Shown: piece after piece, positions 1-64,000 of the stretch
Numbering within the stretch: the first letter of the stretch is position 1
Layout of the letters: each line of letters starts with the position of its first letter
NCBI GenBank assembly: GCA_021783725.1
Contig: JAJXTN010000004.1
Span: 12,178 to 76,177 of the forward strand
DNA: 64,000 nucleotides
Direction of reading: 5' to 3'
From: a bacterium
Lineage (GTDB): Bacteria; Patescibacteriota; Saccharimonadia; Saccharimonadales; UBA4665
Notes under the pieces: generated by a model
The model's database searches: none
Told to the model about the DNA's origin: nothing
What the model saw: the letters and a program-made list of their open reading frames with translations, nothing else
Program-made: the position numbers and the translations under genes

Positions 1-989
1 CGACCGTCTGGACGAACACCGTCTTTAACGATACCTTTGCGAACGTCTTTGTGGACTGCCAGCTGGAAAGCTTCATCGTACTCAGCTTTAGCCCCAACAT
101 ATTCTTCACCAATCTTATCGGCGAAAGCGGTGTGCATTTGATCTCGTAAATTCTGGATTAAAGCGTTGCGCTCTGGATATGGAAGTCGCAAGTCTTCGCC
201 GAGTTGACCTTCCAGCCACTCATCGACAGCTTTCTGGACAGCCGGGTCGGGCAAATCAAGTTCGTATTCTTGCTTGGTAACGCCGATTTTCTTAACCAAC
301 TGTTCCTGGAGTGTAATCGCTGGTTGCATAGCTTTGAAAGCATAGTCGATGGCTTCAATGACTTGAGCCTCAGTAACTTCATTAGCTCCAGCCTCAACCA
401 TCATGACACCGTCTTTAGTGCCAGCGACAACGAGGTCGAGCGCACCTTCATCAAGCTGTTCAGCCGATGCGAAAGCCGTGTACTTACCGTCTACTAAGCC
501 AACACGCAGGCCGGCAACTGGCCCTTCGTAAGGAGCACCGGTTAGCATCAAAGCCGAGCTTAAGGCAATCATCGCTACCATATCAGGTCGAAATGCCGGA
601 TCCATGCTCAGGACTGTAGCCACGGCCTGAACTTCGTGTCGATAACCTTTAGGCCACAACGGACGAATTGGGCGGTCAATCAATCGACCAATCAAGATAG
701 CATCATCACTCGGACGACCTTCACGTTTGATGAAACGGCTGCCACTAACCTTGCCGGCGGCGTACATTTTCTCTTCATAATCAATACTTAGTGGGAAATA
801 GTCCATGCCAGAAATGCGGTTCGGGCTGACCATGGCTGTACCGAGCACGACTGTATCGCCGTAACGGGCGATGACTGAAGCTGAGGTCCTGAAACCAACT
901 CGACCAACTTCCAGGCTAAGCGTTCGACCGCATAGCTCAGTTTCGACTTTAATAATTTCTTTACCTAATGGATTGATAGTTTGTCCCAT
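1..989 (-). CDS. pnp: polyribonucleotide nucleotidyltransferase (PNPase), N-terminal part; the 3' end runs off the window
   Basis: Not in the ORF track because it is open at the window edge. Manual minus-strand translation from the ATG at 987-989 gives MGQTINPLGKEIIKVETELCGRTLSLEVGRVGFRTSASVIARYGDTVVLGTAMVS...DYFPLSIDYEEKMYAAGKVSGSRFIKREGRPSD, which is the PNPase RNase-PH domain 1. The gene order is the classic rpsO-pnp. Confidence 0.9.
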   Translation of the reverse strand, partial: MGQTINPLGKEIIKVETELCGRTLSLEVGRVGFRTSASVIARYGDTVVLGTAMVSPNRISGMDYFPLSIDYEEKMYAAGKVSGSRFIKREGRPSDDAILIGRLIDRPIRPLWPKGYRHEVQAVATVLSMDPAFRPDMVAMIALSSALMLTGAPYEGPVAGLRVGLVDGKYTAFASAEQLDEGALDLVVAGTKDGVMMVEAGANEVTEAQVIEAIDYAFKAMQPAITLQEQLVKKIGVTKQEYELDLPDPAVQKAVDEWLEGQLGEDLRLPYPERNALIQNLRDQMHTAFADKIGEEYVGAKAEYDEAFQLAVHKDVRKGIVKDGVRPDG

Positions 990-1255
990 ATGAAGGTACC
1001 TTTCTGTATCTAGAGTTATCTCGCCAGGGTTCAAATATATGGCGCTCCCCTTGTGCTAAATAAGGGTGCTATATATCTGCGTCTCTACCGAGATAGACTT
1101 CTAAGATGTTTAATGTGCACAAGCTTCGTCTATCGATTTTCGATAGACGTTGTCTATGCGCAAAAGGGGTTTTCAGAAATAGTGCAGTTTGTGCCATTAC
1201 GATGAGCATCGGAGCGCAAAGTTTGGTGCAAAATGTGCATTTCTGGGAACCCTCC

Positions 1256-1528
1256 CTAGCGGCGGATGCCGAGTTTCTTGATTAGGTCTAGGTAAGCTTG
1301 GCTATCACGTTCAGCAATATAAGCCAGCAAGCGTCGGCGCTTACCGACCATCTGCAATAGACCGCGTCGAGCGGCAAAGTCATGCTTGTTAATCTTCAGA
1401 TGTTCAGTCAATTCTTTGATGCGTTCAGTCAGAACAGCTACCTGGGCACTAGAGCCACCGGTGTCTTTAGCGTGGGCCTGCGCGCTTTTAATGGCGGCGG
1501 TTTTCTTCTCGGTTGTAATCATGTTCAA
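1256..1528 (-). CDS. rpsO: 30S ribosomal protein S15
   Basis: 90 aa. The motif ...VAVLTERIKELTEHLKINKHDFAARRGLLQMVGKRRRLLAYI... is typical S15, and the gene lies upstream of pnp. Confidence 0.95.
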   Translation of the reverse strand: MNMITTEKKTAAIKSAQAHAKDTGGSSAQVAVLTERIKELTEHLKINKHDFAARRGLLQMVGKRRRLLAYIAERDSQAYLDLIKKLGIRR

Positions 1529-1598
1529 GTATTTTATCAGATACCGACCCCTTATGCAAGTCCTAAATATCTAAAATGTATTCAAGTGCTTTGAATGT

Positions 1599-1886
1599 TT
1601 AAGCCCGGTGGCGAAAGCTACTAGGCAAGGGACCGGTGTTGGGCTTTCGGTCAGATCGATATCCGACCTCTACGGTTTGAAGGGTGCTAGATTGACCGGT
1701 CCTGGGTGCTGGAATATCTGGACTTAAGCCGGTGGCTAATATTACGGCCATGCCAGCCATACCAAGAGCGACAACCCTAGAAGCAAAACCATCGGCGACC
1801 GCCGGCATTTGATCCATAACTTGTTTGCTGGGTTGTCCAGTCATTAAGTCAATTACTTCAAATTGCCTTCTGTCACTCATGTGCAA
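1599..1886 (-). CDS. hypothetical small protein (one hydrophobic segment)
   Basis: The ORF abuts the truB stop codon. I recognise no family. The region may instead be a non-coding rpsO upstream region. Confidence 0.25.
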   Translation of the reverse strand: MHMSDRRQFEVIDLMTGQPSKQVMDQMPAVADGFASRVVALGMAGMAVILATGLSPDIPAPRTGQSSTLQTVEVGYRSDRKPNTGPLPSSFRHRA

Positions 1887-2753
1887 TTATTGTAGACTAG
1901 TCTGTAAATTTTTGGCAATCATGTCAGCATCTAATTTGTCGGTACCAATAGCCTCATCGATGAGATACTTACCTACTCGGATTCGTCGCAATTCAACAGT
2001 ATATGCACCAGTATTAAGTATTTTACCGATGTCTTCTACTAGCGTGCGGATATAAGTACCAGATGACACGTCAACCGTGAACTTCACCTCTGGATAGTTG
2101 TAGTCGTTAATCTGTAAGCTGTTAATTGATACCGTTCGCGGTTCGATTACTACTTGCTTACCTTCTCTGGCTAGTTTGTAGGCGCGTTGGCCATCAATCT
2201 TGATAGCCGAATAGGCTGGTGGCACCTGCTGAATAGCCCCCTTGAACTGTTTGGTTGCTTTTTCTACCTCATCTCGGGTGGGAATGACTATGTCATCTCG
2301 AGCTTGTCGAGAGATCTGTTCGGATTTACTATAGATCTCTCCACTCTGGTCGAGATGACGAGGCGCAAGTTCTGCATGACTAATAAAATCTGTGATTTCA
2401 CCTTCTGGGTCGCCAGTGGTGCTAGTTTTACCTAAACGCATGGTTACTTCGTAAGTTTTGTTTAGTTTCGATAGTTCGCCGGCTCGTTTGGTATAGTCTT
2501 TGCCTATTAAAAGTACTAATAATCCGGTAGCAAATGGATCAAGCGTGCCAGTGTGGCCGACTTTTACCTTCGGTAAACGAGTTGAAAGTTTGAAAGTTTC
2601 CCAGTCTAAGGTTATCTCGGCTTTTTCGCTTTTAGCTTTACGAACTTGATAACTTTCAACTACAGCGGCTTGTCGCGCAATCTGGCGTACGTAATTAACC
2701 ACGTCGAAACTTGTCCAACCGGCCGGTTTATCAACTAATAGCAGTCCTTGCAT
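1887..2753 (-). CDS. truB: tRNA pseudouridine(55) synthase TruB
   Basis: Motifs LLLVDKPAGWTSFDVV, GHTGTLDPFATGLL and QVPPAYSAIKIDGQRAY. I prefer the ATG at 2753 (MQGLLLVDKP) over the TTG at 2819 used in the track. The gene carries two repeat-derived in-frame inserts (see findings). Confidence 0.9.
   Translation of the reverse strand: MQGLLLVDKPAGWTSFDVVNYVRQIARQAAVVESYQVRKAKSEKAEITLDWETFKLSTRLPKVKVGHTGTLDPFATGLLVLLIGKDYTKRAGELSKLNKTYEVTMRLGKTSTTGDPEGEITDFISHAELAPRHLDQSGEIYSKSEQISRQARDDIVIPTRDEVEKATKQFKGAIQQVPPAYSAIKIDGQRAYKLAREGKQVVIEPRTVSINSLQINDYNYPEVKFTVDVSSGTYIRTLVEDIGKILNTGAYTVELRRIRVGKYLIDEAIGTDKLDADMIAKNLQTSLQ
2292..2359. repeat. GTCAT...ATGAC double-hairpin element embedded in the truB coding sequence
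   Basis: GTCATCTCGAGCTTGTCGAGAGATC-17 nt-GATCTCTCCACTCTGGTCGAGATGAC. The first hairpin is 25/25 identical to the reverse complement of 22258-22282. Confidence 0.85.
2580..2661. repeat. 82-nt segment bounded by a perfect 11-nt inverted repeat (AGTTGAAAGTT / AACTTTCAACT) inside truB
   Basis: Read directly from the sequence. It coincides with the first extra peptide of TruB (VESYQVRKAKSEKAEITLDWETFKLST). Confidence 0.7.
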
Positions 2754-2863
2754 AAAATTAAGTTTAACCCAAGAGGGCAAAAAGACAGACGCGACGGGCA
2801 AAAAGACAGCATTTAGCAATTTGCAAATTGCTCATTGCTAATCGTAGTTTGTCACCTGTTGTT

Positions 2864-4459
2864 TTAGGCGCTGGGCGGTCGAAACTGAAACGGAATCGGT
2901 GGTGGCACTGGTGGTGGCGCATTAGGATCATTGACTTCTGGCGGTGGAATCGTTGGCTCAGTGTTATGCAGTATATCGCCTAGTGGTTGAGCGTTTAGAG
3001 CTTGGATTGGTTCAGGGGTGCTACTAGGTACTGAATTTAGGGCTTGATTTACTTGATCTCTGGCGTCTTCTAAGTTGGCTTCGGCCGCCACATGTGGACT
3101 GTGCACTGATTCTTCTAAATCGGTTAGTGTTTCGTCGGAAGTATCATCGGCTAAGATTTTCAAACCGCTAGTGTCACCAATTGGGGCCGCCCAAGCTGGT
3201 GGTGGCGGTGAGAAGTCCGGCATTGCTGGCATTGGTGGCAATGGCTTGTCGGCTGGAGATGCTGTAAGAGGTTCCGGCGATTGGTCTGATGAAGTTGTAG
3301 CCGGTGGCTGTATCGATTCGGCCTGATCGGTACTAGGCATCGACTGCGACGGACTGTGGTCCAACATTTTACCTTGCGGTGCATAACCCATACTTAATGG
3401 GTCAACGGCGGGGTCGAGCCCTTCGGGCTGAGAATTAGCCGTCAATACCCCGCCCATGGTTGGCGCTGAAGTCATCAATCTTGAGCCGGGCGAAAGATTC
3501 TCGGAAGCCGGTTCGTCGGATTGCTCGGGCGGTTTCGATTCATCCAAACTCGGTAGTTTCAAATCTGGCAATTGATCCATTAGCGAAGGGTTGGATGGAA
3601 TCTCCGTGGCATTAGAATTATGACTTATGGCAAGGGTGCCGTCATCGGACTTAGTCGAACTATCATTGAGCGTTACTAGATCTTGCGATTCGTCGGTCGA
3701 TACGATTGACAAGCTACCCGATTCTTCGAGCTTAGTCGCAACCAATTGCTGATTAGCCCCGGCGGTCATTAAGGTCGCACTAACACTCATAGTCTGCGAA
3801 CTGGTCTTCTGATTACTGAACCGATTGGTTTCAGCCACAATACCAGTCAGTAAAGCGGTAGCAATTTGGGCATCAATCAAATTAGCGCCTAATTTACTAG
3901 CTAGGTCAGCCACAAGTTCGCCTAGGCTACTAGCTTGAGCGTCTGTCCAATTAAGACTACCTAACTCACCGCCTGTGACAGTGTTGATGCTGATGACTGT
4001 GGCATCATGAAGAATTCGCCCATGAGTGGTGATTGCCTCATCAAGATCCTCTTGTTTTAGTACACCCAAAGCAACAACAGCATCGACATTAAAATCACCT
4101 TGGCTAAAATCTAAATCATCTTGGGTGATTGATGTTCTATAAGGAGTAATGAATATTCTGACGACATTATCTTCAACTTTATAGCGCAGTTTGTCGGCTT
4201 TGGACTTATCTAGGGCAATTATGAAATCGCGCAATGAATCGGTGTTCTTCTCTAAAGTATCGCTCGGCTGGAGAAATTCAATCGTCGACGGTACTTGGCC
4301 ACTAAAAACAGCGGCCGTATGTTTGCCTAGCTTATTCAATAACAGAGTTAGTCCGATACAAGCCGACAGTTGGTCGACCGACGGGTTGCGACTAACCGTC
4401 ACCAATATATTATTGGCGGTCTTGAGTTTATCAGCAATCTCAGTTTTTACATTTTCCAT
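2864..4459 (-). CDS. DHH/NrnA-like phosphoesterase-fold protein with degenerate catalytic motifs and a long Pro/Ser-rich tail
   Basis: The N-terminal ~250 aa align in pattern with NrnA-type DHH proteins (ILVTVSRNPSVDQLSACIGLTLLL..., ...SSLGELVADL). The DGD and DHH positions read SVD and SIN. The C-terminal ~280 aa are low complexity. The position next to truB is typical for nrnA. Confidence 0.6.
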   Translation of the reverse strand: MENVKTEIADKLKTANNILVTVSRNPSVDQLSACIGLTLLLNKLGKHTAAVFSGQVPSTIEFLQPSDTLEKNTDSLRDFIIALDKSKADKLRYKVEDNVVRIFITPYRTSITQDDLDFSQGDFNVDAVVALGVLKQEDLDEAITTHGRILHDATVISINTVTGGELGSLNWTDAQASSLGELVADLASKLGANLIDAQIATALLTGIVAETNRFSNQKTSSQTMSVSATLMTAGANQQLVATKLEESGSLSIVSTDESQDLVTLNDSSTKSDDGTLAISHNSNATEIPSNPSLMDQLPDLKLPSLDESKPPEQSDEPASENLSPGSRLMTSAPTMGGVLTANSQPEGLDPAVDPLSMGYAPQGKMLDHSPSQSMPSTDQAESIQPPATTSSDQSPEPLTASPADKPLPPMPAMPDFSPPPPAWAAPIGDTSGLKILADDTSDETLTDLEESVHSPHVAAEANLEDARDQVNQALNSVPSSTPEPIQALNAQPLGDILHNTEPTIPPPEVNDPNAPPPVPPPIPFQFRPPSA

Positions 4460-4659
4460 AAAGATTTTTGTTTAGGCTTATCTTCTGACAATGTATCATA
4501 AACGCTCATGTTTAGCAATCTTCGATACTTCTATTAGAATCAGGTATTGGCCTAACAGCCTTCAAGCTAATGTATGCCGACCTTGGCCCTGGCTTTACAA
4601 AGCTAAATCACCCCTGTATAGTTGGTACCAATAATCATTAGTTATAAGCAAGGAAATAT

Positions 4660-5004
4660 ATGCCGATTATCAAATCAGCTAAAAAGCGCGTCAAAACAGC
4701 TCGAAAAGCTACTACTCGTAACAGCAAAACTAAGCGTAGTCTAAAAAGTGCATTCAAGCTTTTCACTAAAAGCCCTAGCGCTAAAACCCACAGTGCCGCC
4801 CAGAGCAACCTCGACAAAGCCGTCAAGAAAGGTCTAATTCACAAGAACAAAGCCGCTCGCCTCAAGAAACAAGCTTCGGCTAAAGCTAAGTCGGCTGGTG
4901 TCAAACACACCGCTGTCAAAAAAGCCGTTCCCGCAAAAGCTACACCTAAAAAAGTTGTCGCCAAGAAACCTGTCGCTAAGAAGACCACTGCTAAGAAAAA
5001 ATAG
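4660..5004 (+). CDS. rpsT: 30S ribosomal protein S20 with a Lys/Ala/Pro-rich C-terminal extension
   Basis: MPIIKSAKKRVKTARKATTRNSKTKRSLKSAFK is the S20 N-terminus. There is a Shine-Dalgarno-like AAGGAAA upstream. Confidence 0.9.
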   Translation: MPIIKSAKKRVKTARKATTRNSKTKRSLKSAFKLFTKSPSAKTHSAAQSNLDKAVKKGLIHKNKAARLKKQASAKAKSAGVKHTAVKKAVPAKATPKKVVAKKPVAKKTTAKKK

Positions 5005-5018
5005 TCTGTTAGTTGGAT

Positions 5019-5093
5019 AGTTAAATAGTGAGATAGTAAACCGCAGAAATGCTGGCGTACTATACGACTATAAAACTATCCCACTATTTAACT
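5019..5093. terminator. long inverted repeat between convergent rpsT and holA (candidate bidirectional terminator)
   Basis: AGTTAAATAGTGAGATAGT (5019-5037) pairs with ACTATCCCACTATTTAACT (5075-5093), matching 18 of 19 positions. Confidence 0.45.
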
Positions 5094-5108
5094 AATTATT
5101 TATTAAAG

Positions 5109-6038
5109 CTATTTTATTGATAGCTTTAATAAATAATTCTGCAAAGCTTCGTCACTGTCGATGTTTGAACTCTTAGAAGCAATATCGATAGCTAGTAGGT
5201 CGGCGATCAATTTTTTGAGCTGTCCGAGAGTTAATTGGGCGGCGACTGATTGACTTTTGCGGACTACAAAAGGATTTAACTTGGCATCGCTAGCGATTTG
5301 GTCAGCGCTAATATCACCGGCCGTTTTGATAATCGCTAAAATATGCAACTGCCAGGCCAGCATGGCTATAATTTGCGGAGTCTCAACTTTCAGAGCCCGC
5401 TGTTCTGAGTAGAGCTGGATGGCTTTCTTGGACTGGCCATTGAAAGCCGCTTCCAATAATTGGAAGATAGTACTCTGGGGTGTTTCGTCTACCAGCAAAT
5501 CGATAGTCCTACGAGTAACTTTCTCATCATATAACAGTAGTTTTTCGAGTTCATTACCAAGTAACTGCTGATTTAGACCAACCCGGTCGGCCAGATATCT
5601 AGCATCATTTAGATTCAGTTCCCCGCCCTTGGTTTTTGCTTGAGCAACCAACCACTGACTTAACCCATTAATATCTAACTCTTTATACTCTCGATAATTG
5701 GTTTTTGATTTTAGATACTTATAATAACTTAGTCGTTTATCAAGCTTAGTTTCAATAATGACGACGTCGTTAGTTTCGGGTAAGTTGGTCAATATTTGTT
5801 CAGCTCGGTCGGCAAATGACTTATTTTTACTCGGCGACCTTAGAATGACCAATTTTTTAGTTGATAGGAATGGTAAGCTGTTCAGCGCTTCTTCTATTTT
5901 CTCAATATCGGCTTCTTCGCCATCAATTCGTTCCAGAGCTAGATCACCATGCTCCTCAACGAATTTAGCAACCAGCTCATTTAGAGCAATTTGCCAACCA
6001 AAGCTATTGTCGCCGGCCAATGTAATAATCATGTTCAC
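5109..6038 (-). CDS. holA: DNA polymerase III subunit delta
   Basis: 309 aa. The N-terminus ...LERIDGEEADIEKIEEALNSLPFLSTKKLVILRSP... is typical of HolA, and the gene is adjacent to rpsT as in many Gram-positives. Confidence 0.8.
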   Translation of the reverse strand: MNMIITLAGDNSFGWQIALNELVAKFVEEHGDLALERIDGEEADIEKIEEALNSLPFLSTKKLVILRSPSKNKSFADRAEQILTNLPETNDVVIIETKLDKRLSYYKYLKSKTNYREYKELDINGLSQWLVAQAKTKGGELNLNDARYLADRVGLNQQLLGNELEKLLLYDEKVTRRTIDLLVDETPQSTIFQLLEAAFNGQSKKAIQLYSEQRALKVETPQIIAMLAWQLHILAIIKTAGDISADQIASDAKLNPFVVRKSQSVAAQLTLGQLKKLIADLLAIDIASKSSNIDSDEALQNYLLKLSIK

Positions 6039-6161
6039 CTATTGTAGCAATCAATTAATATCAATTCGCTATTTCACAATCATTCATTATTATTTCCAGT
6101 TATCAATTAACCTCCCCGTAGTAAGCGCTAGCCATCCAGCCCCTTTTCATCCCAAGGCCAG

Positions 6162-6252
6162 GTCATCCCAGGCTTGACCTGGGATCTAATCGGTTATGGC
6201 GTCCTACGATCCAGCTACATAATATTAGATTCCAGATCAAGTCTGGAATGAC
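6162..6252. repeat. GTCAT...ATGAC double-hairpin element (copy A), followed by two further GTCTGGA(A)ATGAC half-units to 6293
   Basis: GTCATCCCAGGCTTGACCTGGGATC ... AGATTCCAGATCAAGTCTGGAATGAC. It is the inverted counterpart of 55226-55318. Confidence 0.85.
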
Positions 6253-6309
6253 GACGGACGTCTGGAAATGACGTAGAAGAGTCTGGAATGACAGGGAGAA
6301 TTAATTATT

Positions 6310-7191
6310 CTACGCAGTTAATCTGTGTTTTTGGCATTTGGGGCACAAGTGGGTACCCCGACCAGCGACTCGAGTTTTGACTATAACCGTCCCGCAGCGC
6401 GGACAAGACTGACCTTCCCGTCGAAACACTCTAGCAAAGTCCATATAACTACCCTTTTTACCTTCAGCATTAACGTAATTACGATCGGTCGAACCACCTT
6501 TTTCAATCGCCAAACGTAGTACGAATGTTAGTTCATCGTATAGTTTATGGATTTGATTGGGCTTCAAATCATTAACTATTGTAAGCGGGTGAATTTTTGC
6601 ACCCCACAAAGATTCATCGGCATATATATTACCAACGCCGGCCACGACGGTTTGGTCTAGTATGACAGCCTTGATATTACTCTTGGGACGTCGGAGTAAC
6701 CTTGTTTGTAAAGCTTTCCAGTCGAAACCATCAGCCAGCGGTTCAGGACCTAATTTTTTCATAAAATCCAAATCATCAACTTCTAAGGTTGGCAGTAGTC
6801 GCATCCAACCAAATTTACGTTGATCGTTAAAGAACAGCTGGCTAGAATCGACAAAATTGATTATTACTCGAGTGGATTTATCGGGTAACTTACCGATTAA
6901 TGAATCATTAGGATGACCGGCACCAAATCTTTGCTGTTGGCTACGAAACACCAATTGACCGGTCATTTTCAAATGTACTACTAGTGAATAATCGCTATCG
7001 AGATTAATGATTAGCGCTTTGCCGCGCCTTTTTATATCAATCACTTGGGCGCCAATCACAAAATTATCAACATCATGAACGGCATTGGGGAATGACTTGG
7101 CCCAATCATGACTAACGCTGGCGATTTGGCGCTTTGGCAATAAGCTCAATAAACCTATGCGCACAGTTTCAACCTCGGGTAGCTCTGGCAT
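6310..7191 (-). CDS. mutM: formamidopyrimidine-DNA glycosylase
   Basis: The N-terminus is MPELPEVETVR and the C-terminus has the zinc finger CPRCG...CPKCQ. Confidence 0.92.
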   Translation of the reverse strand: MPELPEVETVRIGLLSLLPKRQIASVSHDWAKSFPNAVHDVDNFVIGAQVIDIKRRGKALIINLDSDYSLVVHLKMTGQLVFRSQQQRFGAGHPNDSLIGKLPDKSTRVIINFVDSSQLFFNDQRKFGWMRLLPTLEVDDLDFMKKLGPEPLADGFDWKALQTRLLRRPKSNIKAVILDQTVVAGVGNIYADESLWGAKIHPLTIVNDLKPNQIHKLYDELTFVLRLAIEKGGSTDRNYVNAEGKKGSYMDFARVFRREGQSCPRCGTVIVKTRVAGRGTHLCPKCQKHRLTA

Positions 7192-7242
7192 GAATCTATT
7201 CTAACAAGAATAAGTCTTATCACGACAGGCTATACTAGGTGA

Positions 7243-7479
7243 ATGGATAGTCTGCAACAAATAATCGGCGACCGCTTGCCCGCCCAACCACCAGAGGTCA
7301 AAATCATCAAACAATATGTAAAAGTCGAGTTCAACAGCGACGTTGAAGTGATGGTCCGTGATAAAGACATTGTTATTAGCATGAACAGTGCAGCTTTGGC
7401 CAATAGCCTGCGGTTGCGTGGTCAAAAAATTAAGGCTTTGTGTCAAACCGACAAACGATTAACTTTTCGACTCAGCTAA
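7243..7479 (+). CDS. small DUF721/DciA-like protein (tentative)
   Basis: The pattern ...VMVRDKDIVISMNSAALANSLRLRGQKIKALCQTDKRLTFRL resembles the DUF721 signature. It competes with an antisense 81-aa ORF that has no recognisable features. Confidence 0.4.
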   Translation: MDSLQQIIGDRLPAQPPEVKIIKQYVKVEFNSDVEVMVRDKDIVISMNSAALANSLRLRGQKIKALCQTDKRLTFRLS

Positions 7480-8037
7480 AAGCCGGTTAATATCGCTGAT
7501 AGCTTGTTCGGTACTACTAAAACGGACGGCTTTCATGCCAATATCGGTTGCGCCGATGCAGTAACGTTCTTGGTCATCCACAAACAAACAATCCTCAACA
7601 TCAACTCCCAAACGCTCGGCGATGACTTTATAAGCTTCCGGTTGAGGCTTAATATATCCCGATTCATAGGACAGAGCTACTGCATCAAATAAAGCTACTT
7701 GTTCTGGATTAAACATTTCACTTAGCCAGTTCTCGGCGGCATTACTGAGCATGCCGATTTTATATGTTGGCTTCAGAGTCTTTATGTAATTAAACAATTG
7801 GCTATCGGCGACGTGATCCTCAATTTGACGGTGGGCGTCATTGTTTGTCACACCGGCCAACGTAGCGACAGCTTCGATAAAATCATGATAACTTATTAAT
7901 CCAGCGTCGGATTGTTTGTTGAGATCAGTAGCGTCCTGTAGTAATTGTTTATCGTGGCCGAAGTATTTTGATTTAAATGGCAGCCAGCCATCACTAGTTA
8001 GCACACCGAAACAATCAAACACCACGGCTTTAATCAT
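7459..8037 (-). CDS. HAD-superfamily hydrolase
   Basis: Motif I is VVFDCFGVLT, followed by ...MLSNA... and ...LFVDDQERY. Confidence 0.8.
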   Translation of the reverse strand: MIKAVVFDCFGVLTSDGWLPFKSKYFGHDKQLLQDATDLNKQSDAGLISYHDFIEAVATLAGVTNNDAHRQIEDHVADSQLFNYIKTLKPTYKIGMLSNAAENWLSEMFNPEQVALFDAVALSYESGYIKPQPEAYKVIAERLGVDVEDCLFVDDQERYCIGATDIGMKAVRFSSTEQAISDINRLLAESKS

Positions 8038-8070
8038 ATATATATTATAGCCGTTCTAGTTAACCAATAG

Positions 8071-8637
8071 CTACATGGCTATATTATTGGTCAGAGCCGT
8101 GTAGTCTGGAATTTGGGCTTGGAACAGCTCCAGGTTGACACTCAGGTTGCCACCAAAAGTTTTGGTGCCACCACAACTCGATGTCCATAAGTTTTCTAAC
8201 TGGTTGCCATCTTCGATTAGTTCAAATGTGTAGACTTGGCCCAAAGGACAATAACCGGTCGAATCGGCTAGACTAGGCTTGGCATTGCCTAGAGTGAAGC
8301 CAGCTCGCCCGATGGCATGTAAGAATGAATTATAACTATTTTCGGTGTTGTCAAAGGTCTTACTGTCAACAACCGTTCCGTCATAACCGGTAAAATGTTG
8401 ATAAACGGCCTGGTCTCGGCCGACTGTTATGACAATTGAATTATGGTTCTGAGGGGCGGTAATAGGACCGGTAATGGTCAGCCTAGCGACAGCTGTAGTG
8501 TTAGAGAAACTACTCAAAGACCGTGGTGTAGGAGCTTTAGTTTTATTACCACTTTGAGTTAATAGAAATATCAAGGCAATGATCAGCCCGATAGCTATAA
8601 CTAAACCAATGAAGTAGCGCAAGTAATAATTCTTCAT
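8071..8637 (-). CDS. membrane-anchored secreted hypothetical protein
   Basis: N-terminal anchor YFIGLVIAIGLIIALIFLL. I prefer the ATG at 8637 (MKNYY), which follows GAGGAA. Confidence 0.5.
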   Translation of the reverse strand: MKNYYLRYFIGLVIAIGLIIALIFLLTQSGNKTKAPTPRSLSSFSNTTAVARLTITGPITAPQNHNSIVITVGRDQAVYQHFTGYDGTVVDSKTFDNTENSYNSFLHAIGRAGFTLGNAKPSLADSTGYCPLGQVYTFELIEDGNQLENLWTSSCGGTKTFGGNLSVNLELFQAQIPDYTALTNNIAM

Positions 8638-8744
8638 AACTTCCTCTGTACAAATCATATACTAACACTATTAAGCTAATTTTGCAAACCGCTGATCTAT
8701 TTAACGCTGTCTAAAAAACATAAGCGTGAGATAATAATATTTAT

Positions 8745-9185
8745 ATGACTCTGCGCTATGAAACCGGTATCGCTACCCTAATCCAATTCGTCACATTAAC
8801 TATCTTGAATATCGGCACCGGAACCGTTTCGGCGGTAACCGGTTGTACTAATGGCACAAGTGGATGTGTTACTAGCCTTTTTACTTCTGCAGTTTTCTTC
8901 GTATTGATTAGTATCTGGTTCGGTTTCATTTGGATTCTCGGTTTCGCCGCTCAAGAAACGCGCAGTCGACGCCTGGCTCAAGCCTTAATTATCGCTGAAG
9001 TTTTGGTCATCATGGTCGCCACGCTCAATGCCCGCCATCATACCGATATGCTCAACCTCGTTACCAGCTTGTTAGACATTTGTTTGGCGTTGTGGGTTAT
9101 CTACCTGGCGATCCGATTGATGCAATCTAAGGGTGGTCGAGTCGTCAAAAAAATCAAAGTCCGCCAGCGCTTCATCAAACGCTAA
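8745..9185 (+). CDS. hypothetical integral membrane protein (about 4 TM)
   Basis: Four hydrophobic segments and a basic C-terminus. I recognise no family. Confidence 0.5.
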   Translation: MTLRYETGIATLIQFVTLTILNIGTGTVSAVTGCTNGTSGCVTSLFTSAVFFVLISIWFGFIWILGFAAQETRSRRLAQALIIAEVLVIMVATLNARHHTDMLNLVTSLLDICLALWVIYLAIRLMQSKGGRVVKKIKVRQRFIKR

Positions 9186-9818
9186 CTATTTCTTTACCGC
9201 CACACACTGCAAGAAACTAGCTGACTTGTCTTTATAATGTTCGGTTAACTCATCCACACTACGCACCTCGAAGGCCAATGACACCAATTTTTCGGCATAT
9301 TCTTGTGTGAAGAAATGCCTGATGTGTCCTTTGCTCGATACGAAGTAATTTGGCTCGATTTCTTGGCCATCACCGTATTCTGGATCATTTACCGTCTTAC
9401 AAGCAAAGCATAATAATCCACCAATTTTCAAAACTCGGGCTATCTCGGCAAACACCCTGACGGTAGTTTCATTATCATAATAATGTAGTGAAAGATGAGC
9501 ATACACGACATCTTGGCTCTGGTCGTCATATGGTAGGGGTGCCGTAATATCAACTAGCGAGAACTCTAAATTATTTTTATCGTTCAGTTGGCGATCTTGG
9601 TCTAGGACTGTTTCCGAGAAATCGGTAGCTATAACGTGGTGGCCTTGGGATGCGAAAAAACTAGCGTCTCCGCCAACGCCACAGCCCAATTCTAATACTT
9701 CTGCTTGGCGCGGGAATTGAGCTTCAACAGCAACTGCGAAAGGTGCCGGTAAGGCCCGAAAATCGGCGTGCTCACCGGCTTGGTGCTTATTATTCCACAT
9801 CTGTTTTTGATCAATCAT
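9186..9818 (-). CDS. class I SAM-dependent methyltransferase
   Basis: SAM motif I VLELGCGVGGDASFFA and the post-I motif VIATDFS. Confidence 0.8.
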   Translation of the reverse strand: MIDQKQMWNNKHQAGEHADFRALPAPFAVAVEAQFPRQAEVLELGCGVGGDASFFASQGHHVIATDFSETVLDQDRQLNDKNNLEFSLVDITAPLPYDDQSQDVVYAHLSLHYYDNETTVRVFAEIARVLKIGGLLCFACKTVNDPEYGDGQEIEPNYFVSSKGHIRHFFTQEYAEKLVSLAFEVRSVDELTEHYKDKSASFLQCVAVKK

Positions 9819-10336
9819 AATGACTCTGTATTTACATTTTGAAAATAGTAGTCCCAGGCTGGTAGCTCTAACGTAAACAGTTTCTCAGGCGTTTCTTCAT
9901 ATATCTGTTTTACTACTGTGGCGTCCTCCCAGTGGACATTCAATGACTCACCGGCTTGGTCCTGTGGCTCACCATCTTCTACTTCACACCTAAATATGAA
10001 TCCGACCCATGGTCTTCCCTCTCGAAGTTGCTGAGTGCAACAGAATGGTCTGAAACCAAATGCCGCATCAACTCCTTGCGGAGAGTGAACTTTGGTCTGA
10101 GAATCATCAATGATTCGTTTAAGCACCATGCCAGTTTCTTCTTTTATCTCGCGGGCTACGGCGGTATAAACATTCTCGTATTCAATATCCAAAGTCCCAG
10201 CGGCAAATTCAAAAGTTCCGTTATATATCGATTGATACTTGGTATTCCATCGAGTTTGGATTAATAACTGTAACCTACCTTGGTGTTGGCGCTCGACGAT
10301 TGCCGCCACAAACGGTACGCAATATTTTTTATCCAT
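9815..10336 (-). CDS. NUDIX hydrolase
   Basis: Nudix box G.LDIEYENVYTAVAREIKEETGM. The ATG at 10336 (MDKKY) lies just after the polA stop. Confidence 0.8.
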   Translation of the reverse strand: MDKKYCVPFVAAIVERQHQGRLQLLIQTRWNTKYQSIYNGTFEFAAGTLDIEYENVYTAVAREIKEETGMVLKRIIDDSQTKVHSPQGVDAAFGFRPFCCTQQLREGRPWVGFIFRCEVEDGEPQDQAGESLNVHWEDATVVKQIYEETPEKLFTLELPAWDYYFQNVNTESL

Positions 10337-10338
10337 TA

Positions 10339-12990
10339 TTAAAGTTCGCCCCAATTGTCACCGGTACTAACATCAACCGCTAAATGAACCGGAAGTTTAT
10401 AGACATTTTCCATGCTGTTTTTGAGTAGTTCGCTAATCCGATCAGCGTCTTTAGCCGGACATTCAACCAGAATTGAGTCATGAATTTGTAATAACATATG
10501 GCTTTTAGGATATTCATCCAGCAGAATATTTTGAACTTTTATCATCGCAAGCTTCATTAGATCGGCTTCGGTGCCTTGAATCGGCATATTGATAGCGGCT
10601 CTTTCGGCAGATTGGCGAATCACAAAATTGCTGGACAAAATATCGGGCATTGGACGACGTCGACCAAGTAAAGTTTCTACGTAGCCGTCTTCCCTAGCCT
10701 GGACTTTCACCTGATCGATGTAGTCAAACAGTGGTTTACGTAAAGCTTTGTATTTATTAATGAAATCTAAGGCTTGATCATTGGTCATATTGGCCGCCAC
10801 CGACAAACCGTGCGGACTCATGCCATACAATATACCGAAATTGATGACTTTGGCGGCGCCACGCATTTGTTTGGTGACGTCTTCCAACTCACGACCATAA
10901 ACTTGAGCGGCCGTGGCAGTATGAATGTCAGCGCCACGGTTGAACATGTCGATTAATTCGGTGTCATTAGCCAATACAGCCGCCAAGCGCAGTTCGAACT
11001 GAGAATAGTCGGCACTAACTAGCTTCTTGCCAGGCCCAGCTACAAACGACGTCCGAATCCGTCGGCCTAGATCAGTTCTGGTCGGAATATTCTGTAAATT
11101 GGGGTCAGTGCTACTCAATCGACCAGTCTGGGCTATTGTCAGGTTAAATGTCGTGTGTAATCGGGAATGGTCATCGACCATTAACGGCAAAGTGTCGACA
11201 TAAGTATTCTTGAGTTTAGCCACTTCGCGGTACTGAGTAATCAAATCAATTATTGGATGGTCACCGCGCAATTTATCGAGTTCACTGGCGGCCGTGCTAT
11301 AACCAGTTTTGCCTTTTTTGATGAATTTGGTCGGTAGTTTCAGCTTATCGAACAATATTTCGGCTAATTGAGCCGGTGAACTAATGTTGAACTCGGTGTC
11401 AGCATAACCATATATTTGTTGTTCGTAATCTGAGATTAAGTCGTTGATTTCGTCGGCGAATTTGGCTAAATAGTTAGTATCAAGCTCAATTCCGACGTGT
11501 TCCATCTGGGCTAATACTGGTATGACTGGCCATTCGACTTTATCAGCCAGCGCCAGAACGTCAGGTATTTTCTCTAGTTCGGTCATTTGTTGGTGATATA
11601 AGCCCACAATAACAGCCATTACATCTGGCGCTCGCGATAGTAGCTCCTCGTCATCTAAATCTTCGAAATCTGATCCGTCATAGCCGAGGTCGGCTCGCGC
11701 TAAATCGGTCAGGCTTTGTTCTCGGCGCAGAGAATTAATCAGAAAAGCGCCGACTAATACATCATGACTTACAGACGGTAGATTATTGACGCCCAGTTCG
11801 AGAATCAGCTTCAGACTATTCTTCACATCATAGCCAATTAACTTCTTGGTCTGAGCCAAAGATTCAACCAAAGATGTTACGTCAATTTTAGCTAAATCAA
11901 AGCTGTAGGTTGTCTTGCCGTCGGCCGTCAACATCAGTACTTTTGGATCGCGACCGTGTTTGCCAGCCGCTCGTGTATATATATACAATTCTTCAGCTTC
12001 AGGTAGTTGAAATTTAGCCAATTGTTCTTTTGAATTAATCATTACGTTCTGACCGGTGACTAGTGGCGCTCCTATAGTCACCGCCAAACTACTGGCCGGC
12101 ACATTCATGACTTCGGGCAAATGCCGAGCTAAACTTCTAAATTCTAAGTCTTGTAATAATTGAGCGATTTTAATCGGGTCAGCTTTGCTACCATCGACGG
12201 CTTGGAGATCTAACTTAACTGGCGCATCTATCCAGATACGGGCTAATTCTTTACTTAAGTAAGCCATATCTTTTCCGGCAATCAACTTCTTACTGAGCGT
12301 GTCTTTGATAAGTGCTAAATTATCGTATATTCCGTCTAGAGTTTCGTATGTTTTGAGCAGTTCCAGAGCACCTTTTTCGCCGATACCCGGTACGCCTGGG
12401 ATATTATCTGATGAATCGCCTTTCAAAGCTTTGAAATCTAAATATTGATCGACGCGAATACCATGTTTGGCTTCAAAAGTTTTCGGTGAATACAGTTCAA
12501 TATTGCTCAGACCAGTTTTCAACGCGTAAACATGAACGTTGCCGTTCACTAACTGCAACATATCCATATCAGATGTAACTAGCAGTGTATCAAGGCCGGC
12601 CGCCCGCGCCTGAACTGCCAAAGCGCCCATAATATCGTCGGCTTCGTAATCGTCTAGCTCGTATAATGGCCAGCCGAAGGCATCAAGTAATTCATGGAGT
12701 ATCGGAATTTGTTCATAGAAATCTGGTGGCGGCGGTTTACGTCCAGCTTTGTATTCTGGGTACATTGCCAGTCGTTTGCGAATATTGGTTTTGGGCTTAT
12801 CCCAAGCCACTGCCACATAATCCGGCTTCAACCTTTTGATAACTTCTAGAGCCATAGTCGCGAAGCCAAAAACGCCACCGGTCGGTCGACCATCTTTAGT
12901 GCCAAGATTAGGCATGGCGTAATAACCACGGTAAAAAACACTTTTACCGTCAATGATTACAAACTTCTTGGGCGCCACATCATCACTCAT
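10339..12990 (-). CDS. polA: DNA polymerase I
   Basis: 883 aa. It has a 5'-3' exonuclease N-terminus (VIIDG...YRGYYA), the pol motif A DYSQFELRLAA, motif B RGAAKVINFGILYGM and motif C QIHDSILVE. Confidence 0.95.
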   Translation of the reverse strand: MSDDVAPKKFVIIDGKSVFYRGYYAMPNLGTKDGRPTGGVFGFATMALEVIKRLKPDYVAVAWDKPKTNIRKRLAMYPEYKAGRKPPPPDFYEQIPILHELLDAFGWPLYELDDYEADDIMGALAVQARAAGLDTLLVTSDMDMLQLVNGNVHVYALKTGLSNIELYSPKTFEAKHGIRVDQYLDFKALKGDSSDNIPGVPGIGEKGALELLKTYETLDGIYDNLALIKDTLSKKLIAGKDMAYLSKELARIWIDAPVKLDLQAVDGSKADPIKIAQLLQDLEFRSLARHLPEVMNVPASSLAVTIGAPLVTGQNVMINSKEQLAKFQLPEAEELYIYTRAAGKHGRDPKVLMLTADGKTTYSFDLAKIDVTSLVESLAQTKKLIGYDVKNSLKLILELGVNNLPSVSHDVLVGAFLINSLRREQSLTDLARADLGYDGSDFEDLDDEELLSRAPDVMAVIVGLYHQQMTELEKIPDVLALADKVEWPVIPVLAQMEHVGIELDTNYLAKFADEINDLISDYEQQIYGYADTEFNISSPAQLAEILFDKLKLPTKFIKKGKTGYSTAASELDKLRGDHPIIDLITQYREVAKLKNTYVDTLPLMVDDHSRLHTTFNLTIAQTGRLSSTDPNLQNIPTRTDLGRRIRTSFVAGPGKKLVSADYSQFELRLAAVLANDTELIDMFNRGADIHTATAAQVYGRELEDVTKQMRGAAKVINFGILYGMSPHGLSVAANMTNDQALDFINKYKALRKPLFDYIDQVKVQAREDGYVETLLGRRRPMPDILSSNFVIRQSAERAAINMPIQGTEADLMKLAMIKVQNILLDEYPKSHMLLQIHDSILVECPAKDADRISELLKNSMENVYKLPVHLAVDVSTGDNWGEL

Positions 12991-13103
12991 TCTTTAAGTA
13001 TAGCCCACCGTCGTTATCCAAGCACAACCGAAAAAGTAATCTTACATAATATGCGCGACAGTATTAATAGCCTTAGCAATCGTATTCCGGTACCTATTTG
13101 TTT

Positions 13104-13988
13104 TTATAAGTCTTGTTGGGCTTCAAGAATAGATTTAGCCGTGACAGCAACTTGGCGTAAGCCAGTCTGGGCTTTTTGGTATCTCAGTGGCTTAGCATCT
13201 TGTTTCTGGCTTCGTGAGACTGGGAGACTATCCGTCATCACAAACATTTGTGGGTTGCTTGGGTCACTATCAAAATCTGGTCGGATAGCTCGAGCCGCGT
13301 GACGCAGTTGAACAGCTAACTGAATTCCAGCGTTAGCTACCCGAACGGCCGCGATTCGCCCATCGAGCAAGTGTGGATTCCTATCAAAAAAATCGATTGC
13401 CAAGGTCTCACCTTTTGTTCCTGCGTAGGTCGATGGCAATACGTCAAAACCTCTTTCAACTAGTTTTCGCTGGACTACGCCAGCAGCATATTCGGCCTCT
13501 GTAGGGTAACGTTTAAATGTTTCGAAGACAGCTTTAACGTTGGGGTTTGGTTTCTCCGTGACGGAGTCCATGATTCGCTCACCAGCAAAGATATATACCG
13601 GCGCTTTTGTCCCATAGCTAGCCAACTTGTTGGCCGCCCTATCTTGCCAGTTAGCAACTGCTCCAGTTAATACGTATCCGTCAAGTTTACGCGGTGTAGC
13701 GCGAAGTTGTGGCGTCCACAAACTTCGATTAAGGGCCTTCTGGACTCCAGATTGATCTAGATAATCAGCCATTTCTGTAGGACTTAAAGCCTGCACTGGT
13801 TCGTTAGCCCGTAAAACTTCATTCTTGCCAAGCTTTCCGACCAACTCACCAAGCACTTCTACGGTCGGCTCGGCGCCGTGGTCTATAGCAAACCTATCAG
13901 CTAGCTCAGATATTAAATTATCAGCCAGTGAATAAACACTATCTGTTTGTAACTCGAAATTACTGAAATCTCGTTGTTGTTCACTCAT
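13104..13988 (-). CDS. hypothetical protein
   Basis: 294-aa ORF with ordinary composition. I recognise no motif. Confidence 0.5.
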   Translation of the reverse strand: MSEQQRDFSNFELQTDSVYSLADNLISELADRFAIDHGAEPTVEVLGELVGKLGKNEVLRANEPVQALSPTEMADYLDQSGVQKALNRSLWTPQLRATPRKLDGYVLTGAVANWQDRAANKLASYGTKAPVYIFAGERIMDSVTEKPNPNVKAVFETFKRYPTEAEYAAGVVQRKLVERGFDVLPSTYAGTKGETLAIDFFDRNPHLLDGRIAAVRVANAGIQLAVQLRHAARAIRPDFDSDPSNPQMFVMTDSLPVSRSQKQDAKPLRYQKAQTGLRQVAVTAKSILEAQQDL

Positions 13989-14142
13989 AAACTTCTCCTT
14001 GCAACTTAGATTGCGTATTATATATCCTTAATCGATATATGTCAATACTACATTCACTAATATTTCTAAATCACACAGTTGTTATATGTCTTTTTGTGAT
14101 TTACATATTCACATTTATATAAATACATGCTACTATTAATTC

Positions 14143-14934
14143 ATGAAACCACTTTTGATAACACTGGGCCTATCCGAGCTACAGGCCGAAACCTACCTTT
14201 TTCTTATCGAAAACGGCTCCGAGGCGCCACCCAAAATTGCCGCCAAATTACATATGACCAGATCGAATGCTTACAAAGTTTTAGACTCGCTTGAAGGCCT
14301 AGGGTTAGTCAGCAAATCCGAATTAAATAAAAAGTTCGTATATCGAGCTTCCGAACCGACTGCCCTGTCGACTTTAGTTGCCGAGAAGCGTAACCAAGCT
14401 CTAGTTATGGAACATAATGCCCAGACGGCTATCAGAGAGTTAAACAAACTGCTAAAAACTACCGATAACAGCTCTAGAGTAGATTTAAAAACTGGCGAAA
14501 AAGCCATGTTGAGCGCTTATGAGGTCCAGGCCAGCAGCGGCCAGCCTATACATTTCATAAAAACCCGTGCTGATATACCATTTATGGGATTTGAATCGAT
14601 GGATAAAATCAGACGGCTGGTTAGCGACACCAAGACTCAGAGGTTCGGCATAACTCCCGACGCTGTCGAAGCCCCGATCAATCCGATAATCGACAAGCAA
14701 TCCAACTTACATAGAACTTGGATGCCGAGCGAAGCTTATGCCTCACCAGTCGAGTGGACAGTTAGTGGTAGCCAACTATTAATTCAAGTATTTGACGCTA
14801 AGGGTCGAGTGATTGAAATAAACGATCGACTCGTTGCTGACAGTTTCAAACAGCTTTGGGGGTTAATTGACAGTGGATTAAAGTCGAGCTCCGACTATAA
14901 CAAAATGCCAAGAATTGCTCGCCGAGAGATATAA
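14143..14934 (+). CDS. TrmB-family winged-helix transcriptional regulator
   Basis: The N-terminus LGLSELQAETYLFLIENGSEAPPKIAAKLHMTRSNAYKVLDSLEGLGLV is a TrmB-type wHTH. Confidence 0.7.
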   Translation: MKPLLITLGLSELQAETYLFLIENGSEAPPKIAAKLHMTRSNAYKVLDSLEGLGLVSKSELNKKFVYRASEPTALSTLVAEKRNQALVMEHNAQTAIRELNKLLKTTDNSSRVDLKTGEKAMLSAYEVQASSGQPIHFIKTRADIPFMGFESMDKIRRLVSDTKTQRFGITPDAVEAPINPIIDKQSNLHRTWMPSEAYASPVEWTVSGSQLLIQVFDAKGRVIEINDRLVADSFKQLWGLIDSGLKSSSDYNKMPRIARREI

Positions 14935-14938
14935 GCGA

Positions 14939-15535
14939 TTACTTGAGGTTGAGTTTTTGGGTGATTTCGGTTGCCAGACTGGCTAAATCACTGCCGCCGT
15001 TGTCGATAAACACATCGCTGCGCTGTTTGACCGAAGCGCCGTCTAAAACAGCTGAATCACTGCCAGCTGGGGCGTGCATTTCTGCCTCTTCTTCAGCCAT
15101 GAATTGTTCGAAAGTCTTATTGTCTTCTTCGGCCCGATTGCGGCTGGCGGCGTTGGCTTGAACCCGATGGTAACGGACTTCTGGATCGGCATCAATCCAC
15201 ACCACCGTACCGCCAAATTCATGAATTCGGTCAGCTTCACCAGGGTTACGCAAACTAGCAATCACCACACCAGCATATTGATCGCTCTGCTTCTCATATT
15301 CGGCAATCGCTTTATCGATTAATACGCCTAGGCCCAGTTCGCGACGCCATTCGGCGCTAATTGTTCGCAGGACTTCCCTTTCCACCGGCTGATTGCGTCG
15401 TTTGGCTTCATTGCGCAATAATTCAGTTACCGAGATAAATAAATAGCCGTGATTTTCTGCCAGCATATTACCGACTGTATCTTTGCCGGATCCATTAGTT
15501 CCAGCTAGCCCAATAAACTTCAACTTCTTATCCAT
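14939..15535 (-). CDS. P-loop nucleotide/nucleoside-monophosphate kinase-like protein
   Basis: Walker A GLAGTNGSGKDT. The size and layout fit the dNMP/CoaE/Cmk-like kinases, but the exact specificity is not determinable. Confidence 0.6.
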   Translation of the reverse strand: MDKKLKFIGLAGTNGSGKDTVGNMLAENHGYLFISVTELLRNEAKRRNQPVEREVLRTISAEWRRELGLGVLIDKAIAEYEKQSDQYAGVVIASLRNPGEADRIHEFGGTVVWIDADPEVRYHRVQANAASRNRAEEDNKTFEQFMAEEEAEMHAPAGSDSAVLDGASVKQRSDVFIDNGGSDLASLATEITQKLNLK

Positions 15536-15597
15536 TCAATCATTTTACCAAGAAAATACTATTACGCCCTGTAAATAAATTATTGGCTTCCTGCTGT

Positions 15598-16221
15598 ATG
15601 ATAAATCCTATGACCAACCAGCCCGTACCCCAACCGCCCAACATCGACCGTCTGCTAGATTTGCAAAAATTCTTGCTCCAATTCCAGTCGATTGACCGAG
15701 TAATCCATCTGAAACACAAAGACGATTATCCTAATGAGAATGACGTCGAACACAGCTACTCACTGGCGATGCTAGCCTGGTTTCTAGCTGGCCACTTCCC
15801 CGAACTGGATAAAGACAAAGTCATCCGCTACGCGCTGGTGCATGATCTAGTCGAAGTCTATGCCGGTGACACTTATATATTTGCTGACTCGGCTCACTTG
15901 AATAGTAAACACCAGCGCGAAAAAGACGCCCTCGAGAGAATCAACGCTGAATGGGCCGATTTTCCAGATATGACTAACGATATCACTGAATATGAAACTA
16001 GGAACTCTCCGGAGGCAAAATTCATCTACGCATTAGACAAAATAGCCCCAATAATGATCAATATCATCAATAAGGGCTACACTTGGCACCAAGAAAAAAT
16101 TAGCCTAGACCAACTTCACTCCAACAAAGCCAACAAAGTTCTAACTTCGCCAGAAATCAAACCGTACTACGACCAGCTGTACGCCATCATGCAAGCTAAT
16201 CCCCAGTTTTTCTCTGAATAA
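15598..16221 (+). CDS. HD-domain phosphohydrolase (YfbR-like 5'-nucleotidase family)
   Basis: H...HS..LA ... ALVHDLVEVYAGD is the HD motif. I prefer the ATG at 15598 to the TTG at 15583. Confidence 0.7.
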   Translation: MINPMTNQPVPQPPNIDRLLDLQKFLLQFQSIDRVIHLKHKDDYPNENDVEHSYSLAMLAWFLAGHFPELDKDKVIRYALVHDLVEVYAGDTYIFADSAHLNSKHQREKDALERINAEWADFPDMTNDITEYETRNSPEAKFIYALDKIAPIMINIINKGYTWHQEKISLDQLHSNKANKVLTSPEIKPYYDQLYAIMQANPQFFSE

Positions 16222-16286
16222 TTTAGAGTAATCCTGTGCGAAACATTCAATATTCCCCATTCCCCACTCATCATTCATAATTCTAA

Positions 16287-17414
16287 TTATTTAATGTAAT
16301 CGTGGAGCTTCTTGGCGTCGCGGTGCTTGCGCAGTTTAGCCAAAGCTTTAGCTTCGATCTGACGAATGCGCTCGCGAGTGACTGAGAATTCTTGACCAAC
16401 TTCTTCTAATGTGTGGCTTTTACCGTCTTCCAGACCAAAACGCAGTTTGAGAATCTTCTGTTCGCGTTCAGTTAGGGCTGACAACATATCCTTGACCTGC
16501 TCTTTTAATAGCTGGCCGGTAGCTGATTCTTCAGGACTAACGGTGTCTTCGTCTTCGATGAAATCAGCTAAAACGGAATCTTCTTCGTCATCACGAATCG
16601 AAGCATCAAGCGAAGATATATCTTGTTTAATCTTCATGATGTGTTCGACTTTGTCGACGTCAATCTCCATAGCTTTGGCAATTTCGTCATTACTCGGTTC
16701 ACGGTTCAACTCTTGAGTTAAACGACGCTGAGTGCGGAGTAATTTGTTGATCGTTTCGACCATGTGCACTGGGATACGAATCGTTCGGGCTTGGTCGGCG
16801 ATGGCTCGGGTAATCGCTTGGCGAATCCACCAAGTGGCATAAGTACTGAATTTGAAACCTTTATCTGGATCAAATTTCTCAACCGCACGTAGTAAACCAG
16901 TGTTACCTTCTTGAATTAGATCAAGTAGGTCTAGACCGCGTCCAACGTAGCGCTTAGCAATCGAAACTACTAAACGCATGTTGGCTTCAGCCATTTGGTC
17001 TTTAGCATCCTTATCGCCGGCCACGACACGTTGAGCTAGGGCTAACTCTTGTTCGGAGTTAAGTAGAGGGATCTTACCGATTTCACGTAAGTACAGACGA
17101 ACCGAGTCGTCGGCAACGTCATCATCAAGATAAACGGCCGTGTCAGTCGCTACTTCCTCTTCGCCTTCTTCAGCAACCCATTCATCGGTAAAGTTTTCGG
17201 CATCTGGCTCAGTAGTCGTGATTTCGATATTAGCGTCAGCTAATTCGGTATACAAAGTATCGAGAGCTTCGGCATTTTCGACAGTTTCTGGGAAAATCGC
17301 AAAAATATCTCTAGCTTCTACATGACCGTCTTTCTTGGCCTTTTCAATTAATTTGGCACGTTGTTGTTCTAGGTCTTTTGGACCAGGTGTAGATTTATCT
17401 TTCGCTTTCGCCAC
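16287..17414 (-). CDS. rpoD: RNA polymerase sigma-70 factor (primary sigma)
   Basis: Region 2 ([35 protein letters not shown]), region 3 and region 4 ([20 protein letters not shown]). The GTG start is preceded by AAGGAG and overlaps the dnaG 3' end. Confidence 0.95.
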
Positions 17415-19176
17415 GGGCGGCTCCTTTGACTTGATTAAGTAGTTGGTCGTATTTTTTTACTTGGCCTAGCAGTTCTCTAGTAGCTGTCTCATCGGACGCC
17501 TCAAGCAATCCTGACAGTTGTTCTTTTTTGCTTTTTACAAAATTTGCTATCAATCGTGCCTGCAATCGAGCTGCTTCATAGTGAAGTTCATTAAGCTCAA
17601 GGCCCTGATAGAGTTCCTCGTAGAGTAATGCTTGTATTTTAACATAATCTGCCAGATTTTGCAGGTCTTTGGACTTCTCTAGCTTGCCATGAAAATCTGG
17701 ATTGGCCTGCAAAAACAATAGCAAGGTCCGACCTTGAGCAGTGAACAGCATTTTTGGGGTGATAATATCCATAAATTCTCGGAGCGTCGGGCGCATCAAC
17801 ATTAGACTAAGGAAATTATCTTGGGCGCGCTGATTTTCGACTGCTACTTTATCGATTTTAGCCTGATCGGGCTTGACGCGGCGCTGGCGAACGGCTGTTT
17901 CCGGACCGGAGGTTTTTTGAAATTTCTGAGTCAAAGCTTCTTTACTAACACCGATTTTAGTGGCAATCGAAGTCAGATAGTGATCTTTTTCTACCGGATC
18001 GGCTAATGACCGGACAACCGGTAATAATACATCGCTAAATTCCCGCTTACCGACGGCCGATTTTAAATCAAGTTTCGATTCATAAAGATCGGTCAGCCAA
18101 TCAAGCGCATATTTATGATCATTTATGGCTTTATCCCAGAGTTTAGGGTCTTGTTTGATCAATTCATCGGGGTCTTTGCCACTCGGAATATCAATGATGC
18201 TTAGCGATACTTTAACCCGACTAGCGATCGGTATCGCCCGCTCAGTAGCCGCCACGCCGGCTTTATCAGCATCAAACGCTAAACGAATGTCACCAGTGAA
18301 TCGACTCAAAGCCTTAAGATGCGGTTCAGTCAGGGCCGTACCAGCGGTCGCCACTACTTGGCGAATACCGGCCTGATGACTGGCGATGACGTCTAAATTG
18401 CCTTCGACCAGAACGGCATACTTGGTTTTGCGAATACTATCTTTGGCTAGATGTAAGCCATAGATGTGACGACTTTTATCATACAGAACAGTTTGCGGAG
18501 TATTGATATACTTCGGCGCTTTGGGGTCATCGTCGAGCTGTCGAGCTGTAAAACCGATAACTTTACCCTGCTGATCTTGGAGTGGAATCATTAATCGACC
18601 CCGGAACATATCTTGGACCCCGCCTTTGTAATTTTGAGCACTCAAGCCAGCTTGTTTGATTTCAATTTCGTTAAACTGCTTGGATTTCAAAAATTCTAAT
18701 AGCGCTGAACCATTATTCGGCGAATAGCCTAATCGCCATTCCAGTGCTGTGGCTTTAGTGAATAAGCGTTTCTTGAAGACATATTCTAACGCCAGCTGAT
18801 TCTTAGAAAATTGGACTTGATAGAAGTGAGCGGCGGCTTCCAGTACTGCATATAGTCGATTCTTATCAGGCCCCCCTCGAGACGATGAAGTTCGAAACTG
18901 CTCGATATCAATGCCGGCTTTACGAGCCAACAGCTCCAGAGCTTCTTTGAATTCCAGGCCTTCGACTTCCATTATGAAGCTAAATATATTGCCACCCTTA
19001 CCTGAGCTGAAGTCATGCCATATCTGTTTTTCGGGACTAACTACAAAGCTCGGCGTCCTTTCATTACTGAACGGGCTCAGACCCTTCCAGTTACGCCCAG
19101 CTCTTTTCAGCTGAACATATTCACCGATAACATCCTCTATCGCCAGTCTAGCTTTTACCTCTTCAACAGCATCCAT
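17395..19176 (-). CDS. dnaG: DNA primase
   Basis: TOPRIM core ([21 protein letters not shown]) and the conserved dnaG-rpoD order. The N-terminal zinc-binding motif is degenerate (see findings). Confidence 0.9.
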
Positions 19177-19310
19177 GCATATAGCTTATAGCTTTTAGAC
19201 ACAAGCTCATAACATGAGCGGTTTAAGACATGGAGTTGACGTAGTGTTCGCTAACTAACTTCAACATTCTAAGATAGCTCTGTTTCAATTCTTATGGTTA
19301 AATTATATCC

Positions 19311-19928
19311 ATGCAACCGACAGCACCCAACCTAACACCTCCGGCACCCCAGCCCAACTATGACTTCATCATCAACCCCAATAAACCATCGAGCGGTATG
19401 TCATTCAATGGTTTTAAGTCTCTGCCGGCCCGAATTGTTTTAATAGCCGGGGGGCTATTAGTTTTGTTAGTGTTGTTTGTGGTGATAAAAGGCCTGTTGG
19501 GCGGAAGTAGTAATGCTTCGGCGATGACGACTGTCGTTCAAGAACAACAAGCTTTAATCCATATAACCACCATAGCAACTACTCAACCCGGCACCAATAC
19601 AACGACCCAGAACTCAGTGGCCACAGTCCTATCAAGTGTATCCAGCGCTCAAAGTCAACTGTTGGCCTATCTCAGAAGTAATAATCAATCGGTTTCTAAA
19701 TCTGTACTAAATCAAAGAGTTAGCACGACTACCGATGCCCAACTTACTACCGCCGCCTCGGCCGGCACCTACGACAGCACTTATAAAACCATCGTCCTAG
19801 CCATTCTCAACAATTACATCAACGCCCTAAAAACAGCCTATAACCAAACTAAAGGCCCCAAAGGCCAAGCTTTACTGAACGACGACTACAATAGCGCCCA
19901 ACTGCTATTGCGACAGCTATCGACGTAG
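19311..19928 (+). CDS. membrane-anchored hypothetical protein
   Basis: A Pro-rich N-terminus, a single TM (IVLIAGGLLVLLVLFVVI) and a Thr/Ser-rich ectodomain. Confidence 0.5.
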   Translation: MQPTAPNLTPPAPQPNYDFIINPNKPSSGMSFNGFKSLPARIVLIAGGLLVLLVLFVVIKGLLGGSSNASAMTTVVQEQQALIHITTIATTQPGTNTTTQNSVATVLSSVSSAQSQLLAYLRSNNQSVSKSVLNQRVSTTTDAQLTTAASAGTYDSTYKTIVLAILNNYINALKTAYNQTKGPKGQALLNDDYNSAQLLLRQLST

Positions 19929-19949
19929 TCAGTAGTCAGTAACTATTTT

Positions 19950-19977
19950 CCTACAGCCTACTTTCTACTGTCTACTC
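19950..19977. repeat. heptamer array (CCTACAG CCTACTT TCTACTG TCTACTC)
   Basis: Four units with 7-nt periodicity, immediately left of element copy B. Confidence 0.7.
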
Positions 19978-19984
19978 CCGCTCT

Positions 19985-20075
19985 GTCATCCCGACTGAAA
20001 TGGAGGGAACTATTAAACTATCCGACTATGAGACTATCCGACTTTATATAGATCTCTCGACTAGCTCGAGATGAC
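19985..20075. repeat. GTCAT...ATGAC double-hairpin element (copy B)
   Basis: GTCATCCCGACTGAAATGGAGGGAAC ... GATCTCTCGACTAGCTCGAGATGAC. Confidence 0.85.
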
Positions 20076-20077
20076 AT

Positions 20078-20105
20078 GTCTACGGTCTACTTGCTACAGT
20101 CTACT
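20078..20105. repeat. heptamer array (GTCTACG GTCTACT TGCTACA GTCTACT)
   Basis: Four units immediately right of copy B. The array overlaps the stop codon of the YjbR-like gene. Confidence 0.7.
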
Positions 20106-20436
20106 GGTTAAGTTTGTGTTCGCCAGTAACCAACAAATAACTATGCCGAATTAGCCCCTGGACCTCTTCCCAGTCCGGAAGACCACTGAGTATAACTGTA
20201 ATCCAGTGCTTTTTGTTCAAATGATAGCCTGGCATAACCGTGTCATACTTGGCTTTGAGCACTTCACTAAGCTGTGGATCGCATTTCAGACTCAGTCTAA
20301 TAGGCTGTTTGCCTTCGGCGATTAAAGCGAACATTTTATCGGAAACTTTGTAGACAGCCACCTCTTCACCGAACGGATAATCGAGCTTGGCGTTCGGCAT
20401 ACTTAGCAAATATTCTTCAACTGTTTTGTGATCCAT
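20101..20436 (-). CDS. MmcQ/YjbR-family DNA-binding protein
   Basis: The pattern ...LDYPFGEEVAVYKV.DKMFALI... LSLKCDP ... PGYHLNKKHWITV is typical of the YjbR family. Confidence 0.75.
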   Translation of the reverse strand: MDHKTVEEYLLSMPNAKLDYPFGEEVAVYKVSDKMFALIAEGKQPIRLSLKCDPQLSEVLKAKYDTVMPGYHLNKKHWITVILSGLPDWEEVQGLIRHSYLLVTGEHKLNQ

Positions 20437-20437
20437 A

Positions 20438-20995
20438 CTAGTTCAGCGACTTCTTAAACCATTCTAGATAATTCTGAAGCTCTGCAATCGAAGCTTGAAT
20501 GTCATCAAACGCCCGGTGAACTTCTTTCTTCTCGAACTCAACGCCATATTTGCCCTGCATAACTATTTTGAAACTGCTAACATCAAGCATACGATAGTGT
20601 AATTTCAGATCAAATTGTGGCCACCATTGCTTGATGAAATTACGATCATTATGAATACTGTTGCCGGCCAGTATAGCTGGTTCACTACCAAAATGCTGTT
20701 CAAGTAATTGAATAAGCTCTTGTTCAACTTGGTCACTGGGCTTTCCGTAGTCCAAATTATTCACAAATTGATCCCGATTAGCCGGATAATCAGCCCACCA
20801 TATGTTTTTTTGCATTCGCTCAACGACTACTTCGCGCGGTTGCTTAATGACCGCTTCGTAGCTAGCTAAAGTTTGAAAGTCGAAATCAGTAATCTCTGCC
20901 GCCACTTCCAATATAACGTCCTGTTCGGCATCGAGACCGGTCATCTCCAAATCAACCCATAACAACTTGGTTGGGATGGCGTGTTTATCTATCAT
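20438..20995 (-). CDS. orn: oligoribonuclease
   Basis: LLWVDLEMTGLD (ExoI), GNSIHNDRNFI (ExoII) and HRAFDDIQASIAEL (ExoIII) align with E. coli Orn. Confidence 0.85.
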   Translation of the reverse strand: MIDKHAIPTKLLWVDLEMTGLDAEQDVILEVAAEITDFDFQTLASYEAVIKQPREVVVERMQKNIWWADYPANRDQFVNNLDYGKPSDQVEQELIQLLEQHFGSEPAILAGNSIHNDRNFIKQWWPQFDLKLHYRMLDVSSFKIVMQGKYGVEFEKKEVHRAFDDIQASIAELQNYLEWFKKSLN

Positions 20996-21148
20996 TACGG
21001 CAATTATATAGCAACTAGGAAGTAGAAAGTAGCAGTTAGCGAATTCCGATTAGCAATGACTTAGCAAGTACCAATTATCCAGTTATTCGCTAAATGGAAA
21101 AAGCCAATACATGGTCATTTGCCAATCGTGAATTGCTAATATATGTTT

Positions 21149-21733
21149 TTAAGTTTTGGATCGGGCTTCACTAAGGGCATCACTGTACCATTTGAGCTCT
21201 TCTAAAGTAGCAGTTAATGCTCCTTGGGGGCCATAAGATTCAGCTTTGACTACTGGATCTAAGACACCATTGTCATCAATGCTCTGGCTGGCACCAGCGA
21301 AAGCTACAGCCTTCGGGATTATAGCGGCTTGAGATTCACTCAAAATTTCCTTTAAGTGCATGATGGCTCGTGCACCGCCAACCGTTCCATGTCCTACAAC
21401 TGTTGCTGGCTTTTTGACTAATTCAAAAGTGACATAATCTAAGGCGTTCTTCAGTACACCAGATATAGAGTGATTGTATTCGGGTGTAACAAAAACATAG
21501 GCATCAGCTTCGGCTAATTTGCTAACCCATTTACCGGCTTCAGGGTTTATTTGGCGATCTGGATTATAACGTGGTGACATTGGCTCGTCCAAGAATGGCA
21601 ATTGATAATCAGCCAAATCGACCAGTTCGACAGAAGTATCAGCTAAAAGACTGGCTTCACCAGCTACCCATTTAGCTAATTTTTCCGTTACTCGGTTAGG
21701 CCGTGTACTGCCAATTATGACTTGTAGTTTCAT
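21149..21733 (-). CDS. NAD(P)H-dependent FMN reductase family oxidoreductase
   Basis: MKLQVIIGSTRPNRV...FVTPEYNHSISGVLKNALD. It is divergent from an HxlR regulator. Confidence 0.8.
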   Translation of the reverse strand: MKLQVIIGSTRPNRVTEKLAKWVAGEASLLADTSVELVDLADYQLPFLDEPMSPRYNPDRQINPEAGKWVSKLAEADAYVFVTPEYNHSISGVLKNALDYVTFELVKKPATVVGHGTVGGARAIMHLKEILSESQAAIIPKAVAFAGASQSIDDNGVLDPVVKAESYGPQGALTATLEELKWYSDALSEARSKT

Positions 21734-21810
21734 GTTTTTTCTCCTTTTATGATATACTTTGTATAGTTAACATTAAATAAGTATAGAGCCATTACTATAC
21801 ATTGTAAAGT

Positions 21811-22158
21811 ATGAAATTATCTCCTTCTAAAAAAAGCCTTGAACCGAAAGTTGGCTGTATCGCTAGCGCTATGGAAATAGTTGGTAATAAATGGACGGCA
21901 TTGATCATTCGCGACCTATTCGAAGGTAGTAAACGTTTCGGCGAACTGGAAATATCAGTTGGCAATATTAATCCTCGCACTCTCAGCCAACGCCTTGATG
22001 ACCTAGAGAATCACGGCATCATCACCAAAAAGTCTTACTCGGAAGTTCCGCCACGGGTCGAATACACGCTAACCCGTAAAGGGCGCGATTTATTGCCGAT
22101 CATTGAACAGATGGCTACTTGGGGCACTAAGTATTACGACCAGCCAGACTGCGCCTAG
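21811..22158 (+). CDS. HxlR-family transcriptional regulator
   Basis: C..A..IVGNKWTALIIRDLFEGSKRFGELE...NPRTLSQRLDDLENHGII. Confidence 0.85.
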   Translation: MKLSPSKKSLEPKVGCIASAMEIVGNKWTALIIRDLFEGSKRFGELEISVGNINPRTLSQRLDDLENHGIITKKSYSEVPPRVEYTLTRKGRDLLPIIEQMATWGTKYYDQPDCA

Positions 22159-22204
22159 ATAAAGAATCTAGCAAGTAATTTCCTACTGTCTAAATATGCT
22201 CGCT

Positions 22205-22282
22205 GTCATCTTGAGCGGAACGTGAGTGAAGTCGAAAGATCTGTTGTATATTCCATGGATCTCTCGACAAGCTCGAGATGAC
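22205..22282. repeat. GTCAT...ATGAC double-hairpin element (copy C), flanked by the 11-nt direct repeat CTACTGTCTAA
   Basis: GTCATCTTGAGCGGAACG... ...GATCTCTCGACAAGCTCGAGATGAC. The direct repeats lie at 22183-22193 and 22287-22297. Confidence 0.85.
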
Positions 22283-22293
22283 AAGGCTACTGT

Positions 22294-22707
22294 CTAACTG
22301 TCCTCGGGTTCAGTTTCTTGGGGCATGAATTGCAGACAGGAAGAATTGATACAGTACCTTTTGCCAGTTGGTTGGTCAACAGCATCTTCGAACATATGGC
22401 CTAGATGACTACCGCAGTTAACACAAGCTACCTCGGTGCGAACCATACCGTGGCTTTTATCTTCAACTAATTTTATAGCCGTGGTGTTAGCCGGGTCATA
22501 GAAACTAGGCCAGCCACTACCACTTTCAAACTTGGTGTCGCTTTTGAAAACCACTGCCCCACAAGCACCACACACGAAGTCACCACTGCCATGCTCATTC
22601 AATAATTTACCGGTGAAAGGCGCTTCGGTAGCTTTCTGGCGCAAACTAGCATATTGCTCAGGAGTGAGCTTCTGTTTCCATTCGTCATCAGATAACTGCA
22701 TGGTCAT
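22294..22707 (-). CDS. msrB: peptide-methionine (R)-S-oxide reductase
   Basis: CxxC ... CxxC zinc site and the catalytic motif RYCINSSCL. Confidence 0.93.
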
Positions 22708-22710
22708 AAG

Positions 22711-23163
22711 CTATTTCTTGTCTTTCGGCTTATCGAGCTTATCGAGCTTCAGGAATTTAATAATCACATATATAACCAGCAGGATGAATAAGAAGTTGAT
22801 CACGGCATAAACAAATATTCCCCAACCAAAAACGGCAACTTTACCGTTTAAGTGCAGTTCGAAAGTTCTTTGGCTTAATGTCTGGCCGAACAACAACTGA
22901 AACAGCGGATCTATAAAACTCGAGATTAACTGCTTCACGACAACTTGAACTTGAGTACCGATAACAAAACCGATCGCCAAGCCGACTATGGCGTTTTCGC
23001 GCAAAAAGCCGACAAAACCGCTGGCCGGATTGACCGTCGTGACAATCGTAGTAGTCGTCCGGCGTTGATTGCGACGATTACTTTTCGGTTCTTCCATGCG
23101 CAAATTAATGCCGGAAATTACCTGCTGTGATTGTGGTGCTCGTCGATTGTATTTGTCGGTCAT
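22711..23163 (-). CDS. mscL: large-conductance mechanosensitive channel with a basic N-terminal extension
   Basis: GFVGFLRENAIVGLAIGFVIGTQVQVVVKQLISSFIDPL is the MscL TM1 region. The start codon is uncertain. Confidence 0.8.
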   Translation of the reverse strand: MTDKYNRRAPQSQQVISGINLRMEEPKSNRRNQRRTTTTIVTTVNPASGFVGFLRENAIVGLAIGFVIGTQVQVVVKQLISSFIDPLFQLLFGQTLSQRTFELHLNGKVAVFGWGIFVYAVINFLFILLVIYVIIKFLKLDKLDKPKDKK

Positions 23164-23202
23164 TGATTTATGATAGCCTCTGACATAACTTGGGACAACC
23201 AG

Positions 23203-25008
23203 CTACATTGTCTCGGGTGCGTTAATGCCTAACAATTCTAAGCCAGTTTTAAGCCGCTGAGCGTACAACTCGACCAGTTTTAACCGAATTGCCTGGCGAT
23301 CGTCACCAACTACTCGATTATGCTCATAGAAACGATTAAAATTTTGAGCTAATTCATACAAATAAGTGGCGATGTAGTGAGGCATCAGTTCATTGACAGC
23401 TTTATCAAATACTTCGGGGAATTCACTGATTTTGCGAGCCAGACTACGCTCGCCAGGCTCAAAAGTCACATTTAGCCCAGTCTCGGCTTTTGATGGGCTA
23501 GAATCCGTCGGCACGCTATTCGACGGAGTGATGTTGCTCACGACAGGCATATCTTGATTGGATTCCAAATCAAGTTTGGAATGACTTGGAGAGTTTTCGG
23601 CTTTGCGTAAAATACTGCGGGCCCGAGCATGCGCATACTGCAAATATGGGCCGCTATTGCCTTCGATGCTAACCGATTCCTCGGGGTCATAAATGATGTC
23701 ACCGCCGGTACGCTGTTTCAAAAATGCGTACTTAACAGCTGAGTTCGACACTTGATCGTTAGTCTGGGCATTGATTTTCTCAGACGCGACTTTGGCGGCA
23801 TCCAGTACATCATTAGCCAACAAGAAATTACCCTTACGCGAACTCATTTTCACCCCACCAGCCAGCTTAATTTGGCCATGAGTAATATGTTTGGTGCGTG
23901 GTGGCAGTTCCGGCTGGAATTGCTCAATGCTTTTGAGCACAACTTTCATATACTCGACAATATCATTACCAGTGACAATGACCGATGTATCGAAAGCGTA
24001 ATCCTGCCATTTCTTCATGATTAAACCGACGTCTTTGGCTTCATAAGTTGGCAAACCAGCCGAATTGATAAATACCCGAGTGTGTAAGCCATATGGTTCA
24101 CCACGAAATATTACGGCACCGTCACTGACCTCATAAACCCCTTTGGCTAGTTGTTGTTTGACGGTATCGATACCAAGTTGAGCGGTTTCGCTTTCAGGAT
24201 AATATTTCTCAAAGGCGGTTACGCCAAGTCGTTCATAGAATAAATTGAAATAGTCATAACTCCATTGTCGGCAAGTCCAGTAGACATAGGCAAAATCGCT
24301 ATCTTTATCACCACTAGTTTGTGTTTCGTAGACCCGTTTATTGATAGAAACGATTTCGGTTTTGGCCACTTCATCTTCGTCATAAGCACTGCTACCATCT
24401 ACATATCGAGCCGCCATGAAAGCCGCTTTTTCATCAAGCGATTCGGTCGACATCGATTGAATATGCTGTTTGGCGGCGACCTCATCAACTTGGCCTTGAC
24501 CGTCATATTTCAAAATGCCCCACATCGCTTTACCAACATGAAGACCAACGTCACCACCAAAGTTAACTCGGTGCACGTTGCCACCAGCGGTCTCTAGCAA
24601 ATTGGCAATCGCGTTGCCGACAATCGTCGTATATAAATGACCAGCATGTAAAACTTTGAAAGGGTTGGGATCAGAATACTCGGCGACGATAGTTTGGTCT
24701 TTTAACGACCGCGATAATTCGCTATACATTGCCTGATTTATGCTGGTATCGTTCAATGTCAGATTAATGAAACCGGGGCCAGCGATGTCGATGGCACTCA
24801 GTTTATCAGCCAGCTTGGTTTGTAAGACTGACGTTAATTCTTCGGCTACCTGTCTAGGGTTTTTACTGACCGACTTGGCTAACTGGAGAGCGACGTTAGT
24901 CGCGTAATCACCAAACTTTTCTTCAGGACGAGTTAATTCAATTACTACTTTTTGACCGAATAAATCTTCGGCAACTTCAGCAATCACATTCTCCAAATCT
25001 TTCTGCAT
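23203..25008 (-). CDS. argS: arginine--tRNA ligase
   Basis: HAGHLYTTIVG (HIGH), KMSSRKG (KMSKS-like) and the C-terminal anticodon-binding DALR-type region. It contains a repeat-derived insert (see findings). Confidence 0.93.
   Translation of the reverse strand: MQKDLENVIAEVAEDLFGQKVVIELTRPEEKFGDYATNVALQLAKSVSKNPRQVAEELTSVLQTKLADKLSAIDIAGPGFINLTLNDTSINQAMYSELSRSLKDQTIVAEYSDPNPFKVLHAGHLYTTIVGNAIANLLETAGGNVHRVNFGGDVGLHVGKAMWGILKYDGQGQVDEVAAKQHIQSMSTESLDEKAAFMAARYVDGSSAYDEDEVAKTEIVSINKRVYETQTSGDKDSDFAYVYWTCRQWSYDYFNLFYERLGVTAFEKYYPESETAQLGIDTVKQQLAKGVYEVSDGAVIFRGEPYGLHTRVFINSAGLPTYEAKDVGLIMKKWQDYAFDTSVIVTGNDIVEYMKVVLKSIEQFQPELPPRTKHITHGQIKLAGGVKMSSRKGNFLLANDVLDAAKVASEKINAQTNDQVSNSAVKYAFLKQRTGGDIIYDPEESVSIEGNSGPYLQYAHARARSILRKAENSPSHSKLDLESNQDMPVVSNITPSNSVPTDSSPSKAETGLNVTFEPGERSLARKISEFPEVFDKAVNELMPHYIATYLYELAQNFNRFYEHNRVVGDDRQAIRLKLVELYAQRLKTGLELLGINAPETM
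23465..23585. repeat. GTCAC...ATGAC double-hairpin element embedded in the argS coding sequence
   Basis: ...GATTCCAAATCAAGTTTGGAATGAC (23561-23585) matches the intergenic unit AGATTCCAGATCAAGTCTGGAATGAC, with a compensatory G:C to A:T change in the stem. A second hairpin, TAGCCCA...TGGGCTA, lies at the other end. Confidence 0.8.
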
Positions 25009-25070
25009 ACAGCTAGTATATAGCTGAACTTATCAGATTAACAGAGGCAGAACAGAATATTACCACTTAA

Positions 25071-25223
25071 CTAATGAATGCCGGCAATTTTATCGGCATT
25101 ATTGGCTACGTATTGATAGCTGGCATTCAAATTTTGAGTTTGCTGTAGCACGATATCGGTAGTATGGGTCAGTAGCAGATAATAGCCCCCGACTATTACC
25201 CCCAACACTAACAATAATTTCAT
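25071..25223 (-). CDS. possible 50-aa membrane peptide
   Basis: Manual translation gives MKLLLVLGVIVGGYYLLLTHTTDIVLQQTQNLNASYQYVANNADKIAGIH. It falls below the ORF-track cutoff and has a single hydrophobic N-terminus. Confidence 0.3.
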   Translation of the reverse strand: MKLLLVLGVIVGGYYLLLTHTTDIVLQQTQNLNASYQYVANNADKIAGIH

Positions 25224-25299
25224 AAACATATTTAATCAGGCTTTGGCGACTTTTAAAATAGGCTTAAGCGTAAAAGTTAGGGTTGCAGCTATGTTTAGA

Positions 25300-26331
25300 T
25301 TAGTCTTCTAGGGTCTTTTTGAATTTTTCAATCAAATCTACCGGTGTCGGGTTGATGCCATTGAGTAGCGCTGTATAGATGCTGACGAAATCCCCAAGAG
25401 CGATCGTCCACAGCAGTTGCTCAAGTAAATCTTGCCCTTGGGCCTCAACGACAATCGGGTCTGGTCGCTTGCCAGACAACAGTCTAGCGCTAACCTCAAA
25501 TCGTTTCTGGACTCGAGGGTGCTCGAGCGAACTACGCAAATCAATCACTGCATAAGGCTTATCGACAGGTTGTTCGGTCCATCCGATAAATTCATTATGA
25601 TTGAATTCTGGGTACTGATTAGCCCAAGCAATGTGCTTGGCATTTTCGTTGAAACTAATTTTCCACTTGTAAGCGGCTGGCCATAGCTTAGGACCACCAT
25701 AAACTACTACAGATTTACCAATAACATCTAAAGCAATCTGTTTGGCCTGATTGTTGGCTGTAGGCACGGTTGGTAACCAGTCAGCTAACGACTGTTTGAG
25801 GAATTCAGCTTTGGACGCCAACTGCTGAGCTGAACCGTTAGACAAGCCTAGAATATCAGTAGCCGTCAGCAGGGCTTTCAGACTGTAAAGGACGGCGTGT
25901 CGTGGTTGTAGACCCTCTGGTAACAGCAATAACGGATAGCCTTTCTGACGGGCAATCTCAGCTAATTTGCCGCCGCTGGTAATGACTATGATTCCAGCTT
26001 GTTTGGCTTCGGCCTGCTCGATGGCGCTGAGTGTTTCTTCGGTGTTGCCAGAGTAACTTGAAGCGAAAAATAGCGTGTCGCTATCGACATAAGCAGGAAT
26101 GTCATAATTACGCGATATCTCAAACGGCTTATTGAAGCCCGGCCAACTCTGGGCTATTAAAGCCCCTAAAGCTGAACCCCCCATGCCGCCAAATACCACT
26201 CGTTGAATTGATTCGCTGGGAGTAGTCAAGTCTAAAGGATATTCCTGCTGAATCTGTTGCCATTGTTTCTCGGCAACTCCTAGAGCATCTTGGGCGTCAC
26301 GTTCATGAATCAACTTCAAATCATCTAACAT
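25300..26331 (-). CDS. bifunctional phosphoglucose/phosphomannose isomerase family (SIS domain)
   Basis: GGMGGSALGALIA ... SYSGNTEETL ... and a C-terminal PGI/PMI-type domain. Confidence 0.75.
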   Translation of the reverse strand: MLDDLKLIHERDAQDALGVAEKQWQQIQQEYPLDLTTPSESIQRVVFGGMGGSALGALIAQSWPGFNKPFEISRNYDIPAYVDSDTLFFASSYSGNTEETLSAIEQAEAKQAGIIVITSGGKLAEIARQKGYPLLLLPEGLQPRHAVLYSLKALLTATDILGLSNGSAQQLASKAEFLKQSLADWLPTVPTANNQAKQIALDVIGKSVVVYGGPKLWPAAYKWKISFNENAKHIAWANQYPEFNHNEFIGWTEQPVDKPYAVIDLRSSLEHPRVQKRFEVSARLLSGKRPDPIVVEAQGQDLLEQLLWTIALGDFVSIYTALLNGINPTPVDLIEKFKKTLED

Positions 26332-26405
26332 ACAGTTTCTCCTTATGACATTTATTGATTGGTCGTATATAGTATATCGTAACCATTAGTACTTAGGGGG
26401 GGGAC

Positions 26406-26927
26406 ATGTTTGGACATCAAGACGATATATCAATGCAGCCTCAAGCCGTAGCTGATTTAACTACTGGACCAGTTGATGAAGAACCGGCTATAAATTTACC
26501 AACCGCCAATCCCGCTCCAGCTGATGATCAAGCGGTCGCCAACAACCAAAATTGGCAACATCCGGGCGCTCCCATAGACCCAGCCCAACCAGTCGCTCCA
26601 ACCGCTCCAACGACTTTAGCCGATGCTGATTTACCGGCAGTTACCCCTAAAAACGATAATCAGCCAAATGCCGCCAACGATTTGATCGACATCAAACAGC
26701 GAGCCTTAAGCGAACTTTCACCTCTAGTAAATCATCTCGATCAATCACCCGAAGACAAGTTTCGAACAATGTTAATGATGATTCAGGCCAGCGATGACCA
26801 AAGCTTGATCAAGTCAGCTTACGAAACCGCCCAATCAATTAGTAATGAAAAAGCTCGAGCCAAAGCTCTACTCGACATCATCAACGAAATAAACTATTTC
26901 ACCCAAAACTCCACCGACAAAAAATAA
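26406..26927 (+). CDS. hypothetical protein (Pro/Ala-rich N-terminus, helical C-terminus)
   Basis: ORF with a plausible terminator downstream. I recognise no family. Confidence 0.45.
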   Translation: MFGHQDDISMQPQAVADLTTGPVDEEPAINLPTANPAPADDQAVANNQNWQHPGAPIDPAQPVAPTAPTTLADADLPAVTPKNDNQPNAANDLIDIKQRALSELSPLVNHLDQSPEDKFRTMLMMIQASDDQSLIKSAYETAQSISNEKARAKALLDIINEINYFTQNSTDKK

Positions 26928-26943
26928 CATTTATAAAATATAA

Positions 26944-26976
26944 ATAACTTGGGATTCATTCCCAGGTTATTTTTTC
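26944..26976 (+). terminator. rho-independent terminator
   Basis: ATAACTTGGGA-ttcat-TCCCAGGTTAT followed by a T-run. Confidence 0.7.
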
Positions 26977-27032
26977 CTATTTCAGGAAGAGCAGCGAAGC
27001 GATGAGGAACCCGATTGGGGTTCCTCATATTC

Positions 27033-28673
27033 TTACATCATCCCGCCCATTCCGCCCATATCCGGCATGTTAGCCTTTTCGGCTACCGGCACATCAACCA
27101 CCAAAGCACCCATCGTACTAGCCGTAGCGGCTATACTGACGGCATTCTGCAAAGCTTCTTTGGTAACTCGAGTTGGGTCAATGACTCCTACCGACTTCAG
27201 ATCAACCAGTTTAACTGGATTACTGACGTCTACCCCCTGCCCAGGCTTGGCGGCCCGAACTTTTGGTAACCATTCGTCAGGATTGAGACCTGCATTGCTA
27301 AGCAATATGCGGAATGGTTGTTCGAGAGCGTTCTTGAGAATTTGAGCACCAGCCGTAATCGAATCAGCTCCCTCTAGCTTAATGTCGTCGGCCAAGTTGA
27401 CGAGCGTTACGCCACCACCAGCGACGATACCTTCGTCAAGTGCCGCTTTGACAGCGTGGACTGCGTCATCGACACGGAATTTTTTCTCTTCAATCTCAGT
27501 TTCGGTAGCACCACCGACTTTGATGACAGCAACTTTGCCAGACAAAGCCGCTTGGCGGCCTTTAAGTTGATCTTTTTCGTAATCACTATCGGACTGAGTC
27601 GCCTGGCTTTCGATAAGTTTGATCCGAGCTTTCAAATCACTAGCCTTACCGCCACCTTCAATAATCGTCGTTTCATCCTTATTAACGATAACTTTACGAG
27701 CCGAACCGACGACGTCCAAGTCGACATTTTCGAAAGTCATACCGCGGTCTTCAGTGATGACCTGAGCTCCAGTCAGAATGGCGATATCGTTCAAAATGTC
27801 CTTACGCCGATCGCCGTAAGATGGAGTTTTGATAGCGACAGTATTAAACACGCTCTTCAAGCGGTTCAAAATCAACGTACCCAACGCTTCACCTTCAACA
27901 TCTTCAGCAATCAAAACTAAATCTTTTTTGCCAGATTGAGCTAACTTTTCGAGTAGCGGCAAAAACTCCTGCAAACTACTGATTTTTTTGTCGGTAATAA
28001 CGATAGCTGGTTTGTCATAGACAGCTTCCATACGAGCCGTGTCGGTCACCATGTAAGGGCTGACAAATCCACGATCAAATGTAAAACCTTCGACAACTTC
28101 CGACTCGAGCAGTAGTCCCTGCCCGGCCTCAACCGTCACTACACCATCCTTGCCAACCTTATCAATCACATCGGCTATCAATTTACCGATTTCGTCATCA
28201 CCAGCGGAAATCGTTGCCACTTCAGCCACTCGTGACTTCTTGCCTTGTATATCTTCCGATAGTGTCGACAATTTCTTAATCACATCGTGGCCGGCGGCTT
28301 CGAGCCCTTTGCGTAATTGCATAGGGTTGTGGCCGGCGGCGATTAATTTATTAGCTTCATTGAGAATGTGATAAGTCAGAACCGTTACCGTCGTTGTTCC
28401 GTCACCGGCGACATCATTCATTTTGCTGGCGGCTTGCTTGATTAACTCAGCGCCGACTTTATAACCCAGAGTTTCGTCATCGACATCAGCCAGATCGACA
28501 CCCTTAGCTACCGTTACACCGTCATGGGTGACGGTTGGAGCGCCAAAACCTTTGCTGATGACAACGTTGCGACCTTTAGGCCCCATCGTGGTCTTAACAG
28601 CGTTATATAAAATCTCCGCCCCGCCAAGCACGCGCTTGCGGGCATCATCATCATAAAATACTTTCTTAGCCAT
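27033..28673 (-). CDS. groEL: chaperonin GroEL
   Basis: 546 aa, with AGDGTTTVTVL and a GGM-type C-terminal tail. Confidence 0.97.
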   Translation of the reverse strand: MAKKVFYDDDARKRVLGGAEILYNAVKTTMGPKGRNVVISKGFGAPTVTHDGVTVAKGVDLADVDDETLGYKVGAELIKQAASKMNDVAGDGTTTVTVLTYHILNEANKLIAAGHNPMQLRKGLEAAGHDVIKKLSTLSEDIQGKKSRVAEVATISAGDDEIGKLIADVIDKVGKDGVVTVEAGQGLLLESEVVEGFTFDRGFVSPYMVTDTARMEAVYDKPAIVITDKKISSLQEFLPLLEKLAQSGKKDLVLIAEDVEGEALGTLILNRLKSVFNTVAIKTPSYGDRRKDILNDIAILTGAQVITEDRGMTFENVDLDVVGSARKVIVNKDETTIIEGGGKASDLKARIKLIESQATQSDSDYEKDQLKGRQAALSGKVAVIKVGGATETEIEEKKFRVDDAVHAVKAALDEGIVAGGGVTLVNLADDIKLEGADSITAGAQILKNALEQPFRILLSNAGLNPDEWLPKVRAAKPGQGVDVSNPVKLVDLKSVGVIDPTRVTKEALQNAVSIAATASTMGALVVDVPVAEKANMPDMGGMGGMM

Positions 28674-28681
28674 ATTTCCTC

Positions 28682-28948
28682 CTATTTAACTGTCGCTAAT
28701 ATGTCTTCTTCTTTGACTAGAACATAGTCTTTACCACTGATTTTAACTTCGGTCGTACTATAGGTTTTATAGACGATGCGGTCGCCAACTTTAACTTGTT
28801 TGGCTAACTTACCGACGGCTACAACTTTGGCTGTTTTAGGCTTCTCGCCAGTGTTTTCTGGTATATATAGACCACTAGCGGTCTTGGTAGGAGCTTCTTC
28901 GGCCTGAGCGACTACATAATCACCCAACGGCTGTAATGGCGTACTCAT
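28682..28948 (-). CDS. groES: co-chaperonin GroES
   Basis: ...LQPLGDYVVAQ ... GLYIPE ... GDRIVY. The ATG at 28948 has better spacing from GGGGGA. Confidence 0.92.
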   Translation of the reverse strand: MSTPLQPLGDYVVAQAEEAPTKTASGLYIPENTGEKPKTAKVVAVGKLAKQVKVGDRIVYKTYSTTEVKISGKDYVLVKEEDILATVK

Positions 28949-28978
28949 AAACATTTCCCCCTTATAGTTAAGTGTATT

Positions 28979-29005
28979 CTAGCACTTAAGACATGAGAGT
29001 GCTAG
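28979..29005. promoter_or_regulatory. CIRCE-like inverted repeat (HrcA operator) upstream of groES
   Basis: CTAGCACTT-N9-GAGTGCTAG compared with the consensus TTAGCACTC-N9-GAGTGCTAA. On the groES strand a TAGAAT -10-like hexamer follows directly. Confidence 0.7.
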
Positions 29006-29019
29006 TTGCATGCTATATA

Positions 29020-30081
29020 CTACCGAGTCGGAATATTTCTAGTCAATAGTAATTTTTCTACCTCGAAACGATTCCATTCATAATCTATGGCGGCTTTTAC
29101 AATTTTTGTAAATTTGTCGGCTGGGACATAAAGATGCGCCGGTGAAGACAATCCACTTCTTTCACCTCCCTTGCTAACACCGCATTGATAGTGCCCATAA
29201 ATACGATCGACAAACATCTCGTCAGCTAGTAATTTTTCCAATCTAGTCAGTATGACTGGTTCGTCGGCACTATTGGCCCGCTCCAAACTAGAAGCGAATA
29301 ATTGCATCACATCGGCCTTATACCAATCGGCGGTTTGCGGATCGTCAGCTATTGTCGAACCGTTCTTACGTTTAACAAACTTGACTAGCTCGGTGTCGAT
29401 GAACCTTATCCGATTGGAATCTCGCGCCAAATTTTTGACCGTGGCATCGCCGTACTTAACATCACCGCCCATCACCAAACCGGCGCCATGCATAATGCCA
29501 AGTGAGAAAAACATCAGCTCATAGCCCCTGGCTAACTGCCCGTCAGTTACACCTCTGGCTTCTTGTTCTTCAAGCCAAAAAAGGTTATCAAACGACTGCA
29601 CGCTATGCTCATATAAAGTTACTAACTGTTTTACTCCTGATTCGGTAGTCCAAACACCTAGTTGAAGATAACTTTGCTGGTTTTTGCTCAGACCATTCAT
29701 CACCGAATACATTACCCATTCATGGGCCAGCGTATCGGTATCATCGTGCGGCTTCACAGCAACTAGTGTCGGTAGTTCCTGATCGACGGCCGTTTTGAGA
29801 ACTAGTTGACCAAACATTAATTTATGGTGGCTGTGTTGGCGACCTTTTCCTAGTTCTTTGTTAGGTATAAAACGGGCTGTGGCAGTTGTAGCTTGAACGC
29901 CCAAGAACTCCCTTTGGTCGAGATTTATGGCACCTGGTTCAATCTGTTCAATATGATCTACGAGCTGATCATGCAATGAATCAACGGTCTTTAGCCGCAG
30001 TGGGTTTAATTCAGCATCTGGGTAAGCACCGAAAGACGTTTTAGGAATAATCAACGACTCGCCACTAAAAGCTATACTCAT
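29020..30081 (-). CDS. hypothetical protein with a possible atypical kinase-like fold
   Basis: LVAVKP (beta3 Lys-like), YGDATVKNL (HxDxxxxN-like with H replaced by Y) and IRFIDTE (DFG/IDxE-like) appear in the correct order and spacing. Confidence 0.45.
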   Translation of the reverse strand: MSIAFSGESLIIPKTSFGAYPDAELNPLRLKTVDSLHDQLVDHIEQIEPGAINLDQREFLGVQATTATARFIPNKELGKGRQHSHHKLMFGQLVLKTAVDQELPTLVAVKPHDDTDTLAHEWVMYSVMNGLSKNQQSYLQLGVWTTESGVKQLVTLYEHSVQSFDNLFWLEEQEARGVTDGQLARGYELMFFSLGIMHGAGLVMGGDVKYGDATVKNLARDSNRIRFIDTELVKFVKRKNGSTIADDPQTADWYKADVMQLFASSLERANSADEPVILTRLEKLLADEMFVDRIYGHYQCGVSKGGERSGLSSPAHLYVPADKFTKIVKAAIDYEWNRFEVEKLLLTRNIPTR

Positions 30082-30150
30082 ATTCTTATATTATATAATA
30101 TTTGGGTTAATAGGTAAATAGTGATATTGATTTTGGTATAATTATCCGAC

Positions 30151-30999
30151 ATGCCGAAGCTTAACCAACAAGTCTTGATGTCTGGGGCCGATTACTTTGA
30201 TGTCGTCGAGCTTAATTCTTACTCCAAAGGCATTACGGCTGTTGATCGTGAACGAGCTATGGCTGAATTCGCCAGTATCCAACAAGCACTGGAAACGGCC
30301 GGCATCGAAATCGTCAAAGTTGAGCCGCCTGCCGATTGCCAAGATGGTATATTCACCGCTAACTGGGGTCTTTGCCGAGGGGATAAAGTAATCCTGTCTT
30401 CCCTACCCGGCCCACGCCAAGCCGAAGAAGCCTATGCCGAAAAAATACTAACTGCTATGGGAAAACAGATTATTAAAGCGCCTCACCGCTTCAGTGGCCA
30501 AGGCGATGCTTTGCCATGTGGTAACTGGCTATTTGCTGGTTCGAATTATCGGACTGATCCGCAAATGCATCATTTTCTGGCTGAACAGTTTGGTTTTGAA
30601 GTCATAAGTTTAGAGACCGTACCCGAGCTAGATTCGGCCGGCAACCCAGTAATCAATCAGTTGTCCGGTTGGCCTGATAGTTTCTTCTATGACATCGACC
30701 TAGCGATTTCTGTCTTAAAAACTGATTTAATCGCTTGGTGCCCAGAAGCTTTCACACCGGACAGTCAGGCCAAGATGCGGGCTTTAGACATTCAGAAAAT
30801 CGAAGTTTCACTAGCCGAAGCCACCCAAGGCTTCGCCTGCAATCTAATATCCACCGGCGAAACAGTCATCATGAGTGCCCAAGCCCCTGAGCTACGGGCT
30901 AATATCGAAAAGCATGGCCTCAAAACGCTCACTCCCGCAATCAGTGAACTGGCCAAAGGTGGTGGATATATCCGTTGCACCACCCTGACTTTGAGTTAA
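30151..30999 (+). CDS. guanidino-group-modifying enzyme superfamily protein (amidinotransferase/DDAH/arginine-deiminase-like)
   Basis: The C-terminal KGGGYIRCTTLTL matches the catalytic-Cys signature GGG.(H/R)C of this superfamily. At about 280 aa it is the size of DDAH/amidinotransferase members. Confidence 0.6.
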   Translation: MPKLNQQVLMSGADYFDVVELNSYSKGITAVDRERAMAEFASIQQALETAGIEIVKVEPPADCQDGIFTANWGLCRGDKVILSSLPGPRQAEEAYAEKILTAMGKQIIKAPHRFSGQGDALPCGNWLFAGSNYRTDPQMHHFLAEQFGFEVISLETVPELDSAGNPVINQLSGWPDSFFYDIDLAISVLKTDLIAWCPEAFTPDSQAKMRALDIQKIEVSLAEATQGFACNLISTGETVIMSAQAPELRANIEKHGLKTLTPAISELAKGGGYIRCTTLTLS

Positions 31000-31035
31000 A
31001 AGTAAAAAGTCCTCACTTTATAAACTTTCAACTTG

Positions 31036-32334
31036 TTACTTTCTACTGTAGATGGCGCTATGCGCCGTAGCAATCTCGTCCCAAGCGTGCTCACCATCGG
31101 CCCGTTCAATAGTTTTTTCATGGCCTTTACCTAGAAGTAGTATCGTATCGCCAGCTTTAGCTCGATTGACAGCGAATTTAATCGCTTCGGTCCGATCATG
31201 AACTAAGAACAGATCACGGTCGCGGACCTTTCCAGCCGATTCAGCTCCTCCAGCTATCTGATCGATAATCGCTAAACCATCTATATCGCGATCATCCTCT
31301 TCGGTGATCACGACTTCATCGGCATAGCGCCCAGCTAACTCACCCTGCACTGCCCGTTTGGCTTCATCACGCCGACCAGCCGATCCAAACATCACTATCA
31401 ACTTGCCTTTGACTACCGGTCTCAAATCCTTGAACAACTTTTCGAAACTGTCAGGCGTATGAGCAAAATCGACTATTACGTCGTAGTCCTGGCCTTCATC
31501 TATCCTGGTCATCCGGCCCTCCACACCTTCTAAAGCAGCGATTCCTCGCTCTATCTGATCTTTGGTTAGACCAACGACTCGACCAGCCGCTACCGCCGCC
31601 AACGAATTATATATGTTGAAACTACCCGGCAAATTACAGCGTATATCATATCTATTATCACCTATGACCGCCATATAGCTACTGCCCGAGGGTTTGAGAT
31701 CGACGTTGGTCGCACGAAGATCACCTTTATCAATCCCGTAAGTAATTTTGGTGGCGATATCGCTGGCAAACAGCTCAGCACTAGGATCCTCAGCATTAAT
31801 GATGCCGGTTCTCAGGCCTTGCTGATTGGCATTAGCCAATTTGAAAAGTTTGCGCTTGGCGTCGCGGTAACGTTCAAAAGTTTTGTGATAATCCAAGTGC
31901 TCGTGAGTAACGTTAGTCATAACGGCGACTGAATATGGCACACCCCAGATGCGATTTTGGGCCAAGGCGTGACTAGTGGTCTCCAGTACCAACCATTCGA
32001 CACCTTGTTTTTTCATAGTTTTCAATCGGCGCATCAATTCTGGTACACCAACATTGGTCATATGATGAATTTGGGGGGTAATGTTTGAGCCGACACCAAA
32101 TCCAACGGTCGTCATCATGCCGACATGATAGCCAGCCTCGTTTAGCATCCGATGAATCATATAAGTCGTCGATGTTTTGCCGTTCGTGCCGGTCACACCG
32201 ATGACTTTCATGTGCTTAGCCGGAAAACCGTAAAGGATATTGAAGATTACCGCCTCTAACAGATGGCCGTAAGGCTCAATCGCCGGGAACAAACCGCTAG
32301 GAATAATTTTCTTAACACTATTACGAAAACTCAT
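31036..32334 (-). CDS. murE: Mur ligase, MurE-like (UDP-MurNAc-L-Ala-D-Glu: diamino acid ligase) with a short N-terminal domain
   Basis: VIGVTGTNGKTSTTYM (P-loop) and DFAHTPDSFEKL (MurE-type). I prefer the ATG at 32334 (MSFRNS). Confidence 0.75.
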   Translation of the reverse strand: MSFRNSVKKIIPSGLFPAIEPYGHLLEAVIFNILYGFPAKHMKVIGVTGTNGKTSTTYMIHRMLNEAGYHVGMMTTVGFGVGSNITPQIHHMTNVGVPELMRRLKTMKKQGVEWLVLETTSHALAQNRIWGVPYSVAVMTNVTHEHLDYHKTFERYRDAKRKLFKLANANQQGLRTGIINAEDPSAELFASDIATKITYGIDKGDLRATNVDLKPSGSSYMAVIGDNRYDIRCNLPGSFNIYNSLAAVAAGRVVGLTKDQIERGIAALEGVEGRMTRIDEGQDYDVIVDFAHTPDSFEKLFKDLRPVVKGKLIVMFGSAGRRDEAKRAVQGELAGRYADEVVITEEDDRDIDGLAIIDQIAGGAESAGKVRDRDLFLVHDRTEAIKFAVNRAKAGDTILLLGKGHEKTIERADGEHAWDEIATAHSAIYSRK

Positions 32335-32399
32335 CTCAATGATTATAAAGCAAACTGGCCAGTTTGCCGGCCAGTTTGCATTGTTCAGATACAACTATT

Positions 32400-33749
32400 T
32401 TAAAGTTTAATTTTGGCGCCGACGGGCAATTCTTTGGCTTCTTCCCACGTCAAACCATTTGCGCCTAAAGCATGCTTGGTTGCTTCATATATCTGAGCAT
32501 TAGTCGGATGTAAGTTACCGTGACGAATTAGATTAACCTTCTCTTCGTTCCAGATAGTATCACCTTCATGAAGTCGCACAGTGGTCGGCATCGCGGCTTT
32601 TGGTGGGTGAGTTTCTACTCCATGACCAGAGCCCGGAACAGTTGGGCTTGGACTATTACCGTGCCCGCCAGTGTGACCATTGGCCGCTTCTTGGGCACCA
32701 CCACTTTTACTACCGGGGTTACTTAACCCACGACTAGCTAGGTAGACTGTACCGGCGACTACCGCCACTCCGACTACGGCCGCAACTATTTTGCGTCGCT
32801 TGCCTTTTTCGATGTCAAACTTGCCTTTTTCTTGTTCACTGAAGTACTCATGGGTTTTATTTAATCCAAGCGTAACAGCCGCGCCAGTAGCCGCATAAGC
32901 CGACTTAACGCCGCTTTTCACAGTTTTCTTGGGGTGTTTAGAATCATCGAGTTTAACCTCTGGGTGTTCGACAATCGACCCAATAATCAACTCGTCTAAA
33001 CTCTTGTTCAACTTGCTCAGGGCGGCCCGAGCCTTGCCCATAATTCGACGTGTTCGGGCTCGAAGACCTTTCGGTGAAGCATCAATGACGGGCTCACTGT
33101 CAATTAAATCATCTGTTAAATCTGCAGGGGCTTCCTCGGGACTGGATTTTTTGGCTTGAGCCGACAAAACTTCAGCATCATGTTCGCGTAGCATACGGGC
33201 CAAATCAGCAGTTCGGGCCTCAGCTTCGGGCTTTTGAGTAACGGAATAGTACTCAGGCTCTAAGTGTCCGACTGAAAATCCCTCGGCGGCGGCTTCGGCG
33301 ACGGCTTCAGTTTGTAATTTTTTAGCTAACTCGGGGTTACGTTTTAGCCCAATCTCTCCACCATTCTGTAACTTTTTACGATATGAAATACCTTCTACCC
33401 TTTGATTGGCGGCATCACGTTTCGCTCGATAATCATTCATCTCGGATTGATAAATAGCTTCTTTTTCAGCGCCAATTTCTTTACGCGTAAAAGTTTGTTC
33501 TCGAGCGGCCTGCTCTGCTTCCCAAGCCAAAGCACTAGCTTCGAGATCACCATAGGTGGTGTATCCAGCTTCCATAACTTTTTGATGAGTCATTCCTGTG
33601 GCTTTTTGTATGTCTGGTCCGGCGGCAAATTCACGTTCAGGGGTATGAGCAAAGCTAGCCACTTTAGCTAAAACTAAAGGATCTTGTTGAATAACTAGTG
33701 GACTTTCAGTCGATGATAAGACAGTAATTGGAACGGATTCGTGTGACAT
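32400..33749 (-). CDS. single-pass membrane protein with a C-terminal LysM-like domain
   Basis: TM IVAAVVGVAVVAGTVYL, a Gly/Pro linker, then TVRLHEGDTIWNEE...LPVGAKIKL, which resembles LysM. Confidence 0.5.
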   Translation of the reverse strand: MSHESVPITVLSSTESPLVIQQDPLVLAKVASFAHTPEREFAAGPDIQKATGMTHQKVMEAGYTTYGDLEASALAWEAEQAAREQTFTRKEIGAEKEAIYQSEMNDYRAKRDAANQRVEGISYRKKLQNGGEIGLKRNPELAKKLQTEAVAEAAAEGFSVGHLEPEYYSVTQKPEAEARTADLARMLREHDAEVLSAQAKKSSPEEAPADLTDDLIDSEPVIDASPKGLRARTRRIMGKARAALSKLNKSLDELIIGSIVEHPEVKLDDSKHPKKTVKSGVKSAYAATGAAVTLGLNKTHEYFSEQEKGKFDIEKGKRRKIVAAVVGVAVVAGTVYLASRGLSNPGSKSGGAQEAANGHTGGHGNSPSPTVPGSGHGVETHPPKAAMPTTVRLHEGDTIWNEEKVNLIRHGNLHPTNAQIYEATKHALGANGLTWEEAKELPVGAKIKL

Positions 33750-33900
33750 ATATTAACCTAATTATCCTTAATATTATTTTTTTGTTTTTGATATTTCAAA
33801 ACTTATTCTAACAAATTACAAGTGATTTGTCAACTATAATTAAACATATTATGTATTTATGCAATTTTAGTTCGAGGTACTCATGATATGCTAGTCAGTG

Positions 33901-34983
33901 ATGAAAATACTTGGGATTGAGACTAGTTGTGATGAAACGGCCGCTAGCGTCGTCGAAGATGGCCGACGATTGATTAGCAATGTTGTGGCTTCAAGCATGG
34001 ATTTGCATGTCAAATACGGTGGCGTAGTGCCAGAAATTGCCGCTCGCAGTCATATCGAAGTTATCAATTCAGTCATTCAGCAAGCTCTCGAACCGCTATC
34101 AGGTACGACCCAGCAGGAAAAGTGGGCCCAAATTGACGGCATCGCCGTGACTTACGGTGCTGGGCTCGGTGGTAGTTTGTTGATTGGGGTCATGACGGCC
34201 AAATCTTTGGCAATTAATTATCATAAGCCGCTATATGCGATAAATCATGTTGAAGGCCACGTGTACGCCAATTTCCTAACCGAAGCCTCGCCTGCCCTGT
34301 CTACTGTCTACAGTCTACGGTCTACTGCCCCAGTTTTCCCGATGTTGGCCGTTATCGTTTCCGGTGGGCACAGCCAATTAGCACTGTTTCGCAATCATTT
34401 TGACTACACGCTATTGGGCCAAACTCAAGATGACGCTATCGGCGAAGCTTTCGACAAAGTTGCCAAAATCATTGGTCTGCCCTACCCTGGTGGACCTTCG
34501 GTAGCTAAAGCGGCGGAATCTGGCGACCCCACCAAGTACAAATTGCCCAAAGCCAAGATGACTGGTTACGACTTTAGCTTCTCTGGGCTCAAAACAGCCG
34601 TTCTAAGGCTGGCACAGGCCGAAATCGGGGAAAGTTACGACTTCCCTTCTATGAAGCTAGCCGAACGACTTACAACCGTCCAAAAACAAAACATTGCCGC
34701 CAGTTTCCAGCGAACCGCCATAGAGACCATTGTTGATAAAGTTAAAACCGCTTATCAAGAATTCTCGCCCGCAAGTGTCGTAATTGCTGGTGGCGTCGCC
34801 GCCAATCAAGAATTGCGTCGCCAATTGAGCATTGCCCTGCCATTATCGGTTGACTATCCTGACATTAATCTTTGTACCGACAACGGGGCAATGATCGCTA
34901 CTCTGGGATGCTATAAAGCCCTGCTCGATCAACCACCAGCCGACCCCTACACCTTGGCTATCAACCCCAATCTGACGATGTAG
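33901..34983 (+). CDS. tsaD: tRNA N6-adenosine threonylcarbamoyltransferase
   Basis: ILGIETSCDETA, HVEGH, VSGGHSQL and CTDNGAMIA. Confidence 0.93.
   Translation: MKILGIETSCDETAASVVEDGRRLISNVVASSMDLHVKYGGVVPEIAARSHIEVINSVIQQALEPLSGTTQQEKWAQIDGIAVTYGAGLGGSLLIGVMTAKSLAINYHKPLYAINHVEGHVYANFLTEASPALSTVYSLRSTAPVFPMLAVIVSGGHSQLALFRNHFDYTLLGQTQDDAIGEAFDKVAKIIGLPYPGGPSVAKAAESGDPTKYKLPKAKMTGYDFSFSGLKTAVLRLAQAEIGESYDFPSMKLAERLTTVQKQNIAASFQRTAIETIVDKVKTAYQEFSPASVVIAGGVAANQELRRQLSIALPLSVDYPDINLCTDNGAMIATLGCYKALLDQPPADPYTLAINPNLTM
34299..34326. repeat. heptamer array GTCTACT GTCTACA GTCTACG GTCTACT inside tsaD
   Basis: Read directly from the sequence. It is the same motif as the arrays flanking element copy B. 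Confidence 0.8.
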
Positions 34984-35039
34984 TACGTATTTTGTTCACA
35001 TTTTCGCTTTCATTACAGAGGTGATATCATAGTACGGAT

Positions 35040-37595
35040 ATGAGTTTACCAAAAGTCTATGAACCAAATCTTTACGAAGATGACATCTATGCTTTGTGGG
35101 AAAAAAGTGGCGTTTTTGCACCTCAAGATTCCAAAAACTACTATTCAGTGGTCATGCCGCCACCAAACGCTAACGCTGATTTGCACATTGGCTACGAACT
35201 AACCGCCGCGCTTGAAGATATTTCAGCCCGCTATCACCGCCTGAAAGGCGAGTCAGTATTACTTCTACCAGGAGCCGATCACGCTGGATTCGAAACCCAA
35301 TCAGTTTACGAAAAACACTTGGCCAAGGAAGGCAAGAGCCGATTTGATTTTTCACGTGAACAGCTATATCAACAGATATGGGACTTTGTAGCCCTCAACC
35401 GGTCTAACTTCGAACAGCAGTTGCGGAAAATGGGTGTCAGCTGTGATTGGACACGTTTCACTTTTACTCTAGATGACAAAATTGTTAAACGAGCCTATTC
35501 GACTTTCCATAAAATGTGGGATGAAGGACTGATATACAGGGGTGAACGTTTAGTTAATTTCTGTACTTTCCACGGTACAGCCTTCGCCGATATCGAAGTC
35601 GTCTACAGGGATGAAGCTAGTTATTTATGGTATATCCGCTATCCATTGGTCGACGGCAGCGGGGAACTGACCGTGGCAACCACCCGACCAGAAACGATGT
35701 TTGGCGACACAGCCGTGGCCGTTAATCCCAACGACGACCGCTATAAATCATTTATCGGTAAAACTGTTAAATTACCCCTTACAAATCGAGAACTACCGGT
35801 GTTGGCCGACGAATTCGTCGATATGAAATTTGGAACTGGCGCCGTCAAAATAACTCCGGCTCATGACCCCAACGACTTCGAAGTTGGTCAGCGTCACTCA
35901 TTGCCATCGATTACAGTTATAAACCATGAGGGTAAGCTTATCGATGTGCCGGAAGCTTACCGTGACTTAAGCGTTGAAGATGGCCGTAAAAAAGTTGTCG
36001 CTGACCTAGAATCTCAAACTTTTCTCGTGAAAACTGAAGACCATATGCATAGCGTTGGCCACTGTTATAAGTGCGGCACGGTGATCCAACCACTACTACG
36101 CGATCAATGGTTTATCGATATGCAGCCTTTGGCCAAAAGGGCTATCAAAGCGTTGAAAGATGACCAGATTAAATTCTATCCGGAATCTAAAAAAGTTCAG
36201 TTGATAGCTTACTTAGAAGGTCTCCATGACTGGAATATCAGCCGTCAAATCGCTTGGGGGATTCCTATCCCAGCCTTTCAAAATGTCGACGATGCCAGTG
36301 ATTGGATTTATGACGAACGCGTCACTGAAGAAATTATCGAAATCGATGGCAAAACTTACCATCGCGACCCTGACACATTTGATACTTGGTTCAGTAGCAG
36401 TTCGTGGCCATACGCCACTTTAGAGCACCCCGATAGTGACGACTTTAAGCGATTTTACCCCTTAAGTCTGATGGAAACTGGTGGTGAGATACTGTATCCG
36501 TGGGTTAGCCGGATGATTATGTTGGGTTTGTACGTAACTGATGAGATTCCATTCAAAGAAGTCTATATCCACGGCTATGTCATGGCTGAAGATGGATCGA
36601 AGATGAGCAAATCAGTCGGTAATGTCGTTAACCCTTTGCCGGTAATCGAACAGTACGGATCGGACGCCTTGCGTTTGGGCATTATTAACGGTCGGTCGGC
36701 GGCGGTTAATCGAGGCTATGACCAACGCAAAGTCGAAGACGGCCGAAACTTCTGTAACAAACTGTGGAATATTGCCCGCTATATCGAAACAGTTGTCGGC
36801 GAAAATCCGAACAGGGAAGACACCAAACCAATCACCATTGCTGATCACTGGATATTGACTAATTTACAACGTTCTACGGATAAAATTAAAGCTGATTTGG
36901 AAGAATATAAATTCAGCGACGCTTACGATAAGCTGTATCATTTTATCTGGGACGATCTGGCCGATTGGTACATCGAAGCTAGTAAAACAGCTCCTAATCA
37001 CGGTCTGCTGTGTCACATCTTGGAGTCTGTGCTGATTGTAGCTCATCCATTTGCTCCATTCGTAACTGAAACCATCTGGCAAACTTTAGCTTGGGAAAAT
37101 GATAGTTTACTAGCCGGCAAACAGTTCGCGCAAACCATCAAAGGCGATATCAAAATATCGGCCGACTTTACCGAAATCCAAGCAATAGTTAGCGAAATTC
37201 GCTTAATCATCAAAGCTTTGCAGGTTGGCAACGTCACCATGTACTACACGGACGATGAATTCATCACCAACAATGCCGCTATCATTAAGCATTTGGCGCG
37301 TTTACAGGCCGTTACGGACGTCAAAGACGGTTCCGGCATGAATTTGACCAGTACGACTCACAAAGTCTGGCTAGACATCGATAAAAGCCGAGCTCAGGCC
37401 TACGTCATTGAATTAGAAGCCCAGAAAACCAGACAATCGGCTCTAATAGCCCAACTAGAGGCTCGGCTGACCAACAAAAGCTATGTTGATAATGCGCCTC
37501 ACAAGGTTGTCAGCCAGACCAAACAACAGATATCCGATGCTAAAGACCAACTCGCCGTAATCGTTGCAGAGATTAAACGATTTACTAATAATTAG
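35040..37595 (+). CDS. valS: valine--tRNA ligase
   Basis: PPPNANADLHIGY (HIGH), KMSKSVGN, the CP1 editing domain and a C-terminal coiled coil. Confidence 0.96.
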   Translation: MSLPKVYEPNLYEDDIYALWEKSGVFAPQDSKNYYSVVMPPPNANADLHIGYELTAALEDISARYHRLKGESVLLLPGADHAGFETQSVYEKHLAKEGKSRFDFSREQLYQQIWDFVALNRSNFEQQLRKMGVSCDWTRFTFTLDDKIVKRAYSTFHKMWDEGLIYRGERLVNFCTFHGTAFADIEVVYRDEASYLWYIRYPLVDGSGELTVATTRPETMFGDTAVAVNPNDDRYKSFIGKTVKLPLTNRELPVLADEFVDMKFGTGAVKITPAHDPNDFEVGQRHSLPSITVINHEGKLIDVPEAYRDLSVEDGRKKVVADLESQTFLVKTEDHMHSVGHCYKCGTVIQPLLRDQWFIDMQPLAKRAIKALKDDQIKFYPESKKVQLIAYLEGLHDWNISRQIAWGIPIPAFQNVDDASDWIYDERVTEEIIEIDGKTYHRDPDTFDTWFSSSSWPYATLEHPDSDDFKRFYPLSLMETGGEILYPWVSRMIMLGLYVTDEIPFKEVYIHGYVMAEDGSKMSKSVGNVVNPLPVIEQYGSDALRLGIINGRSAAVNRGYDQRKVEDGRNFCNKLWNIARYIETVVGENPNREDTKPITIADHWILTNLQRSTDKIKADLEEYKFSDAYDKLYHFIWDDLADWYIEASKTAPNHGLLCHILESVLIVAHPFAPFVTETIWQTLAWENDSLLAGKQFAQTIKGDIKISADFTEIQAIVSEIRLIIKALQVGNVTMYYTDDEFITNNAAIIKHLARLQAVTDVKDGSGMNLTSTTHKVWLDIDKSRAQAYVIELEAQKTRQSALIAQLEARLTNKSYVDNAPHKVVSQTKQQISDAKDQLAVIVAEIKRFTNN

Positions 37596-37738
37596 TAGTC
37601 GGGGAGTAGACGTTGCAGACTTACAGATAGCAGAAGGGCAGGGAGGCGACAGGAATCAGACTGTCAGACCACGTAGCCTGCTACCTGCTATCTGTTACCC
37701 ACCTGTTTATCTGTTGTCTGAATCCTGATTATCTGAAT

Positions 37739-38584
37739 CTATTCCGCTGGCTCGAGGACTTCGCGCACTCTGTCGACCGCTTCTTCGGTACGCGAATCGT
37801 CAAACCACAGCACATGCCAACCTTGTTTCTCGGCGGCCATAACATTAACTCTCGAATCGTCGATAAGCAGTATTTCTTCCGGTGGTACACCAGCTCGTTC
37901 GGCGGCAATTTCAAATATCTTGGACTCTGGTTTGATCACTCCTACCTCAGAAGAATCAACCACGCTATCATAAGTTAAATCTGGCAAAGCGCCGGAATTC
38001 TTCATGGCTCGTAGTTGACCAGGCATGATATTAGTTAGTAAGCCGACTCGATAGTTTTCAACGGCCCACTTAAGCAAATCTTGCATTTCAACAATCGGCT
38101 CAACTGTTTCAAGATAATATTTTAGCCAATCAACTTGTTTGATATTGAGCCTTTCGGCCAAATATGTGTTGAAATCTTCCATGCTGAAAGTTCCGCGACA
38201 AACTTCATCGTTATAATGCCAAAAAGCCGACTCAACAACATCGGTCGGAACGCCGGTTTCAGTCGCCAATTTAGCAAACGCTCGTTGATAAAAGTGAACT
38301 AGACAACCATTAACATCAAAGTAGATAAAACTTACGCCACGCTTAGTAACATGTAGATTGCGCAGTGGGGCAGGGGGGCCAACTAATTCATCGAGAGTTT
38401 TACCAACAGCACTGGCTATCGACTGGACGGTAAAGATTGATGGTGATTTGATAGCCCCACGTTCTATTTTCGTAAGAGTAGAGAAGCTCAAATTGGCTCG
38501 TTGACACAACTGTTGTTGCGTCAAGCCAGCCGCTTGTCGCGCTAACTGTAGGCGTTTGCCCAACCCCTTCTCATCCATGGCCAT
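37739..38584 (-). CDS. XRE-family HTH domain fused to a HAD-like hydrolase domain
   Basis: The N-terminus is LGKRLQLARQAAGLTQQQLCQRANLSFSTLTKIERG. The C-terminus is HAD-like (IYFDVNGCL..., LLTN, LLIDDSRVNVMAAEKQGW). Confidence 0.7.
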   Translation of the reverse strand: MAMDEKGLGKRLQLARQAAGLTQQQLCQRANLSFSTLTKIERGAIKSPSIFTVQSIASAVGKTLDELVGPPAPLRNLHVTKRGVSFIYFDVNGCLVHFYQRAFAKLATETGVPTDVVESAFWHYNDEVCRGTFSMEDFNTYLAERLNIKQVDWLKYYLETVEPIVEMQDLLKWAVENYRVGLLTNIMPGQLRAMKNSGALPDLTYDSVVDSSEVGVIKPESKIFEIAAERAGVPPEEILLIDDSRVNVMAAEKQGWHVLWFDDSRTEEAVDRVREVLEPAE

Positions 38585-38632
38585 ATGTTACCAACATTTC
38601 GACCATAATCCAAGTAAATTAGTACTAAATGG

Positions 38633-38815
38633 CTAGTGAAAGTGCAAAACCCAAGTCATTATTGAATAGAACAGGAACATCGCCATTAGAAAGGCCATGC
38701 CAACCAAAAACCACACACTTTGTCCATTTTTATTGCCCAGCCGATGGCTCATTTTGCTATAGACAAAGCCGGCTACCCCAAGCCCAAAAAAAACTGCGAA
38801 AAGCATATTATTCAT
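38633..38815 (-). CDS. small 2-TM membrane protein
   Basis: 60 aa with two hydrophobic helices, 14 nt downstream of the HIT gene. Confidence 0.4.
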   Translation of the reverse strand: MNNMLFAVFFGLGVAGFVYSKMSHRLGNKNGQSVWFLVGMAFLMAMFLFYSIMTWVLHFH

Positions 38816-38829
38816 CTATTAATTGTATC

Positions 38830-39225
38830 CTAGAAAGCTAATTTAGTGACCATTTCATTGAGTTCGGCGAAGTTTGGCTCAGCCGACATATCTGGTTGTC
38901 GACGAAATTCATCAACTGTCGAGAAGGGAACTAGATGAACGTGAGCATGTGGTACGTCGACGCCAACGATTTGTTCGCCGATATAAGGCACTTTCAGAAC
39001 CGTTCGAAGGTGAATCGCGACTTTCTTGGCCGTTGCCAAAACTGCCTGATAAGTGACGTCATCAAGATCCCAGACGAATTCTACCTGTTGTTTGGGTACT
39101 ACCAAGACATGGCCGGGCTGGATTGGATGAATATCCAGAAAAGCTAGCGTCAGCTCATCTTCATAAACCTTAAAACAGGGGATTTCTCCTTTAATAATCT
39201 TAGTGAACACACTGTCTTCAACCAT
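38830..39225 (-). CDS. HIT-family (histidine triad) protein
   Basis: MVEDSVFTKIIKGEIP... and HAHVHLVP (HxHxHxx). The longer 5' extension in the track looks spurious. Confidence 0.85.
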   Translation of the reverse strand: MVEDSVFTKIIKGEIPCFKVYEDELTLAFLDIHPIQPGHVLVVPKQQVEFVWDLDDVTYQAVLATAKKVAIHLRTVLKVPYIGEQIVGVDVPHAHVHLVPFSTVDEFRRQPDMSAEPNFAELNEMVTKLAF

Positions 39226-39354
39226 CCAACAATTATAACAGTGCGGCCATTGCCATGCTTTATTAAATTTATCTGAACTATATCGATTACAGGGTCGCTT
39301 ATGCTTGCTGTTCGATAGCCAGTAGGTCGATATTGATAACTCGAAAGGACTTGC

Positions 39355-42216
39355 TTGAAGCACAAATTCAAAATCAGCCTATTACTATTAGTCGCTTTGG
39401 GTCTGAGCTTTTGGCTGATATTAAATAATCTATTCGTAGCCGCCCTGGTCGCTGATACATCGGTGAATAGCTGGTCATCCCCAAGTATAATCGCTACAAA
39501 GCTACTCGGACCTGCCACCACCAGTCTGAATCACCCCAATCTATATCCGAATGTTGACTGCAGCCAAATAAGTTATCGACGGGCGAGCGATAGCTCGATT
39601 GAATTAGGCTGTTTCTACCGAACTGCTTACGGTCTGATTGATGCCGATAGTTATATGACAATCTTCAACGGCAGCAGTGAAGCACTGCCAATCATTCCCT
39701 ATAATCCCCAAGAGTTACTGGTCGCTTGGCCAGGTACGGCTGATGTTCTGACCTTAGATAGTGCCCTCAATGAAGGCGTCTACTTGGGCATGTATAAGAA
39801 TATTTACACCTCATTGAAAGATCAAAATGGGCTTTTGGGCGAGATTAATGGCAAGAAAGTCAGTCTAGCCCCCGAATATCGATTCCATGATAGCCATGGC
39901 GCCAATTTGATTATCAACCCTCAGACTATCACTTTCTCGTCTAACAGTAGTTGGTTAGTCGCTGAAACGGTCGGCGGGGCTTTCGTCAGAATCAATCTAG
40001 CTACATTAGACGTGAAGCCATTTGCACCTGCCTTCAGTACTATCAGTAGTTCGTCCTTGTTTGATTCGCATTTGGCGATTAGTTCAAGTGGGCGCTACGT
40101 GGCCATCAGTAACACCGTCGCCGACAGCTTTAAAGTCTATGATTTAGCCAGTTGTCAGACTGGCACCAACTACCAGCTATGTCCGTACTTCGACTATAAA
40201 TCCTACGTTAAATCTAAAATATCCAATTTAACATCTATAAAACAAGTTCGTTTCGTCAACGAGGAGTTGCTTAGTTTCGTCGCCAACACGATTAGCGGGT
40301 CGAACAGTTACCTATTAGCGCCACGCTCGGAGATCACCACGCTTAGCAACTATTTGGCACTGGGCGATTCATACACATCTGGCGAAGGTGCTTTCGACTA
40401 CGTCGACGGCACCGATACAACGGTCAACCATTGTCATCTATCACTGCACTCTTATCCATTGCTGATTAGTGGCCAGTTATTTGGCAATGCTGGTGGTCAT
40501 TCGGTAGCCTGTTCGGGTGCTAGAAGCCAAGATATCCTACCATCCAATCCTGACACTTACTCCGGTCAGATTATCCATGCCAGCCAAACAGCTAAGTTAA
40601 GTTCGCTAGATATTAGTCATCTGTTAAGCGACTACACCCCCGGCAACTTGCCACAATCCGACTTTGTTAGCCAGTATCAACCAGAAGTTTTGACCGTATC
40701 AGTCGGCGGCAATGATATTGGATTCGGTAACATGCTGGTGAACTGCGTAATGCCCCATTGGTCTCGATATACAAGTGATAACGTCTGCTATAACAGCTAC
40801 GAGGATCGGCTAGAGGTTATAAAATTGATCGACCGAACCGTTCCAACGTGGACCAATATATTCAAACAACTTCAAGCTAAATCGCCGTTAAGCCAAATAT
40901 ATGCCATTGGCTACCCCCAAATCGCCTACGACAAAGGACAATGCGCACTTAACGTTCAATTAAACAAAAGTGAGCTGGAGTTCTCGGCGGAAATTATCGC
41001 TTATCTTAACGGTGCCATTCAGCAGTCGGCCAAACTGGCCGCTATCAGCTATGTCGATATTGCTGATGCTTTATATGGTTATCGGTTATGCGAGAACGCT
41101 AGCTACAACACAGCCGTCAATGGACTAACGGCCGGCAAAGACAACGGATTGTTTGGCTTAAAAATATTGGGTAGGGAGAGCTACCACCCCACTGCTTTTG
41201 GACATTATCTTATTGAATCGACTATTTTGAGACGAACCAATAATTTTCGCTCGCCAATCAGCCCAGAATCGATCATTAATTCCAGCCAAAGCCTGCTCAA
41301 CAGCCCCAAAAGTGGACGAACTGTTCAAACTATCATTCCTGCAACCACCATCTTGCCAGAGATAGTCAACCCCAATACCAGTTATCCAATAGCTATTGAT
41401 GGCCAAACTAATGGTCTGAGACCAGCGACTATATATATGATTGAACTAGACCGACTGACTTCTGGTCAGGCAACCACTGTCATCACCGATTCACTGGGTA
41501 ACATCACTACGACATTTGTCCTACCAGCGGCTAACAGCGGTCCGCATACTGTCGATATCCTTGGCACTAACCAATCAGGTGATTCAATAGACATCACTCA
41601 ACCTATATATGTCACTGCCGGTAGTCTGGATAGCGATGGAGATAGCCTACCGGATACAACCGATTCTTGCCCATTAGCCCGAAACTCTGGCATCGACAGT
41701 GACAATGACGGTATCGATGATATCTGCGACGCCTATATTGGACCAACCTCATCAACTTCAGGCACTACGCCAGTCGGCAGCTCACCACCCGCCACCATTA
41801 CTACAGCCAACGATACAACAACCAGTAATATACCGATTAACCCTATGCCCTCAACCAACCCAGAACCACTAAGCTCATCATCTATAACTGGTAGCCTTGA
41901 GTCGCCTACAAGTGTTACGTCCAAATTGCGCTCACCGTTGTCGACCCGCCAGATTACACCTATCAAAACACCATCGAATAATTTAAATACAGCTTCAACA
42001 ATTGCCCCGAAGCCGATTTCATCTAATAAATTAATCAAAAATCTGATACCGCCGTCCGTGAAACACATCACCATGAGTAGCTGGTTGATCTATACAGTCT
42101 GGATTTCTACCTATCTGGTAGGCCTATTGCTCGGGCTTTGGGTAGCTTACCGAATTATTGCCTACGCCAGACGACGATCACACCGCAATAGACCGAGACA
42201 ACTAGCTATGGGGTAG
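39355..42216 (+). CDS. large surface protein with an SGNH/GDSL hydrolase domain, Ca-binding-type Asp repeats and a C-terminal TM anchor
   Basis: Signal peptide; LALGDSYTSGEG (block I), ACSGA (block II), VSVGGNDIGF (block III), SYHPTAFGH (block V); DSDGDSLPDTTDSCP...DSDNDGIDDICD; an STP-rich linker; a TM followed by the RRRSHRNRPR tail. Confidence 0.7.
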   Translation: MKHKFKISLLLLVALGLSFWLILNNLFVAALVADTSVNSWSSPSIIATKLLGPATTSLNHPNLYPNVDCSQISYRRASDSSIELGCFYRTAYGLIDADSYMTIFNGSSEALPIIPYNPQELLVAWPGTADVLTLDSALNEGVYLGMYKNIYTSLKDQNGLLGEINGKKVSLAPEYRFHDSHGANLIINPQTITFSSNSSWLVAETVGGAFVRINLATLDVKPFAPAFSTISSSSLFDSHLAISSSGRYVAISNTVADSFKVYDLASCQTGTNYQLCPYFDYKSYVKSKISNLTSIKQVRFVNEELLSFVANTISGSNSYLLAPRSEITTLSNYLALGDSYTSGEGAFDYVDGTDTTVNHCHLSLHSYPLLISGQLFGNAGGHSVACSGARSQDILPSNPDTYSGQIIHASQTAKLSSLDISHLLSDYTPGNLPQSDFVSQYQPEVLTVSVGGNDIGFGNMLVNCVMPHWSRYTSDNVCYNSYEDRLEVIKLIDRTVPTWTNIFKQLQAKSPLSQIYAIGYPQIAYDKGQCALNVQLNKSELEFSAEIIAYLNGAIQQSAKLAAISYVDIADALYGYRLCENASYNTAVNGLTAGKDNGLFGLKILGRESYHPTAFGHYLIESTILRRTNNFRSPISPESIINSSQSLLNSPKSGRTVQTIIPATTILPEIVNPNTSYPIAIDGQTNGLRPATIYMIELDRLTSGQATTVITDSLGNITTTFVLPAANSGPHTVDILGTNQSGDSIDITQPIYVTAGSLDSDGDSLPDTTDSCPLARNSGIDSDNDGIDDICDAYIGPTSSTSGTTPVGSSPPATITTANDTTTSNIPINPMPSTNPEPLSSSSITGSLESPTSVTSKLRSPLSTRQITPIKTPSNNLNTASTIAPKPISSNKLIKNLIPPSVKHITMSSWLIYTVWISTYLVGLLLGLWVAYRIIAYARRRSHRNRPRQLAMG

Positions 42217-42223
42217 GGAATAG

Positions 42224-42484
42224 TTACTTGGTTTTGGGTGGAATGTAGGGGTGCTCGCGATTGTATGGAATCAAGACGACCAAGAAATAGATTGCGGCAC
42301 CGATTAAAGGTAGTAGGATTATCGCCGCCAACCACAGCCAACGATGCTTGACGTCTTGATGCTGTAATACGTGAATGATGCTCAAAACCATCAAAACTAG
42401 CGTCACGCTGACAGCCAGCATCGTAATCGCCCACATAATCATAAAAGTGCCGACAAGCCCATTGGTATTTACGGTCGCATACAT
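42224..42484 (-). CDS. small membrane protein, PLD-nuclease N-terminal (PLDc_N)-like
   Basis: ...HRWLWLAAIILLPLIGAAIYFLV is characteristic of PLDc_N. Confidence 0.55.
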   Translation of the reverse strand: MYATVNTNGLVGTFMIMWAITMLAVSVTLVLMVLSIIHVLQHQDVKHRWLWLAAIILLPLIGAAIYFLVVLIPYNREHPYIPPKTK

Positions 42485-42574
42485 TTATATAGTGTAACCC
42501 AGTAACAGGGCATGTGGAAAAATGCTTGAATAAATTTAGTATTGTATTTTACGGCTTTCGACTACAATGAGTTC

Positions 42575-43753
42575 ATGCTTTGGATTCGAAATGGAGTTGT
42601 TTACTTTCTGTCGGTAATTTTGTTCCTGTGTTTGCTAGCTGGCGCGGCTGCTACCAGTATTAATATTGCTGGTGCTCATCCCGACAAAATCGAATCTTGG
42701 CTATCACAAAGTGGCCTGTACACCAGCATCGTCAACACAGCAATCAAACAAGCTCAAACCTCTACTAATTCCAACGGTAACAGTGGTGTTTTGCTAAGCG
42801 ATCCAGCAGTCCAACAAGCCGCCAAAACAGCCTTCACGACCGATTTATTACGAACCAGCGTTAATACCATCATCAACAGTAATTACGCCTGGCTAGAAGG
42901 CAAAACCGCCAAACCGCTTTTCTCAGTCGATTTAACAACCGCCAAACAGACATTCGCTCAACTTATCGGCGACAGCGTCACTAAACGTTTAGCCAGTTTA
43001 CCGGTTTGCACTCTAGCCCAAGCTGTTAGTCTAAAAAATTATGATCCGTTAACTGTTTTCTGTCGTCCAGCAATTCTCGACCCAACTACCGCCGGGACAA
43101 CCGTCACTAATCAAATATTGACCAGTGACGGTTTCTTGAGCAACCCAGTCATTACCGCCGATACCATCGATCCTAACACTGGCACCAATGGTAGCGAAGC
43201 TTATTATGTTAGGTTCTCCTATGCGCCCAAGGTCTATCAGTCAGCCACCAAGCTACCATTCGCTATCGGCGCCTTAGGTTTGTTATGTGCTGTCGGCGTG
43301 ATATTCATATCGGCCCGTAAGCGCAAAGGCCTCCACCGCGTCGGCCTAGTGTTGACCTACGCCGGTATAATCCTGATTACAACTCGTTTTGTATCCGATT
43401 ACGTTCTAAAACAGATTGAAAAACAAGTATTCAACAACTCCTCAACTGGGGATTTGCAACAATCACTAACGGCTTTTGCGCATCTAGTTGAAAATCAATT
43501 AGTAAAAATTAACATGTACTTCGGTATCGCTTACCTTGCTCTAGCCGCCTTAATATTCATCACGCTAATGATCGTTAAAGGCAATAAAGTCAAAACACCG
43601 CAGACCGTTAAGTCCAGCGACAACAGCCAAGCTCCAGCCGAACCACCAGCTTCATCAACCGACAGCGTTACGGCCACAACAACTAATCCAGCAACGCCAG
43701 TTTATAAATCACCTACTAAACCCAAATCCAACAAACCCCGTTTGATTCAATAA
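42575..43753 (+). CDS. hypothetical membrane protein (N-terminal TM, large ectodomain, 3 C-terminal TM, STP-rich tail)
   Basis: Called from the hydrophobicity pattern. I prefer the ATG at 42575. Confidence 0.5.
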   Translation: MLWIRNGVVYFLSVILFLCLLAGAAATSINIAGAHPDKIESWLSQSGLYTSIVNTAIKQAQTSTNSNGNSGVLLSDPAVQQAAKTAFTTDLLRTSVNTIINSNYAWLEGKTAKPLFSVDLTTAKQTFAQLIGDSVTKRLASLPVCTLAQAVSLKNYDPLTVFCRPAILDPTTAGTTVTNQILTSDGFLSNPVITADTIDPNTGTNGSEAYYVRFSYAPKVYQSATKLPFAIGALGLLCAVGVIFISARKRKGLHRVGLVLTYAGIILITTRFVSDYVLKQIEKQVFNNSSTGDLQQSLTAFAHLVENQLVKINMYFGIAYLALAALIFITLMIVKGNKVKTPQTVKSSDNSQAPAEPPASSTDSVTATTTNPATPVYKSPTKPKSNKPRLIQ

Positions 43754-43813
43754 TTAGCTACTGACCAATCGTGCTCAGCCAAGCAATTTCTCTAATAATC
43801 TAAGGCTCATATT

Positions 43814-43832
43814 TTGGTGTACCCGACAGGAT
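43814..43832. repeat. 19-nt duplicate of the tRNA-Arg 3' end (TTGGTGTACCCGACAGGAT)
   Basis: Identical to 43994-44012. No cloverleaf can be drawn around it. Confidence 0.85.
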
Positions 43833-43961
43833 GCGCTTCGCTTGCACGGCAATCTCTTATCGGAGCAAGCTCCTGCACGTTCATGCCTGTACGTACCAAC
43901 GACTATGGTATTTTCTTGCAGAAAATCCCTGTCGTAGAACCCAATTCTAACGAGTACCAAT

Positions 43962-43987
43962 ACAAAAACTCCACCTTAAGTGGAGTT
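43962..43987 (-). terminator. rho-independent terminator downstream of tRNA-Arg
   Basis: On the minus strand: AACTCCAC-ttaag-GTGGAGTT followed by TTTTTGT. Confidence 0.65.
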
Positions 43988-43994
43988 CATGTAT

Positions 43995-44071
43995 TGGTGT
44001 ACCCGACAGGATTCGAACCTACGACCTTCGGCTCCGCAAGCCGACGCTCTATCCAGCTGAGCTACGGGTAC
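43995..44071 (-). tRNA. tRNA-Arg (anticodon GCG)
   Basis: Manual cloverleaf: acceptor GTACCCG/CGGGTAC, anticodon arm TCGGC-TTGCGGA-GCCGA, T loop TTCGAAT, encoded CCA. Confidence 0.9.
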
Positions 44072-44312
44072 TCGTCGAAACTTACGTCTCTGTCTCGTTT
44101 TGCCTAGCAGGCAAATGCTTCGATCAGAGACTATGTTCCTCCTCTCAAATTCACATTCAGTCGCGTACGCTCCTTGGATTGTGAATTTGGGTAATCGCAA
44201 ATTGCAACAGGGGTAATTCTAGCATGTTTGAGGTGTTAATGCTAGCCTGCAAGAGCTTTAATAATTTATTACGGTCAAATATGTCGTTTAACTGATAAAA
44301 TATGTTGGTCGC

Positions 44313-44412
44313 GGAGAGGTGACCGAGTGGTTGAAGGTGCTACTCTCGACGCCAGTCAAGCCGATTCGGCTTGACCAGGTAGCGAAAGAGTACAATTTAT
44401 TCACTCGTTCGC
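44313..44412 (+). other. tRNA-Ser-like 5' fragment followed by two stable hairpins (pseudo-tRNA or unknown structured RNA)
   Basis: GGAGAGGTGACCGAGTGGTTGAAGGTG mimics the acceptor and D arm of tRNA-Ser. There is no T arm or 3' acceptor strand. Hairpins GTCAAGCCG-att-CGGCTTGAC and GCGAAAGAGT...ACTCGTTCGC follow. Confidence 0.35.
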
Positions 44413-44427
44413 GTTAAAGAAGTGTAT

Positions 44428-44517
44428 GGAGAGGTGCAAGAGTGGTTGAATTGGACGGTCTCGAAAACCGTTGTGCCAGCAATGGTACCGAGGGTTCGAA
44501 TCCCTCCTTCTCCGCCA
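44428..44517 (+). tRNA. tRNA-Ser (anticodon CGA)
   Basis: Type II tRNA with anticodon arm ACGGT-CTCGAAA-ACCGT, a long variable arm, T loop TTCGAAT and encoded CCA. Confidence 0.9.
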
Positions 44518-44522
44518 AATTA

Positions 44523-44551
44523 AAAACACTCAGCTTGCCTGGGTGTTTTTA
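44523..44551 (+). terminator. rho-independent terminator after tRNA-Ser(CGA)
   Basis: AACACTCAG-cttg-CCTGGGTGTT followed by TTTTAT. Confidence 0.65.
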
Positions 44552-44673
44552 TATTGACTGATAGGGATTGGTGATAATCATCTAGGGTTCGGCGAATGAA
44601 AAGCGCAGTTGATAGACTGCTTGCAAACTATCAACGAGCATCGCAAGAAGGAGTGTGGCGCAGACGCGCGATA

Positions 44674-44708
44674 TCCGTCCTTCTGATATGTAAGAACGGG
44701 CTTTTTTT
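44674..44708 (+). terminator. orphan rho-independent terminator
   Basis: TCCGTCCTT-loop-AAGAACGGG followed by CTTTTTTT. No annotated plus-strand gene lies upstream of it. Confidence 0.4.
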
Positions 44709-44725
44709 AATGTAGCCAATCCCTG

Positions 44726-45538
44726 TTAGGGATTGTTTCTCAGAAATGTACTGATGGCCGCGGACACTTGTCCGCTCATAACCAAATTATTCCAATAAAT
44801 CACTTGTGAACTTTTGTGGGTGGCGACTTGAGCTGGGTCAACCTTCATTAAACTGACTGAGTTGTTGGCGCTAGACTTCAGAGTAAATACTACTGTGCTC
44901 GCCGAGAATAATGGATCAGTGGTAATTGATTGCAGTTTGGCGAAATAAACTGTGCCGTCATTGAAAAATACCGCTTGATATTGACCAGTCTTAATATATT
45001 TGTCGATCGAAGCCGATGGGTAGGCATCGCTTACAGTTGGGGCAGGGGTAGCCTTGTTGGAAGCGATGATTGCAGAATAGATCTTATCGGTTGAAGCTAG
45101 CGGGGTAACCGTCGCCACACTCGCTAGATTGATATACATAGCTGATTCCGGAGCGTGTAACTCCTTACCCAATAACACTATCGTGCCACTACTGGTTGCA
45201 TAATATGCCGGAGTGAGACGAATGTAGCTATCGTTAATCTTTTGAACTTTGCCATAATAGACATTGCCAGTAGATAGGTTGCTACCCGTGAGCGTTACTG
45301 AATAATAGTCAGATTTCTGTATTGGCGTGCCTTTAATCGTAACTGGCTGAGCGGTTTTTACAGTACTGGCCGAATTACTAATTTTGGATGCTGATGCATG
45401 ACTAGATACTGAAGCTGTAGTTTTAGCCTTAATTGAACCGTTATTATACACAAACCAGCCAATCGACGAGATTGAAAGTATGATAGCTAAAATTATAAAT
45501 GTTTCAATTAACCCGAACCCTTTTTGATTATTCTTCAT
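44726..45538 (-). CDS. type IV pilin-like protein (prepilin-type N-terminus)
   Basis: MKNNQKGFGLIETFIILAIILSISSIG gives the G/F cleavage motif with Glu at +5 and a hydrophobic helix. The body is Ser/Thr-rich with two related beta-rich halves. Confidence 0.65.
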   Translation of the reverse strand: MKNNQKGFGLIETFIILAIILSISSIGWFVYNNGSIKAKTTASVSSHASASKISNSASTVKTAQPVTIKGTPIQKSDYYSVTLTGSNLSTGNVYYGKVQKINDSYIRLTPAYYATSSGTIVLLGKELHAPESAMYINLASVATVTPLASTDKIYSAIIASNKATPAPTVSDAYPSASIDKYIKTGQYQAVFFNDGTVYFAKLQSITTDPLFSASTVVFTLKSSANNSVSLMKVDPAQVATHKSSQVIYWNNLVMSGQVSAAISTFLRNNP

Positions 45539-45584
45539 ACCAGCCAGTATAAACAATTATTTCGTATTGTCCATAACGCTTATC

Positions 45585-46349
45585 CTAAAAAGTATATCGC
45601 CGTCTCGACCGATTTACGGCAATCCGCACATGATCCGAGACACTCCTCAAAGCAATTCTAAATACACCGTCAGTATGTGTGCTGTATGGCATGTGGGTAT
45701 AGTCATCTATACGTACTGCTTTTATTTTTAATTTGTTTGCCTGAGCAATTGCCAAAATTTCCAAATCAAAACCCCAGCCGAGAATAGTTAACTTCGAAAA
45801 ACAAAGTTGAGCGGCTGGAGCAGTAAACATTTTGAAGCCACACTGAGTGTCCTCAACCTTCATTCCTCCAGCTAAACGATACAACGAGTTGCCAAAACTA
45901 GAATACAGCGACCTAAATTTATTCGTACGATATACTCGAAGATTACGAGTACCAATCACCACATCAGCGTCTCGAGTGCACTCATTATAGAATGTTTTAA
46001 GATGTCGCAGTGGTGTAGCCAGATCGGCATCCATAAAGATAATTATGCTACCGGCTGCGCGTTGTACGCCGTACTGCACATCACGGCCTTTACCAACCAC
46101 CGCACCTGGCTTTAATAATCTAAGATGACGGAACCGAGATTGCTTCTCTAAAACAATTTCGTACGTGCGATCAGAGCTGTCAGCAGCTACGATGAGCACT
46201 TCGACTGTCTTATTTTTGAAAAAACTATCGTGCTTTAGGAAATATGCAAGTTCATCAAGTGTCTTGCCAATGCGTTTCTCCTCATGAAGCGCTGGGATAA
46301 TGATCGATATGTCAGGCTGTTTCTGTACTGAGATCTTCGATGATTTCAT
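45585..46349 (-). CDS. family 2 glycosyltransferase (polyprenyl-phosphate sugar synthase-like)
   Basis: ISIIIPALHEEKRI..., FMDADLATP (DxD) and QCGFKMF. The start at 46349 has good SD spacing. Confidence 0.8.
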   Translation of the reverse strand: MKSSKISVQKQPDISIIIPALHEEKRIGKTLDELAYFLKHDSFFKNKTVEVLIVAADSSDRTYEIVLEKQSRFRHLRLLKPGAVVGKGRDVQYGVQRAAGSIIIFMDADLATPLRHLKTFYNECTRDADVVIGTRNLRVYRTNKFRSLYSSFGNSLYRLAGGMKVEDTQCGFKMFTAPAAQLCFSKLTILGWGFDLEILAIAQANKLKIKAVRIDDYTHMPYSTHTDGVFRIALRSVSDHVRIAVNRSRRRYTF

Positions 46350-46821
46350 TGCCATGCCTCTTACCGTTAAAAACGAATATCCTGTAGCCATTATAATTCC
46401 AAAACATTACGGCCAGTGATGCGATGACGTTGCTTAGATTTACGTTAACGAAGCTATCGCTTAAACGTAGGCCAAGGCCTCTTTGTATTACACCCGCTAT
46501 GCCTGCTTCATGATGATTCAATAAAACAATGCAGAGTGCATAAACCGAATTCTGTATCAAAAAGACACCCAAGACCGATACGACCATGAACTGGGGTAGT
46601 TTCTTGATTGGGCGCTCTTTATCAGAAAATACAAAGTTGCGATTTAGAATAAAACTAACTGTAATGGCACAAGAGGTAGCGATAACAATTGAGATAATCT
46701 TATTCTGATGCAGTCCATAATACATAAAATTAAGAACTGCAAAGTTTGTTATGGTATTGACGGCGCCAGCAATAGTAAATCGGGTTACTCGAGAAGCCAC
46801 TAAACGTTTGGCGTATTTCAT
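46312..46821 (-). CDS. GtrA-family membrane protein
   Basis: RFTIAGAVNTITNFAVLNFMYY, four TM segments and the typical GtrA size. Confidence 0.8.
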   Translation of the reverse strand: MKYAKRLVASRVTRFTIAGAVNTITNFAVLNFMYYGLHQNKIISIVIATSCAITVSFILNRNFVFSDKERPIKKLPQFMVVSVLGVFLIQNSVYALCIVLLNHHEAGIAGVIQRGLGLRLSDSFVNVNLSNVIASLAVMFWNYNGYRIFVFNGKRHGNEIIEDLSTETA

Positions 46822-46923
46822 AATTGAAGCTCCTGATGACAGTATACCTTCGTTTGTCGGCATTAAGCATTATTGATAAGATTGGTGTTAAGGTATTGCT
46901 TAAGATGTGAAGTTACTTTAATT

Positions 46924-48654
46924 ATGGAACGATTGTTGTCCAAGATAAATAATCTCGAGCCTTGGCAAGTCACTTGCGTCATATTCGTCTTAGGTTTTAT
47001 AGTATTTTTTTCTGGCCTAAATGGTGGGTTCCAAGGCGATGATGCGTTTCAAATCGTAAGTAATACACCGGTGCATTCATTTTCCAACGTTGGGCATTTC
47101 TTTCAATCAGGTACTTTCTATAACGGTTACCAACTTACTGGCGACTATTACAGACCAATGATGTCGACTTTATTCTCAATAATATATACACTATTCGGTC
47201 CTCACCCAATTGCATTCCATATCGTACAACTCGTTTTGTACCTTTCCGGGGCCTTTGTTCTATACCTGATTTTTAGACATTTCTTTAAACAACTCTTAGC
47301 TTTAGCGCTCGTCCTCATATTCGTCGTCCATCCGCTCAACTCTCAAGACGTATATGCTGTTCCATCTATGCAGGATGCGTTGTTCTTCTTATTTGGCACC
47401 CTCTCTATGTGGACACTTATTACTTACAAGTCGACGCGTAGCATGATATTGGCTGCAACCTTTTTGTTTTTGGCATTACTTTCCAAGGAGGCGGCGCTTG
47501 TATTTGTCGCTTTGGCTTTACTGTACTTATTTATATTTGACCGAAATAGATTATACAAATTTATTAAAATTATGGCTTTACCATTCATTATTTATTTTGC
47601 TCTCAAAGCTAATGCGGTGGGACTTGTCGGTAGACATCCTAATGGCGGGCCGATAGATAACTATGGCTTTTTTGAGCGCATATACACTATCCCGTCGCTT
47701 ATCACATTCTATGCATCAAAGTTTGTTTTTCCTCGACAGCTTGCCAATAACTACTATTGGGTATATTCAAGTTTTAGTGTCCGCCACGTACTACTCCCAC
47801 TATTGGCCGACTCAGCAATAATTGGAATGTTTATCTATCTAGGCTTCCGAGTGCGTCAAAGATTATCTAATGATAGTTTAAAGACTTATTTGTTTTTCAT
47901 GACCTGGGCAGTTCTCAGCCTCGGCATATACCTTCAATTTATACCCCTAGACATGACTGCTTGTGAGGGATGGTTCTACTTTTCTATGGCAGGACTACTC
48001 GGTGCTCTCGGTGTTATAGTACAAACTTTTAACTTAAAGTTAAGTCCAAACTCAATGGCACTACTTGTTGTTTTGTTGGTGGGTGTGCTTGGTGTGCAAA
48101 CGGCAGTACGAGGGACTAATTATCACAATCAATACACTCTGGCTGTCCACGATGTAAAAGTTTCCAAAGAGGATTACTTTGCCATGAACAACCTCTCTCA
48201 AACTCTTATCGACCAAAAACGATATCAGGAAGCTATCATATACGCCAAACAATCAATTAATATATACCCTGTTACTAATAACTTTAACAACCTTGGTGTG
48301 GCCCTTGAGCAAATGGGTAATTATTCTGCCGCACAAACTGCGTATGAACAGGCTCTAAAATACGGTGAAATGGACATCATATACGAAAACCTAAGTTTGA
48401 TTCTCATGATGTATTCAACCCCGACATCGACTGAACAGTTTTTCCAAAAAGCCATTAATGCATACCCGCACGATTTTAAGCTATTGGTATATTACTCGCT
48501 TTTTCAAGGTGCTCAGGGTCATACAGATATTGCGAAAACTTATATATCAACTGCTACCAAGTATGGAAATGTTCCGGCCTTGATATACGACAACATCATA
48601 AGCGATCGACCGTTCTCAATTCTTTTACTCGGCAAGACTCTATTGGTCAAATAG
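46924..48654 (+). CDS. GT-C-type membrane glycosyltransferase (PMT/TMTC-like) with C-terminal TPR repeats
   Basis: A first-loop GDDAFQIV...YYRP motif, about 10 TM segments and C-terminal TPR-like repeats (...NNLGVALEQMGNYSAAQTAYEQALK...). Confidence 0.7.
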   Translation: MERLLSKINNLEPWQVTCVIFVLGFIVFFSGLNGGFQGDDAFQIVSNTPVHSFSNVGHFFQSGTFYNGYQLTGDYYRPMMSTLFSIIYTLFGPHPIAFHIVQLVLYLSGAFVLYLIFRHFFKQLLALALVLIFVVHPLNSQDVYAVPSMQDALFFLFGTLSMWTLITYKSTRSMILAATFLFLALLSKEAALVFVALALLYLFIFDRNRLYKFIKIMALPFIIYFALKANAVGLVGRHPNGGPIDNYGFFERIYTIPSLITFYASKFVFPRQLANNYYWVYSSFSVRHVLLPLLADSAIIGMFIYLGFRVRQRLSNDSLKTYLFFMTWAVLSLGIYLQFIPLDMTACEGWFYFSMAGLLGALGVIVQTFNLKLSPNSMALLVVLLVGVLGVQTAVRGTNYHNQYTLAVHDVKVSKEDYFAMNNLSQTLIDQKRYQEAIIYAKQSINIYPVTNNFNNLGVALEQMGNYSAAQTAYEQALKYGEMDIIYENLSLILMMYSTPTSTEQFFQKAINAYPHDFKLLVYYSLFQGAQGHTDIAKTYISTATKYGNVPALIYDNIISDRPFSILLLGKTLLVK

Positions 48655-48713
48655 AACCTGCTTAAGCAATTTATTGTGCTACGATTAATGAAGTATTGGG
48701 TGTTTGGAGTTAC

Positions 48714-49439
48714 ATGGCATCGGTGATAAAAATTGAAAAATTGACGGTTGTGCTCGGGGGCAGGGTTGAAGCCCTGAAAGATGTTAATTTGGAGCTGTTT
48801 GACGATAAAATCGTCGGCATCATCGGGCCGTCAGGGGCCGGCAAAACAACGCTAATTCGGTCAATCGTCGGTCGCCAAAAACTTCAGCAGGGAAGTGTAA
48901 CGATTCTCGGTCTGCCGGCCGGATCACGAAAATTGCGCTCACAGTTAAATTACATGACTCAAGCCGTTTCAGTCTATGAAGACTTAACGGTCATCCAGAA
49001 TCTCCGCTATTTCGCGACCATGCGCGGGCTAAACCGCCAAACGGCCAACGACACAATTCCGACACTGCTGGCCGATATCGATATGACCAATCAAGCCAAT
49101 CAGCTGGTACACAGCCTGTCTGGTGGCCAAAAACAGCGCGTATCATTAGCTATCGCCCTGATTGGCCAACCAAAAATAATGGTCCTCGACGAACCAACTG
49201 TCGGGCTCGATCCCTTACTTAGGGACCAGATATGGCAATTATTCCACAAGCTTAAAGCTCGCGGTATCAGCATCATTATCACCAGTCACGCCATGGACGA
49301 AGCCGAGCGCTGTGAAGACCTCATATTAATCCGAAATGGCCAGATTCTAGCCCACGATTCACCCCAAGAACTATGTACTAAAACTGGCAGTAAAACCGTT
49401 GAGCAAAGCTTTTTGAAGCTAGTCGGAGACAAACGATGA
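48714..49439 (+). CDS. ABC transporter ATP-binding protein
   Basis: Walker A GPSGAGKTT, signature LSGGQKQR and Walker B IMVLDEPT. Confidence 0.9.
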   Translation: MASVIKIEKLTVVLGGRVEALKDVNLELFDDKIVGIIGPSGAGKTTLIRSIVGRQKLQQGSVTILGLPAGSRKLRSQLNYMTQAVSVYEDLTVIQNLRYFATMRGLNRQTANDTIPTLLADIDMTNQANQLVHSLSGGQKQRVSLAIALIGQPKIMVLDEPTVGLDPLLRDQIWQLFHKLKARGISIIITSHAMDEAERCEDLILIRNGQILAHDSPQELCTKTGSKTVEQSFLKLVGDKR

Positions 49440-50170
49440 GTGTTCGCAAAACGTTCGCCACGGCGATTCGAGTCATCCAGCAATTACTGCATGACCCCCG
49501 AACTTTAGTATTAATATTGCTGGTTCCAGGAATACTTTTAACAATTCTGAAATACGTGTTTTATAACGATCAAGCTCGCTTTAATAATATTGCGCCGGAA
49601 ATACTAGGAATTTTCCCGCTGGTCATGATGTTCATCATCACGTCGATAGCCACAGTCCGCGAACGAACCGCCGGTACGCTCGATAGGTTGATGACATATC
49701 CGATGTCAAAGCTTGATTTTATCCTCGGTTACGCTCTGGCTTTCGCCGTCGTAGCTTTCGCCCAGGCCGTAATAGCTACTGGGGTGGTCTTGGGATTACT
49801 GAAAGTCACCGTCCAGGCGGGCGCTTTGCCGGTCATCATTTGTGCGGTTGTGGCGGCGTTATTGGGTACGGCGCTTGGTTTATTCATGAGTGCTTTTGCG
49901 ACCAGCGAATTTCAGGCTGTACAGTTCATGCCGGCCTTTATATTCCCTCAGTTATTGATTTGTGGCCTATTCGTTGCCCGTGATCAAATGGCACCATTCC
50001 TCCAAAAACTATCGAACATCATGCCCCTAACTTATAGTGTCGACGCTATGAAACAAGTCGCACACCACTCTGATTGGACGACCGAACTAACTAAAGACCT
50101 GCTGATTGTCGCTAGCTTCGGGGTTGTCGCTCTGATATTAGGTTCGGTGACGATTCGTCGCCAAGACTAG
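49436..50170 (+). CDS. ABC-2 type transporter permease
   Basis: Six TM segments. The start overlaps the ATPase stop (ATGA). Confidence 0.85.
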   Translation: MSVRKTFATAIRVIQQLLHDPRTLVLILLVPGILLTILKYVFYNDQARFNNIAPEILGIFPLVMMFIITSIATVRERTAGTLDRLMTYPMSKLDFILGYALAFAVVAFAQAVIATGVVLGLLKVTVQAGALPVIICAVVAALLGTALGLFMSAFATSEFQAVQFMPAFIFPQLLICGLFVARDQMAPFLQKLSNIMPLTYSVDAMKQVAHHSDWTTELTKDLLIVASFGVVALILGSVTIRRQD

Positions 50171-50364
50171 CAGTCAAGATTGTAGGAATATTTACAGCGC
50201 CGATTCAGTTAAGCAGGTTACTATAGTCGAGTAAGCTGCGGGAGGCTGACATGCAACACACATCTACGGAGACAAACTCTAGGTCACACACTAGGACTTG
50301 GTGGCGCCAGTACATACAGTACTAGTTGCCCATTCCGAACATCCATTCATATCTATTGACGATG

Positions 50365-51207
50365 CTATTTTATTATTTTTATCGGCCAAAGTTTTCGACT
50401 TTTAACTAGCGCAATTTCCATTGAGTAATAGACTATTTGCGACTGTAAATATATCCAGAACAATAGTCCTAGCGAAACAGCAAATGTACTATACAGTGCA
50501 TCGAGATTCTTGAGCACGCGACCCAATATGTAGGCCCCGAGTATTTGCATCGTCACCAGGCCGATGGCTGTAAATAGTGATGCCAGGTGTATTTCTTTGG
50601 TAGCGATTTTACCGACCAACACTAAGTTAAACAGCACGTTAAACACCAGATACAAGACAATGGCATCAGCAATATATGATAATAACCACCAAAATGGACT
50701 GTTGCCATAAGTGGCGACCGTACCAGTAATCCCAGCCGCAATGAATAAGCCTAAGCCCCCGAAAACAATCGTCGTGATGTCTTTGATGATCGAATTCGGA
50801 AAGCCCAACATGTGACTACGAGTAATACCCCAAACATGATTCGACCCATTACGAAACACCGAAGCGACTCCTCGAGCACCATACAGCAAGAACAACAAGC
50901 CGACCAATAAAGCCAAGCCATTTCGATGCAAGCTTTGAATATGGGTCGTTAATTGATTACCGAGTGTTGGAGAATTGCCAGTTAAAGCGTTGACGACATC
51001 GGTCTGTAAATGGAGGTTGTTGAAAGCCAGTATTTGTAAAATGGTCGTCGCTACCAATAGTAACGGGAATAGAGCCAGAAAACCGTAATAAGTTAGCAGG
51101 GCAGCTTGATTACCGGCTTGGTCGTCCCCGTACTTCTTGATAACGGCTATTGGAAAAGCCAGGACTGGATGTTTGGATTGGATATGGTCGAATTTTTGAA
51201 AGTTCAT
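50365..51207 (-). CDS. YihY/BrkB-family membrane protein
   Basis: AALLTYYGFLALFPLLLV and a six-TM pattern. Confidence 0.8.
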   Translation of the reverse strand: MNFQKFDHIQSKHPVLAFPIAVIKKYGDDQAGNQAALLTYYGFLALFPLLLVATTILQILAFNNLHLQTDVVNALTGNSPTLGNQLTTHIQSLHRNGLALLVGLLFLLYGARGVASVFRNGSNHVWGITRSHMLGFPNSIIKDITTIVFGGLGLFIAAGITGTVATYGNSPFWWLLSYIADAIVLYLVFNVLFNLVLVGKIATKEIHLASLFTAIGLVTMQILGAYILGRVLKNLDALYSTFAVSLGLLFWIYLQSQIVYYSMEIALVKSRKLWPIKIIK

Positions 51208-51313
51208 TTTAAGTAATTATACTTCTTAAACTTAAATTTAGTGAGAAACTTCACAGCATAGTTTAAGTCTCAAGTTAGATACTAATACTACCAGCTAAAA
51301 AGGAGAATCACCC

Positions 51314-51445
51314 ATGTCACACGAAGACGCTGAAACCCTAATGGACGAATTCGAAAAACAAGACGCTCGCAAAGCTAAGCACAGTTACATAACTCGCATG
51401 GAGCACAAACTATTTCGACGCGGACGAGTCAGAGCGACTAGATAG
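51314..51445 (+). CDS. possible 43-aa basic protein
   Basis: AAAGGAG lies 7 nt upstream of the ATG. Translation: MSHEDAETLMDEFEKQDARKAKHSYITRMEHKLFRRGRVRATR. Confidence 0.4.
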   Translation: MSHEDAETLMDEFEKQDARKAKHSYITRMEHKLFRRGRVRATR

Positions 51446-51449
51446 TTAG

Positions 51450-52151
51450 CTAGAAACGGATTCGGTCCATCAGCCGATCAATAGCGTCGTGGCTACGTTC
51501 TTCGAACGGCAGACGTGGCGTCAATATCTCGACAATCTGGTCAGATTGGTCGGCAGAGAAGTATATCGCCCTTAACGGCGAGAATCGTTTCAGGGGCATG
51601 AAAACCACGCTCATGAACGCACCTTCTTCGAGTATCGAAAAAGATCTGAACTCATCATATGGGTAATGTTTATCACCGATATCTACACCTGAACTACTCA
51701 ATTTATAGTGTTGCTCATTGGGCTGTCTAGATGCGTAATAACCCAGTAGCACCGCTCCGAAGATAACAAAGCCGGCGGTAATGAAGTCTTTGGTTAGAAA
51801 ATATAGAACCACCGAAACAACTATCGCCCCACCAGCTAAGGCACCGTACCAGCCCCGGGTTTTCTGATGAGAAATATACTCTGAGGCTGTCCAAGTGACC
51901 GAAACGTCTGTCTGATCTAGTTGAGTCGACTTGTCTTCGTGATAAAAGTTTGGCTCACCAGTTTCAGGACTAGCGGGTTGGCTGGATGTAGCAACTGGCG
52001 GCTGAGGAGCTGGTGGCAGCTCGGCAGGCGAGGCCGTAGCCGGCTCTTGAGTAGTTGGAGTTGTAGCGCCCGGTGAAACAACTACTCCTGGCAAATTATT
52101 AACTGCCGGTTGATCGTTCTGAGCACCATCTTGATTATCTGGCATAAGCAT
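51450..52151 (-). CDS. hypothetical 2-TM membrane protein with a Pro-rich N-terminus
   Basis: Called from the hydrophobic hairpin GALAGGAIVVSVVLYFL / AGFVIFGAVLLGYY. The start codon is uncertain. Confidence 0.5.
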   Translation of the reverse strand: MLMPDNQDGAQNDQPAVNNLPGVVVSPGATTPTTQEPATASPAELPPAPQPPVATSSQPASPETGEPNFYHEDKSTQLDQTDVSVTWTASEYISHQKTRGWYGALAGGAIVVSVVLYFLTKDFITAGFVIFGAVLLGYYASRQPNEQHYKLSSSGVDIGDKHYPYDEFRSFSILEEGAFMSVVFMPLKRFSPLRAIYFSADQSDQIVEILTPRLPFEERSHDAIDRLMDRIRF

Positions 52152-52194
52152 TATTGTACCGTACCGCAACGATTCGACCCAAAAAGCTTATATA

Positions 52195-54615
52195 TCACAG
52201 GTCGACCCGCCGGAAGAATTGACGTTTAACAATTTCCGAGGATAGCAAATACGTTAGCGTAATAGCGACAACTGACGTCAAAGCGGTCACCGATAGTGGA
52301 CCGAACCGGAAATAGTGGCCTAGTGGCCCTAAAGCCACGAAAAAGCCTAGAGCGATCGTCCCTAGCGTACTGAACATCAAGTACGGGCTTGGCGTGCTCT
52401 GAATGAATGGAATTTTGCGCGTCCGAATAACATACACTACTAATGTTTGAGTCATCATTGATTCTAGGAACCAGCCTGACTGAAACGACGCTTCGCCATA
52501 ATGGAACACGAAAAGTAGCATAGCGAAAGTCGTGAAGTCGAAGAAAGAGCTAAGCGGGCCAAACACCCACATGGCTTTCTTGAGAGAAGCAATCTTTAGT
52601 ACCCGAGGTTGTTTGAGACGTTCGGTATCGACATTATCGAGTGGTATTGCCAGCTGTGATGTGTCGTACAGCAGATTGGTTAACAATATCTGCGTCGCTT
52701 TCATCGGTAGAAAAGGCAAGAACATCGATCCGGCGGCCATCGAGAACATATTGCCAAAATTCGAGCCTAACGACATCATCAAGTACTTGATGGTGTTGGC
52801 ATAAGTTCGACGGCCTTCGATGACGCCGTCAATCAGACTTTTGAGACTTTTGCGCAATAGAATTAAATCAGCTGTGGCTTTGGCGATATCAACAGCATTA
52901 TTAACACTTATACCGATGTCCGCGGCTTTAATCGATGGCGCATCGTTAATGCCGTCACCAAGATAGCCAACTACGTGCTTATTGGCTTGTAAGGTTTCAA
53001 TGATTCGCAATTTCTGTTCAGGATTAACTCGCGCAAACACGTTAACCGTCTCGACAGCCGCACACAACTGTTTTTCCGACATTTTTTCAATCTCATTGCC
53101 GGATAACACCCCAGCAATCTCCAAACCAATGTCTTCAGCGATTTTGCGAGTGACTAGAGCGTTGTCGCCGGTCACTATTTTGACCGCAATCCCATAATCG
53201 CGGATTCGGTCGAGGGTTACTCGAACTGATTGTTTAGCCGGATCTAGGAAAGCCATGAAACCGATAAATGTCATTTTCTGTTCGACATCAGGTTCATAGT
53301 CGTCCTTGGTTACTACGTTACGAGTCGCTACTGCCAGAACCCTAAAACCTTCGGCACTGAGCGCTTCATACTCGGCTTGGACTTTGGCTTTAACGTCACT
53401 GAATGGTTGACCGTCAGCATACTCTACACAGATACGCATGATTTCTTCTGGTGCGCCTTTAGATACCAGCAATCGTCCCGTATCATGCTTAACTACCACT
53501 GACTCACGTTTGCGCTCAAAGTCATAAGGAATCTCGTCAACCTTATGATAGCCAGTCGTATTAACGGTTTTGAAAGATTGCACAGCCTTGTCGAGCGGGT
53601 TCTCGAACCCGGTAGTGAAAATACTGGCGATATACCCGTATAGCAACACTTTGTCGGACTCACTACCAAAACCATCAACATATCGAACCAGAGTAATTTT
53701 ATCTTCGGTAAGCGTTCCGGTTTTATCGGTACACAGCACATCCATAGAGCCAAGATTCTGGATTGAAGATAAACGCTTAATGATTACGCCGTGTTTGGCC
53801 ATTGCCAGTGAACCCTTGGTGAGATTGAGCGTAATGATTAGTGGCAATAGTTCTGGCGTTAATCCAACCGCCAAAGCCACACTAAACAAGAAAGCCTCAA
53901 GCGGGTTGTGCCTAAACATAATGTTGAACAAAAAGATGAACACCACCAAAGCCACTGTGACTTTAATGATTAGGACGCTAAACTCTTTGATTTCGCGGTC
54001 AAACTCAGTTGGCTTGTCGCGGGCCGAAAGATCACGCGCTATATGTGAAAATTTTGTGGCCGAGCCAGTCTGTTTGATCAGCATCAATCCTTCACCACTA
54101 GTAATGCTTGAACCTAGGTACAGTTGCGAGTTAACCGGTTTGGGCTGGGGAAATGATTCACCGTTAAGCGCGGCTTCGTTGGCATACAAATCTTTGCCCT
54201 CGATGACTTCACCATCGGCCGGAATAAGTTTACCGGCCACCAATTTCACCACATCGCCTGGCACCAGACTGGCCAACGGCAGACTGACCCACAAGCCATC
54301 ACGCAGGACTTCAGCTTCAACCCTGACCCGCTCTTTTAACTCTTCTGCGGCGTGCTCGGACTTGTAAGAATTAACAAAATTGAGAATGGTCGACACCATA
54401 ACAATGGTAGTGATAATCACAAAACTAATAATGTCGCCCATGAAAGCCGAAAGAATGGCGGCCAGCATCAGGATAATGACTAGTGGATTGGTAAAATTAC
54501 TTAGAAAAGCCAGTATCCCAGGTAGTCGAGTAGTCTCAACTAGTGTGTTGGGGCCATATTTGTTTAGTTGTTTGGTGGCATTAGCAGTTGTTAGGCCTTG
54601 AGTGTCTGTGTTCAT
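52195..54615 (-). CDS. mgtA: magnesium-translocating P-type ATPase
   Basis: CTDKTGTLT, TGDN, GDGINDAP and the MgtA-specific LLTNLLYDTSQLAIPLDNVD. Confidence 0.88.
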   Translation of the reverse strand: MNTDTQGLTTANATKQLNKYGPNTLVETTRLPGILAFLSNFTNPLVIILMLAAILSAFMGDIISFVIITTIVMVSTILNFVNSYKSEHAAEELKERVRVEAEVLRDGLWVSLPLASLVPGDVVKLVAGKLIPADGEVIEGKDLYANEAALNGESFPQPKPVNSQLYLGSSITSGEGLMLIKQTGSATKFSHIARDLSARDKPTEFDREIKEFSVLIIKVTVALVVFIFLFNIMFRHNPLEAFLFSVALAVGLTPELLPLIITLNLTKGSLAMAKHGVIIKRLSSIQNLGSMDVLCTDKTGTLTEDKITLVRYVDGFGSESDKVLLYGYIASIFTTGFENPLDKAVQSFKTVNTTGYHKVDEIPYDFERKRESVVVKHDTGRLLVSKGAPEEIMRICVEYADGQPFSDVKAKVQAEYEALSAEGFRVLAVATRNVVTKDDYEPDVEQKMTFIGFMAFLDPAKQSVRVTLDRIRDYGIAVKIVTGDNALVTRKIAEDIGLEIAGVLSGNEIEKMSEKQLCAAVETVNVFARVNPEQKLRIIETLQANKHVVGYLGDGINDAPSIKAADIGISVNNAVDIAKATADLILLRKSLKSLIDGVIEGRRTYANTIKYLMMSLGSNFGNMFSMAAGSMFLPFLPMKATQILLTNLLYDTSQLAIPLDNVDTERLKQPRVLKIASLKKAMWVFGPLSSFFDFTTFAMLLFVFHYGEASFQSGWFLESMMTQTLVVYVIRTRKIPFIQSTPSPYLMFSTLGTIALGFFVALGPLGHYFRFGPLSVTALTSVVAITLTYLLSSEIVKRQFFRRVDL

Positions 54616-54696
54616 GATTATGCATTAACATTATAGCTTTAAGTCTCAAAAGCGTATGGTTATTAATTATCGCTCGCCATGCCCGTTCAAATCCCC

Positions 54697-54736
54697 CAAA
54701 AATGAATAGCCCTCCGTCGCTAAAGCTATGGAGGGC
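54697..54736 (-). terminator. terminator after the tRNA-Ser pair
   Basis: On the minus strand: GCCCTCC-loop-GGAGGGC followed by TATTCATTTTT. Confidence 0.5.
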
Positions 54737-54784
54737 ATCCTACTCGATAATATGTAAATCCTACGAAGCTTTAGCGAAGTAGGA

Positions 54785-54877
54785 TGGCGGAGAGGGAGGG
54801 ATTTGAACCCTCGCGGGGGATTGCTCCCCCCTATCGATTTAGCAAACCGACCCCTTCAGCCACTTGGGTACCTCTCC
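54785..54877 (-). tRNA. tRNA-Ser (anticodon GCU)
   Basis: Acceptor GGAGAGG/CCTCTCC, anticodon loop TTGCTAA, a long variable arm, T loop TTCAAAT and encoded CCA. Confidence 0.9.
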
Positions 54878-54921
54878 GTATCTGTTCGAGCAACCGTGTT
54901 ATTGTAACTCGTATTTTAATC

Positions 54922-55011
54922 TGGCGGAAGGGGTGGGATTCGAACCCACGGTACCATTGCTGGCACGACGGTTTTCAAGACCGTTTCCATCGACCACTCG
55001 GACACCCTTCC
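54922..55011 (-). tRNA. tRNA-Ser (anticodon UGA)
   Basis: Acceptor GGAAGGG/CCCTTCC, anticodon arm ACGGT-CTTGAAA-ACCGT, a long variable arm and encoded CCA. Confidence 0.9.
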
Positions 55012-55124
55012 ATAACAGAGGTAATTATATCTTTTCAGGCCTTATTCTCCAAACTTAAAAATGATTAATTACAGTTTACATACTCTTACAGTAGCTCAGG
55101 CCTAGCATCCGGCCACAATTCCTT

Positions 55125-55210
55125 GTCATCTTGAGCCCCACCTCTTAGGCTGGGGCAGGCTCCGTAGAAAGTTCTGTTTGAGTGGATCTCTCCATTTCAG
55201 TCGAGATGAC
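55125..55210. repeat. GTCAT...ATGAC double-hairpin element (copy D1)
   Basis: GTCATCTTGAGCCCCA...TGGGGC... ...GATCTCTCCATTTCAGTCGAGATGAC. Confidence 0.85.
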
Positions 55211-55225
55211 AGTGAGACGGTGTTT

Positions 55226-55318
55226 GTCATTCCAGACTTGATCTGGAATCTAATCTTTAATGTAGCTGGAGCGCTTTGCGCCAAAACTGATTGGATCCCA
55301 GGTCAAGCCTGGGATGAC
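55226..55318. repeat. GTCAT...ATGAC double-hairpin element (copy D2), inverted counterpart of copy A
   Basis: GTCATTCCAGACTTGATCTGGAATC ... GATCCCAGGTCAAGCCTGGGATGAC. Confidence 0.85.
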
Positions 55319-55405
55319 TTGGAATTTAAGCTGTTCGATAATTGATAAATGTTTATTGTGAAATTATTTGTTAAATGTGAAATGACAATTGTATAAATAG
55401 CTTTA

Positions 55406-56071
55406 TTAGGGTTGGGCGAAGACCAAGGCTTCGACTCTTCTAGCACCGCTTCTACGTAATAATGTTGCCGCTGACTCAAGAGTCGAGCCAGTAGTCACAA
55501 CATCGTCGATCAACAAAATATTCGCATTATGGATACTGCCGACCCGGACAACTCTAAACGCCCCTTTCAGTTGAGCCAACCTTTGACTGCGTCGGGCACC
55601 GACTTGATGAGACTGATTGGTCCGCTTCAAACAGTTCACTAGCGGTTGACCTGATAACTTAGCTAACTCTCTGGCTAGCAAAACGGCTTGATCATAACCG
55701 CGACGGCGAATTCGACTGCTAGCGGTCGGCACCGGCACAATCACATAACTAACATCTGGGTCGATATTGCGAAACATACGCTTGGCCATTTGCTTAGTTA
55801 CTGCCTGGGCGCCATGAAACTTTAGATTCCAGACTACGTCTTTAGCCAAACCGGTATATATGGTAGCAACCCGGACACTGTACAGTCGACTGCTACTACG
55901 ACAAGGTCGGCAGGTGAGGGCTTGTGGTGACACTTTACGACAGCGATAACACCTTGGCGGAATGACTGGTAATTGATGATTACAGCTATCACAAAGCAAG
56001 CTACCTTCAGTCCGACAACCCAGACATTCATAAGGCGCTATTACAGACAGCAGTCGATCAAATATACTCAT
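55406..56071 (-). CDS. comFC: ComF-family protein (phosphoribosyltransferase domain)
   Basis: An N-terminal Cys-rich zinc ribbon (CLGC...CDSC...CYRC) and the PRT motif LLIDDVVTTGSTL. Confidence 0.8.
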   Translation of the reverse strand: MSIFDRLLSVIAPYECLGCRTEGSLLCDSCNHQLPVIPPRCYRCRKVSPQALTCRPCRSSSRLYSVRVATIYTGLAKDVVWNLKFHGAQAVTKQMAKRMFRNIDPDVSYVIVPVPTASSRIRRRGYDQAVLLARELAKLSGQPLVNCLKRTNQSHQVGARRSQRLAQLKGAFRVVRVGSIHNANILLIDDVVTTGSTLESAATLLRRSGARRVEALVFAQP

Positions 56072-56226
56072 GTTGTGATTAATGTGTTGTAAATAAGTGA
56101 GGGCAAGTTGCACTCTCTTAACGACCTAAGCTATACTGTTGATAACACAAAAATGCAAGACTCTTATCACTGATTCCTTAACTATTTAAGGATGACGTTG
56201 CATTAATCAATTGGAGGGTAACAACT

Positions 56227-56706
56227 ATGGCGCGACGTAATCGCGATGACGATTTATTACTCGAAGAAGACGAACTAACTGCGGCTTTTTTGGGTGATGA
56301 TGATCTGAGTATGGCTACACAGGCCGGTGAGCCAACAGCTACACCAGCCGTTGAAGATGAGTGGGACGAGGACGAAAGCGTACCTGGACAGCTCGCTGTT
56401 GATGTATTCGAGACTCGTGAAAAACTAGTCGTTAAGGCCCGCACCGCTGGTGTCAACAAGAGTGATTTGGATGTCAGTATTTCTGATAACCAATTAACGA
56501 TTCGCGGCACTTTGAGTAGTGGCACCGAAGACGGTGTCGAGAACTACTTCCTGCAAGAATGTTACTGGGGTGAATTCTCACGAACTATCGCTTTGCCAGT
56601 ACCAGTCAAGGAAGAAGAGATTGAGGCCGTCCTTAAAGATGGTGTGTTAACCATAAGCTTTGGTAAGCTCCAACAAGATACCATCAAGAAGATTCAAGTC
56701 TTGTAG
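56227..56706 (+). CDS. Hsp20/alpha-crystallin small heat-shock protein
   Basis: LAVDVFETREKLVVKARTAGV... FSRTIALPVPV...AVLKDGVLTISF. GGAGGG lies 8 nt upstream of the ATG. Confidence 0.9.
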   Translation: MARRNRDDDLLLEEDELTAAFLGDDDLSMATQAGEPTATPAVEDEWDEDESVPGQLAVDVFETREKLVVKARTAGVNKSDLDVSISDNQLTIRGTLSSGTEDGVENYFLQECYWGEFSRTIALPVPVKEEEIEAVLKDGVLTISFGKLQQDTIKKIQVL

Positions 56707-56727
56707 ACGACAAATCTAACCAAATAA

Positions 56728-56755
56728 AATACCCCCTCGATTTTGAGGGGGTATT
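56728..56755. terminator. bidirectional rho-independent terminator (hsp20 and the pilin operon)
   Basis: AATACCCCCTC-gatttt-GAGGGGGTATT, flanked by an A-run and a T-run. Confidence 0.75.
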
Positions 56756-56774
56756 TTATTGGCGAAGAATATAT

Positions 56775-57203
56775 CTAAGCCGTTAAGCCAGTGTTGCTAG
56801 CTGTAGTCAACACGAAGTGAACGATGAATTGAGCTAGAGCGACAATCAATAGTCCAATGATCGCGTAGATCAAAGTATTCTTGGCGCCAGACACGTGTCC
56901 GCTGTCACCACCGGAAGTAATATATTTGAATCCGCCCCAGATAACCATAATAACGGCCACGATACCGACAATGATTGAGAACACATTAACGATCTGTGAT
57001 GCAATGTGCGCAAATGAACCATTAGCTGTTGTGGTCGTACAGCCTGAAGAACTACCCCCCGTAGCCGTATTTGTGCCTGTACATAGACTAGTGTTGATAT
57101 TGTCCGCAACTGCTACACCAGCTAGGCCAGGCACCAAGCCCGGAGCCAAGAGGGATACGCTAGCGATGAGTACGAAAATTGATTTTTTAATTTTGCCGAT
57201 CAT
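56775..57203 (-). CDS. VirB2/TrbC-type T4SS pilin-like protein, paralog 6 of 6 in transcription order
   Basis: Leader, 2 Cys, TM1, YITSGGDSGHVSGAKNTLIYAIIGLLIVALAQFIVHFVL. Confidence 0.7.
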   Translation of the reverse strand: MIGKIKKSIFVLIASVSLLAPGLVPGLAGVAVADNINTSLCTGTNTATGGSSSGCTTTTANGSFAHIASQIVNVFSIIVGIVAVIMVIWGGFKYITSGGDSGHVSGAKNTLIYAIIGLLIVALAQFIVHFVLTTASNTGLTA

Positions 57204-57264
57204 TTTTACCTTTCTTTAGTATGTTTAACTTATATCATAGCACCCCGTTACAGGGCAAGTACAC

Positions 57265-57687
57265 TTAAACACCTTGGGCCGTAGTCAGAACAAAGTGGAC
57301 AATGAACTGAGCTAGGGAAGCAATGAACAAACCAATAATCGCATAGATTAAGGCATTTTTAGCTTTAGTGATTTTGCCACTGTCACCACCGGAAGTGATA
57401 TACAAGAAACCAGCATAAACTATCATGATGACCGCTACTACACCGACAGCGTAACTAATAATCTTGACTATCGATACGATTAAACTGTCGACACCAGAAG
57501 TGCTACAGCTAGCGCCAGTCTGATTAATGCCTCCTAACACCTGGCCTTGGGCGGTTGTATTCTGAATACAAGCAGGCCCTGGCGCTGGGGTTGTTGATGG
57601 TGCGGCATAGGCCGAGCCAGCCCCGATTATAAACGGCACGAAAATCATGGCTAGTGTCACGAACATTTTGGAAAATATTTTATTCAA
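57265..57687 (-). CDS. VirB2/TrbC-type T4SS pilin-like protein, paralog 5
   Basis: Signal peptide ...GSAYAAP, 2 Cys, TM1, YITSGGDSGKITKAKNALIYAIIGLFIASLAQFIVHFVL. The track start is TTG, so the true start is uncertain. Confidence 0.7.
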   Translation of the reverse strand: MNKIFSKMFVTLAMIFVPFIIGAGSAYAAPSTTPAPGPACIQNTTAQGQVLGGINQTGASCSTSGVDSLIVSIVKIISYAVGVVAVIMIVYAGFLYITSGGDSGKITKAKNALIYAIIGLFIASLAQFIVHFVLTTAQGV

Positions 57688-57701
57688 GTCTTTTACGTCT
57701 C

Positions 57702-58076
57702 CTATAATTTACTTACTACAAAATCGATAATAAAAGTACCGGCGATGATGATGACCAGCCCAATGGCGGCGTTAAAGATGGTATTCCGAGCTTTGGCTAC
57801 GCCAGCGCTATCGCCCCCCGAAGCCACCATTTTGAAACTGCCAATCAGTATAAAGATAACAGCCGCCGCGCCAGCCACGAAAGCCAACAGATTAGTAATC
57901 TTGGCAATAATGCCGTTACTGCCCAATATTGCCGTGTCGCCCTGTTGACTACAGACCGCCGAGCTGGCAGTAGTCGTGTCGCAGACAGGTGCAAAAGGGC
58001 TCCAGGCGAATACCGGTTGGGCTTGTCCAACTATAACGACCAAGAATGCGGCTAGAAGTATAAGTTTTTTCATCAT
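57702..58076 (-). CDS. VirB2/TrbC-type T4SS pilin-like protein, paralog 4
   Basis: Signal peptide ...AQPVFAW, 2 Cys, TM1, MVASGGDSAGVAKARNTIFNAAIGLVIII. The start overlaps the stop of the upstream gene by 1 nt. Confidence 0.7.
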   Translation of the reverse strand: MMKKLILLAAFLVVIVGQAQPVFAWSPFAPVCDTTTASSAVCSQQGDTAILGSNGIIAKITNLLAFVAGAAAVIFILIGSFKMVASGGDSAGVAKARNTIFNAAIGLVIIIAGTFIIDFVVSKL

Positions 58077-58354
58077 TACAGTTTCCCCGCTACGAAAGCG
58101 ACTATGGCTTCAGCGAAGATCGCTACCGCCACTCCTACCAAAGCATAAAGTATACCCTCGCGAGCCTGGGCGGCTCTCTGAGGATCGCCATTAGAGGTTA
58201 TATATCTTAATCCGGAAAGAGTAATCATTAGTAAAGCAATCGCTCCCACCAAGCCAAAAACTACGGCTAAAACATTGGCAATAACCGAAGTTGAAGCACT
58301 AGCTTGAGGTAGGCAAGATAGATTGGCACAGCTGGCGGCAAATATTGTAATCAT
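58076..58354 (-). CDS. VirB2/TrbC-type T4SS pilin-like protein, paralog 3 (short N-terminus)
   Basis: 2 Cys, TM1, YITSNGDPQRAAQAREGILYALVGVAVAIF. Confidence 0.65.
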   Translation of the reverse strand: MITIFAASCANLSCLPQASASTSVIANVLAVVFGLVGAIALLMITLSGLRYITSNGDPQRAAQAREGILYALVGVAVAIFAEAIVAFVAGKL

Positions 58355-58355
58355 T

Positions 58356-58730
58356 TTAAGCTCCTAAAGTTGTTCCTAAGAATGTGACGACACCGATAGC
58401 TACTATAGCAATCGCCATGCCAATCAGGGCGTTAATCAATGTTTTTAGGGCTTTGGATGTCTGCTCCGGATTGCCCTGACTCGTCAAGTAGATGAAGCTA
58501 GCGTAAATAACATAAGCCACAGCCGCCATACCGGCAATTCTCAATAAATCGTCAATTAACGCCAGCAGTACCAAAGGTATATCACTACCCGAAGCGGCCG
58601 TCGGCATGATCTGAAAAGTATCCACATTACAAGTAGTTGGATTTAATTTTAGATATTGATACCACGGTATTAAACCAAAAAATGTTGGTTTACAGTTGGT
58701 GGCGGCAATAAGAGTGATGATATTAAACAT
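58356..58730 (-). CDS. VirB2/TrbC-type T4SS pilin-like protein, paralog 2
   Basis: 2 Cys, TM1, YLTSQGNPEQTSKALKTLINALIGMAIAIV. Confidence 0.65.
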   Translation of the reverse strand: MFNIITLIAATNCKPTFFGLIPWYQYLKLNPTTCNVDTFQIMPTAASGSDIPLVLLALIDDLLRIAGMAAVAYVIYASFIYLTSQGNPEQTSKALKTLINALIGMAIAIVAIGVVTFLGTTLGA

Positions 58731-59222
58731 TTAGCCTCCAGAGTTTAAAAAGCCGCCAGGGATAATGAATTGGATGAAGGCGTACAAGAAAATATATGCC
58801 ACAATCGCGATGATAGTATTACGAATCCGAGCTTTGGCGGCCGACACTTTCTGTGGATCGCCAGCCGAAGCGGTATATTGGATACCAGCCATAATTAAGG
58901 AGATGACCGCTATCAAGGCTAGCAACACCGACAATAGATTAATCGCGGGTGTTAGATATGCCTTGACCAAGTTACAGCTGTTTTGCGTACAACCAGTAGA
59001 TGCCGGGTCAGCGACCGATTTACATAAATCACTGCCAGTACAGCTAGGGCAGGTACCCGAAGTCTGGGGGTCGCAGGCTGTAGTTTTGGAAGTTGCAGTC
59101 GTGGTTGTACTGCTGGTTGTGTTTGGTGATGTGGCTGCATAGATCAAACCAGTCGATGAAGACAACGCCAGTATCACCATAATCATGCTGTTGCTGATAA
59201 ATCTTCGTATAGTTTTCATCAT
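58731..59222 (-). CDS. VirB2/TrbC-type T4SS pilin-like protein, paralog 1 (first gene of the operon)
   Basis: Signal peptide, a Thr-rich segment with 6 Cys, TM1, YTASAGDPQKVSAAKARIRNTIIAIVAYIF. Confidence 0.65.
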   Translation of the reverse strand: MMKTIRRFISNSMIMVILALSSSTGLIYAATSPNTTSSTTTTATSKTTACDPQTSGTCPSCTGSDLCKSVADPASTGCTQNSCNLVKAYLTPAINLLSVLLALIAVISLIMAGIQYTASAGDPQKVSAAKARIRNTIIAIVAYIFLYAFIQFIIPGGFLNSGG

Positions 59223-59423
59223 ATTAGACAGACCTAGTAACTTTAGTTATTAGAATTAACATAATTATAGCCGCCCAACGCCAACGATTTTCGTCCGGCC
59301 AATTTTAAACGATTTTTGTTATTTGTAATCTGTAACATTTGATTTGATTATACCCCTATAACATATTTGAGCAAATTTAATTTCTTTACGGTTTTGCTTT
59401 TAGAGATTACCATATATAGAATT

Positions 59424-62400
59424 ATGGTTGTGGGTAATAAGATAAAAATCCAACGCTACATAATTATTGCGTGCTTGCTAGTCTTTGGACTCGGCATTTT
59501 CGTGGCGTCCGTCCCACTGCCCGCCACTGCGGCCACAAACTTCAACTTCGTTGATTCTAATTTTAATCAAAGCACAATTATACCCGGCAACACTACTAGA
59601 TTTAAGTTCATTAATCCGTTCACGATTGTCGACATGGGCACACCAATCAACTGTCAAGCTAGTAACACCCCGACCAATGGCGCTAGCACTTGTGCTATTT
59701 ATTCCACTTCGGCCTCAAACTACATCGCTGACGACAAGAATGGAAGCGGTTTTTATTGGTATTGGCCGGGGGCTAACGGCGGCAGTGTTTTGGCTAGCCC
59801 TACCCATGGAGTATGTCAAGGCGCTTTAGTATTAGGTTTTAACGGCAGTACTGCCGCCACCCTTTATGCAGTACAGCCAACAACAGGTAATGGTGATACT
59901 AGTTGCATAGTTACCAATGGTAAAACCAGTCTCGATCCGACAAAAGTGACTGGACGCCAGCCATTTATAATCTCTGGTGCGGTTAGCGCTGGCAGGAACA
60001 CTTCTGGAACGAGCACAATCAACCCAGACACCATGGGAGCAATCAACAACGAAGGCGTGACCATTGGTAGCGATTGGGGTGTATTAAGGGCTATGGCGAC
60101 TTTCTTGAGCTGGAAAAGCCCTGACGAGCTTGATAGCATGTTTGGCCAAACACTAAGTCGTCTAGCGCCGTCAAAAGCTTATGACTATTTCGTCCAGCAC
60201 GCGCCAAGTCAATACACAGCCGGTTATAACCTATACACCAATACTGCCAATTTACCGGCCGGTTGTACTAAAACCGATGGTCAGACGGTTGCCGCTGTAG
60301 TGGCCGTATCTCCAAGCAATGTCACTCAAGGCACAATACTGCACTGGGATTCTGTCAAGAAAAAATACGATACTACATGGGATGGTAGCAAACAGACTTG
60401 TATCGCCGGGACCGATGGATCTAATGATATTGGCAGTAGCCCTAATATCGCCCTACCCGGTGGCAATAGTTCTGACTCTACTATCGGTTTAGCTGATGTC
60501 GCCAACTATACTGGCGCAGGCAACAGCCCAAACGCTACTGGCACTACTAGTGGTACTGCTGCCGGCTCGGGTACTGGCGCTCCCAGCCTGACTTGTAGTC
60601 CTGGAGCCAATCCGCTTGACTGGTTACTGTGTGCCGCCGTCCAAGGCATGGTCAACATCATCAACCCTTTAGCCAACCTGATATATAGCCAATTATCAGT
60701 CGGCACCTCTGGCAATACCGGCGCACCTGATCAGATATTTGGTAATGGCGCGTCGGCTAAAGATTATAAAAGTGCCTGGGATTCTTTTCGCAACATATCT
60801 CTAGCCTTAATGGTGATTGCCGCTTTGGTAGTGATCATCTCTCAAGCCGCCGGTTTTGAGATACTCGATGCTTACACTATCAGAAAAGTTTTGCCGAGAT
60901 TCCTGATCGTCGCCATATTGATCAATTTGTCTTGGCCACTAATGCAATTCTTCGTACAGCTAACTAATGATTTAGGCTACGGTATCCGCTGGTTGATTTA
61001 TAGTCCGTTCAGCGATCTAAAAGCCAGTTCGCTATCAGGTGGCGGCGACTTCGCGATAACTGTTGTAGCAGGTGGCGCCATCGTCGCGCTAGGAACTTTT
61101 GGTCTACTGAGCTTTGCAGTCACTGGCGCTCTATCCTTATTTGTGGCGTACATTACTCTAGTCTTACGACAAATACTTATCATCTTTTTGATTATTATCG
61201 CGCCGGTCGCCATCGTCGCCTACATTCTGCCCAACACCCAGAAATATTACAAAACTTGGTGGGAATCATTCAGTAAGGCCCTGCTGATGTTCCCGATCAT
61301 CGCCGGCATCATTGCCGCTGGTCATGCTTTTGCGGCAGTCGCCCTAAGCGGGCCCAACGGTGGTAGTGCCATCAATCAATTCATCGCTTTCGCCGCCTAC
61401 TTTGGACCGTACTTCATGATTCCGGCCACTTTCCGTTTCGCCGGTGCCGCTCTAGGCGCCGCCAGTGGCATGATCAACAAACAAGCTCAAGGTGGCTTCA
61501 AAGGCCTCCAAGGCTATCGCAAAAGTCGAGCCAAAGGCAACTGGGAGAAAACTCAATCTGGCAAACGCTTCAAGGGAGGCAATGACGAGAACTTCCGTGG
61601 TCGCATAAACAAAGGCCTGCAAGTTGGTTCGACGATCAATAATGCTGGGGTCGATCCTCGTCGATGGCGGTCTAGAATGCGTGAATCTATCGAACGAGAT
61701 TCTGAGCAACAACGCGACCACATGATGGAAGACAAGGATTACACTTGGAAGGGCGACGACGGACTCAACAAGGCCGCTTCGGCTTCAACCGACAGAAATG
61801 ATCTCAGGCGCCGACTTATGGCCATACCTGACCGATATACTGGTGCTAATGATCCAAACATTGACCGTGATGTTGAAAGAGTCGAGAAACTACGTGAACG
61901 ATATGACCCAGCGGCTTTCAAGCAAGCTACTTTCTTGAGTGCAGTAGCTGGTGGTACAGCCTATACCAAATCAGAAATATGGAAAGCCGCCGCTGATGTT
62001 GCCGGCGACGACAATGGTCTAATGGCAACTCTTGTGGCTAAAGGTCGTAGCGCGGCCATGAGTGCTGGTAGGGCTGACCAAGGCGGTGCCAGCTTTGGTG
62101 AAACATACGCAATTGCCGACAACTATCGAAGAGGTGCTTACGCCGACGTCGACGCCGAAGGCAGGAGCGCAACCGCCGATCTTGAGCTGGCTGGAAAAGC
62201 CCTCGATTCTCAAGGCGCTGGAGTCTTGGCCCACGCCAGCATGAAAACCAGTTCGGTTGAAAGTCTGGTGCCCGTCCTTCAACAAAGAGTTAGGGATGCG
62301 GTAGCGAGTGGTGATCAGGATGAAATTGATAGACAGCTGGCTACTGTCGCTAACCTATACGACACTATGTCAGCTTCGTCTCCCAAGAATGCCAAAGTAT

Positions 62401-62624
62401 TGGCTGATCAAGTATTGCTCTACTCAGTACCGGGTGCTCCGGGTGCAAACGGGGCGGTAACTGTCCAACAACGTGTAGAAGCAAGCAGAATCAACCCTAT
62501 GTTCCAAACTACGAGAAGAGAACTAGGGTTAGGACAATTACCGCCGGGACAAACAGGTCCTGCTGTGCCCGGAGGCCCCGGTCCTATACCAGGAGCGCCG
62601 ACTCAACCCGGTATACGTCCTTAA
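59424..62624 (+). CDS. giant polytopic membrane protein with a VirB6/TrbL-like core
   Basis: Signal/anchor, a ~430-aa ectodomain with 8 Cys, 6-7 TM segments including LVLRQILIIFLIIIAPVAIVAYILPNTQKYYKTWWESF, a ~400-aa charged C-terminal domain and a Pro/Gly tail. I prefer the ATG at 59424 to the TTG at 59367. Confidence 0.6.
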   Translation: MVVGNKIKIQRYIIIACLLVFGLGIFVASVPLPATAATNFNFVDSNFNQSTIIPGNTTRFKFINPFTIVDMGTPINCQASNTPTNGASTCAIYSTSASNYIADDKNGSGFYWYWPGANGGSVLASPTHGVCQGALVLGFNGSTAATLYAVQPTTGNGDTSCIVTNGKTSLDPTKVTGRQPFIISGAVSAGRNTSGTSTINPDTMGAINNEGVTIGSDWGVLRAMATFLSWKSPDELDSMFGQTLSRLAPSKAYDYFVQHAPSQYTAGYNLYTNTANLPAGCTKTDGQTVAAVVAVSPSNVTQGTILHWDSVKKKYDTTWDGSKQTCIAGTDGSNDIGSSPNIALPGGNSSDSTIGLADVANYTGAGNSPNATGTTSGTAAGSGTGAPSLTCSPGANPLDWLLCAAVQGMVNIINPLANLIYSQLSVGTSGNTGAPDQIFGNGASAKDYKSAWDSFRNISLALMVIAALVVIISQAAGFEILDAYTIRKVLPRFLIVAILINLSWPLMQFFVQLTNDLGYGIRWLIYSPFSDLKASSLSGGGDFAITVVAGGAIVALGTFGLLSFAVTGALSLFVAYITLVLRQILIIFLIIIAPVAIVAYILPNTQKYYKTWWESFSKALLMFPIIAGIIAAGHAFAAVALSGPNGGSAINQFIAFAAYFGPYFMIPATFRFAGAALGAASGMINKQAQGGFKGLQGYRKSRAKGNWEKTQSGKRFKGGNDENFRGRINKGLQVGSTINNAGVDPRRWRSRMRESIERDSEQQRDHMMEDKDYTWKGDDGLNKAASASTDRNDLRRRLMAIPDRYTGANDPNIDRDVERVEKLRERYDPAAFKQATFLSAVAGGTAYTKSEIWKAAADVAGDDNGLMATLVAKGRSAAMSAGRADQGGASFGETYAIADNYRRGAYADVDAEGRSATADLELAGKALDSQGAGVLAHASMKTSSVESLVPVLQQRVRDAVASGDQDEIDRQLATVANLYDTMSASSPKNAKVLADQVLLYSVPGAPGANGAVTVQQRVEASRINPMFQTTRRELGLGQLPPGQTGPAVPGGPGPIPGAPTQPGIRP

Positions 62625-62690
62625 TGCAAAACCTGCTGAGTCCGATATGGTTCATTAGTTTAATGTGAATTTTGATATACTTAAGCGGTA

Positions 62691-63791
62691 ATGGCAACAT
62701 ACAAAGTACTGCAAGATATTGAGGCGGAAGACAAGATTCTGGGACCGCTGTCGTTAAGACAGTTCATTTTCGGTCTAATATCGGTCTTCCTGTTATATAT
62801 TAGTTTTCTACTGGTCGGCAAGGGCGTCGGCTTTTTGCTGATAATCACTTTGCCGCCAGCATTATTCACTGGTTTTTTCGCTTTTCCATTTGGCCGTGAT
62901 CAGCCGACCGAAATCTGGGCGCTAGCCAAAATCCGTTTCTATTTCAAGCCCCGCAAACGTCTGTGGGACCAGAGTGGCGTCAAGGAATTAGTGACGATTA
63001 CCGTCCCGAAGAAAATTGAACGGGTACTGACTAACGGTTTATCAGCCAACGAAGTCCAGAGTCGCTTGAGCGCTCTTGCTACCACCATCGACAGTCGTGG
63101 CTGGGCGGTCAAAAACGTTAACGTCAACCTGTATAGCCAGCCAGGCTTAATCGATAGCGTTGAGTCTGACCGACTGATTGACATTAACTCAATTCCTCAA
63201 GAAGTACCGAATTATGATGTTCAAGCTTCTGACGATATACTCGACGAAAACAATAATCCGATTGCGCAACAATTCCAGAGCATGATAAATGCTTCGACCC
63301 AAACGCACCGTCGGCAATTAGTCGACGAGCTGAATAATATTCGAGCCCAACAAGCTCCAACCACCGCGCCACCCAACGACTATTGGTTCATGAATCAACC
63401 GACTCCACCACCCAACCTGCCAGCCGATAAAGCGATGTTCGGTAGTGACCCGGTTGTTCAACCAGGTGCGCCGGTGGGTGACTCATCGGTCGCCCCAACA
63501 GCCGACGAGCAGGCTATTGTTGAACGGTCAAAAGCCCAACATGCCACTCAAAATCAGTCTTACGCCCATCTGCGAACCATTCAACCACTAGGTACGCCTG
63601 CGGTGGCTCAAACTCCAGCACCAACAGATTACGTTCCGGCGCCAACCACCATGACACCACCGCCAGACCCTGCTATACTATCCTTGGCAAACAACGACGA
63701 TTTGAATGTGGCTACTTTAGCCCGCGAAGCCTATAAAGCCAAGAATCCAGATAGGCCTCCCGAGGATGAAGTTGTTATTTCACTCCGCTAA
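62691..63791 (+). CDS. PrgI/VirB3-like membrane protein with a long Pro-rich C-terminal extension
   Basis: MATYKVLQDIEAEDKILGPLSLRQFIFGLISVFLLYISFLL plus a second TM gives the N-terminal signature and two-TM layout of the PrgI family. Confidence 0.6.
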   Translation: MATYKVLQDIEAEDKILGPLSLRQFIFGLISVFLLYISFLLVGKGVGFLLIITLPPALFTGFFAFPFGRDQPTEIWALAKIRFYFKPRKRLWDQSGVKELVTITVPKKIERVLTNGLSANEVQSRLSALATTIDSRGWAVKNVNVNLYSQPGLIDSVESDRLIDINSIPQEVPNYDVQASDDILDENNNPIAQQFQSMINASTQTHRRQLVDELNNIRAQQAPTTAPPNDYWFMNQPTPPPNLPADKAMFGSDPVVQPGAPVGDSSVAPTADEQAIVERSKAQHATQNQSYAHLRTIQPLGTPAVAQTPAPTDYVPAPTTMTPPPDPAILSLANNDDLNVATLAREAYKAKNPDRPPEDEVVISLR

Positions 63792-63841
63792 AGCTATGCG
63801 CATCAAACAAACGTTGTCAAATATAGGTGGGCTAAAAACAT

Positions 63842-64000
63842 ATGAATCCCTCGGTAAATAATCCAAATCCAGCACAGGGTCCGGCGGCCATGCCTTTCGT
63901 GACACCCCAATTTCCGATACCTCCGACTCCTCCCGCACCAACCCCATCACCTATGCCACAAGTAGGTGGTCAGCCTGCCGTTACACCGCCTAGAACCAAC
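63842..64000 (+). CDS. hypothetical protein, 5' part only (Pro-rich N-terminus); by position possibly the T4SS VirB4-type ATPase
   Basis: The frame is open from the ATG at 63842 to the window end (MNPSVNNPNPAQGPAAMPFVTPQFPIPPTPPAP...). The function cannot be determined from 53 residues. Confidence 0.35.
   Translation, partial: MNPSVNNPNPAQGPAAMPFVTPQFPIPPTPPAPTPSPMPQVGGQPAVTPPRTN

Follow-up and report, generated by a model that had tools for sequence, protein, structure and literature searches.

The window analysed here, 64,000 nucleotides from the metagenome-assembled genome of a Saccharibacteria (CPR) bacterium, carries near its start the minus-strand gene for the essential enzyme TruB (Table 1). 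An upstream TTG codon at 2819 yields the 310-residue annotation of the protein, and the NCBI/ENA record, a contig of 84.5 kb, holds the same TruB with this longer TTG start. The conserved TruB motifs are all intact, the GTLDP stretch included. Inside the reading frame lies a repeat dimer that reads on the plus strand as GTCATCTCGAGCTTGTCGAGAGATC, 17 nt and GATCTCTCCACTCTGGTCGAGATGAC. An earlier sequence-only reading had quoted exactly this sequence and had described it as a full copy of an intergenic repeat that is read through in frame within truB; indeed, translation runs through the dimer with no stop and gives HLDQSGEIYSKSEQISRQARDD. Its elements follow one another on the mRNA (minus) strand as cGTCAT, A arm, GATC, spacer, GATC, B arm, ATGACa, and both arms start with AT. 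The tag of the B-type unit is TGTC, its stem of 7 bp carries a 2-nt bulge and its loop is GCTTG; on the mRNA this unit codes for ISRQARDD. The A-type unit has the tag CGTC and an interrupted stem of 5+2 bp, and codes for (R)HLDQSGEI. Both were matched by R1, a covariance model that was built from canonical units of the family.

Copies of the two arms occur elsewhere in the window. The left arm is present three times at up to 3 mismatches, itself included; one of the other copies, at 22258-22282(-), is the exact 25/25 match on the opposite strand that had been claimed, the other, at 20051-20075(-), differs at one position, and none would be expected from 100 dinucleotide-preserving shuffles. 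The right arm had been called nearly identical to 55185-55210. The match really lies at 55186-55211 and amounts to 22 of 26 positions, which makes the earlier wording generous; all four differences fall in the loop. No further copy of this arm exists in the window at up to 3 mismatches, and shuffled sequence gives zero matches. The term 'double hairpin' holds for the two hairpin units, but the best fold of the 68 nt is one long hairpin, both as RNA (-31.4 kcal/mol, z = -4.9) and as DNA (-17.7 kcal/mol, z = -5.0). The 68 nt do not make up whole codons; compared with homologues without the insert the gene is longer by about 28-30 codons, with junctions that are not clean. Over 3813 nt (window 396-4208), insert included, the sequence agrees at every position with a Logan assembly of SRR13162838, which may share reads with the source assembly.

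Table 1. Features at the truB locus and members of the repeat family in the window
Feature	Position	Strand	Remarks
truB coding sequence	1887..2753	-	288 aa from MQGLL; Pfam TruB_N and TruB_C_2
Expanded TruB loop, codons for residues 123-159	2277..2387	-	Coil in AlphaFold2 model
Complete repeat dimer	2292..2359	.	Two inverted hairpin units, GTCAT tags outward, 17-nt spacer
B-type unit tGTCATCTCGAGCTTGTCGAGAGATCtg	2291..2318	+	Match to covariance model R1, 15.5 bits
A-type unit cGTCATCTCGACCAGAGTGGAGAGATCta	2332..2360	-	Match to covariance model R1, 15.5 bits
Canonical dimer	6161..6253	.	Intergenic; units 6161-6188(+) and 6226-6253(-)
A+B dimer	19984..20076	.	Intergenic, between convergent ORFs
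Dimer of a long-loop unit and a B unit	22204..22283	.	Intergenic, between convergent ORFs
Single canonical unit in argS	23559..23586	-	In frame in ORF 23203..25008 (minus)
Two adjacent dimers (55126-55211, 55225-55319)	55126..55319	.	Intergenic, downstream of a comFC-like gene
Single unit	56171..56197	-	Overlaps 3' end of ORF 56178..56525

The insert and the TruB structure

Alignments of the protein to solved TruB structures skip the segment and resume on both sides of it, with the break at residues 125/161 of the query, 94/101 of the Mycobacterium tuberculosis and 88/95 of the Thermotoga maritima enzyme. The extra residues that had been suspected here from a comparison with the E. coli protein are thus located exactly at this site. 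In the AlphaFold2 model (mean pLDDT 88) the loop of residues 123-159 is placed between a strand (120-122) and a helix (160-168), and the insert appears as a coil of low confidence, with pLDDT below 50 at residues 133-146. According to the model, the insert sits in a floppy, disordered surface loop of TruB.

Tagged hairpin units in the window

A regex scan together with the covariance model recovered 14 units at 8 places in the window, where none are expected by chance. They are laid out as six tags-outward dimers and two single units. The canonical unit consists of (N)GTC, an 8-bp stem that begins with AT, a loop of 4-5 nt, the stem complement and C(C/T)A. Perfect 8-bp stems starting with AT are found in the units at 6161, 6226, 23559, 55225 and 55292. 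The stems vary between copies (TCCAGA, CCCAGG, CCCGGC) and keep their pairing; a count of pairs and covariation on our alignment A2 is circular, because its units had been chosen for pairing. GTC does not vary among the 17 units of this alignment, and the C that follows the stem hardly does. The base in front of GTC is c in the A arm (cGTC) and t in the B arm (tGTC). Loops read CTTGA, GCTTG or GAAG; canonical units have the tail CTA or CCA, the truB arms CTG or CTA. Spacers, as read from the sequence, measure 10-42 nt in four other dimers of the window. The dimer at 6161..6253 lies downstream of fpg and upstream of holA and is followed by partial half-units up to about 6295.

No direct repeat or target duplication abuts any of the six dimers in the window, and a search of Rfam at gathering thresholds returned four tRNAs and no family for these repeats. 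In a relative, L210, whose ArgS is 94% identical, the intergenic dimers at 19984..20076 and 22204..22283 are found at the orthologous sites with 96% and 98% identity, respectively. Judged from this sequence comparison, there is therefore no direct sign of recent movement at the time scale that separates the two genomes.

TruB homologues with and without the insert

The best 120 TruB homologues, which belong to Saccharibacteria or Patescibacteria wherever a source is named, were compared over the segment from TGDxEG to QxPP. It is 27-32 residues long in most of them (empty) and 42-73 residues in about 25 (filled). The closest homologues in this set (P0002-P0005, 73-74% identity over aligned residues) are empty. 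Presence/absence polymorphism, which the sequence-only reading had suggested as a check, is hence found at the site. Filled proteins are scattered over a neighbour-joining tree of 227 columns, which is weakly resolved and can show this scatter but cannot count events; for nearly every one of them the nearest relative in the set is empty. The loops of filled proteins hold several different repeat subfamilies, with repeat-coded peptides such as HLDRSGEI...ISRQAQDD, VISNESEKS...RSFARAQDD, VISTEVEKS...ISRQARDD, HPERSEG-SFAIAQDD and VIPSEVEES...SFDVAQDD. All but a few of these inserts end in DD, encoded by GATGAC.

In the DNA of nine filled truB genes, tagged hairpin arms likewise occupy this site, without change of orientation. 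Additional units are stacked beside the dimer in L083 and L088, and there is an overlap of 4 nt between the arms of L003. The latter locus was the informative one from a profile search of genome contigs with the TruB alignment, in which the matches listed were mostly distant (at most 55% identity). Inserts at this site do exist in distant TruB proteins, a circumstance that could have spoken against the repeat origin; the interpretation stands because these inserts belong to the same repeat family at the nucleotide level. The flanks that we fetched around filled truB genes carry canonical units, and those of the closest empty one, L082, carry none. A comparison of filled and empty DNA between L087 and L211 (87% protein identity) gave junctions that are not clean, and no target duplication. 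The right junction is common to the A+B carriers (window, L081 and L003) and lies 3 residues before a conserved Pro. The window and L083 also have the 17-nt spacer in common, with similar spacer peptides (YSKSEQ and SSKAEE).

When filled genes are compared with one another, the truB sequence that flanks the insert shows 57-67% identity in nucleotides and 31-42% at third codon positions, whereas the arms reach 80-100%; the A-type unit of the window matches the A arms of truB from L003, L081, L083 and L084 at 81-96% identity. Spacers measure -4, 17, 17, 21 and 23 nt and, to the eye, look unrelated. In the window, L081, L083 and L003 the A arm is translated as (R)HLDRSGEI; in L084 and L088 it is read one base out of phase, as (V/F)ISTEVEKS. 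Since the same arm is read in two frames, the peptide is not what is conserved. Together with the contrast between arms and third positions, this places the conservation of the truB arms at the DNA level and not at the peptide level. Such a pattern is consistent with insertion that recurred, or with renewal from a genomic pool that is itself conserved, and a single old insertion with later turnover or many losses could still produce it.

In-frame units in other genes

The single unit in argS codes for SHSKLDLESN. Longer inserts occupy this linker in about 25 ArgS homologues; among the ones listed, many are repeat-coded (VILNDSEES...RSAQDD, RHPELVSG...KQVQDD, HPDQSGG...ISRAARDD). An fpg gene at locus L083 contains a dimer as 34 in-frame residues, while the fpg of the window is without one. 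Scanning metagenomes with a degenerate B-arm pattern matched at least 120 contigs. Of these matches, 80 were checked and none is in truB; in-frame units were seen in genes for FolD, a metallophosphoesterase, a SpoU methylase, a GalT-like and an F420-ligase-like protein. Repeat units have hence repeatedly colonised, in frame, the permissive loops of enzymes that are essential in translation and repair (TruB, ArgS, Fpg).

A small GIY-YIG nuclease as candidate partner

Eight of the 120 listed metagenome loci, which were fished by the B-arm pattern only, contain a small GIY-YIG gene, complete in seven cases and truncated in one. The complete proteins have 93-121 residues and a single Pfam domain (PF01541). 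Searches of NCBIfam and of PDB sequences assign the metagenome proteins to small GIY-YIG proteins nearest to UPF0213, and no more precisely. In all seven complete loci repeat sequence adjoins the gene or overlaps its 3' end, and the unit tags point outward wherever they were mapped. At three of the genes (L186, L108 and L153) the units are identical to window 2291-2316 in 26 of 26 positions. NCBI attributes the protein of L108 to Candidatus Komeilibacteria, which belong to the CPR; another member of its cluster, nearly identical to it, is encoded on an 860-kb contig. Because units identical to a truB arm flank GIY-YIG genes, the tags-outward dimer looks like a repeat-nuclease-repeat module that lacks its gene.

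We infer that the small GIY-YIG nuclease is a candidate partner enzyme of these repeats. A cognate gene in this genome is unproven, as searches of the 64-kb window and of 1.5 Mb of TruB- and ArgS-anchored loci revealed no GIY-YIG gene. A Y1 transposase gene was likewise not found in the window or in 2.38 Mb of sequence by tblastn with IS200 TnpA and E. coli RAYT seeds, which are perhaps imperfect.

Discussion

Repetitive extragenic palindromes with a CGTC tag are a known class, with families CGTC-1 to CGTC-4 (Di Nocera, De Gregorio, Rocco 2013, PMC3733652). They have a CGTC tag (often TGTC, also CCTC), stems of 8-9 bp that almost always begin with A-T pairs, a loop of 4-5 nt and a CCA-like tail, and they occur mostly as head-to-head dimers with a usual spacer of 20-100 bp that can be folded as one hairpin (PMC3733652). 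They sit between convergent or same-direction ORFs, and no dedicated transposase was found for them (PMC3733652). In-frame dimers of 20-30 residues were described in many genes, among them several tRNA synthetase genes, and truB of the alphaproteobacteria Erythrobacter litoralis and Sphingopyxis alaskensis carries in-frame REPs (PMC3733652). These occupy residues 164-190 and 169-177, respectively (PMC3733652), and, judged by position, probably not the same loop. The units described here share with this class the tag, the 4-5 nt loop, the tail, the dimer form and the placement relative to ORFs, as well as the in-frame occurrence in truB and in a tRNA synthetase gene. They differ in that their stems are AT-richer (TCCAGA, TCTCGA), that the truB arms are bulged or interrupted and that the truB spacer is shorter than usual. 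Further differences are that one TruB loop is filled in many lineages, for which PMC3733652 has only recB of Xanthomonas as a counterpart, and that the host phylum is new (the paper covers 5 phyla and does not mention TM7). Since the class is known and copies inside genes have been reported, the truB element widens the range of known hosts but adds no new kind of repeat. The sequence-only reading had been aware of no such case in CPR bacteria. Our literature search, too, found no description of these repeats in Saccharibacteria or Patescibacteria, but in-gene REPs, truB included, have been known since PMC3733652. What is new are the CPR hosts, the reoccupation of the same TruB and ArgS loops, the conservation at the DNA level and the failure of a published search pattern, discussed below.

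A second point of reference is the Neisseria unit NTS, CGTCATTCCCGCGMAVGCGGGAATCYRG (Nat Commun 2025, PMC11893778). SsnA, a single-domain GIY-YIG protein of 94 residues, acts on NTS in single-stranded DNA only, which it binds and cuts; GTC before the palindrome is required for cutting and the C after it for binding (PMC11893778). The ssnA gene lies in an NTS-ssnA-NTS arrangement (PMC11893778). Ssn was shown to cut, not to transpose, and mobilisation is put forward as a hypothesis (PMC11893778). The units share the layout CGTCAT-palindrome-C with NTS; the upstream GTC and the C after the palindrome are both present in both truB arms, and metagenome units identical to a truB arm flank small GIY-YIG genes with their tags outward, as in the Neisseria system. 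Ssn genes belong to cd10448, of which the metagenome GIY-YIG genes would be candidate members, and this window holds no ssn-like gene. The published search pattern for Ssn-related motifs (SRM), HGTCWYN(0-2)YYVSBRHN(0-5)WNVSBRGN(0-2)RNCYNB, has no match in the window and fits none of six tested units, while a Neisseria NTS used as control does match. The published motif search thus overlooks these units. In one GC-rich unit, taken from a relative, the last position alone departs from the pattern. The main text of PMC11893778 contains none of the terms 'intragenic', 'within genes' and 'Patescibacteria'.

The comparison with the Rickettsia palindromic elements (RPE), which the sequence-only reading had drawn, is supported by empty homologues, intergenic copies and the coil loop. 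Inserts of the RPE-1 type are palindromic and lie in frame in housekeeping genes, which they do not inactivate. One host of RPE-1 is R. conorii truB, as noted in PMC3733652, and here too an in-frame insert is found in a conserved gene that has homologues without it. The analogy is even closer than had been claimed, as CGTC-1, which is also the Neisseria dRS3, and CGTC-4 were equated with RPE-6 and RPE-4, respectively, so that these fall into the same CGTC superfamily; this link rests on the assignment in PMC3733652 and not on RPE sequences. RPEs as first reported were about 150 bp long with a conserved peptide (Ogata et al. 2000, as summarised in PMC10969869), whereas the element described here has 68 nt, two tagged hairpins and a peptide that changes with the frame from lineage to lineage. 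REPINs (Bertels and Rainey 2011) resemble the truB dimer in that two inverted REPs and a spacer form a long hairpin, and in being a long-lived sequence population within a genome that is served by a single-copy helper enzyme encoded elsewhere.

We think that the truB segment is very probably a tags-outward CGTC-REP dimer, gene-less and non-autonomous, that landed in a permissive loop and may belong with an Ssn-type module. A REP dimer would have landed in the permissive, disordered surface loop of TruB and would have persisted because translation reads through it without a stop, leaving the enzyme with some 30 extra loop residues. The dimer could be the gene-less counterpart of a repeat-gene-repeat module with a small, single-domain Ssn-type GIY-YIG nuclease, to which it would relate as a MITE relates to its insertion sequence. 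Spread or renewal may proceed through the nuclease acting in trans, or through recombination between copies. The TruB loop may have been hit repeatedly or, once occupied, may have been refreshed from the genomic pool. Several observations point against this explanation. No GIY-YIG or Y1 transposase gene turned up in the window or in 1.5 Mb of TruB- and ArgS-anchored loci, SRM is not matched, the truB arms are interrupted and reach only 15.5 bits with the model of canonical units, Ssn was shown to cut and not to transpose, and the intergenic dimers have stayed stable in L210. The right junction shared by the window, L081 and L003, and the spacer length shared by the window and L083, would also suit one old insertion with many losses.

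The rival that deserves most attention is a single ancient insertion that was inherited vertically, with arms selected for a role in cis, for example as an mRNA hairpin that modulates translation or decay or as a DNA site for protein binding, and with the empty genes as losses. The site, the orientation and the DD-coding right end are alike in all filled homologues, the arms are far better conserved than synonymous sites, the hairpin is strong at -31.4 kcal/mol, and the spacer length and similar spacer peptide shared by the window and L083 would follow naturally from common descent. We nevertheless consider this history unlikely. Filled genes lie scattered, nearly always with an empty gene as closest relative, the same TruB loop holds different repeat subfamilies, and spacer lengths differ by non-multiples of 3, with the A arm in two frames. 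Moreover, identical arms occur in intergenic DNA and beside GIY-YIG genes of unrelated contigs. The ArgS loop has a like pattern, and this favours tolerance of the loop over a function specific to truB.

A classical MITE, i.e. the deletion derivative of an insertion sequence with a DDE transposase, terminal inverted repeats and target duplications, would likewise be short and multicopy, with inverted ends and without coding capacity of its own. Such an origin is very unlikely, given that no flanking direct duplication is seen at the six dimers or in the filled/empty comparison, that the arms are tagged hairpins in their own right and single units exist outside dimers, and that the gene found between such units encodes a GIY-YIG nuclease and not a DDE transposase. 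The anatomy of two inverted REPs in one long hairpin is that of a GTAG-type REPIN mobilised by a RAYT (Y1, HUH) transposase. An assignment to this type is highly improbable, however, in view of the (C/T)GTC tag, the candidate helper of GIY-YIG instead of Y1 type, the 2.38 Mb in which perhaps imperfect seeds found no Y1 transposase and the lack of a dedicated transposase for CGTC REPs (PMC3733652). That the insert reflects an assembly artefact or a chance palindrome we regard as practically negligible. Repeats can cause misjoins in a metagenome-assembled genome such as this one, but the reading frame and the conserved TruB motifs are intact, a second assembly, perhaps from the same reads, is identical, and homologues from other samples carry the same type of insert at the same site; a palindrome by chance is at odds with the zero matches in shuffled sequence.

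The CGTC-REP reading leaves the known nature of this kind of element unchanged. It extends the class to Saccharibacteria and other CPR bacteria, whose tiny genomes are usually thought to be poor in repetitive DNA, and the contrast between conserved arms and saturated synonymous sites offers a concrete system for asking how repeats are renewed. A more far-reaching idea, possible but on balance doubtful, is that the TruB and ArgS loops are landing pads, hit or renewed by the repeat family time after time, whose arms are maintained at the DNA level across saturated lineages by an active, hairpin-specific GIY-YIG nuclease system. Maintenance would then occur by re-insertion or by copy-to-copy conversion. 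If this were true, CPR bacteria with genomes of about 1 Mb would host a live partnership of repeat and nuclease, and the in-gene dimers would be a natural read-out of the multiplication of CGTC/NTS-type repeats. For annotation the findings have a practical side. Repeat-coded peptides (HLDRSGEI, ISRQARDD, VISNESEKS) inflate protein lengths and create false N-terminal extensions, for example in protein P0054.

Repeat copies within and beside other genes

Coding sequences other than truB also carry the hairpin repeat. The copy in argS, listed with the further features in the table below, is a single canonical unit that contributes the peptide SHSKLDLESN to arginyl-tRNA synthetase, where it lies in a linker expansion of about 35 aa preceding the anticodon-binding domain. 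When this expansion was compared with that of a relative (L210) whose ArgS is 94% identical overall, the repeat-coded stretch was unchanged, the remainder of the expansion being the fast-diverging part. A repeat dimer is read in frame in the fpg gene of L083, a locus from a relative, adding 34 aa (RHPEPRSGDSGSHGESAKSSQQVNGILDQVRNDE) to formamidopyrimidine-DNA glycosylase; the fpg of the window is without it. In another locus, L086, the annotated start of the database TruB homologue P0054 falls inside the dimer upstream of the gene, and the N-terminal extension of this protein (…VPACAGMT…) is false, an annotation artefact of the repeats.

Positions of repeat copies and associated features
Feature	Sequence	Position	Strand	Context
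Second, clade-specific TruB insertion, ~35 aa	window	2574-2678	(-)	TruB residues 26-60
Heptad-like short motifs CTACNGT(CTAC)	window	19951-19975, 20080-20104, 22183-22192, 22287-22296, 34301-34325		
Single canonical repeat unit	window	23559-23586	(-)	in frame in argS ORF 23203..25008
Gene bracketed by repeats	window	55406-56113	(-)	between two repeat dimers (55126-55319) and a single unit (56171-56197)
In-frame repeat dimer	L083	4820-4919		in fpg 4562..5539
Repeat dimer	L086	9968-10057		immediately upstream of truB

Further insertions in TruB

In the truB genes of other Saccharibacteria/CPR (L021, L022, L033 and L042) the loop that holds the repeats contains unrelated inserts, GC-rich in L022 and L033; the loop therefore tolerates many sorts of added sequence. 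The second insertion, near the N-terminus, replaces VATVEGKK by ARQAAVVESYQVRKAKSEKAEITLDWETFKLSTRL and is confined to a subset of the Saccharibacteria TruBs in the alignment. Judged by eye, it shows no obvious palindrome or similarity to the repeats. In the structure model its mean pLDDT is 86-93, and its first two-thirds are modelled within a long confident helix (residues 15-45).

Surroundings of the intergenic copies

The CTACNGT(CTAC) motifs (7 matches against 0.07 expected) stand on both sides of the two dimers located between convergent genes, and a tandem run of them at 34301-34325 lies inside the span of ORF 33898..34983. Because they are missing from the flanks of the truB copy, these motifs probably do not belong to the mobile unit. 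The dimer at 6161-6253 is followed by two partial right halves of units, TCTGGAAATGAC and TCTGGAATGAC (6254-6295), which look like remnants of additional repeat copies.

The product of the gene bracketed by repeats combines a phosphoribosyltransferase domain with a double zinc ribbon and looks ComFC-like, ComFC being a competence protein. Natural transformation is modulated by the related NTS/SsnA system in Neisseria, and the link between that role and the bracketing seen here may be coincidence.

The window also holds other repeats. A direct repeat of 171 nt (56800-56970 and 57278-57448, 70% identity) lies inside the adjacent minus-strand ORFs 56775..57203 and 57265..57687, probably tandem paralogues. 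The longest inverted repeat (44425-44525 and 54914-55014; 101 nt, 81%) is formed by two tRNA-Ser genes with anticodons cga and tga.

Follow-up and report, generated by a model that had tools for sequence, protein, structure and literature searches.

An in-frame hairpin insert in truB of a Saccharimonadales bacterium as a probable ancient copy of a small dispersed repeat

The 64,000-nt stretch of DNA analysed here (the window) carries a truB gene encoding tRNA pseudouridine-55 synthase, a product of 288 aa in which the catalytic motif GHTGTLDP contains the catalytic Asp72. The gene starts with an ATG at 2753-2751 and GHTGTLD occupies residues 66-72. Its product belongs to the TruB family by its Pfam domains, TruB_N (3.5e-46) and TruB_C_2 (8.8e-9), and homologues with 53-67% identity carry the name TruB in their sources. 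Ahead of the catalytic motif lies an 82-nt stretch, H2, bounded by the perfect 11-nt inverted repeat AGTTGAAAGTT (2580-2590) and AACTTTCAACT (2651-2661) with a spacer of 60 nt, and the arms extend to 19 nt at 84% complementarity (2580-2598 and 2643-2661). In the minus-strand reading frame this stretch encodes VESYQVRKAKSEKAEITLDWETFKLST, which corresponds to 27 codons for TruB residues 32-58 and ends 14 residues ahead of Asp72. A first-pass annotation of the sequence had described both the perfect inverted repeat and an in-frame insert of about 27 residues ahead of GHTGTLDP, and both were confirmed at these positions. The features referred to below are as follows.

1887-2753, minus strand: truB, tRNA pseudouridine-55 synthase, identified with Pfam.
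2580-2661, minus strand: H2, a putative worn copy of a hairpin repeat with an AAAGT-array and an ACTTT-array arm, codons V32-T58, defined by the inverted repeat and the family profile.
2643-2661, minus strand: 5′ arm of H2 in mRNA sense, AGUUGAAAGUUAUCAAGUU, codons V31-V37, defined by the 84% complementary arms and a position-3 difference of 0.29.
2580-2598, minus strand: 3′ arm of H2 in mRNA sense, AACUUUCAAACUUUCAACU, codons E52-T58, defined by arm complementarity and a position-3 difference of 0.28, with a direct 8-nt duplication, ACTTTCAA, inside it.
2599-2642, minus strand: loop of H2, the variable middle of the insert, residues about 38-51, defined by codon-position differences and in-frame indels among relatives.
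2563-2577, minus strand: H3, a short hairpin of sequence UUUACC-GAA-GGUAAA in codons R59-K64, adjoining the insert on its 3′ side and defined by covariation across families.
2565-2684, minus strand: the whole L cassette, codons 24-63, standing in place of a 14-codon S loop (RIVATVEGKKPKNC) in the L/S nucleotide alignment.
2292-2359, minus strand: GTCAT-type insert of truB, residues about 125-157, from another repeat family, identified by its BLAST copies.
30999-31040, plus strand: intergenic mini-hairpin, AAAGT twice, CCTC, then ACTTT three times, which holds the third exact 11-mer, identified by its architecture and with a profile E of about 1.

Taken by itself, H2 is not beyond what chance would produce in this genome, and its significance comes solely from comparison with relatives and from the family profile. 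Perfect inverted repeats with arms of 11 nt or more and a loop of up to 100 nt number eight in the window, compared with a shuffle mean of 1.28, and at least one such repeat occurred in 68% of dinucleotide shuffles of the window. RNA folding of the 82-nt stretch gave z = 0.12, while the whole loop segment gave z = -0.29 in sense and -1.35 in antisense orientation, among the weakest of the L-type copies defined below. The genome-wide search for the 11-mer that the first-pass annotation had proposed returned a modest five occurrences over both strands of the 843-kb genome, and no second copy of the 82 nt or of the peptide was found by BLASTN or TBLASTN in the same genome, where only 12-19-nt matches appeared. 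Likewise, a scan of this genome for at least four AAAGT or ACTTT within 45 nt found one cluster each.

We compared the TruB loop among relatives, using L form for a long loop with the insert and S form for a short loop. The same insert was present in at least 35 of the 120 best TruB protein matches, with the S form in 85. Nearly all long loops followed the consensus ARQaALVESYkVhKvESEKxGxxLDFxTFqLSTrLPKVKVGH, and the loop in the remaining proteins was IVATAEGKKPKNCKVGH. The distance from DKP to GH is 58 residues here compared with 29-32 in most Saccharibacteria, which bears out the earlier view that the stretch was inserted and that ordinary TruB lacks it; Patescibacteria from outside the order mostly have a short loop, of 24-37 residues between DKP and GH. 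Most of 40 related genomes encode a TruB of 226-245 aa that aligns to the query in three pieces and has neither insert, and in the congener G003 the H2 insert is present at the same length while the GTCAT-type insert is absent. Many families of the order have long TruB loops of other sequence, and scanning the insert alignment against contig collections found only one locus in the metagenome and three loci in the genome collections.

In a backbone tree built without the loop columns the L and S forms were interleaved, with at least 12 changes between them, at least four of which were forced by well-supported branches, so recombination or repeated events are needed. In one close pair, P0003 (L) and P0016 (S), protein identity outside the loops is 93.5% and DNA divergence about 13%, with 14 unrelated codons standing in place of codons 24-63 as a wholesale swap. 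The cassette is not simply an S loop plus an insertion, as the flanks within it (ARQAA and RLPKV) differ from those of the S loop (VATAEG and KKPKNC), and because the flanks also differ between L and S neither a clean insertion site nor a target duplication can be shown. No direct repeat around the cassette was found in the L/S nucleotide alignment, the flanks being replaced and not duplicated, and the cassette does not show the combination of terminal inverted repeats and target-site duplication that marks a MITE. The swap may have proceeded by re-insertion, by conversion from dispersed copies or by whole-allele recombination.

The insert lies between helix α1 and the strand bearing the catalytic Asp of TruB. 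None of the insert copies contained a stop codon and every indel was in frame, as a multiple of three, with changes in the cassette falling mostly at third codon positions. AlphaFold2, run with 120 sequences, predicted ordered helices with a pLDDT of 94-97 over the insert, in which helix α1 (residues 15-44) and a return helix (residues 51-57) form a helical hairpin that extends α1; for the GTCAT-type insert at residues 125-157 the pLDDT was 59-77. Since the frame is always open, the changes are mostly at third positions and the predicted fold is ordered, the cassette behaves as a part of the protein, and the insert is predicted to be translated as an ordered helical extension of TruB.

A cassette from a relative was used to search 200 genomes of the same family, and, besides truB itself, matches at other loci were found in four of them (G770, G726, G003 and G365), extending over 72-79 nt at 74-78% identity (E 1e-7 to 1e-10), with further matches of 30-32 nt of arm at 91-94% identity. 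This overturned the idea that no family exists, which BLAST against the genome itself had first suggested. The copies outside truB are intergenic hairpins of the form GTTGAAAGTTATAAAGTTyATAAAGT..., a GC-rich spacer, then ...AACTTTATAACTTTCAACTTTC. Three of them (L107, L108 and L109) are flanked by a TACAAT-type promoter on one side and a gene's ribosome-binding site on the other, and others are long arrays adjoining other repeats. We counted the 15-nt arm motif GAAAGTTATAAAGTT in whole genomes, allowing up to two mismatches and using the reversed pattern as a control, with the following results.

G003, same genus, L-type truB: arm motif 95, control 3.
G770, truB without a full cassette match: arm motif 87, control 7.
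G726, L-type truB: arm motif 19, control 3.
G000 (this genome), L-type truB: arm motif 15, control 6.
G365, L-type truB: arm motif 12, control 6.
G001, S-type congener: arm motif 3, control 3.
G002, S-type congener: arm motif 0, control 4.

A family profile was then built from nine intergenic hairpins of other genomes, without any truB sequence. In this genome only two matches fell below E 1e-3, the best at C4:90301-90376 (E 3.4e-6) and the second-best at C6:14758-14837 (E 3.3e-4), which is window 2581-2660 and covers the full model; the best match in a reversed-genome decoy had E 2.1. Applied to truB, the profile recovered all 12 L-type loci that were tested (5e-13 to 8e-4) and none of 13 S-type loci. 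The score of the window copy, 20 bits, is the second lowest of 13 L-type copies, with only L033 of another family lower (18.8). The C4:90301-90376 copy falls within an open frame, where a membrane protein begins, and shares the reading register of the truB insert (...SKVESKKPEERRSNFLLSTFYF...). These results show the repeat family spread over intergenic sites in Saccharibacteria that belong to the same bacterial family, abundant in some genomes and nearly extinct here, and two further proposals of the first-pass annotation are upheld, namely that there is a second small palindromic family distinct from the GTCAT-type and that it also sits in coding DNA. Also as reported there, positions 31023-31033 contain a third exact copy of the 11-mer, with an imperfect partner beside it; membership of the family is less secure, as the site has the right architecture but a profile E of only about 1, and the mini-hairpin at 30999-31040 is best described as a probable weak or decayed member. 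The GTCAT-type repeat has many BLAST copies of 26-30 nt, on contigs C3, C5, C6, C7, C12, C16, C18 and C19. A Y1 transposase (PF01797), considered as a possible mobiliser of the AAAGT/ACTTT family, showed no clean link to it, as the gene is present in this genome (three copies), G003 (two), G365 and G818, and absent from G770, with its 87 motifs, and from G726, and so does not track copy number.

We next compared the DNA of 11 L-type genes whose proteins are 55-67% identical. In nine of these the same motif pair, GTTGAAAGT and ACTTTCAAC, forms the longest perfect inverted repeat of the loop segment, with a length of 7-11 nt and a codon register that varies (K-L-S-T here, N-F-Q in L063). At identical residues the fraction of identical codons was 0.6-0.82 in the insert compared with 0.43 gene-wide, and the edges of this synonymous constraint are sharp, at codons 32 and 63. 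Pairwise differences at position 3 were 0.28-0.29 for the arms, about half the 0.55-0.65 of the flanks, and 0.23 for H3, while positions 1 and 2 of the arm codons changed at a rate equal to or above that of the flanks. In the middle of the insert (codons 43-49) the differences at positions 1, 2 and 3 were 0.40, 0.40 and 0.67, so that position 3 is saturated and the cassette is as old as the gene comparison allows. This also rules out recent spread as the source of the synonymous conservation. Quiet third positions in the arms together with a saturated middle indicate an old copy with arms constrained as nucleic acid, and on this comparison something acts on the H2 arms at that level. The first-pass annotation had held that absence of the 11-mer pair elsewhere in the genome beyond chance, together with conservation of the peptide in TruB of unrelated CPR lineages, would speak against a repeat origin; the peptide is indeed conserved, but only within Saccharimonadales and not in unrelated CPR lineages, and on the nucleotide side the arms show more conservation than the protein calls for.

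In other families the arms have different sequences and are still complementary (AGAGCT/AGCTCT, AGTC/GACT, GAGTAC/GTACTC and AATTAGGAA/TTCCTAATT). For 35 distinct L-type inserts from many families the mean folding z against dinucleotide shuffles was -1.95 in sense and -2.85 in antisense, compared with -0.34 for length-matched control segments of truB (paired t-test, p = 1.7e-5), and with synonymous-codon shuffles z was also mostly negative, the lowest value being -4.8. The hairpin envisaged by the first-pass annotation is thus unremarkable in the window copy but evident across the L-type inserts as a set. H3 recurs across families as a 6-8-bp hairpin with covariation, with the stems CCUUUACC/GGUAAAGG, CCUUCGGC/GCCGAAGG, CCUUCAGC/GCUGAAGG and CGCGCACC/GGUGCGCG; 67% of its cells are paired compared with 29-46% with slid partners, and two-sided changes were seen in 37 cells, in seven of the eight pairs, compared with 15.4 ± 4.0 in shuffles (none of 500 reached 37). 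Hairpin formation therefore looks to be a conserved property of L-type inserts. The possibility that the arms bound an invertible coding segment was ruled out, as stops appear on inversion in seven of 13 sequences.

We consider it probable that the 82 nt are an ancient, in-frame copy of a small dispersed hairpin repeat, predicted to be translated. The repeat would be built from a 5′ arm array of 7-8-nt units (G/T)NAAAGTT, a short variable spacer and a 3′ arm of the complement AACTTTN(A/C). A mobile hairpin of this kind would have inserted into a permissive surface loop of TruB, and its arms would have persisted through maintained pairing. In one of the two pairing registers, a third codon position in the 5′ arm would face a second position in the 3′ arm, and synonymous changes would therefore not be free. 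What keeps up the pairing could be selection acting on a hairpin in mRNA or DNA, template switching from one arm to the other, or conversion from copies elsewhere. Perfect stems with seemingly compensatory changes are known products of template switching, which both creates and maintains them (PMC8794818), and this process could plausibly keep the arms paired. The copy in this genome would be decaying together with its family.

More tentatively, it is possible that the truB loop is kept in step with the hairpin-repeat population of each genome. The truB arms carry AAAGTT here, AGAGCT in family f4 and GAGTAC in family f33, with the same motif elsewhere in each genome. The truB arm motif of two genomes of other families occurs elsewhere in those genomes nine times against one for the control (G255) and 11 times against one (G154), with 0-1 occurrences in three S-type congeners of G154, and congeners that lack the repeats have the short S loop. 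If this coupling were true, an active process would repeatedly rewrite 40 codons beside the TruB catalytic site, candidates for which would be re-insertion directed by the hairpin, conversion from copies dispersed in the genome, and selection exerted by a shared hairpin-binding factor, and the coupling would also explain the swaps of L and S alleles between lineages.

A different reading, which we regard as unlikely, is that the insert is a functional cis-acting structure and not selfish DNA, with H1-H2-H3 kept in the truB mRNA, in the antisense strand or in DNA for what they do. They might, for example, control how stable the mRNA is or how it is processed, make translation pause ahead of the catalytic strand, or bind a factor that recognises the intergenic copies too. 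Such a reading overlaps with a repeat origin, and the difference is why the arms persist. The constrained synonymous sites of the arms and H3 with their sharp edges, the two-sided changes in H3, arms that vary between families yet remain complementary, and the intergenic copies placed between promoter and ribosome-binding site all fit such a role. However, the inserts fold at least as well in antisense as in sense (-35.3 vs -32.1 kcal/mol, p = 0.0012), and when G:U and A:C single mismatches were used to look for structure in the sense mRNA the outcome was the opposite of that expected under mRNA selection, with 13 A:C and four G:U, which are small numbers. Moreover, most relatives, congeners included, do without the cassette, and the copy in this genome is eroding. 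A search of window 1800-3000 with the Rfam 15 covariance models gave no match with an E of 10 or less, no internal promoter or terminator was found within the insert, and inspection by eye found no T-arm mimic of the kind TruB autoregulation might use (a 5-bp stem with a UUCRANN loop).

It is still less likely that template switching or an inverted duplication during replication gave rise to the palindrome on the spot, inside a permissive loop, and that its likeness to the intergenic hairpins reflects a shared low-complexity AAAGT/ACTTT composition. Template switching can yield such stems (PMC8794818), the arms are made of short tandem sub-repeats that suggest slippage, and there is no target-site duplication. 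Against this, the intergenic match spans 70-80 nt in the same unit order at 74-78% identity, the profile separates all L-type from all S-type loci and from the reversed decoy, and the truB arm type recurs elsewhere in the same genomes but not in S-type congeners. That the repeat is fortuitous, in a protein loop of the usual lineage-specific kind where the codons of the conserved residues VES and TFK/LST are complementary by accident, is very improbable, even though the shuffles readily produce such repeats, the window copy folds no better than expected and the 11-mer is scarce; the pair recurs in nine of 11 homologues despite saturated synonymous sites around it, does so in different codon registers (KLST and NFQ), and the profile match lands exactly on 2581-2660. 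Finally, we give almost no credence to a recent insertion private to this genome from an element that is still mobile, although the words of the first-pass annotation on independent repeat-derived inserts could be read in that sense, and the GTCAT-type insert of the same gene is genome-specific and from a multi-copy family. At least 35 related proteins carry an orthologous insert that occupies the same position in the same reading frame, G003 has it at the same length, the middle of the insert is saturated at position 3, and intact family copies are nearly absent from this genome.

Palindromic repeats translated within genes are a classic oddity of Rickettsia. They are said to have been described by Ogata et al. 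in Science in 2000 under the title 'Selfish DNA in protein-coding genes of Rickettsia', and REP doublets (REPINs) reportedly by Bertels and Rainey in 2011. An ancient in-frame copy of a dispersed hairpin repeat has its closest analogues in the Rickettsia palindromic elements (RPEs; PMC1779305) and in intragenic REPs (PMC3733652). Like the RPEs, the truB repeat belongs to a dispersed palindromic family found between genes and in frame in a housekeeping gene that is left unbroken, the insert is translated (here by prediction) and tolerated, and copy numbers rise and fall by lineage. It differs in its length of about 80 nt compared with 100-150 bp, in its arms, which are AAAGT arrays of 7-8-nt units and not unique sequence and so stand apart from RPE descriptions, in its host, a CPR bacterium, and in that the truB copy is common to many species, has constrained synonymous sites and encodes a peptide predicted to be ordered.

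The likeness to REPs and REPINs lies in two inverted units with a spacer that fold into a long hairpin, in a mainly intergenic distribution with occasional intragenic copies (GTAG/CGTC-tagged REPs occur inside genes; PMC3733652), in an abundance that differs sharply among close relatives, and in the presence of Y1 (IS200-like) transposase genes in this genome. However, a REP is a 20-40-bp GC-rich palindrome with a GTAG/CGTC tag, whereas the arms of the truB repeat begin GTTGAAAGTT, carry no such tag and are AT-rich arrays, and Y1 presence does not follow copy number, as G770 illustrates. The GTCAT-type insert in the same gene is likewise an in-frame hairpin repeat in a loop, at a site used repeatedly in related lineages, but it is of another sequence family, genome-specific and predicted to be disordered, whereas H2 is old, shared and predicted to be ordered. 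PARCELs resemble the insert as coding DNA with dyad symmetry and a predicted helical, amphipathic peptide, but they are tandem 25-residue domains of surface and accessory proteins that spread by horizontal transfer, whereas the truB insert is a single unit in a conserved enzyme, with non-coding relatives.

These findings place a Rickettsia-like palindromic repeat, predicted to be translated and from a differently built family of heptamer arrays, in Saccharibacteria of the candidate phyla radiation. A hairpin inserted and kept for a long time seems to have turned into an ordered portion of an essential enzyme, with its DNA arms still under constraint, alleles with long and short loops are apparently exchanged among close relatives, and the arms in truB look as if they track the repeats that populate each genome. 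For annotation, this is a warning that lineage-specific insertions in core genes can derive from repeats, and the truB loop offers a tractable system for how selfish or structural DNA becomes protein sequence.

Immediately before the VGH codons of truB, the minus strand carries a 6-8-bp hairpin (window 2563-2577). Its paired positions covary across Saccharimonadales families, with the encoded peptide changing between RLPKVK, RAPKVR, PSAKPK and PSAKLK while pairing is kept, and the hairpin is absent from short-loop TruB genes. Among close relatives, comparison of locus L066 with L072/L073 showed that lineages have exchanged the long- and short-loop truB alleles; outside the loops, the TruB proteins of these lineages share 93.5% identity. 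At these loci, synonymous variants immediately downstream of the cassette (the long loop, codons 24-63) track allele type, which suggests recombination tracts.

The window holds eight perfect inverted repeats, the truB repeat and seven others of 11-19 nt, against 1.28 expected, and several of the seven look like terminators. A direct repeat and a palindrome also lie next to truB.

Other repeats in the window
5018-5138, 27002-27028, 32350-32379, 37623-37695, 54717-54777, 56723-56760: the seven non-truB inverted repeats
2775-2809: direct repeat GGGCAAAAAGACAG, two copies 21 nt apart, immediately upstream of the truB start
2808-2839: 16-nt palindrome, following the direct repeat

Beyond the window, the top AAAGT/ACTTT hairpin copy of the genome lies within an open frame, where its reading register matches that of the truB insert. 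The product is predicted to be a membrane protein, with the copy at its putative N-terminus, and the gene is divergent from a GT2 glycosyltransferase gene. The 843-kb genome also encodes three Y1 (IS200/RAYT-like) transposases; such genes are absent from two congeners with short-loop truB.

Features elsewhere in the genome
C4:90301-90376: top hairpin copy
C11:33989-34219: Y1 transposase gene
C12:35836-36072: Y1 transposase gene
C17:32137-32367: Y1 transposase gene

In G003, a congener with long-loop truB, intergenic regions L114-L120 contain dense arrays built from heptamers of two types (ACTTTAT/ACTTTCC and TTCCTAG/TTCCTAA). Repeats of the GTCATCCAGAGCG type accompany these arrays, as does an AT-rich 50-mer (AAGGAATATTTATCAATTCACA...) that recurs.

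At the second TruB insertion site, around residue 125, three proteins of relatives (P0009, P0016 and P0031) displayed differing repeat-like peptides. Peptides at this site include ...HPERSEGSFAIAQDD... and ...EKSRQAPGILPRSFARAQDD..., and this TruB loop has been targeted repeatedly.

Follow-up and report, generated by a model that had tools for sequence, protein, structure and literature searches.

The window, by which we mean the whole 64-kb stretch of DNA analysed, carries on its minus strand an intact argS gene whose product matches the Pfam domains Arg_tRNA_synt_N (residues 2-85), tRNA-synt_1d (100-423) and DALR_1 (456-601) and has 7998 ArgRS homologues, the best-named being from Saccharimonadales. 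The gene holds a hairpin-bearing inserted block, and two dimers of palindromic repeats occupy intergenic DNA elsewhere in the window (Table 1). A preliminary description of the sequence had read the block as an in-frame, double-hairpin repeat of ~121 nt. Both hairpins are present in argS as described, and a third, in the spacer, had been absent from that description. The block does bear hairpins and does lie in frame; as a repeat of ~121 nt it fares less well, since its length is not divisible by 3 and only ~30 nt of it (the canonical hairpin plus tail; nhmmer E=1.3e-4) are demonstrably homologous to the intergenic repeats.

Table 1. Repeat features of the window and the gene that hosts the insert
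Feature	Position	Strand	Details
Intact intergenic dimer, 91 nt	6162-6252	plus	GTCATCCCAGGCTTGACCTGGGATC ... GATTCCAGATCAAGTCTGGAATGAC
Two trailing half-copies of repeat end	6260-6292	plus	GTCTGGAAATGAC, GTCTGGAATGAC
argS (arginine--tRNA ligase)	23203-25008	minus	intact 601-codon ORF, host of the insert
Inserted block, putative decayed palindromic-repeat dimer	23465-23585	minus	peptide (S)HSKLDLES...ETGLNV(T)
Second, atypical unit (candidate)	23465-23505	plus	GTCAC, 10-bp stem with one bulge (ATT-TAGCCCA / TGGGCTA-GAAT), 14-nt loop ending CTTTTGA, tail C; core hairpin TAGCCCA/TGGGCTA at 23473-23479 / 23494-23500
Spacer hairpin within insert	23504-23527		TCCGTCG/CGACGGA
Canonical repeat unit in argS	23559-23586	minus	tag A-GTC, 8-bp stem ATTCCAAA/TTTGGAAT, loop CTTGA, tail CCA
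Second intact intergenic dimer, 93 nt	55226-55318	minus	inverted orientation

Where does the block sit in the enzyme? The argS reading frame includes the peptide YAHARARSILRKAENSPSHSKLDLESNQDMPVVSNITPSNSVPTDSSPSKAETGLNVTFEPGERSL, and the insertion follows YAHARARSILRKA and precedes the next anticodon-domain helix, that is, it falls between the first two DALR helices. A structure model of ArgRS, confident overall (pLDDT 87, pTM 0.86), assigns pLDDT values below 50 to residues 476-511 and flanks them with predicted helices at 453-472 and 518-528. E. coli ArgRS (4oby) has 13 residues at this region versus ~45 in the window protein, PDB ArgRS chains skip the insert, and the loop measures 49 aa versus 13 aa in the closest insert-free relatives, P0002 and P0003. 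The net gain is 36 aa by loop length, with an overall estimate of ~36-41 residues. Modelling and the comparison of orthologues with and without the block both bear out the earlier placement between anticodon-domain helices, as well as the absence of the insertion from E. coli ArgRS. The insert is predicted to be a disordered surface loop, compatible with the fold.

The insert boundary at 23585/23586 is firm, and the other lies somewhere in 23465-23478. The window's GTG ACT TTT corresponds to CTG ACT GAT TTT in L122, a relative with an empty site, and the GTGAC that ends the block may therefore be ancestral codons. Is the block translated at all? The 121 nt between GTCAT and GTGAC are not a multiple of three, and with hairpins at its bounds the block might, in the manner of introns, inteins or translational hops, be excised from the RNA or the protein or else skipped. 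However, the frame is open in all ~35 insert-bearing relatives and none of 80 metagenome loci holds a frame-broken argS, the 13 regex failures being ordinary insert-free genes; such universal open frames are expected only if the inserts are translated. There was also no Rfam intron RNA match and no Pfam intein domain, and we find an untranslated block scarcely credible. To judge from its open frame, the insert is probably translated as part of ArgRS. CTTGA and GGAATGAC, as read from the sequence, each place a TGA in one reading frame.

Intergenic copies and the paired stem change

Both intergenic dimers have ~41-43-nt spacers and unlike stems in their two units; the stems of the intergenic copies are ATTCCAGA/TCTGGAAT and ATCCCAGG/CCTGGGAT. 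The plus-strand dimer folds into a single long hairpin (-42.8 kcal/mol, z -7.2) and follows the stop of the minus-strand ORF 6310-7191 at a distance of 18-58 nt; trailing half-copies like those beside it occur in other genomes too. The minus-strand dimer (-44.5 kcal/mol, z -7.35) lies between tRNA genes (54788-55011) and the stop of ORF 55406-56113. Compared with these, the fold of the whole argS block is weak (z -3.0), as is that of the block in L121 (z -1.1), a relative at 90% nucleotide identity that carries the same argS insert. The intergenic tags are CGTC and TGTC at the 6252 and 55226 ends and GGTC and AGTC at the opposite ends. Both the argS unit and the one at 55295-55318 have a CCA tail, the remaining intergenic units have CTA, and the 5-nt loop CTTGA is found in all three canonical window units. 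When the window was scanned for other subfamilies with a general GTCAY-hairpin pattern, nothing rose above shuffle level except the three known loci; Rfam 15 returned only tRNAs at gathering score and, in permissive mode, sub-threshold matches to microRNA-precursor hairpins.

Within the canonical argS unit, the 24-nt hairpin ATTCCAAATCAAGTTTGGAATGAC (23562-23585, plus strand) differs from the intergenic ATTCCAGATCAAGTCTGGAATGAC (6229-6252, plus strand; 55226-55249, minus strand) at two positions, and no match to the hairpin arose in 100 dinucleotide shuffles. The two mismatches are partners in a single stem pair, which changes from G-C to A-T and leaves all 8 bp of the stem intact. The paired G-to-A and C-to-T change reported earlier is thus compensatory, and by our own arithmetic ~1% of random double substitutions would preserve the stem in this way. 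Could the likeness be coincidental, the block being an ordinary low-complexity expansion of the loop? Loop length varies in all ArgRS, the peptide is S/P/D-rich and most of the block has no homologue. Nevertheless, the 24-nt match with its two paired mismatches, the right grammar of tag, loop and tail, and the complete dimers that relatives carry in this loop make such a coincidence very improbable.

When the whole 121-nt block was compared with other copies, only its first ~30-50 nt matched and the remainder matched L121 alone; across 2 Mb of related loci, the atypical unit likewise finds its sole homologue in L121. We infer that the atypical segment is a repeat unit and read the argS block as a dimer, the whole of which would have arrived as one.

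Did the paired change arise inside argS? Outside argS, every copy in the 64-kb window is of the GA/TC variant. In public genomes, however, the AAA/TTT stem of ATTCCAAATCAAGTTTGGAATGAC is the commonest variant of the hairpin (53 of 139 scan matches). The argS copy could therefore have come from a different subfamily, with no double mutation having occurred in place. Full complementarity is found in 129 of the 139 matches, to a pattern that allowed 64 combinations. The AAA/TTT variant is a display of family-wide covariation and is no proof of selection inside argS.

The repeat family and its known counterparts

Beyond the two intergenic dimers, further copies of the unit are found at more than 120 loci in other genomes, across many phyla and usually as inverted dimers of 54-148 nt. 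Scan matches come from Saccharibacteria, other Patescibacteria, Elusimicrobia, Dependentiae, Chloroflexi and Campylobacterota, and further from Cloacimonadota, Margulisbacteria, Melainabacteria, Planctomycetota and Actinomycetota. Among 210 canonical hairpins in other genomes the tag is TGTC in 97, CGTC in 86, AGTC, the minority form carried by the argS unit, in 22 and GGTC in 5; the tail is CCA in 101, CTA in 44 and CTC in 37. Over 60 distinct hairpins, the first two stem pairs are A-U in 45 and U-A in 40. The family has 26 different stems, and aligning the copies reveals strong covariation between stem arms: 0.529 versus 0.230 when shuffled, with 0 of 500 shuffles as high and slid controls reaching at most 0.216. 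Paired cells make up 79% of family stems versus 62% after shuffling. Literature searches with the hairpin strings and the peptide translations found no report of either, and the combination of Saccharibacteria with miniature inverted-repeat was likewise without a match.

Which known repeats do these resemble? Di Nocera, De Gregorio & Rocco 2013 (BMC Genomics 14:522; PMC3733652) describe CGTC-tagged REPs with an unpaired CGTC tag (often TGTC or CCTC), an 8-9 bp stem opening with complementary A-T residues at the first and second positions, a 4-5 nt loop and the tail CCA. By the same account they are mostly inverted dimers with 20-100-bp spacers, heterodimers being common, have no dedicated transposase or RAYT, are occasionally intragenic and translated, including in tRNA synthetase genes, and belong to a superfamily that takes in Neisseria dRS3 (CGTC-1) and Rickettsia RPE-4/-6. 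The window repeats share the tag, an 8-bp A-T-led stem, a 5-nt loop, the CCA tail and inverted heterodimers, as well as sites just downstream of ORFs, two units often with different stems, and intragenic, probably translated copies; the CGTC-2 type (8-bp stem, 5-nt loop) is the closest published class. The argS unit departs from published CGTC REPs in its AGTC tag and in its atypical partner, whose 14-nt loop exceeds the 4-5 nt norm. The argS hairpin fits the CGTC/TGTC-tagged REP class, an assignment set by grammar and not by published consensus sequences. This membership of a described superfamily had gone unnoticed in the preliminary description. Arginyl-tRNA synthetase is missing from the list of REP-decorated genes in the supplement of PMC3733652.

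The RPEs of Rickettsia (Ogata et al. 2000, Science 290:347), as cited in PMC10969869 and PMC3733652, are palindromes that lie in frame in unrelated housekeeping genes and are translated as surface peptides with function kept (PMC10969869). The argS insert is similarly an in-frame, fold-compatible palindromic repeat in a functional gene, and its link to RPEs goes through the classification of RPE-4/-6 in PMC3733652, not through sequence comparison. RPEs differ in host phylum and in sequence, RPE-1 being ~150 bp, and they are spread over many genes, whereas here one protein's loop carries inserts in many separate lineages. Since Rickettsia RPEs were already found in housekeeping genes, a single in-frame event is not new. 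What appears to be new, on the evidence of sequence grammar, is the occurrence of the CGTC/TGTC REP superfamily in Saccharibacteria and about a dozen phyla beyond the five reported; new too is the repeated insertion into the ArgRS loop, with inserts in about 7-25% of relatives.

With Neisseria dRS3 and NIME arrays the repeats share the hairpin grammar and clustered or tandem units, and the trailing partial copies of those arrays resemble the window's half-copies. In contrast, dRS3 belongs to a 4-nt loop class, and in-frame genic copies of it are not reported. dRS3 is also an integration target for filamentous prophages. REPINs and GTAG REPs are mobilised by RAYTs, which are IS200/IS605-like HUH tyrosine transposases. 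REPINs resemble our repeats in being non-autonomous, inverted short-hairpin dimers that fold into one long hairpin and leave no target-site duplication; identity with them is rejected, as the tag is YGTC in 183 of the 210 hairpins, not GTAG (GTGG). Like classical MITEs (Correia, ERIC, RUP and others; DDE-mobilised), the repeats are small, end in inverted repeats and now and then form in-frame fusions, but here each terminus of the repeat is itself a hairpin. No target-site duplication accompanies any of 26 complete dimers, where flanking 1- to 6-mer matches are at chance level, and the classical MITE model is therefore rejected. The same absence suggests a cut-and-ligate mode of movement, of single-strand type. 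By eye, the 12-nt left flanks hold no target motif beyond T-richness.

Age of the insert and the ArgRS loop in relatives

The preliminary description had also offered recent mobility as an explanation. L121 shares the insert, so the insertion is not recent: window and L121 differ at 13 of 123 nt (10.6%) in the insert and at 171 of 1683 nt (10.2%) in the rest of argS, an equal divergence. Synonymous and non-synonymous codon changes relative to L121 (94%-identical) number 3:10 in the insert and 127:25 in the rest of argS, the latter ratio implying purifying selection there. Evolution of the insert peptide is close to neutral. These figures come from one close pair, the only one for the insert of the window itself.

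Is the hairpin itself under selection, as had been argued? The canonical unit is identical in L121, and the 36 nt made up by hairpin and tail contain none of the 13 differences (P ~0.008, post hoc). Elsewhere in the L121 insert, a C-to-T change turns one stem pair of the atypical unit into a sense-strand U.G wobble, and a substitution breaks the spacer hairpin. Complete dimers occupy the same ArgRS loop at other codon positions in L203 (92 nt), L204 (68 nt) and L146 (68 nt). Between L203 and L210, the element differs by two fully compensated stem pairs with no uncompensated change; between L206 and L209, the outer arms of the insert are wholly different yet perfectly complementary. A hairpin kept by in-situ selection, as an mRNA or DNA structure for expression or as a recombination site, would account for the sparing of hairpin and tail and for both of these comparisons. 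Against this, most relatives have no insert at all in the loop, the fold is weak in the window and weaker in L121, where the spacer hairpin is broken, and related copies that inserted independently might explain the compensated pairs. Such insertions are possible because P0084 has a nearer relative in the insert-free P0027 than in P0069. The absence of differences from hairpin and tail thus stands in favour of the earlier claim, while the decaying fold, the unconstrained peptide and the prevalence of AAA/TTT elsewhere count against it, and we judge in-situ selection unlikely.

The compensatory pattern may instead be mechanical, the argS copy stemming from an AAA/TTT source subfamily or conceivably from intrastrand template switching, which in one event would copy a change from arm to arm of a quasi-palindrome. 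Template-switch correction of quasi-palindromes is established (Ripley; Lovett). The prevalence of the AAA/TTT hairpin and the near-universal complementarity of the scan matches favour such an origin, and block-wise replacement of both arms in L206/L209 is incompatible with serial point compensation. Nonetheless, no AAA/TTT source copy is seen within the 64-kb window; we hold a mechanical origin to be a serious possibility that falls somewhat short of even.

We favour with considerable confidence the view that the argS insert is an old CGTC/TGTC REP dimer in the DALR-domain loop, tolerated, translated and drifting since. A palindromic repeat dimer would have entered the loop joining the first two DALR-domain helices before the split from L121. 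The insertion would have left the reading frame open, so that the insert came to be translated as a disordered surface loop that the enzyme tolerated. Afterwards the peptide would have drifted near-neutrally and most of the long-hairpin structure would have been lost, with one canonical hairpin left intact. The G-C to A-T pair would then reflect the family rule, by which stems vary while complementarity is kept, and need not have arisen inside argS. Stems may stay complementary because the hairpin is the substrate of a putative mobilising machinery or of hairpin-templated repair.

Recurrent use of the loop and its implications

Independent-looking inserts occupy the ArgRS loop in about 7-25% of relatives, which were ordered by UPGMA and nearest-neighbour distances in a tree too star-like for exact counts of gain and loss. 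They replay insertion, decay and loss many times over in a well-understood enzyme, and the replicated sites, the covarying stems and the absence of target duplication are useful material on how CGTC repeats move. We also entertain, as a rather doubtful extension, that the loop after the YAHARARSIL helix is a preferred and repeatedly used landing or turnover site for CGTC-type repeats in which palindromy is actively renewed, as the L206/L209 arms might indicate. If so, renewal would be the mark of a hairpin-dependent DNA process still at work, be it insertion targeted to existing hairpins or template switching, and filled, empty and replaced ArgRS sites would form a natural series for working out CGTC repeat mobilisation.

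Saccharibacteria genomes are tiny and thought poor in mobile DNA. Low-complexity 'inserts' annotated in CPR proteins may be translated repeats. The same hairpin lies in frame in other Saccharibacteria genes as well, namely those for a ClpB-type AAA+ protein and LeuRS.

The argS insert and its setting in ArgRS

The double hairpin described in argS from sequence alone is real, and the core of that preliminary description is right. Within the block, ATTCCAAATCAAGTTTGGAATGAC matches the intergenic hairpin ATTCCAGATCAAGTCTGGAATGAC with two mismatches, a match obtained in 0 of 100 shuffles, and it is accompanied by a further hairpin, TAGCCCA/TGGGCTA, and by TCCGTCG/CGACGGA between the two. Both mismatches fall on the partners of one stem pair, and the 8-bp stem is still perfect; a simple calculation gives about 1% as the share of random double substitutions in a hairpin of this kind that would be compensatory.

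Coordinates of the features discussed (window positions unless residues are stated)
Feature	Position	Strand	Remark
argS, arginine--tRNA ligase, 601 residues	23203-25008	minus	open reading frame
ArgRS Pfam domains	residues: Arg_tRNA_synt_N 2-85; catalytic 100-423; DALR_1 456-601		all three found
Block in argS	23465-23585		
Canonical hairpin of the block	23562-23585	plus	ATTCCAAATCAAGTTTGGAATGAC
Intergenic dimer	6162-6252	plus	ATTCCAGATCAAGTCTGGAATGAC at 6229-6252
Intergenic dimer	55226-55318	minus	ATTCCAGATCAAGTCTGGAATGAC at 55226-55249
Trailing half-copies	6260-6292		GTCTGGAAATGAC and GTCTGGAATGAC
Four tRNA genes	54788-55011 and 43998-44514		

The nearest named relatives of this ArgRS in a homologue search are Candidatus Saccharimonadales / Saccharibacteria. 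Its loop between YAHARARSIL(R)KA and (F/L)xPGERSL, 13-17 residues long in most of 120 aligned homologues, reaches 49 in the window protein and in P0001, the protein of a relative (L121). The closest insert-free homologues, P0002 and P0003, stand at an amino-acid p-distance of ~30% outside the loop, and the contig of P0002 (L122), which is syntenic, reads RKAAVDDQPLTDFDDGERSL at the insert site. The absence noted for E. coli ArgRS was borne out: that protein (4oby) aligns to query residue 472 and resumes at 517, with 13 residues between. An AlphaFold model has high overall confidence (pLDDT 87, pTM 0.86), with residues 476-511 below pLDDT 50 between helix 453-472 and helix 518-528. Alignment and model together argue that the insert is a predicted disordered excursion from a surface loop that varies naturally and lies where the anticodon-binding domain begins.

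How far does the block extend? On the coding strand it starts with a textbook unit (A-GTC, ATTCCAAA CTTGA TTTGGAAT, CCA), and the boundary at 23585/23586 is secure. The opposite end is harder to place. Its unit departs from the canonical form, having a bulged 10-bp stem and a 14-nt loop, and the sole match of that unit in 2 Mb of related DNA is L121. The empty-site relative reads CTG ACT GAT TTT against GTG ACT TTT in the window; the terminal GTGAC may therefore consist of ancestral codons, and the insertion may have added closer to 108 nt (36 codons) than to 121-123 nt.

A widespread family of dimeric palindromes

The intergenic copies are not single hairpins; each is a ~92-nt element of two inverted hairpins, GTCATCCCAGGCTTGACCTGGGATC and GATTCCAGATCAAGTCTGGAATGAC, separated by a ~42-nt spacer, and each folds into one long near-perfect hairpin (z -7.2 and -7.35). 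The further copies on which the preliminary description depended are plentiful. A scan of bacterial genomes, one for each species, with the degenerate pattern ATYCCARRTCAAGYYTGGRATGAC gave at least 120 loci (L001-L120), with in-frame copies in other genes as well. Among the matches listed, these lie in Saccharibacteria, other Patescibacteria, Elusimicrobia, Dependentiae, Dehalococcoidia, Sulfurimonas, Bacteroidota, Alpha- and Gammaproteobacteria, Cloacimonadota, Margulisbacteria, Melainabacteria, Phycisphaerae, Acidimicrobiales and others; near-identical 24-nt hairpins such as that of argS span well over 10 phyla, including CPR, Chloroflexi and Campylobacterota. In the same matches, a partner hairpin such as GTCATCCTGAACTTGATTCAGGATC, which shares the GTCAT head and CTTGA loop and differs in its stem, usually lies 30-50 nt upstream of the scanned hairpin. 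The 26 complete dimers among them measure 54-148 nt, and none has a target-site duplication. The base 5' of GTC in 210 canonical hairpins listed is T in 97 and C in 86, and the commonest post-stem tail is CCA (101).

Stem pairing is maintained across the family. Among the matches listed, 129 of 139 pattern matches are accounted for by 8 fully complementary combinations out of 64 that the pattern allows, and looser matches outside it contain 26 different stems. On 60 distinct hairpins from these matches, 79% of cells are paired against 62% after shuffling, and the proposed covariation analysis returned a score of 0.529 against 0.230 for shuffled sets (0 of 500 as high; maximum for slid-partner controls, 0.216).

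By its grammar of tag, stem, loop, tail and dimers, the repeat matches the CGTC-tagged REPs, which Di Nocera, De Gregorio and Rocco (2013; PMC3733652) describe as having an unpaired CGTC (often TGTC) tag, 8-9 bp stems that begin with A-T pairs, 4-5 nt loops and a CCA tail, mostly as inverted dimers with 20-100 bp spacers and frequent heterodimers. There, CGTC-1 takes in Neisseria dRS3 and the Rickettsia palindromic element (RPE) RPE-6 of R. conorii, and CGTC-4 takes in RPE-4; the repeats have no dedicated transposase and occur within genes, including tRNA synthetase genes, with ArgRS absent from their list of REP-carrying genes. Their range in that account was five phyla, compared with well over 10 among our listed matches. 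The argS insert is comparable both to these intragenic REPs and to Rickettsia RPEs, a precedent for frequent in-frame insertions (reviewed in PMC10969869); in-frame palindromic repeats are thus already known. No Rfam family covers the element, and our literature search found no paper mentioning these repeats in Saccharibacteria. What adds interest is that the superfamily now extends to Saccharibacteria and many further phyla, that one ArgRS loop is used recurrently, and that relatives show palindrome-preserving turnover.

The first intergenic dimer is followed, at ~20-nt spacing, by two additional half-copies of the repeat end, a feature we cannot explain. Similar half-copies or tandem right ends occur at L010, L011, L042, L064 (three 43-nt tandem units) and L083. 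The second intergenic dimer has the tRNA pair at 54788-55011 on one side and the upstream ORF on the other.

Age of the insert and the paired stem change

Is the insert recent? The preliminary description had offered recent mobility as one reading, which the comparison with L121 does not support. At 90% argS nucleotide identity, this syntenic locus, which encodes P0001, carries the same insert; the insert differs at 13/123 nucleotides (10.6%), against 171/1683 (10.2%) in the rest of argS. The insertion is therefore older than the split. Synonymous to non-synonymous codon changes stand at 3 : 10 in the insert and 127 : 25 elsewhere; the peptide is thus essentially free of constraint, and purifying selection acts on the enzyme. 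The 36 nt made up of the canonical hairpin and its tail contain none of the 13 differences (hypergeometric P ~0.008 for a region chosen post hoc). In L121 the spacer hairpin is broken; the second hairpin now has a sense-strand U.G wobble. Compared with shuffles, the block shows only a modest folding advantage (z -3.0), and its L121 version shows none (z -1.1). Overall, the copy is old and decaying, and residual constraint on one hairpin is at most weak.

The paired change had also been read as selection on the hairpin. The pair is compensatory; selection within argS is unproven. Because the AAA/TTT stem is the commonest variant of this hairpin in public genomes (53/139 among the matches listed), descent from another subfamily explains the difference from the intergenic copies as well as two substitutions within argS do. 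Family-wide compensation points to a hairpin needed in propagation or to a hairpin-templated correction process; both fit the data, and neither requires selection on argS mRNA. The best explanation of the insert is a CGTC-type REP dimer inserted in a permissive ArgRS loop, where it would be translated, tolerated and now decaying.

Recurrent use of the loop and other host genes

Loops of at least 22 residues occur at this site in 31 of 121 aligned ArgRS (120 homologues and the query), and no insert of at least 20 residues was found at any other internal position in the alignment. Among 80 metagenomic argS loci not chosen for inserts, ~5-6 have long loops. Several relatives have unmistakable dimers that are complete and lie at different codon positions of the loop: L203 (92 nt, GTCATTCCGAGCTTGACCCGGAATCC...GGATTCCCAATCAAGTTGGGAATGAC), L204 (68 nt, GTCATCCTGAACTTGTTTCAGGAC...ATCCTGAAACAAGTTCAGGATGAC), L146 (68 nt), and L205 and L208, where a different subfamily is in another reading frame (VILNDSEES / VILSGSEES). 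The common frame, xGT CAT ..., largely reflects survivorship, since CTTGA and GGAATGAC both read TGA in one of the frames. Insert-bearing proteins often have an insert-free nearest neighbour (distances: P0084-P0027, 0.145; P0011-P0020, 0.084; P0086-P0043, 0.074); several gains, losses or both are therefore required, of which the star-like phylogeny gives no exact count. A second, smaller site lies in the N-terminal domain after query residue ~49, seen in P0084 (DPSLKLRTTG) and L174 (136-1902; ...AEILKQVQDDT... / …AEQIAEILKQVQDDTLLFKTVEIAGAGF).

Inside the loop, palindromes turn over while staying paired. The ArgRS genes L206:10001-11776 and L209:3001-4779 are 13% diverged outside the loop and conserve the insert core, yet their outer 14-20-nt arms are entirely different (GCGGCATCCAAACTTT/AAAGTTTGGATGCCGC vs CCGCCGACTTCTCC/GGAGAAGTCGGCGG), and within each genome the two arms form a perfectly complementary pair; the apical hairpins are different too, and both inserts fold at ~-70 kcal/mol. 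Serial point compensation cannot account for these arms, which might reflect nested insertion into hairpins or template switching. L203:5554-7332 and L210:486-2255 have one repeat dimer in common, with right hairpins (ATTCCCAA/TTGGGAAT vs ATCCCCGA/TCGGGGAT) that differ by two fully compensated pairs and zero uncompensated changes; even so, insert-free P0027 is nearer to P0084 than P0069 is. P0037 and P0055, 5% diverged outside the loop, have loops of 46 and 55 residues that are largely unalignable as peptide, which points to frameshifts or indels and to an insert that turns over very fast. We cannot explain these three observations.

ArgRS is one of several host genes. The unbiased DNA scan found the same hairpin, encoding SRHSKLDLESS, in frame in two other Saccharibacteria genomes, inside the AAA_2 domain of a ClpB/ClpC-type AAA+ chaperone (L047:3-2522, minus strand) and near the C-terminal part of LeuRS (L076:1937-5119, minus strand). 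A related right-end hairpin lies in frame in an epimerase (L117, IGFQIKFGMT). The LeuRS, a 1061-aa open frame, also has a Pfam NUDIX match at residues 550-638 (E 1.5e-9), placed between the editing domain and the remainder of the synthetase.

Follow-up and report, generated by a model that had tools for sequence, protein, structure and literature searches.

Our results support the view, on the evidence of sequence, that six consecutive minus-strand genes (P1 to P6, positions 59222-56775; 163, 124, 92, 124, 140 and 142 aa) encode secretion-system pilin-like membrane proteins of family PF18895 (T4SS_pilin). The window, i.e. the whole stretch of 64,000 nucleotides that was analysed, comes from an uncultured Saccharimonadales bacterium, and an earlier note made from the DNA alone had correctly guessed an epibiotic ultra-small (CPR) bacterium. 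The interpretation of the locus as a T4SS pilin-like array given in that note is supported as well. Such an array is already known as a conserved, published feature of Saccharibacteria, and the one in the window matches SEML1_0014-0019, the array of Southlakia epibionticum ML1, in the number and order of its genes and in its flanks. What is added here is the fixed six-gene count, a mainly position-specific orthology, purifying selection and a promoter-like element before P6. Taken together, the results favor six non-redundant subunits (probably a major one and five accessory ones) over interchangeable antigenic variants.

Searches with Pfam profiles gave PF18895 scores of 30.3, 34.0, 48.8, 35.1, 54.1 and 54.1 bits for P1 to P6, and all six proteins thus exceed the curated gathering cut-off for the whole-protein score (26.6 bits). 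With six such matches, and with the array recurring in 14 of 14 related loci, the array is not a product of chance. The earlier description of the proteins as VirB2/TrbC-type holds insofar as PF18895 matches all of them, but the canonical TrbC/VirB2 family PF04956 remained sub-threshold: none of the six reached its curated cut-off of 27.9 bits, with 27.0 bits for P5 (E = 5.4e-6) and 24.0 bits for P6 (E = 5e-5), where the matches span both helices, 14.0 bits for P2, and no match for P1, P3 and P4. P6 has 3355 homologues at E ≤ 1e-5, and among the matches listed approximately half carry a precomputed PF04956 match. Alignment by hhalign to nine alphaproteobacterial (Agrobacterium-type) VirB2/TrbC proteins was not significant (probability 3%, E = 0.014, for A3 and 0.4% for A1; a weak test, as the alignments were shallow, with Neff 2.4-3), a PDB sequence search gave no match, and Foldseek returned generic helical hairpins only (E > 1, including ATP synthase subunit c) and nothing specific. 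The relation to pilus-forming VirB2/TrbC therefore appears weak. Scores against NF045849, the model of a Mycoplasma ICE pilin-like protein, were 41.0, 36.2, 29.0, 17.7, 25.4 and 31.0 bits; P1 alone reaches the cut-off of 40, and E-values for P2-P6 range from 4e-9 to 2e-3.

The predicted topology agrees with the two-TM hairpin proposed earlier. Two strong hydrophobic segments are present in each of the six proteins (Kyte-Doolittle), and AF2 models P6 as a helical hairpin, the helices being at residues 59-96 and 101-137 (mean pLDDT 70; 77-86 over most of the hairpin). The loop between the helices has 15-19 residues and 1-4 K/R in all six, compared to none in the N-domains of P3-P6, three in that of P1, two in that of P2, and 0-1 in the C-tails. 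Typical Sec leaders with an A-x-A-like end are found in P1, P4, P5 and P6, but the earlier description, a leader or N-terminal hydrophobic segment in each protein, needs correction for P2 and P3, which lack a canonical signal peptide and whose N-termini are short and uncharged. Because of the Sec leaders in four proteins, the short N-tails of the other two and the positive-inside rule, each protein would reside in the membrane with both termini outside and the K/R-rich loop inside. Conservation is highest in the TM helices and not in the soluble parts. The cysteine counts of 6, 2, 2, 2, 2 and 2 and the loop and TM2 strings quoted in the earlier note were all recovered. A Cys pair is conserved at five of the six array positions; that of P3 is not, its orthologs having 0-3 Cys. 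In P6 the pair Cys41/Cys55 is conserved and TM2 (AKNTLIYAIVGLIIVALAQFIVHFVL) is nearly invariant, the P2 motif C...F[FL]GL.PWY.YL...C is conserved in the ortholog alignment, and the N-domain of P1 carries an insert of 0 to ~130 aa among orthologs.

Table 1. Positions of the pilin-like genes, regulatory elements and neighboring genes within the window.
Feature	Position	Strand	Description
P1	58731..59222	-	163 aa; Sec-type leader, Thr/Ser-rich N-domain with 6 Cys, two-TM hairpin, C-terminal PGG motif
P2	58356..58730	-	124 aa; N-terminal C...F[FL]GL.PWY.YL...C, then hairpin
P3	58076..58354	-	92 aa, shortest paralog; 21-residue N-tail, no signal peptide
P4	57702..58076	-	124 aa; Sec leader ending VFA|W, conserved Cys pair, hairpin
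P5	57265..57687	-	140 aa, TTG start; Sec leader ending AYA|A, Cys pair, hairpin
P6	56775..57203	-	142 aa, last gene; Sec leader, Cys41/Cys55, hairpin, TM2 AKNTLIYAIVGLIIVALAQFIVHFVL
Promoter-like element	57230..57258	-	P5-P6 gap; TTGCCC, 18-nt spacer, TATAAG
Bidirectional intrinsic terminator	56732..56751		Shared between the array and Hsp20, which is convergent to it
Divergent intergenic region	59223..59366		144 nt; separates P1 from the VirB6-like gene
VirB6-like polytopic membrane protein	59367..62624	+	1085 aa; TM cluster at residues 472-662
PrgI/VirB3-like T4SS component	62691..63791	+	366 aa; PF12666 PrgI, E = 2.4e-11
Hsp20 small heat-shock protein	56227..56706	+	PF00011, E = 1.5e-17; convergent to the array

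The six open reading frames, with their coordinates, lengths, start and stop codons, match the earlier account exactly, as do the intergenic distances of 0, 1, -1, 14 and 61 nt from P1 to P6. The start codon of P2 abuts the stop codon of P1 directly and has GGAGG 5 nt upstream, the ATG of P4 overlaps the stop codon of P3 (TAATG, as read from the sequence), and P5 has an AGGAG 12 nt before its start; translational coupling of P1-P4, perhaps including P5, is plausible. Downstream, the strong bidirectional terminator noticed before was detected on either strand (CCCCCTC-AAAATC-GAGGGGG with A/T runs on both sides; -29.7 kcal/mol in a 61-nt context). The single operon that had been proposed is probably an oversimplification: the 61-nt gap before P6 holds a conserved promoter-like element.

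A separate promoter for P6 is probable, with this element as the candidate. Its 18-nt spacer ends in TGA, i.e. an extended -10, and the -10 hexamer TATAAG is followed by an AAAGG ribosome-binding site and the P6 start. The gap before the last gene (44-102 nt) is conserved in all loci, and TGNTATAA occurs in the P5-P6 spacer of 12 of the 15 loci, whereas 0.16 would be expected from the background. In 11 of those 12 a TTGnnn lies at a suitable distance (TTGnnn-N16-19-TGnTATAA), and the full promoter pattern has a single match within the window, in the P5-P6 gap. A housekeeping sigma-70 gene is encoded in the window. The divergent intergenic region upstream of P1 presumably holds the promoters of both operons; TATAAT hexamers precede the P1 ATG by 47 and 130 nt, and no convincing -35 element was found.

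Comparison with 14 related loci (15 arrays counting the window) revealed exactly six pilin-like genes in each. The best match in other genomes was to the same array position in all 210 comparisons for P1, P2 and P6, and in 202/210 for P3. Orthology by position is less clear-cut for positions 4 and 5: the best match of P4 was to position 4 in 125/210 comparisons, with positions 5 and 6 taking the remainder. In the ortholog alignment distinct signature motifs mark each position, and the mean ortholog identity of P6 (52%) is the highest of the six. Within the window only P5 and P6 are close (50% identity), as had been stated, and every other pair shares 23-37%. None of the copies is decaying. Against a close relative, dN/dS for each gene lies between 0 and 0.12 (0.115 for P1 and P2, 0.056 for P3, 0.079 for P4, 0.09 for P5), with no non-synonymous and nine synonymous changes in P6 compared to locus L016, and every copy is under purifying selection.

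The closest described counterpart is found in S. epibionticum ML1, where all six genes (SEML1_0014-0019) were called GD/ES/ES, i.e. essential, by Tn-seq (Wang 2023, Cell, PMC10633639; the array is reviewed in PMC12857230). According to these data the T4SS pilin array is needed for epibiotic growth; essentiality is known in this strain only (PMC10633639), and for the upstream genes it could partly reflect polar effects. The order in that genome is VirB4, a 293-aa protein, PrgI, VirB6-like, the six pilin genes, Hsp20, ComFC and tRNA-Ser (Table S1, PMC10633639). Judged by gene order and lengths in that table, and not by protein sequences, the window is alike in having six tandem PF18895 genes on one strand (132, 185, 103, 126, 127 and 138 aa in ML1 vs 163, 124, 92, 124, 140 and 142 aa here), tightly packed first genes with a gap before the last one (83 vs 61 nt), divergent VirB6-like, PrgI, 293-aa and VirB4 genes upstream, and Hsp20, ComFC and tRNA-Ser downstream. 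The two differ in species, and in ML1 two VirB6-like genes and a small ORF separate PrgI from the array, whereas the window has one VirB6-like gene. More broadly, Quinonero-Coronel and co-workers (2025, Microb Genom, PMC12102498) catalogued pilin arrays of 2-11 genes in 383 Patescibacteria assemblies, especially commonly in Saccharimonadia. These too are tandem, highly divergent PF18895/PF04956-type genes near virB4, with a within-array identity of ~25% on average and 54% at most (PMC12102498), compared to 23-50% here. The comparable array of Nanosynbacter lyticus TM7x was named a "Sec-secreted array" (McLean et al., bioRxiv 10.1101/258137). The remark that six copies are unusual is valid in relation to classical T4SSs only; a six-gene array is the conserved, published norm in Saccharibacteria.

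The surroundings of the array are those of a secretion system. The VirB6/PrgI operon reported beside it is present, divergent and upstream, with the split VirB4 located beyond the window; adjacency to T4SS genes thus rests on PrgI within the window and on VirB4 and TraC-like/TrsD on contigs continuing the locus. On one of these, L001, the identical PrgI gene is followed by genes for a 293-aa TraC-like/TrsD protein and, after a 53-aa ORF, a 642-aa VirB4. The VirB4 of the locus reaches 357 bits with NF045971 (CD1110 family), above its cut-off of 325, and also matches the Mycoplasma ICE VirB4 model. The 1085-aa protein had no significant Pfam match (TrbL at E = 0.93, residues 559-678), and it is labeled VirB6-like because its L016 homologue (78% identity) carries a precomputed PF19590 TrbL_3 match; the same gene position is also occupied in the related loci. 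Its N-terminal ~400 aa are hypervariable, with ~45% identity to a close relative over residues 1-400 vs 96% over residues 401-1000. Among the locus genes scanned neither a VirB5 nor a relaxase was identified, although two ORFs of 901 and 478 aa that follow VirB4 are unassigned. Most Patescibacterial T4SS clusters have no relaxase reported in the literature.

VirB2/TrbC pilins (PF04956; Agrobacterium VirB2, RP4 TrbC) resemble the array proteins in being small, in combining a signal peptide with two hydrophobic helices plus a short basic loop, and in having homologues of VirB3, VirB4 and VirB6 encoded alongside them. Canonical loci, however, have one pilin gene and VirB5, whereas here six pilin-like genes belong to a monoderm-type system, and Cys-pair ectodomains are not a VirB2 feature. 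The Mycoplasma ICE protein Mbov_0395/MMCAP2_0565 (NF045849) is also a two-TM pilin-like protein of a monoderm MPF-FATA-type T4SS. Its gene is present in single copy in a mobile element; the system described here is chromosomal, and only one of its six paralogs reaches the cut-off. A functional analogy to type IV pili and type II secretion pseudopili can be drawn, insofar that these have a separately promoted abundant major subunit and an operon of low-abundance minor subunits with divergent exposed domains. The likeness is one of gene organization, where the major/minor arrangement is what we infer for the array; type IV pilins are unrelated in fold and assembly machinery: they carry a class III signal peptide and one N-terminal helix and depend on PilB/PilC.

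We consider it likely that the six genes, as the counterpart of SEML1_0014-0019, provide the pilin-like subunits of a chromosomal monoderm-type (MPF-FATA-like) T4SS. As the paralogs are old, position-specific and individually constrained, by orthology and dN/dS they represent non-redundant subunits and not interchangeable variants. Since no other copy is as conserved and since a conserved extended -10 promoter-like element precedes it, P6 may be the abundant core or major subunit. P1-P5, packed at 0, 1, -1 and 14 nt, would then be accessory or minor subunits made in smaller, fixed ratios, and might use their differing ectodomains to initiate, cap or decorate the structure. In the outward N-domain the Cys pair could be oxidized to a disulfide, given that it is conserved at five of six positions. 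By analogy to VirB2, the split VirB4 ATPase together with PrgI/VirB3 and the VirB6-like protein would pull the subunits from the membrane, and these would be assembled into a short pilus or a cell-wall-spanning conduit touching the host bacterium. The filament, its heteropolymeric composition and the disulfide bonds are all inferences. No T4SS pilus has been seen in any Saccharibacterium, and cryo-ET assigns the visible filaments to type IV pili.

A role in variation has been proposed for the VirB2 paralogs of Bartonella and Anaplasma, and Quinonero-Coronel et al. (PMC12102498) suggest the same for Patescibacteria. According to this hypothesis the paralogs are interchangeable alternative major pilins, arisen by tandem amplification and divergence, that provide antigenic or host-range variation. 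The high divergence of the paralogs within one genome (23-37% identity; literature mean 25%) is compatible with it, and so are the outward N-domains, which differ in length and Cys content, above all at position 1, and the hypervariable ectodomain of the adjoining VirB6-like protein. Moreover, dS between two close strains is 0.35-0.52 for P1, P2 and P5 vs 0.09 for P3 and P6, which hints at recombination. However, the survey treats array size as variable (PMC12102498), whereas the sampled Saccharimonadales clade has position-specific orthologs and a fixed copy number of six in 15 of 15 arrays. Orthology tracks array position and not genome, conserved motifs distinguish each position, all copies are under purifying selection, and all six are called essential in ML1, as redundant variants would not be. 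We therefore regard variation as an unlikely function of the array.

The two remaining explanations concern where the proteins end up. As T4SS subunits without an extracellular filament they could build or line a translocation channel across membrane and cell wall, or form a membrane pool that regulates VirB4/VirB6. The literature describes monoderm T4SSs as generally devoid of pili and reports no T4SS filament by cryo-ET in TM7x; the structural matches obtained here are generic TM/helical hairpins, ATP synthase subunit c included. Canonical VirB2 is required for substrate transfer independently of pilus formation, as uncoupling mutants of Agrobacterium demonstrate. Yet the signal peptides, together with conserved ectodomains of 20-60 aa that carry the Cys pair, suggest exposed extracellular parts, and six distinct subunits exceed the apparent need of a simple channel lining; a role without an extracellular filament seems rather improbable to us. 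This explanation and the preferred one differ in the final assembly state only. [quoted passage not shown] Four of the six proteins do have N-terminal signal peptides, the label is used in the TM7x literature, and three of the genes are up-regulated in stable symbiosis. In every protein, however, the leader is followed by two strongly hydrophobic helices of ~25-30 residues, and the protein would therefore stay in the membrane; in addition, all six belong to the pilin family PF18895 and the TM helices, not the soluble parts, are most conserved. Secreted effectors are in our view highly improbable.

Within the preferred explanation of non-redundant subunits, a more elaborate version can be put forward tentatively, although we doubt that it holds in full: a hetero-oligomeric T4SS appendage of obligate, non-interchangeable paralogs, with a separately promoted major subunit P6, five translationally coupled minors P1-P5, disulfide ectodomains in VirB5-like tip and adhesin roles, and the hypervariable VirB6-like ectodomain contributing to host recognition. 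If true, this would be a major/minor pilin architecture undescribed for any T4SS, and the appendage would be the physical conduit for Saccharibacteria feeding on their hosts.

The Hsp20 gene, for its part, is a conserved convergent neighbor and at most a candidate member of the system. It adjoins the array in 14 of 14 related loci, and its counterpart in ML1 (SEML1_0020) was called essential (PMC10633639). ComF and tRNA-Ser complete this flank in the window.

The array is an instance of a published system and does not represent a new kind of system. The earlier note had treated six pilin copies as unusual, a view that holds against classical T4SSs but not within Saccharibacteria: Southlakia epibionticum ML1 (Se ML1) carries the same arrangement (Wang et al. 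2023, PMC10633639) and pilin arrays have been catalogued (PMC12102498). In Se ML1 the genes SEML1_0014-0019 form a tandem run of six, each 399-558 nt long and classified GD/ES/ES (Table S1, PMC10633639), and the part of Table S2 of the same report available to us assigns PF18895 to SEML1_0014-0016, 0018 and 0019. The flanks also agree: in both genomes VirB4, a 293-aa protein, PrgI and a VirB6-like protein lie on one side, and Hsp20, ComFC and tRNA-Ser on the other. Quinonero-Coronel et al. (2025, PMC12102498) listed 441 arrays of 2-11 pilin genes from 383 assemblies, especially in Saccharimonadia, and McLean et al. (bioRxiv 10.1101/258137) had earlier described 4-6 small, VirB2-related proteins with signal peptides that are encoded in an array. 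The window differs from Se ML1 in having a tandem tRNA-Ser pair (GCT, TGA) just past ComF, where Se ML1 has a single tRNA-Ser (PMC10633639). Many of the window's housekeeping gene families also occur in the origin-proximal region of Se ML1 (PMC10633639), a comparison made on family content.

The six pilin-like proteins, P1-P6 in array order, are encoded by consecutive open reading frames whose gaps of 0, 1, -1, 14 and 61 nt agree with the raw sequence, and a recount of cysteines likewise returned the 6, 2, 2, 2, 2 and 2 first reported for P1 to P6. Shine-Dalgarno-like motifs are placed in the 3' ends of preceding genes, with GGAGG 5 nt before P2 and AGGAG 7 nt before P3. P5 and P6 are 50% identical, and every other pair shares 23-37%. 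The strong bidirectional terminator said to close the array was called on both strands; it is a perfect 7-bp G+C-rich hairpin between A and T runs (fold energy -29.7 kcal/mol in a 61-nt context), common to the array and the convergent Hsp20 gene. Antisense reading frames over the array (e.g. 58765-59142 and 56881-57219, both on the plus strand) were rejected as unsupported, lying wholly inside conserved, selected pilin genes. A PHROGs search gave zero matches, and thus no link to phages.

Features of the pilin array, its surroundings and other parts of the window (P1-P6 from the ORF listing and raw sequence)
Feature	Position	Strand	Remark
P1	59222-58731	-	163 aa
P2	58730-58356	-	124 aa
P3	58354-58076	-	92 aa
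P4	58076-57702	-	124 aa
P5	57687-57265	-	140 aa, TTG start
P6	57203-56775	-	142 aa
Promoter-like element	57230-57258	-	P5-P6 gap
Terminator	56732-56751
Hsp20 gene	56227-56706	+	convergent to array
Tandem tRNA-Ser pair	54785-55011	-
VirB6-like gene	59367-62624	+	1085 aa
GDSL-domain protein	39355-42216	+	953 aa
No Pfam family (thresholds 1e-4 or 1e-3)	2864-4459	-	531 aa
No Pfam family (same thresholds)	32400-33749	-	449 aa
No Pfam family (same thresholds)	42542-43753	+	403 aa
No Pfam family (same thresholds)	51450-52169	-	239 aa

P1-P6 are members of PF18895 and are VirB2-like in architecture and context. To this extent the VirB2/TrbC-type assignment of the earlier note stands; membership of the canonical family PF04956 is, however, not demonstrable, since that family was matched below its cut-off only (27.9 bits; P5 27.0, E = 5.4e-6; P6 24.0). 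The NCBIfam model NF045849 (Mycoplasma ICE pilin-like protein, cut-off 40) was reached by P1 only, at 41.0. The proposed hairpin with a polar loop was borne out, as in all six a loop of 15-19 residues with 1-4 K/R separates two strongly hydrophobic segments. The N-domains hold three K/R in P1, two in P2 and none in P3-P6, and the C-tails all hold 0-1. Because K/R sits in the loop, with few in the N-domains and C-tails, the sequences fit a topology like that of VirB2, N-out/C-out with the loop in the cytoplasm. A leader or N-terminal hydrophobic segment had been reported for each protein. Ordinary Sec leaders are present in P1, P4, P5 and P6, but not in P2 and P3, whose N-termini are short and uncharged and have no longer in-frame start. 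A lipoprotein reading of these two N-termini was discarded, as the residues ahead of the first Cys misfit a lipobox and the leaders would be 8-12 residues long without basic residues. P2, with no recognisable signal peptide, still has a conserved 50-residue Cys-containing N-domain, which is presumably extracytoplasmic, and in 4 of 14 P2 orthologs (loci L007, L009, L013 and L014) the N-terminus is longer and includes a genuine leader.

An AF2 model of P6, built with 42 homologues, shows a leader helix, a short helix and a hairpin (59-96 and 101-137), with a mean pLDDT of 70 and values of 77-86 across most of the hairpin. Foldseek against the PDB matched this model to generic helical hairpins only (chemoreceptor, ATP synthase c, designed TM proteins; E > 1), and the modelled fold is too simple for Foldseek to discriminate. 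The six-paralog profile found no match in a PDB sequence search even at E <= 10, and hhalign against nine alphaproteobacterial VirB2/TrbC proteins from plasmids, with shallow alignments, gave a non-significant probability of 3%. Some JGI records label P6 homologues 'energy-converting hydrogenase Eha subunit B', 'predicted permease' or 'uncharacterized membrane protein'; these names are likely annotation artefacts from TM-helix similarity.

With an alignment of P5 and P6 as query, the GTDB representative genomes yielded 13 loci, ten labelled Saccharimonadales or Saccharibacteria, two generic and one Dormiibacterota. The last of these (L003, DATLRC010000009.1), binned as 'Candidatus Dormiibacterota', has a typical Saccharimonadales six-pilin array with Hsp20 and is probably a mis-binned contig; an NCBI 'Dormibacteraeota' pilin (P0107) is also found among the P6 homologues. 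With a custom HMM, exactly six pilin ORFs, in the same size pattern and with the same flanks, were counted in 13/13 GTDB loci and in the close relative L016. The best cross-genome match fell at a protein's own array position in 210/210 comparisons for each of positions 1, 2 and 6, in 202/210 for position 3, in 125/210 for position 4 and in 105/210 for position 5, the other matches of positions 4 and 5 going mostly to position 6. Position 1 is marked by C-x4-C ahead of TM1 and a C-terminal PGG, position 2 by C...F[FL]GL.PWY.YL...C, and position 6 by a nearly invariant TM2; the Cys pair is kept at every position except position 3. Against L016, dN/dS for P1 to P6 was 0.115, 0.115, 0.056, 0.079, 0.09 and 0, and by this comparison every copy is under purifying selection.

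Synonymous divergence from L016 is uneven along the array (dS 0.09 for P3 and P6, 0.25 for P4, 0.35-0.52 for P1, P2 and P5; Hsp20 and PrgI give a baseline of about 0.10-0.12), which in these two genomes suggests recombination tracts inside the array. The Hsp20 gene occupies the same place in 14/14 related loci, and its Se ML1 counterpart, SEML1_0020, was called essential (PMC10633639); it is conceivable that Hsp20 acts as a chaperone of the pilin-like proteins.

The spacer ahead of the last gene is long in all loci, from 44 to 102 nt, and measures 83 nt in Se ML1 (Table S1, PMC10633639). It contains TGnTATAA in 12 of the 15 loci, the window included, against a background expectation of 0.16, and in 11 of those 12 a TTGnnn lies 16-19 nt upstream. 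In the whole window TGNTATAA is not enriched (10 found, 12 expected); what supports the P5-P6 element is therefore that it is kept in the same place from locus to locus. Upstream of P1 no consistent promoter element was found; TATAGT occurs near the called start in several loci, and the P1 starts of the relatives are uncertain.

The pilin paralog reading of the earlier note is supported overall, and our results narrow it insofar as six non-redundant T4SS subunits fit these sequences better than interchangeable antigenic variants. The fixed number of six, the position-bound orthology, the purifying selection and the promoter-like element leave less support for simple antigenic variation, and we regard interchangeable variants as unlikely. 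We consider a purely membrane-embedded channel component slightly less probable again. No T4SS filament has been seen in Saccharibacteria according to the literature. The same genes have been named 'putative effectors' in the TM7x literature; that they encode secreted effectors seems very improbable. As non-redundant subunits, P6 would be the abundant major subunit, additionally transcribed from its own promoter, and P1-P5 would serve as coupled accessory subunits of lower abundance whose disulfide-bonded ectodomains differ. Assembly of these subunits into a short pilus or a wall-spanning conduit towards the host would fall to the VirB4/PrgI/VirB6-like machinery. The Patescibacterial T4SS with its pilin array is among the few systems genetically required for the epibiotic lifestyle. 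Our comparative points on the array are incremental refinements that narrow the hypotheses, and they lead to predictions testable in Southlakia, a tractable system, namely that P6 is abundant, that P1-P5 are scarce and that each gene is individually required.

Divergently upstream of the array lie the 1085-aa polytopic VirB6-like protein and a PrgI/VirB3-family protein. Past the window end, contigs with identical or near-identical PrgI continue with a 293-aa TraC-like/TrsD protein, a 53-aa ORF, a 642-aa VirB4 (357 bits to the NCBIfam Firmicutes CD1110 family, cut-off 325) and two large unknown proteins. The locus is a monoderm, MPF-FATA-like T4SS as described for Patescibacteria (PMC12102498). 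On L001, the contig with identical PrgI, VirB4 is split (1186-2067 and 2225-4153) with the 53-aa ORF in between; the 293-aa protein matches the N-terminal part of VirB4 models and the 642-aa protein holds the ATPase domain, in agreement with the VirB4 plus TrsD arrangement known for Patescibacteria (Quinonero-Coronel et al. 2025, PMC12102498).

The VirB6-like protein had no significant match in Pfam, NCBIfam or a PDB sequence search, and its L016 homologue (5707-8925) has TrbL_3. Between these otherwise near-identical strains the gene is a sharp mosaic: residues 1-400, a predicted ectodomain after a signal anchor, align with many gaps at ~45% identity, against 96% over residues 401-1000 and ~58% over the last 85, beside a PrgI identical at 365/366 residues and a P6 identical at 142/142. 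The pattern in the N-terminal part resembles allelic replacement, or diversifying selection acting on a surface domain, and this domain is therefore a candidate host-specificity determinant.

Other genes of the window are housekeeping genes (PolA, DnaG, RpoD, ArgRS, GroEL, MurE, TsaD, ValRS, P-type ATPase, tRNAs), and an Rfam scan of the window returned four tRNAs and nothing else. Residues 333-617 of the 953-aa protein form a GDSL lipase/acylhydrolase domain. The protein is of unusual size for its family, and it may be an enzyme, secreted or at the surface, that acts on lipids of the host envelope.
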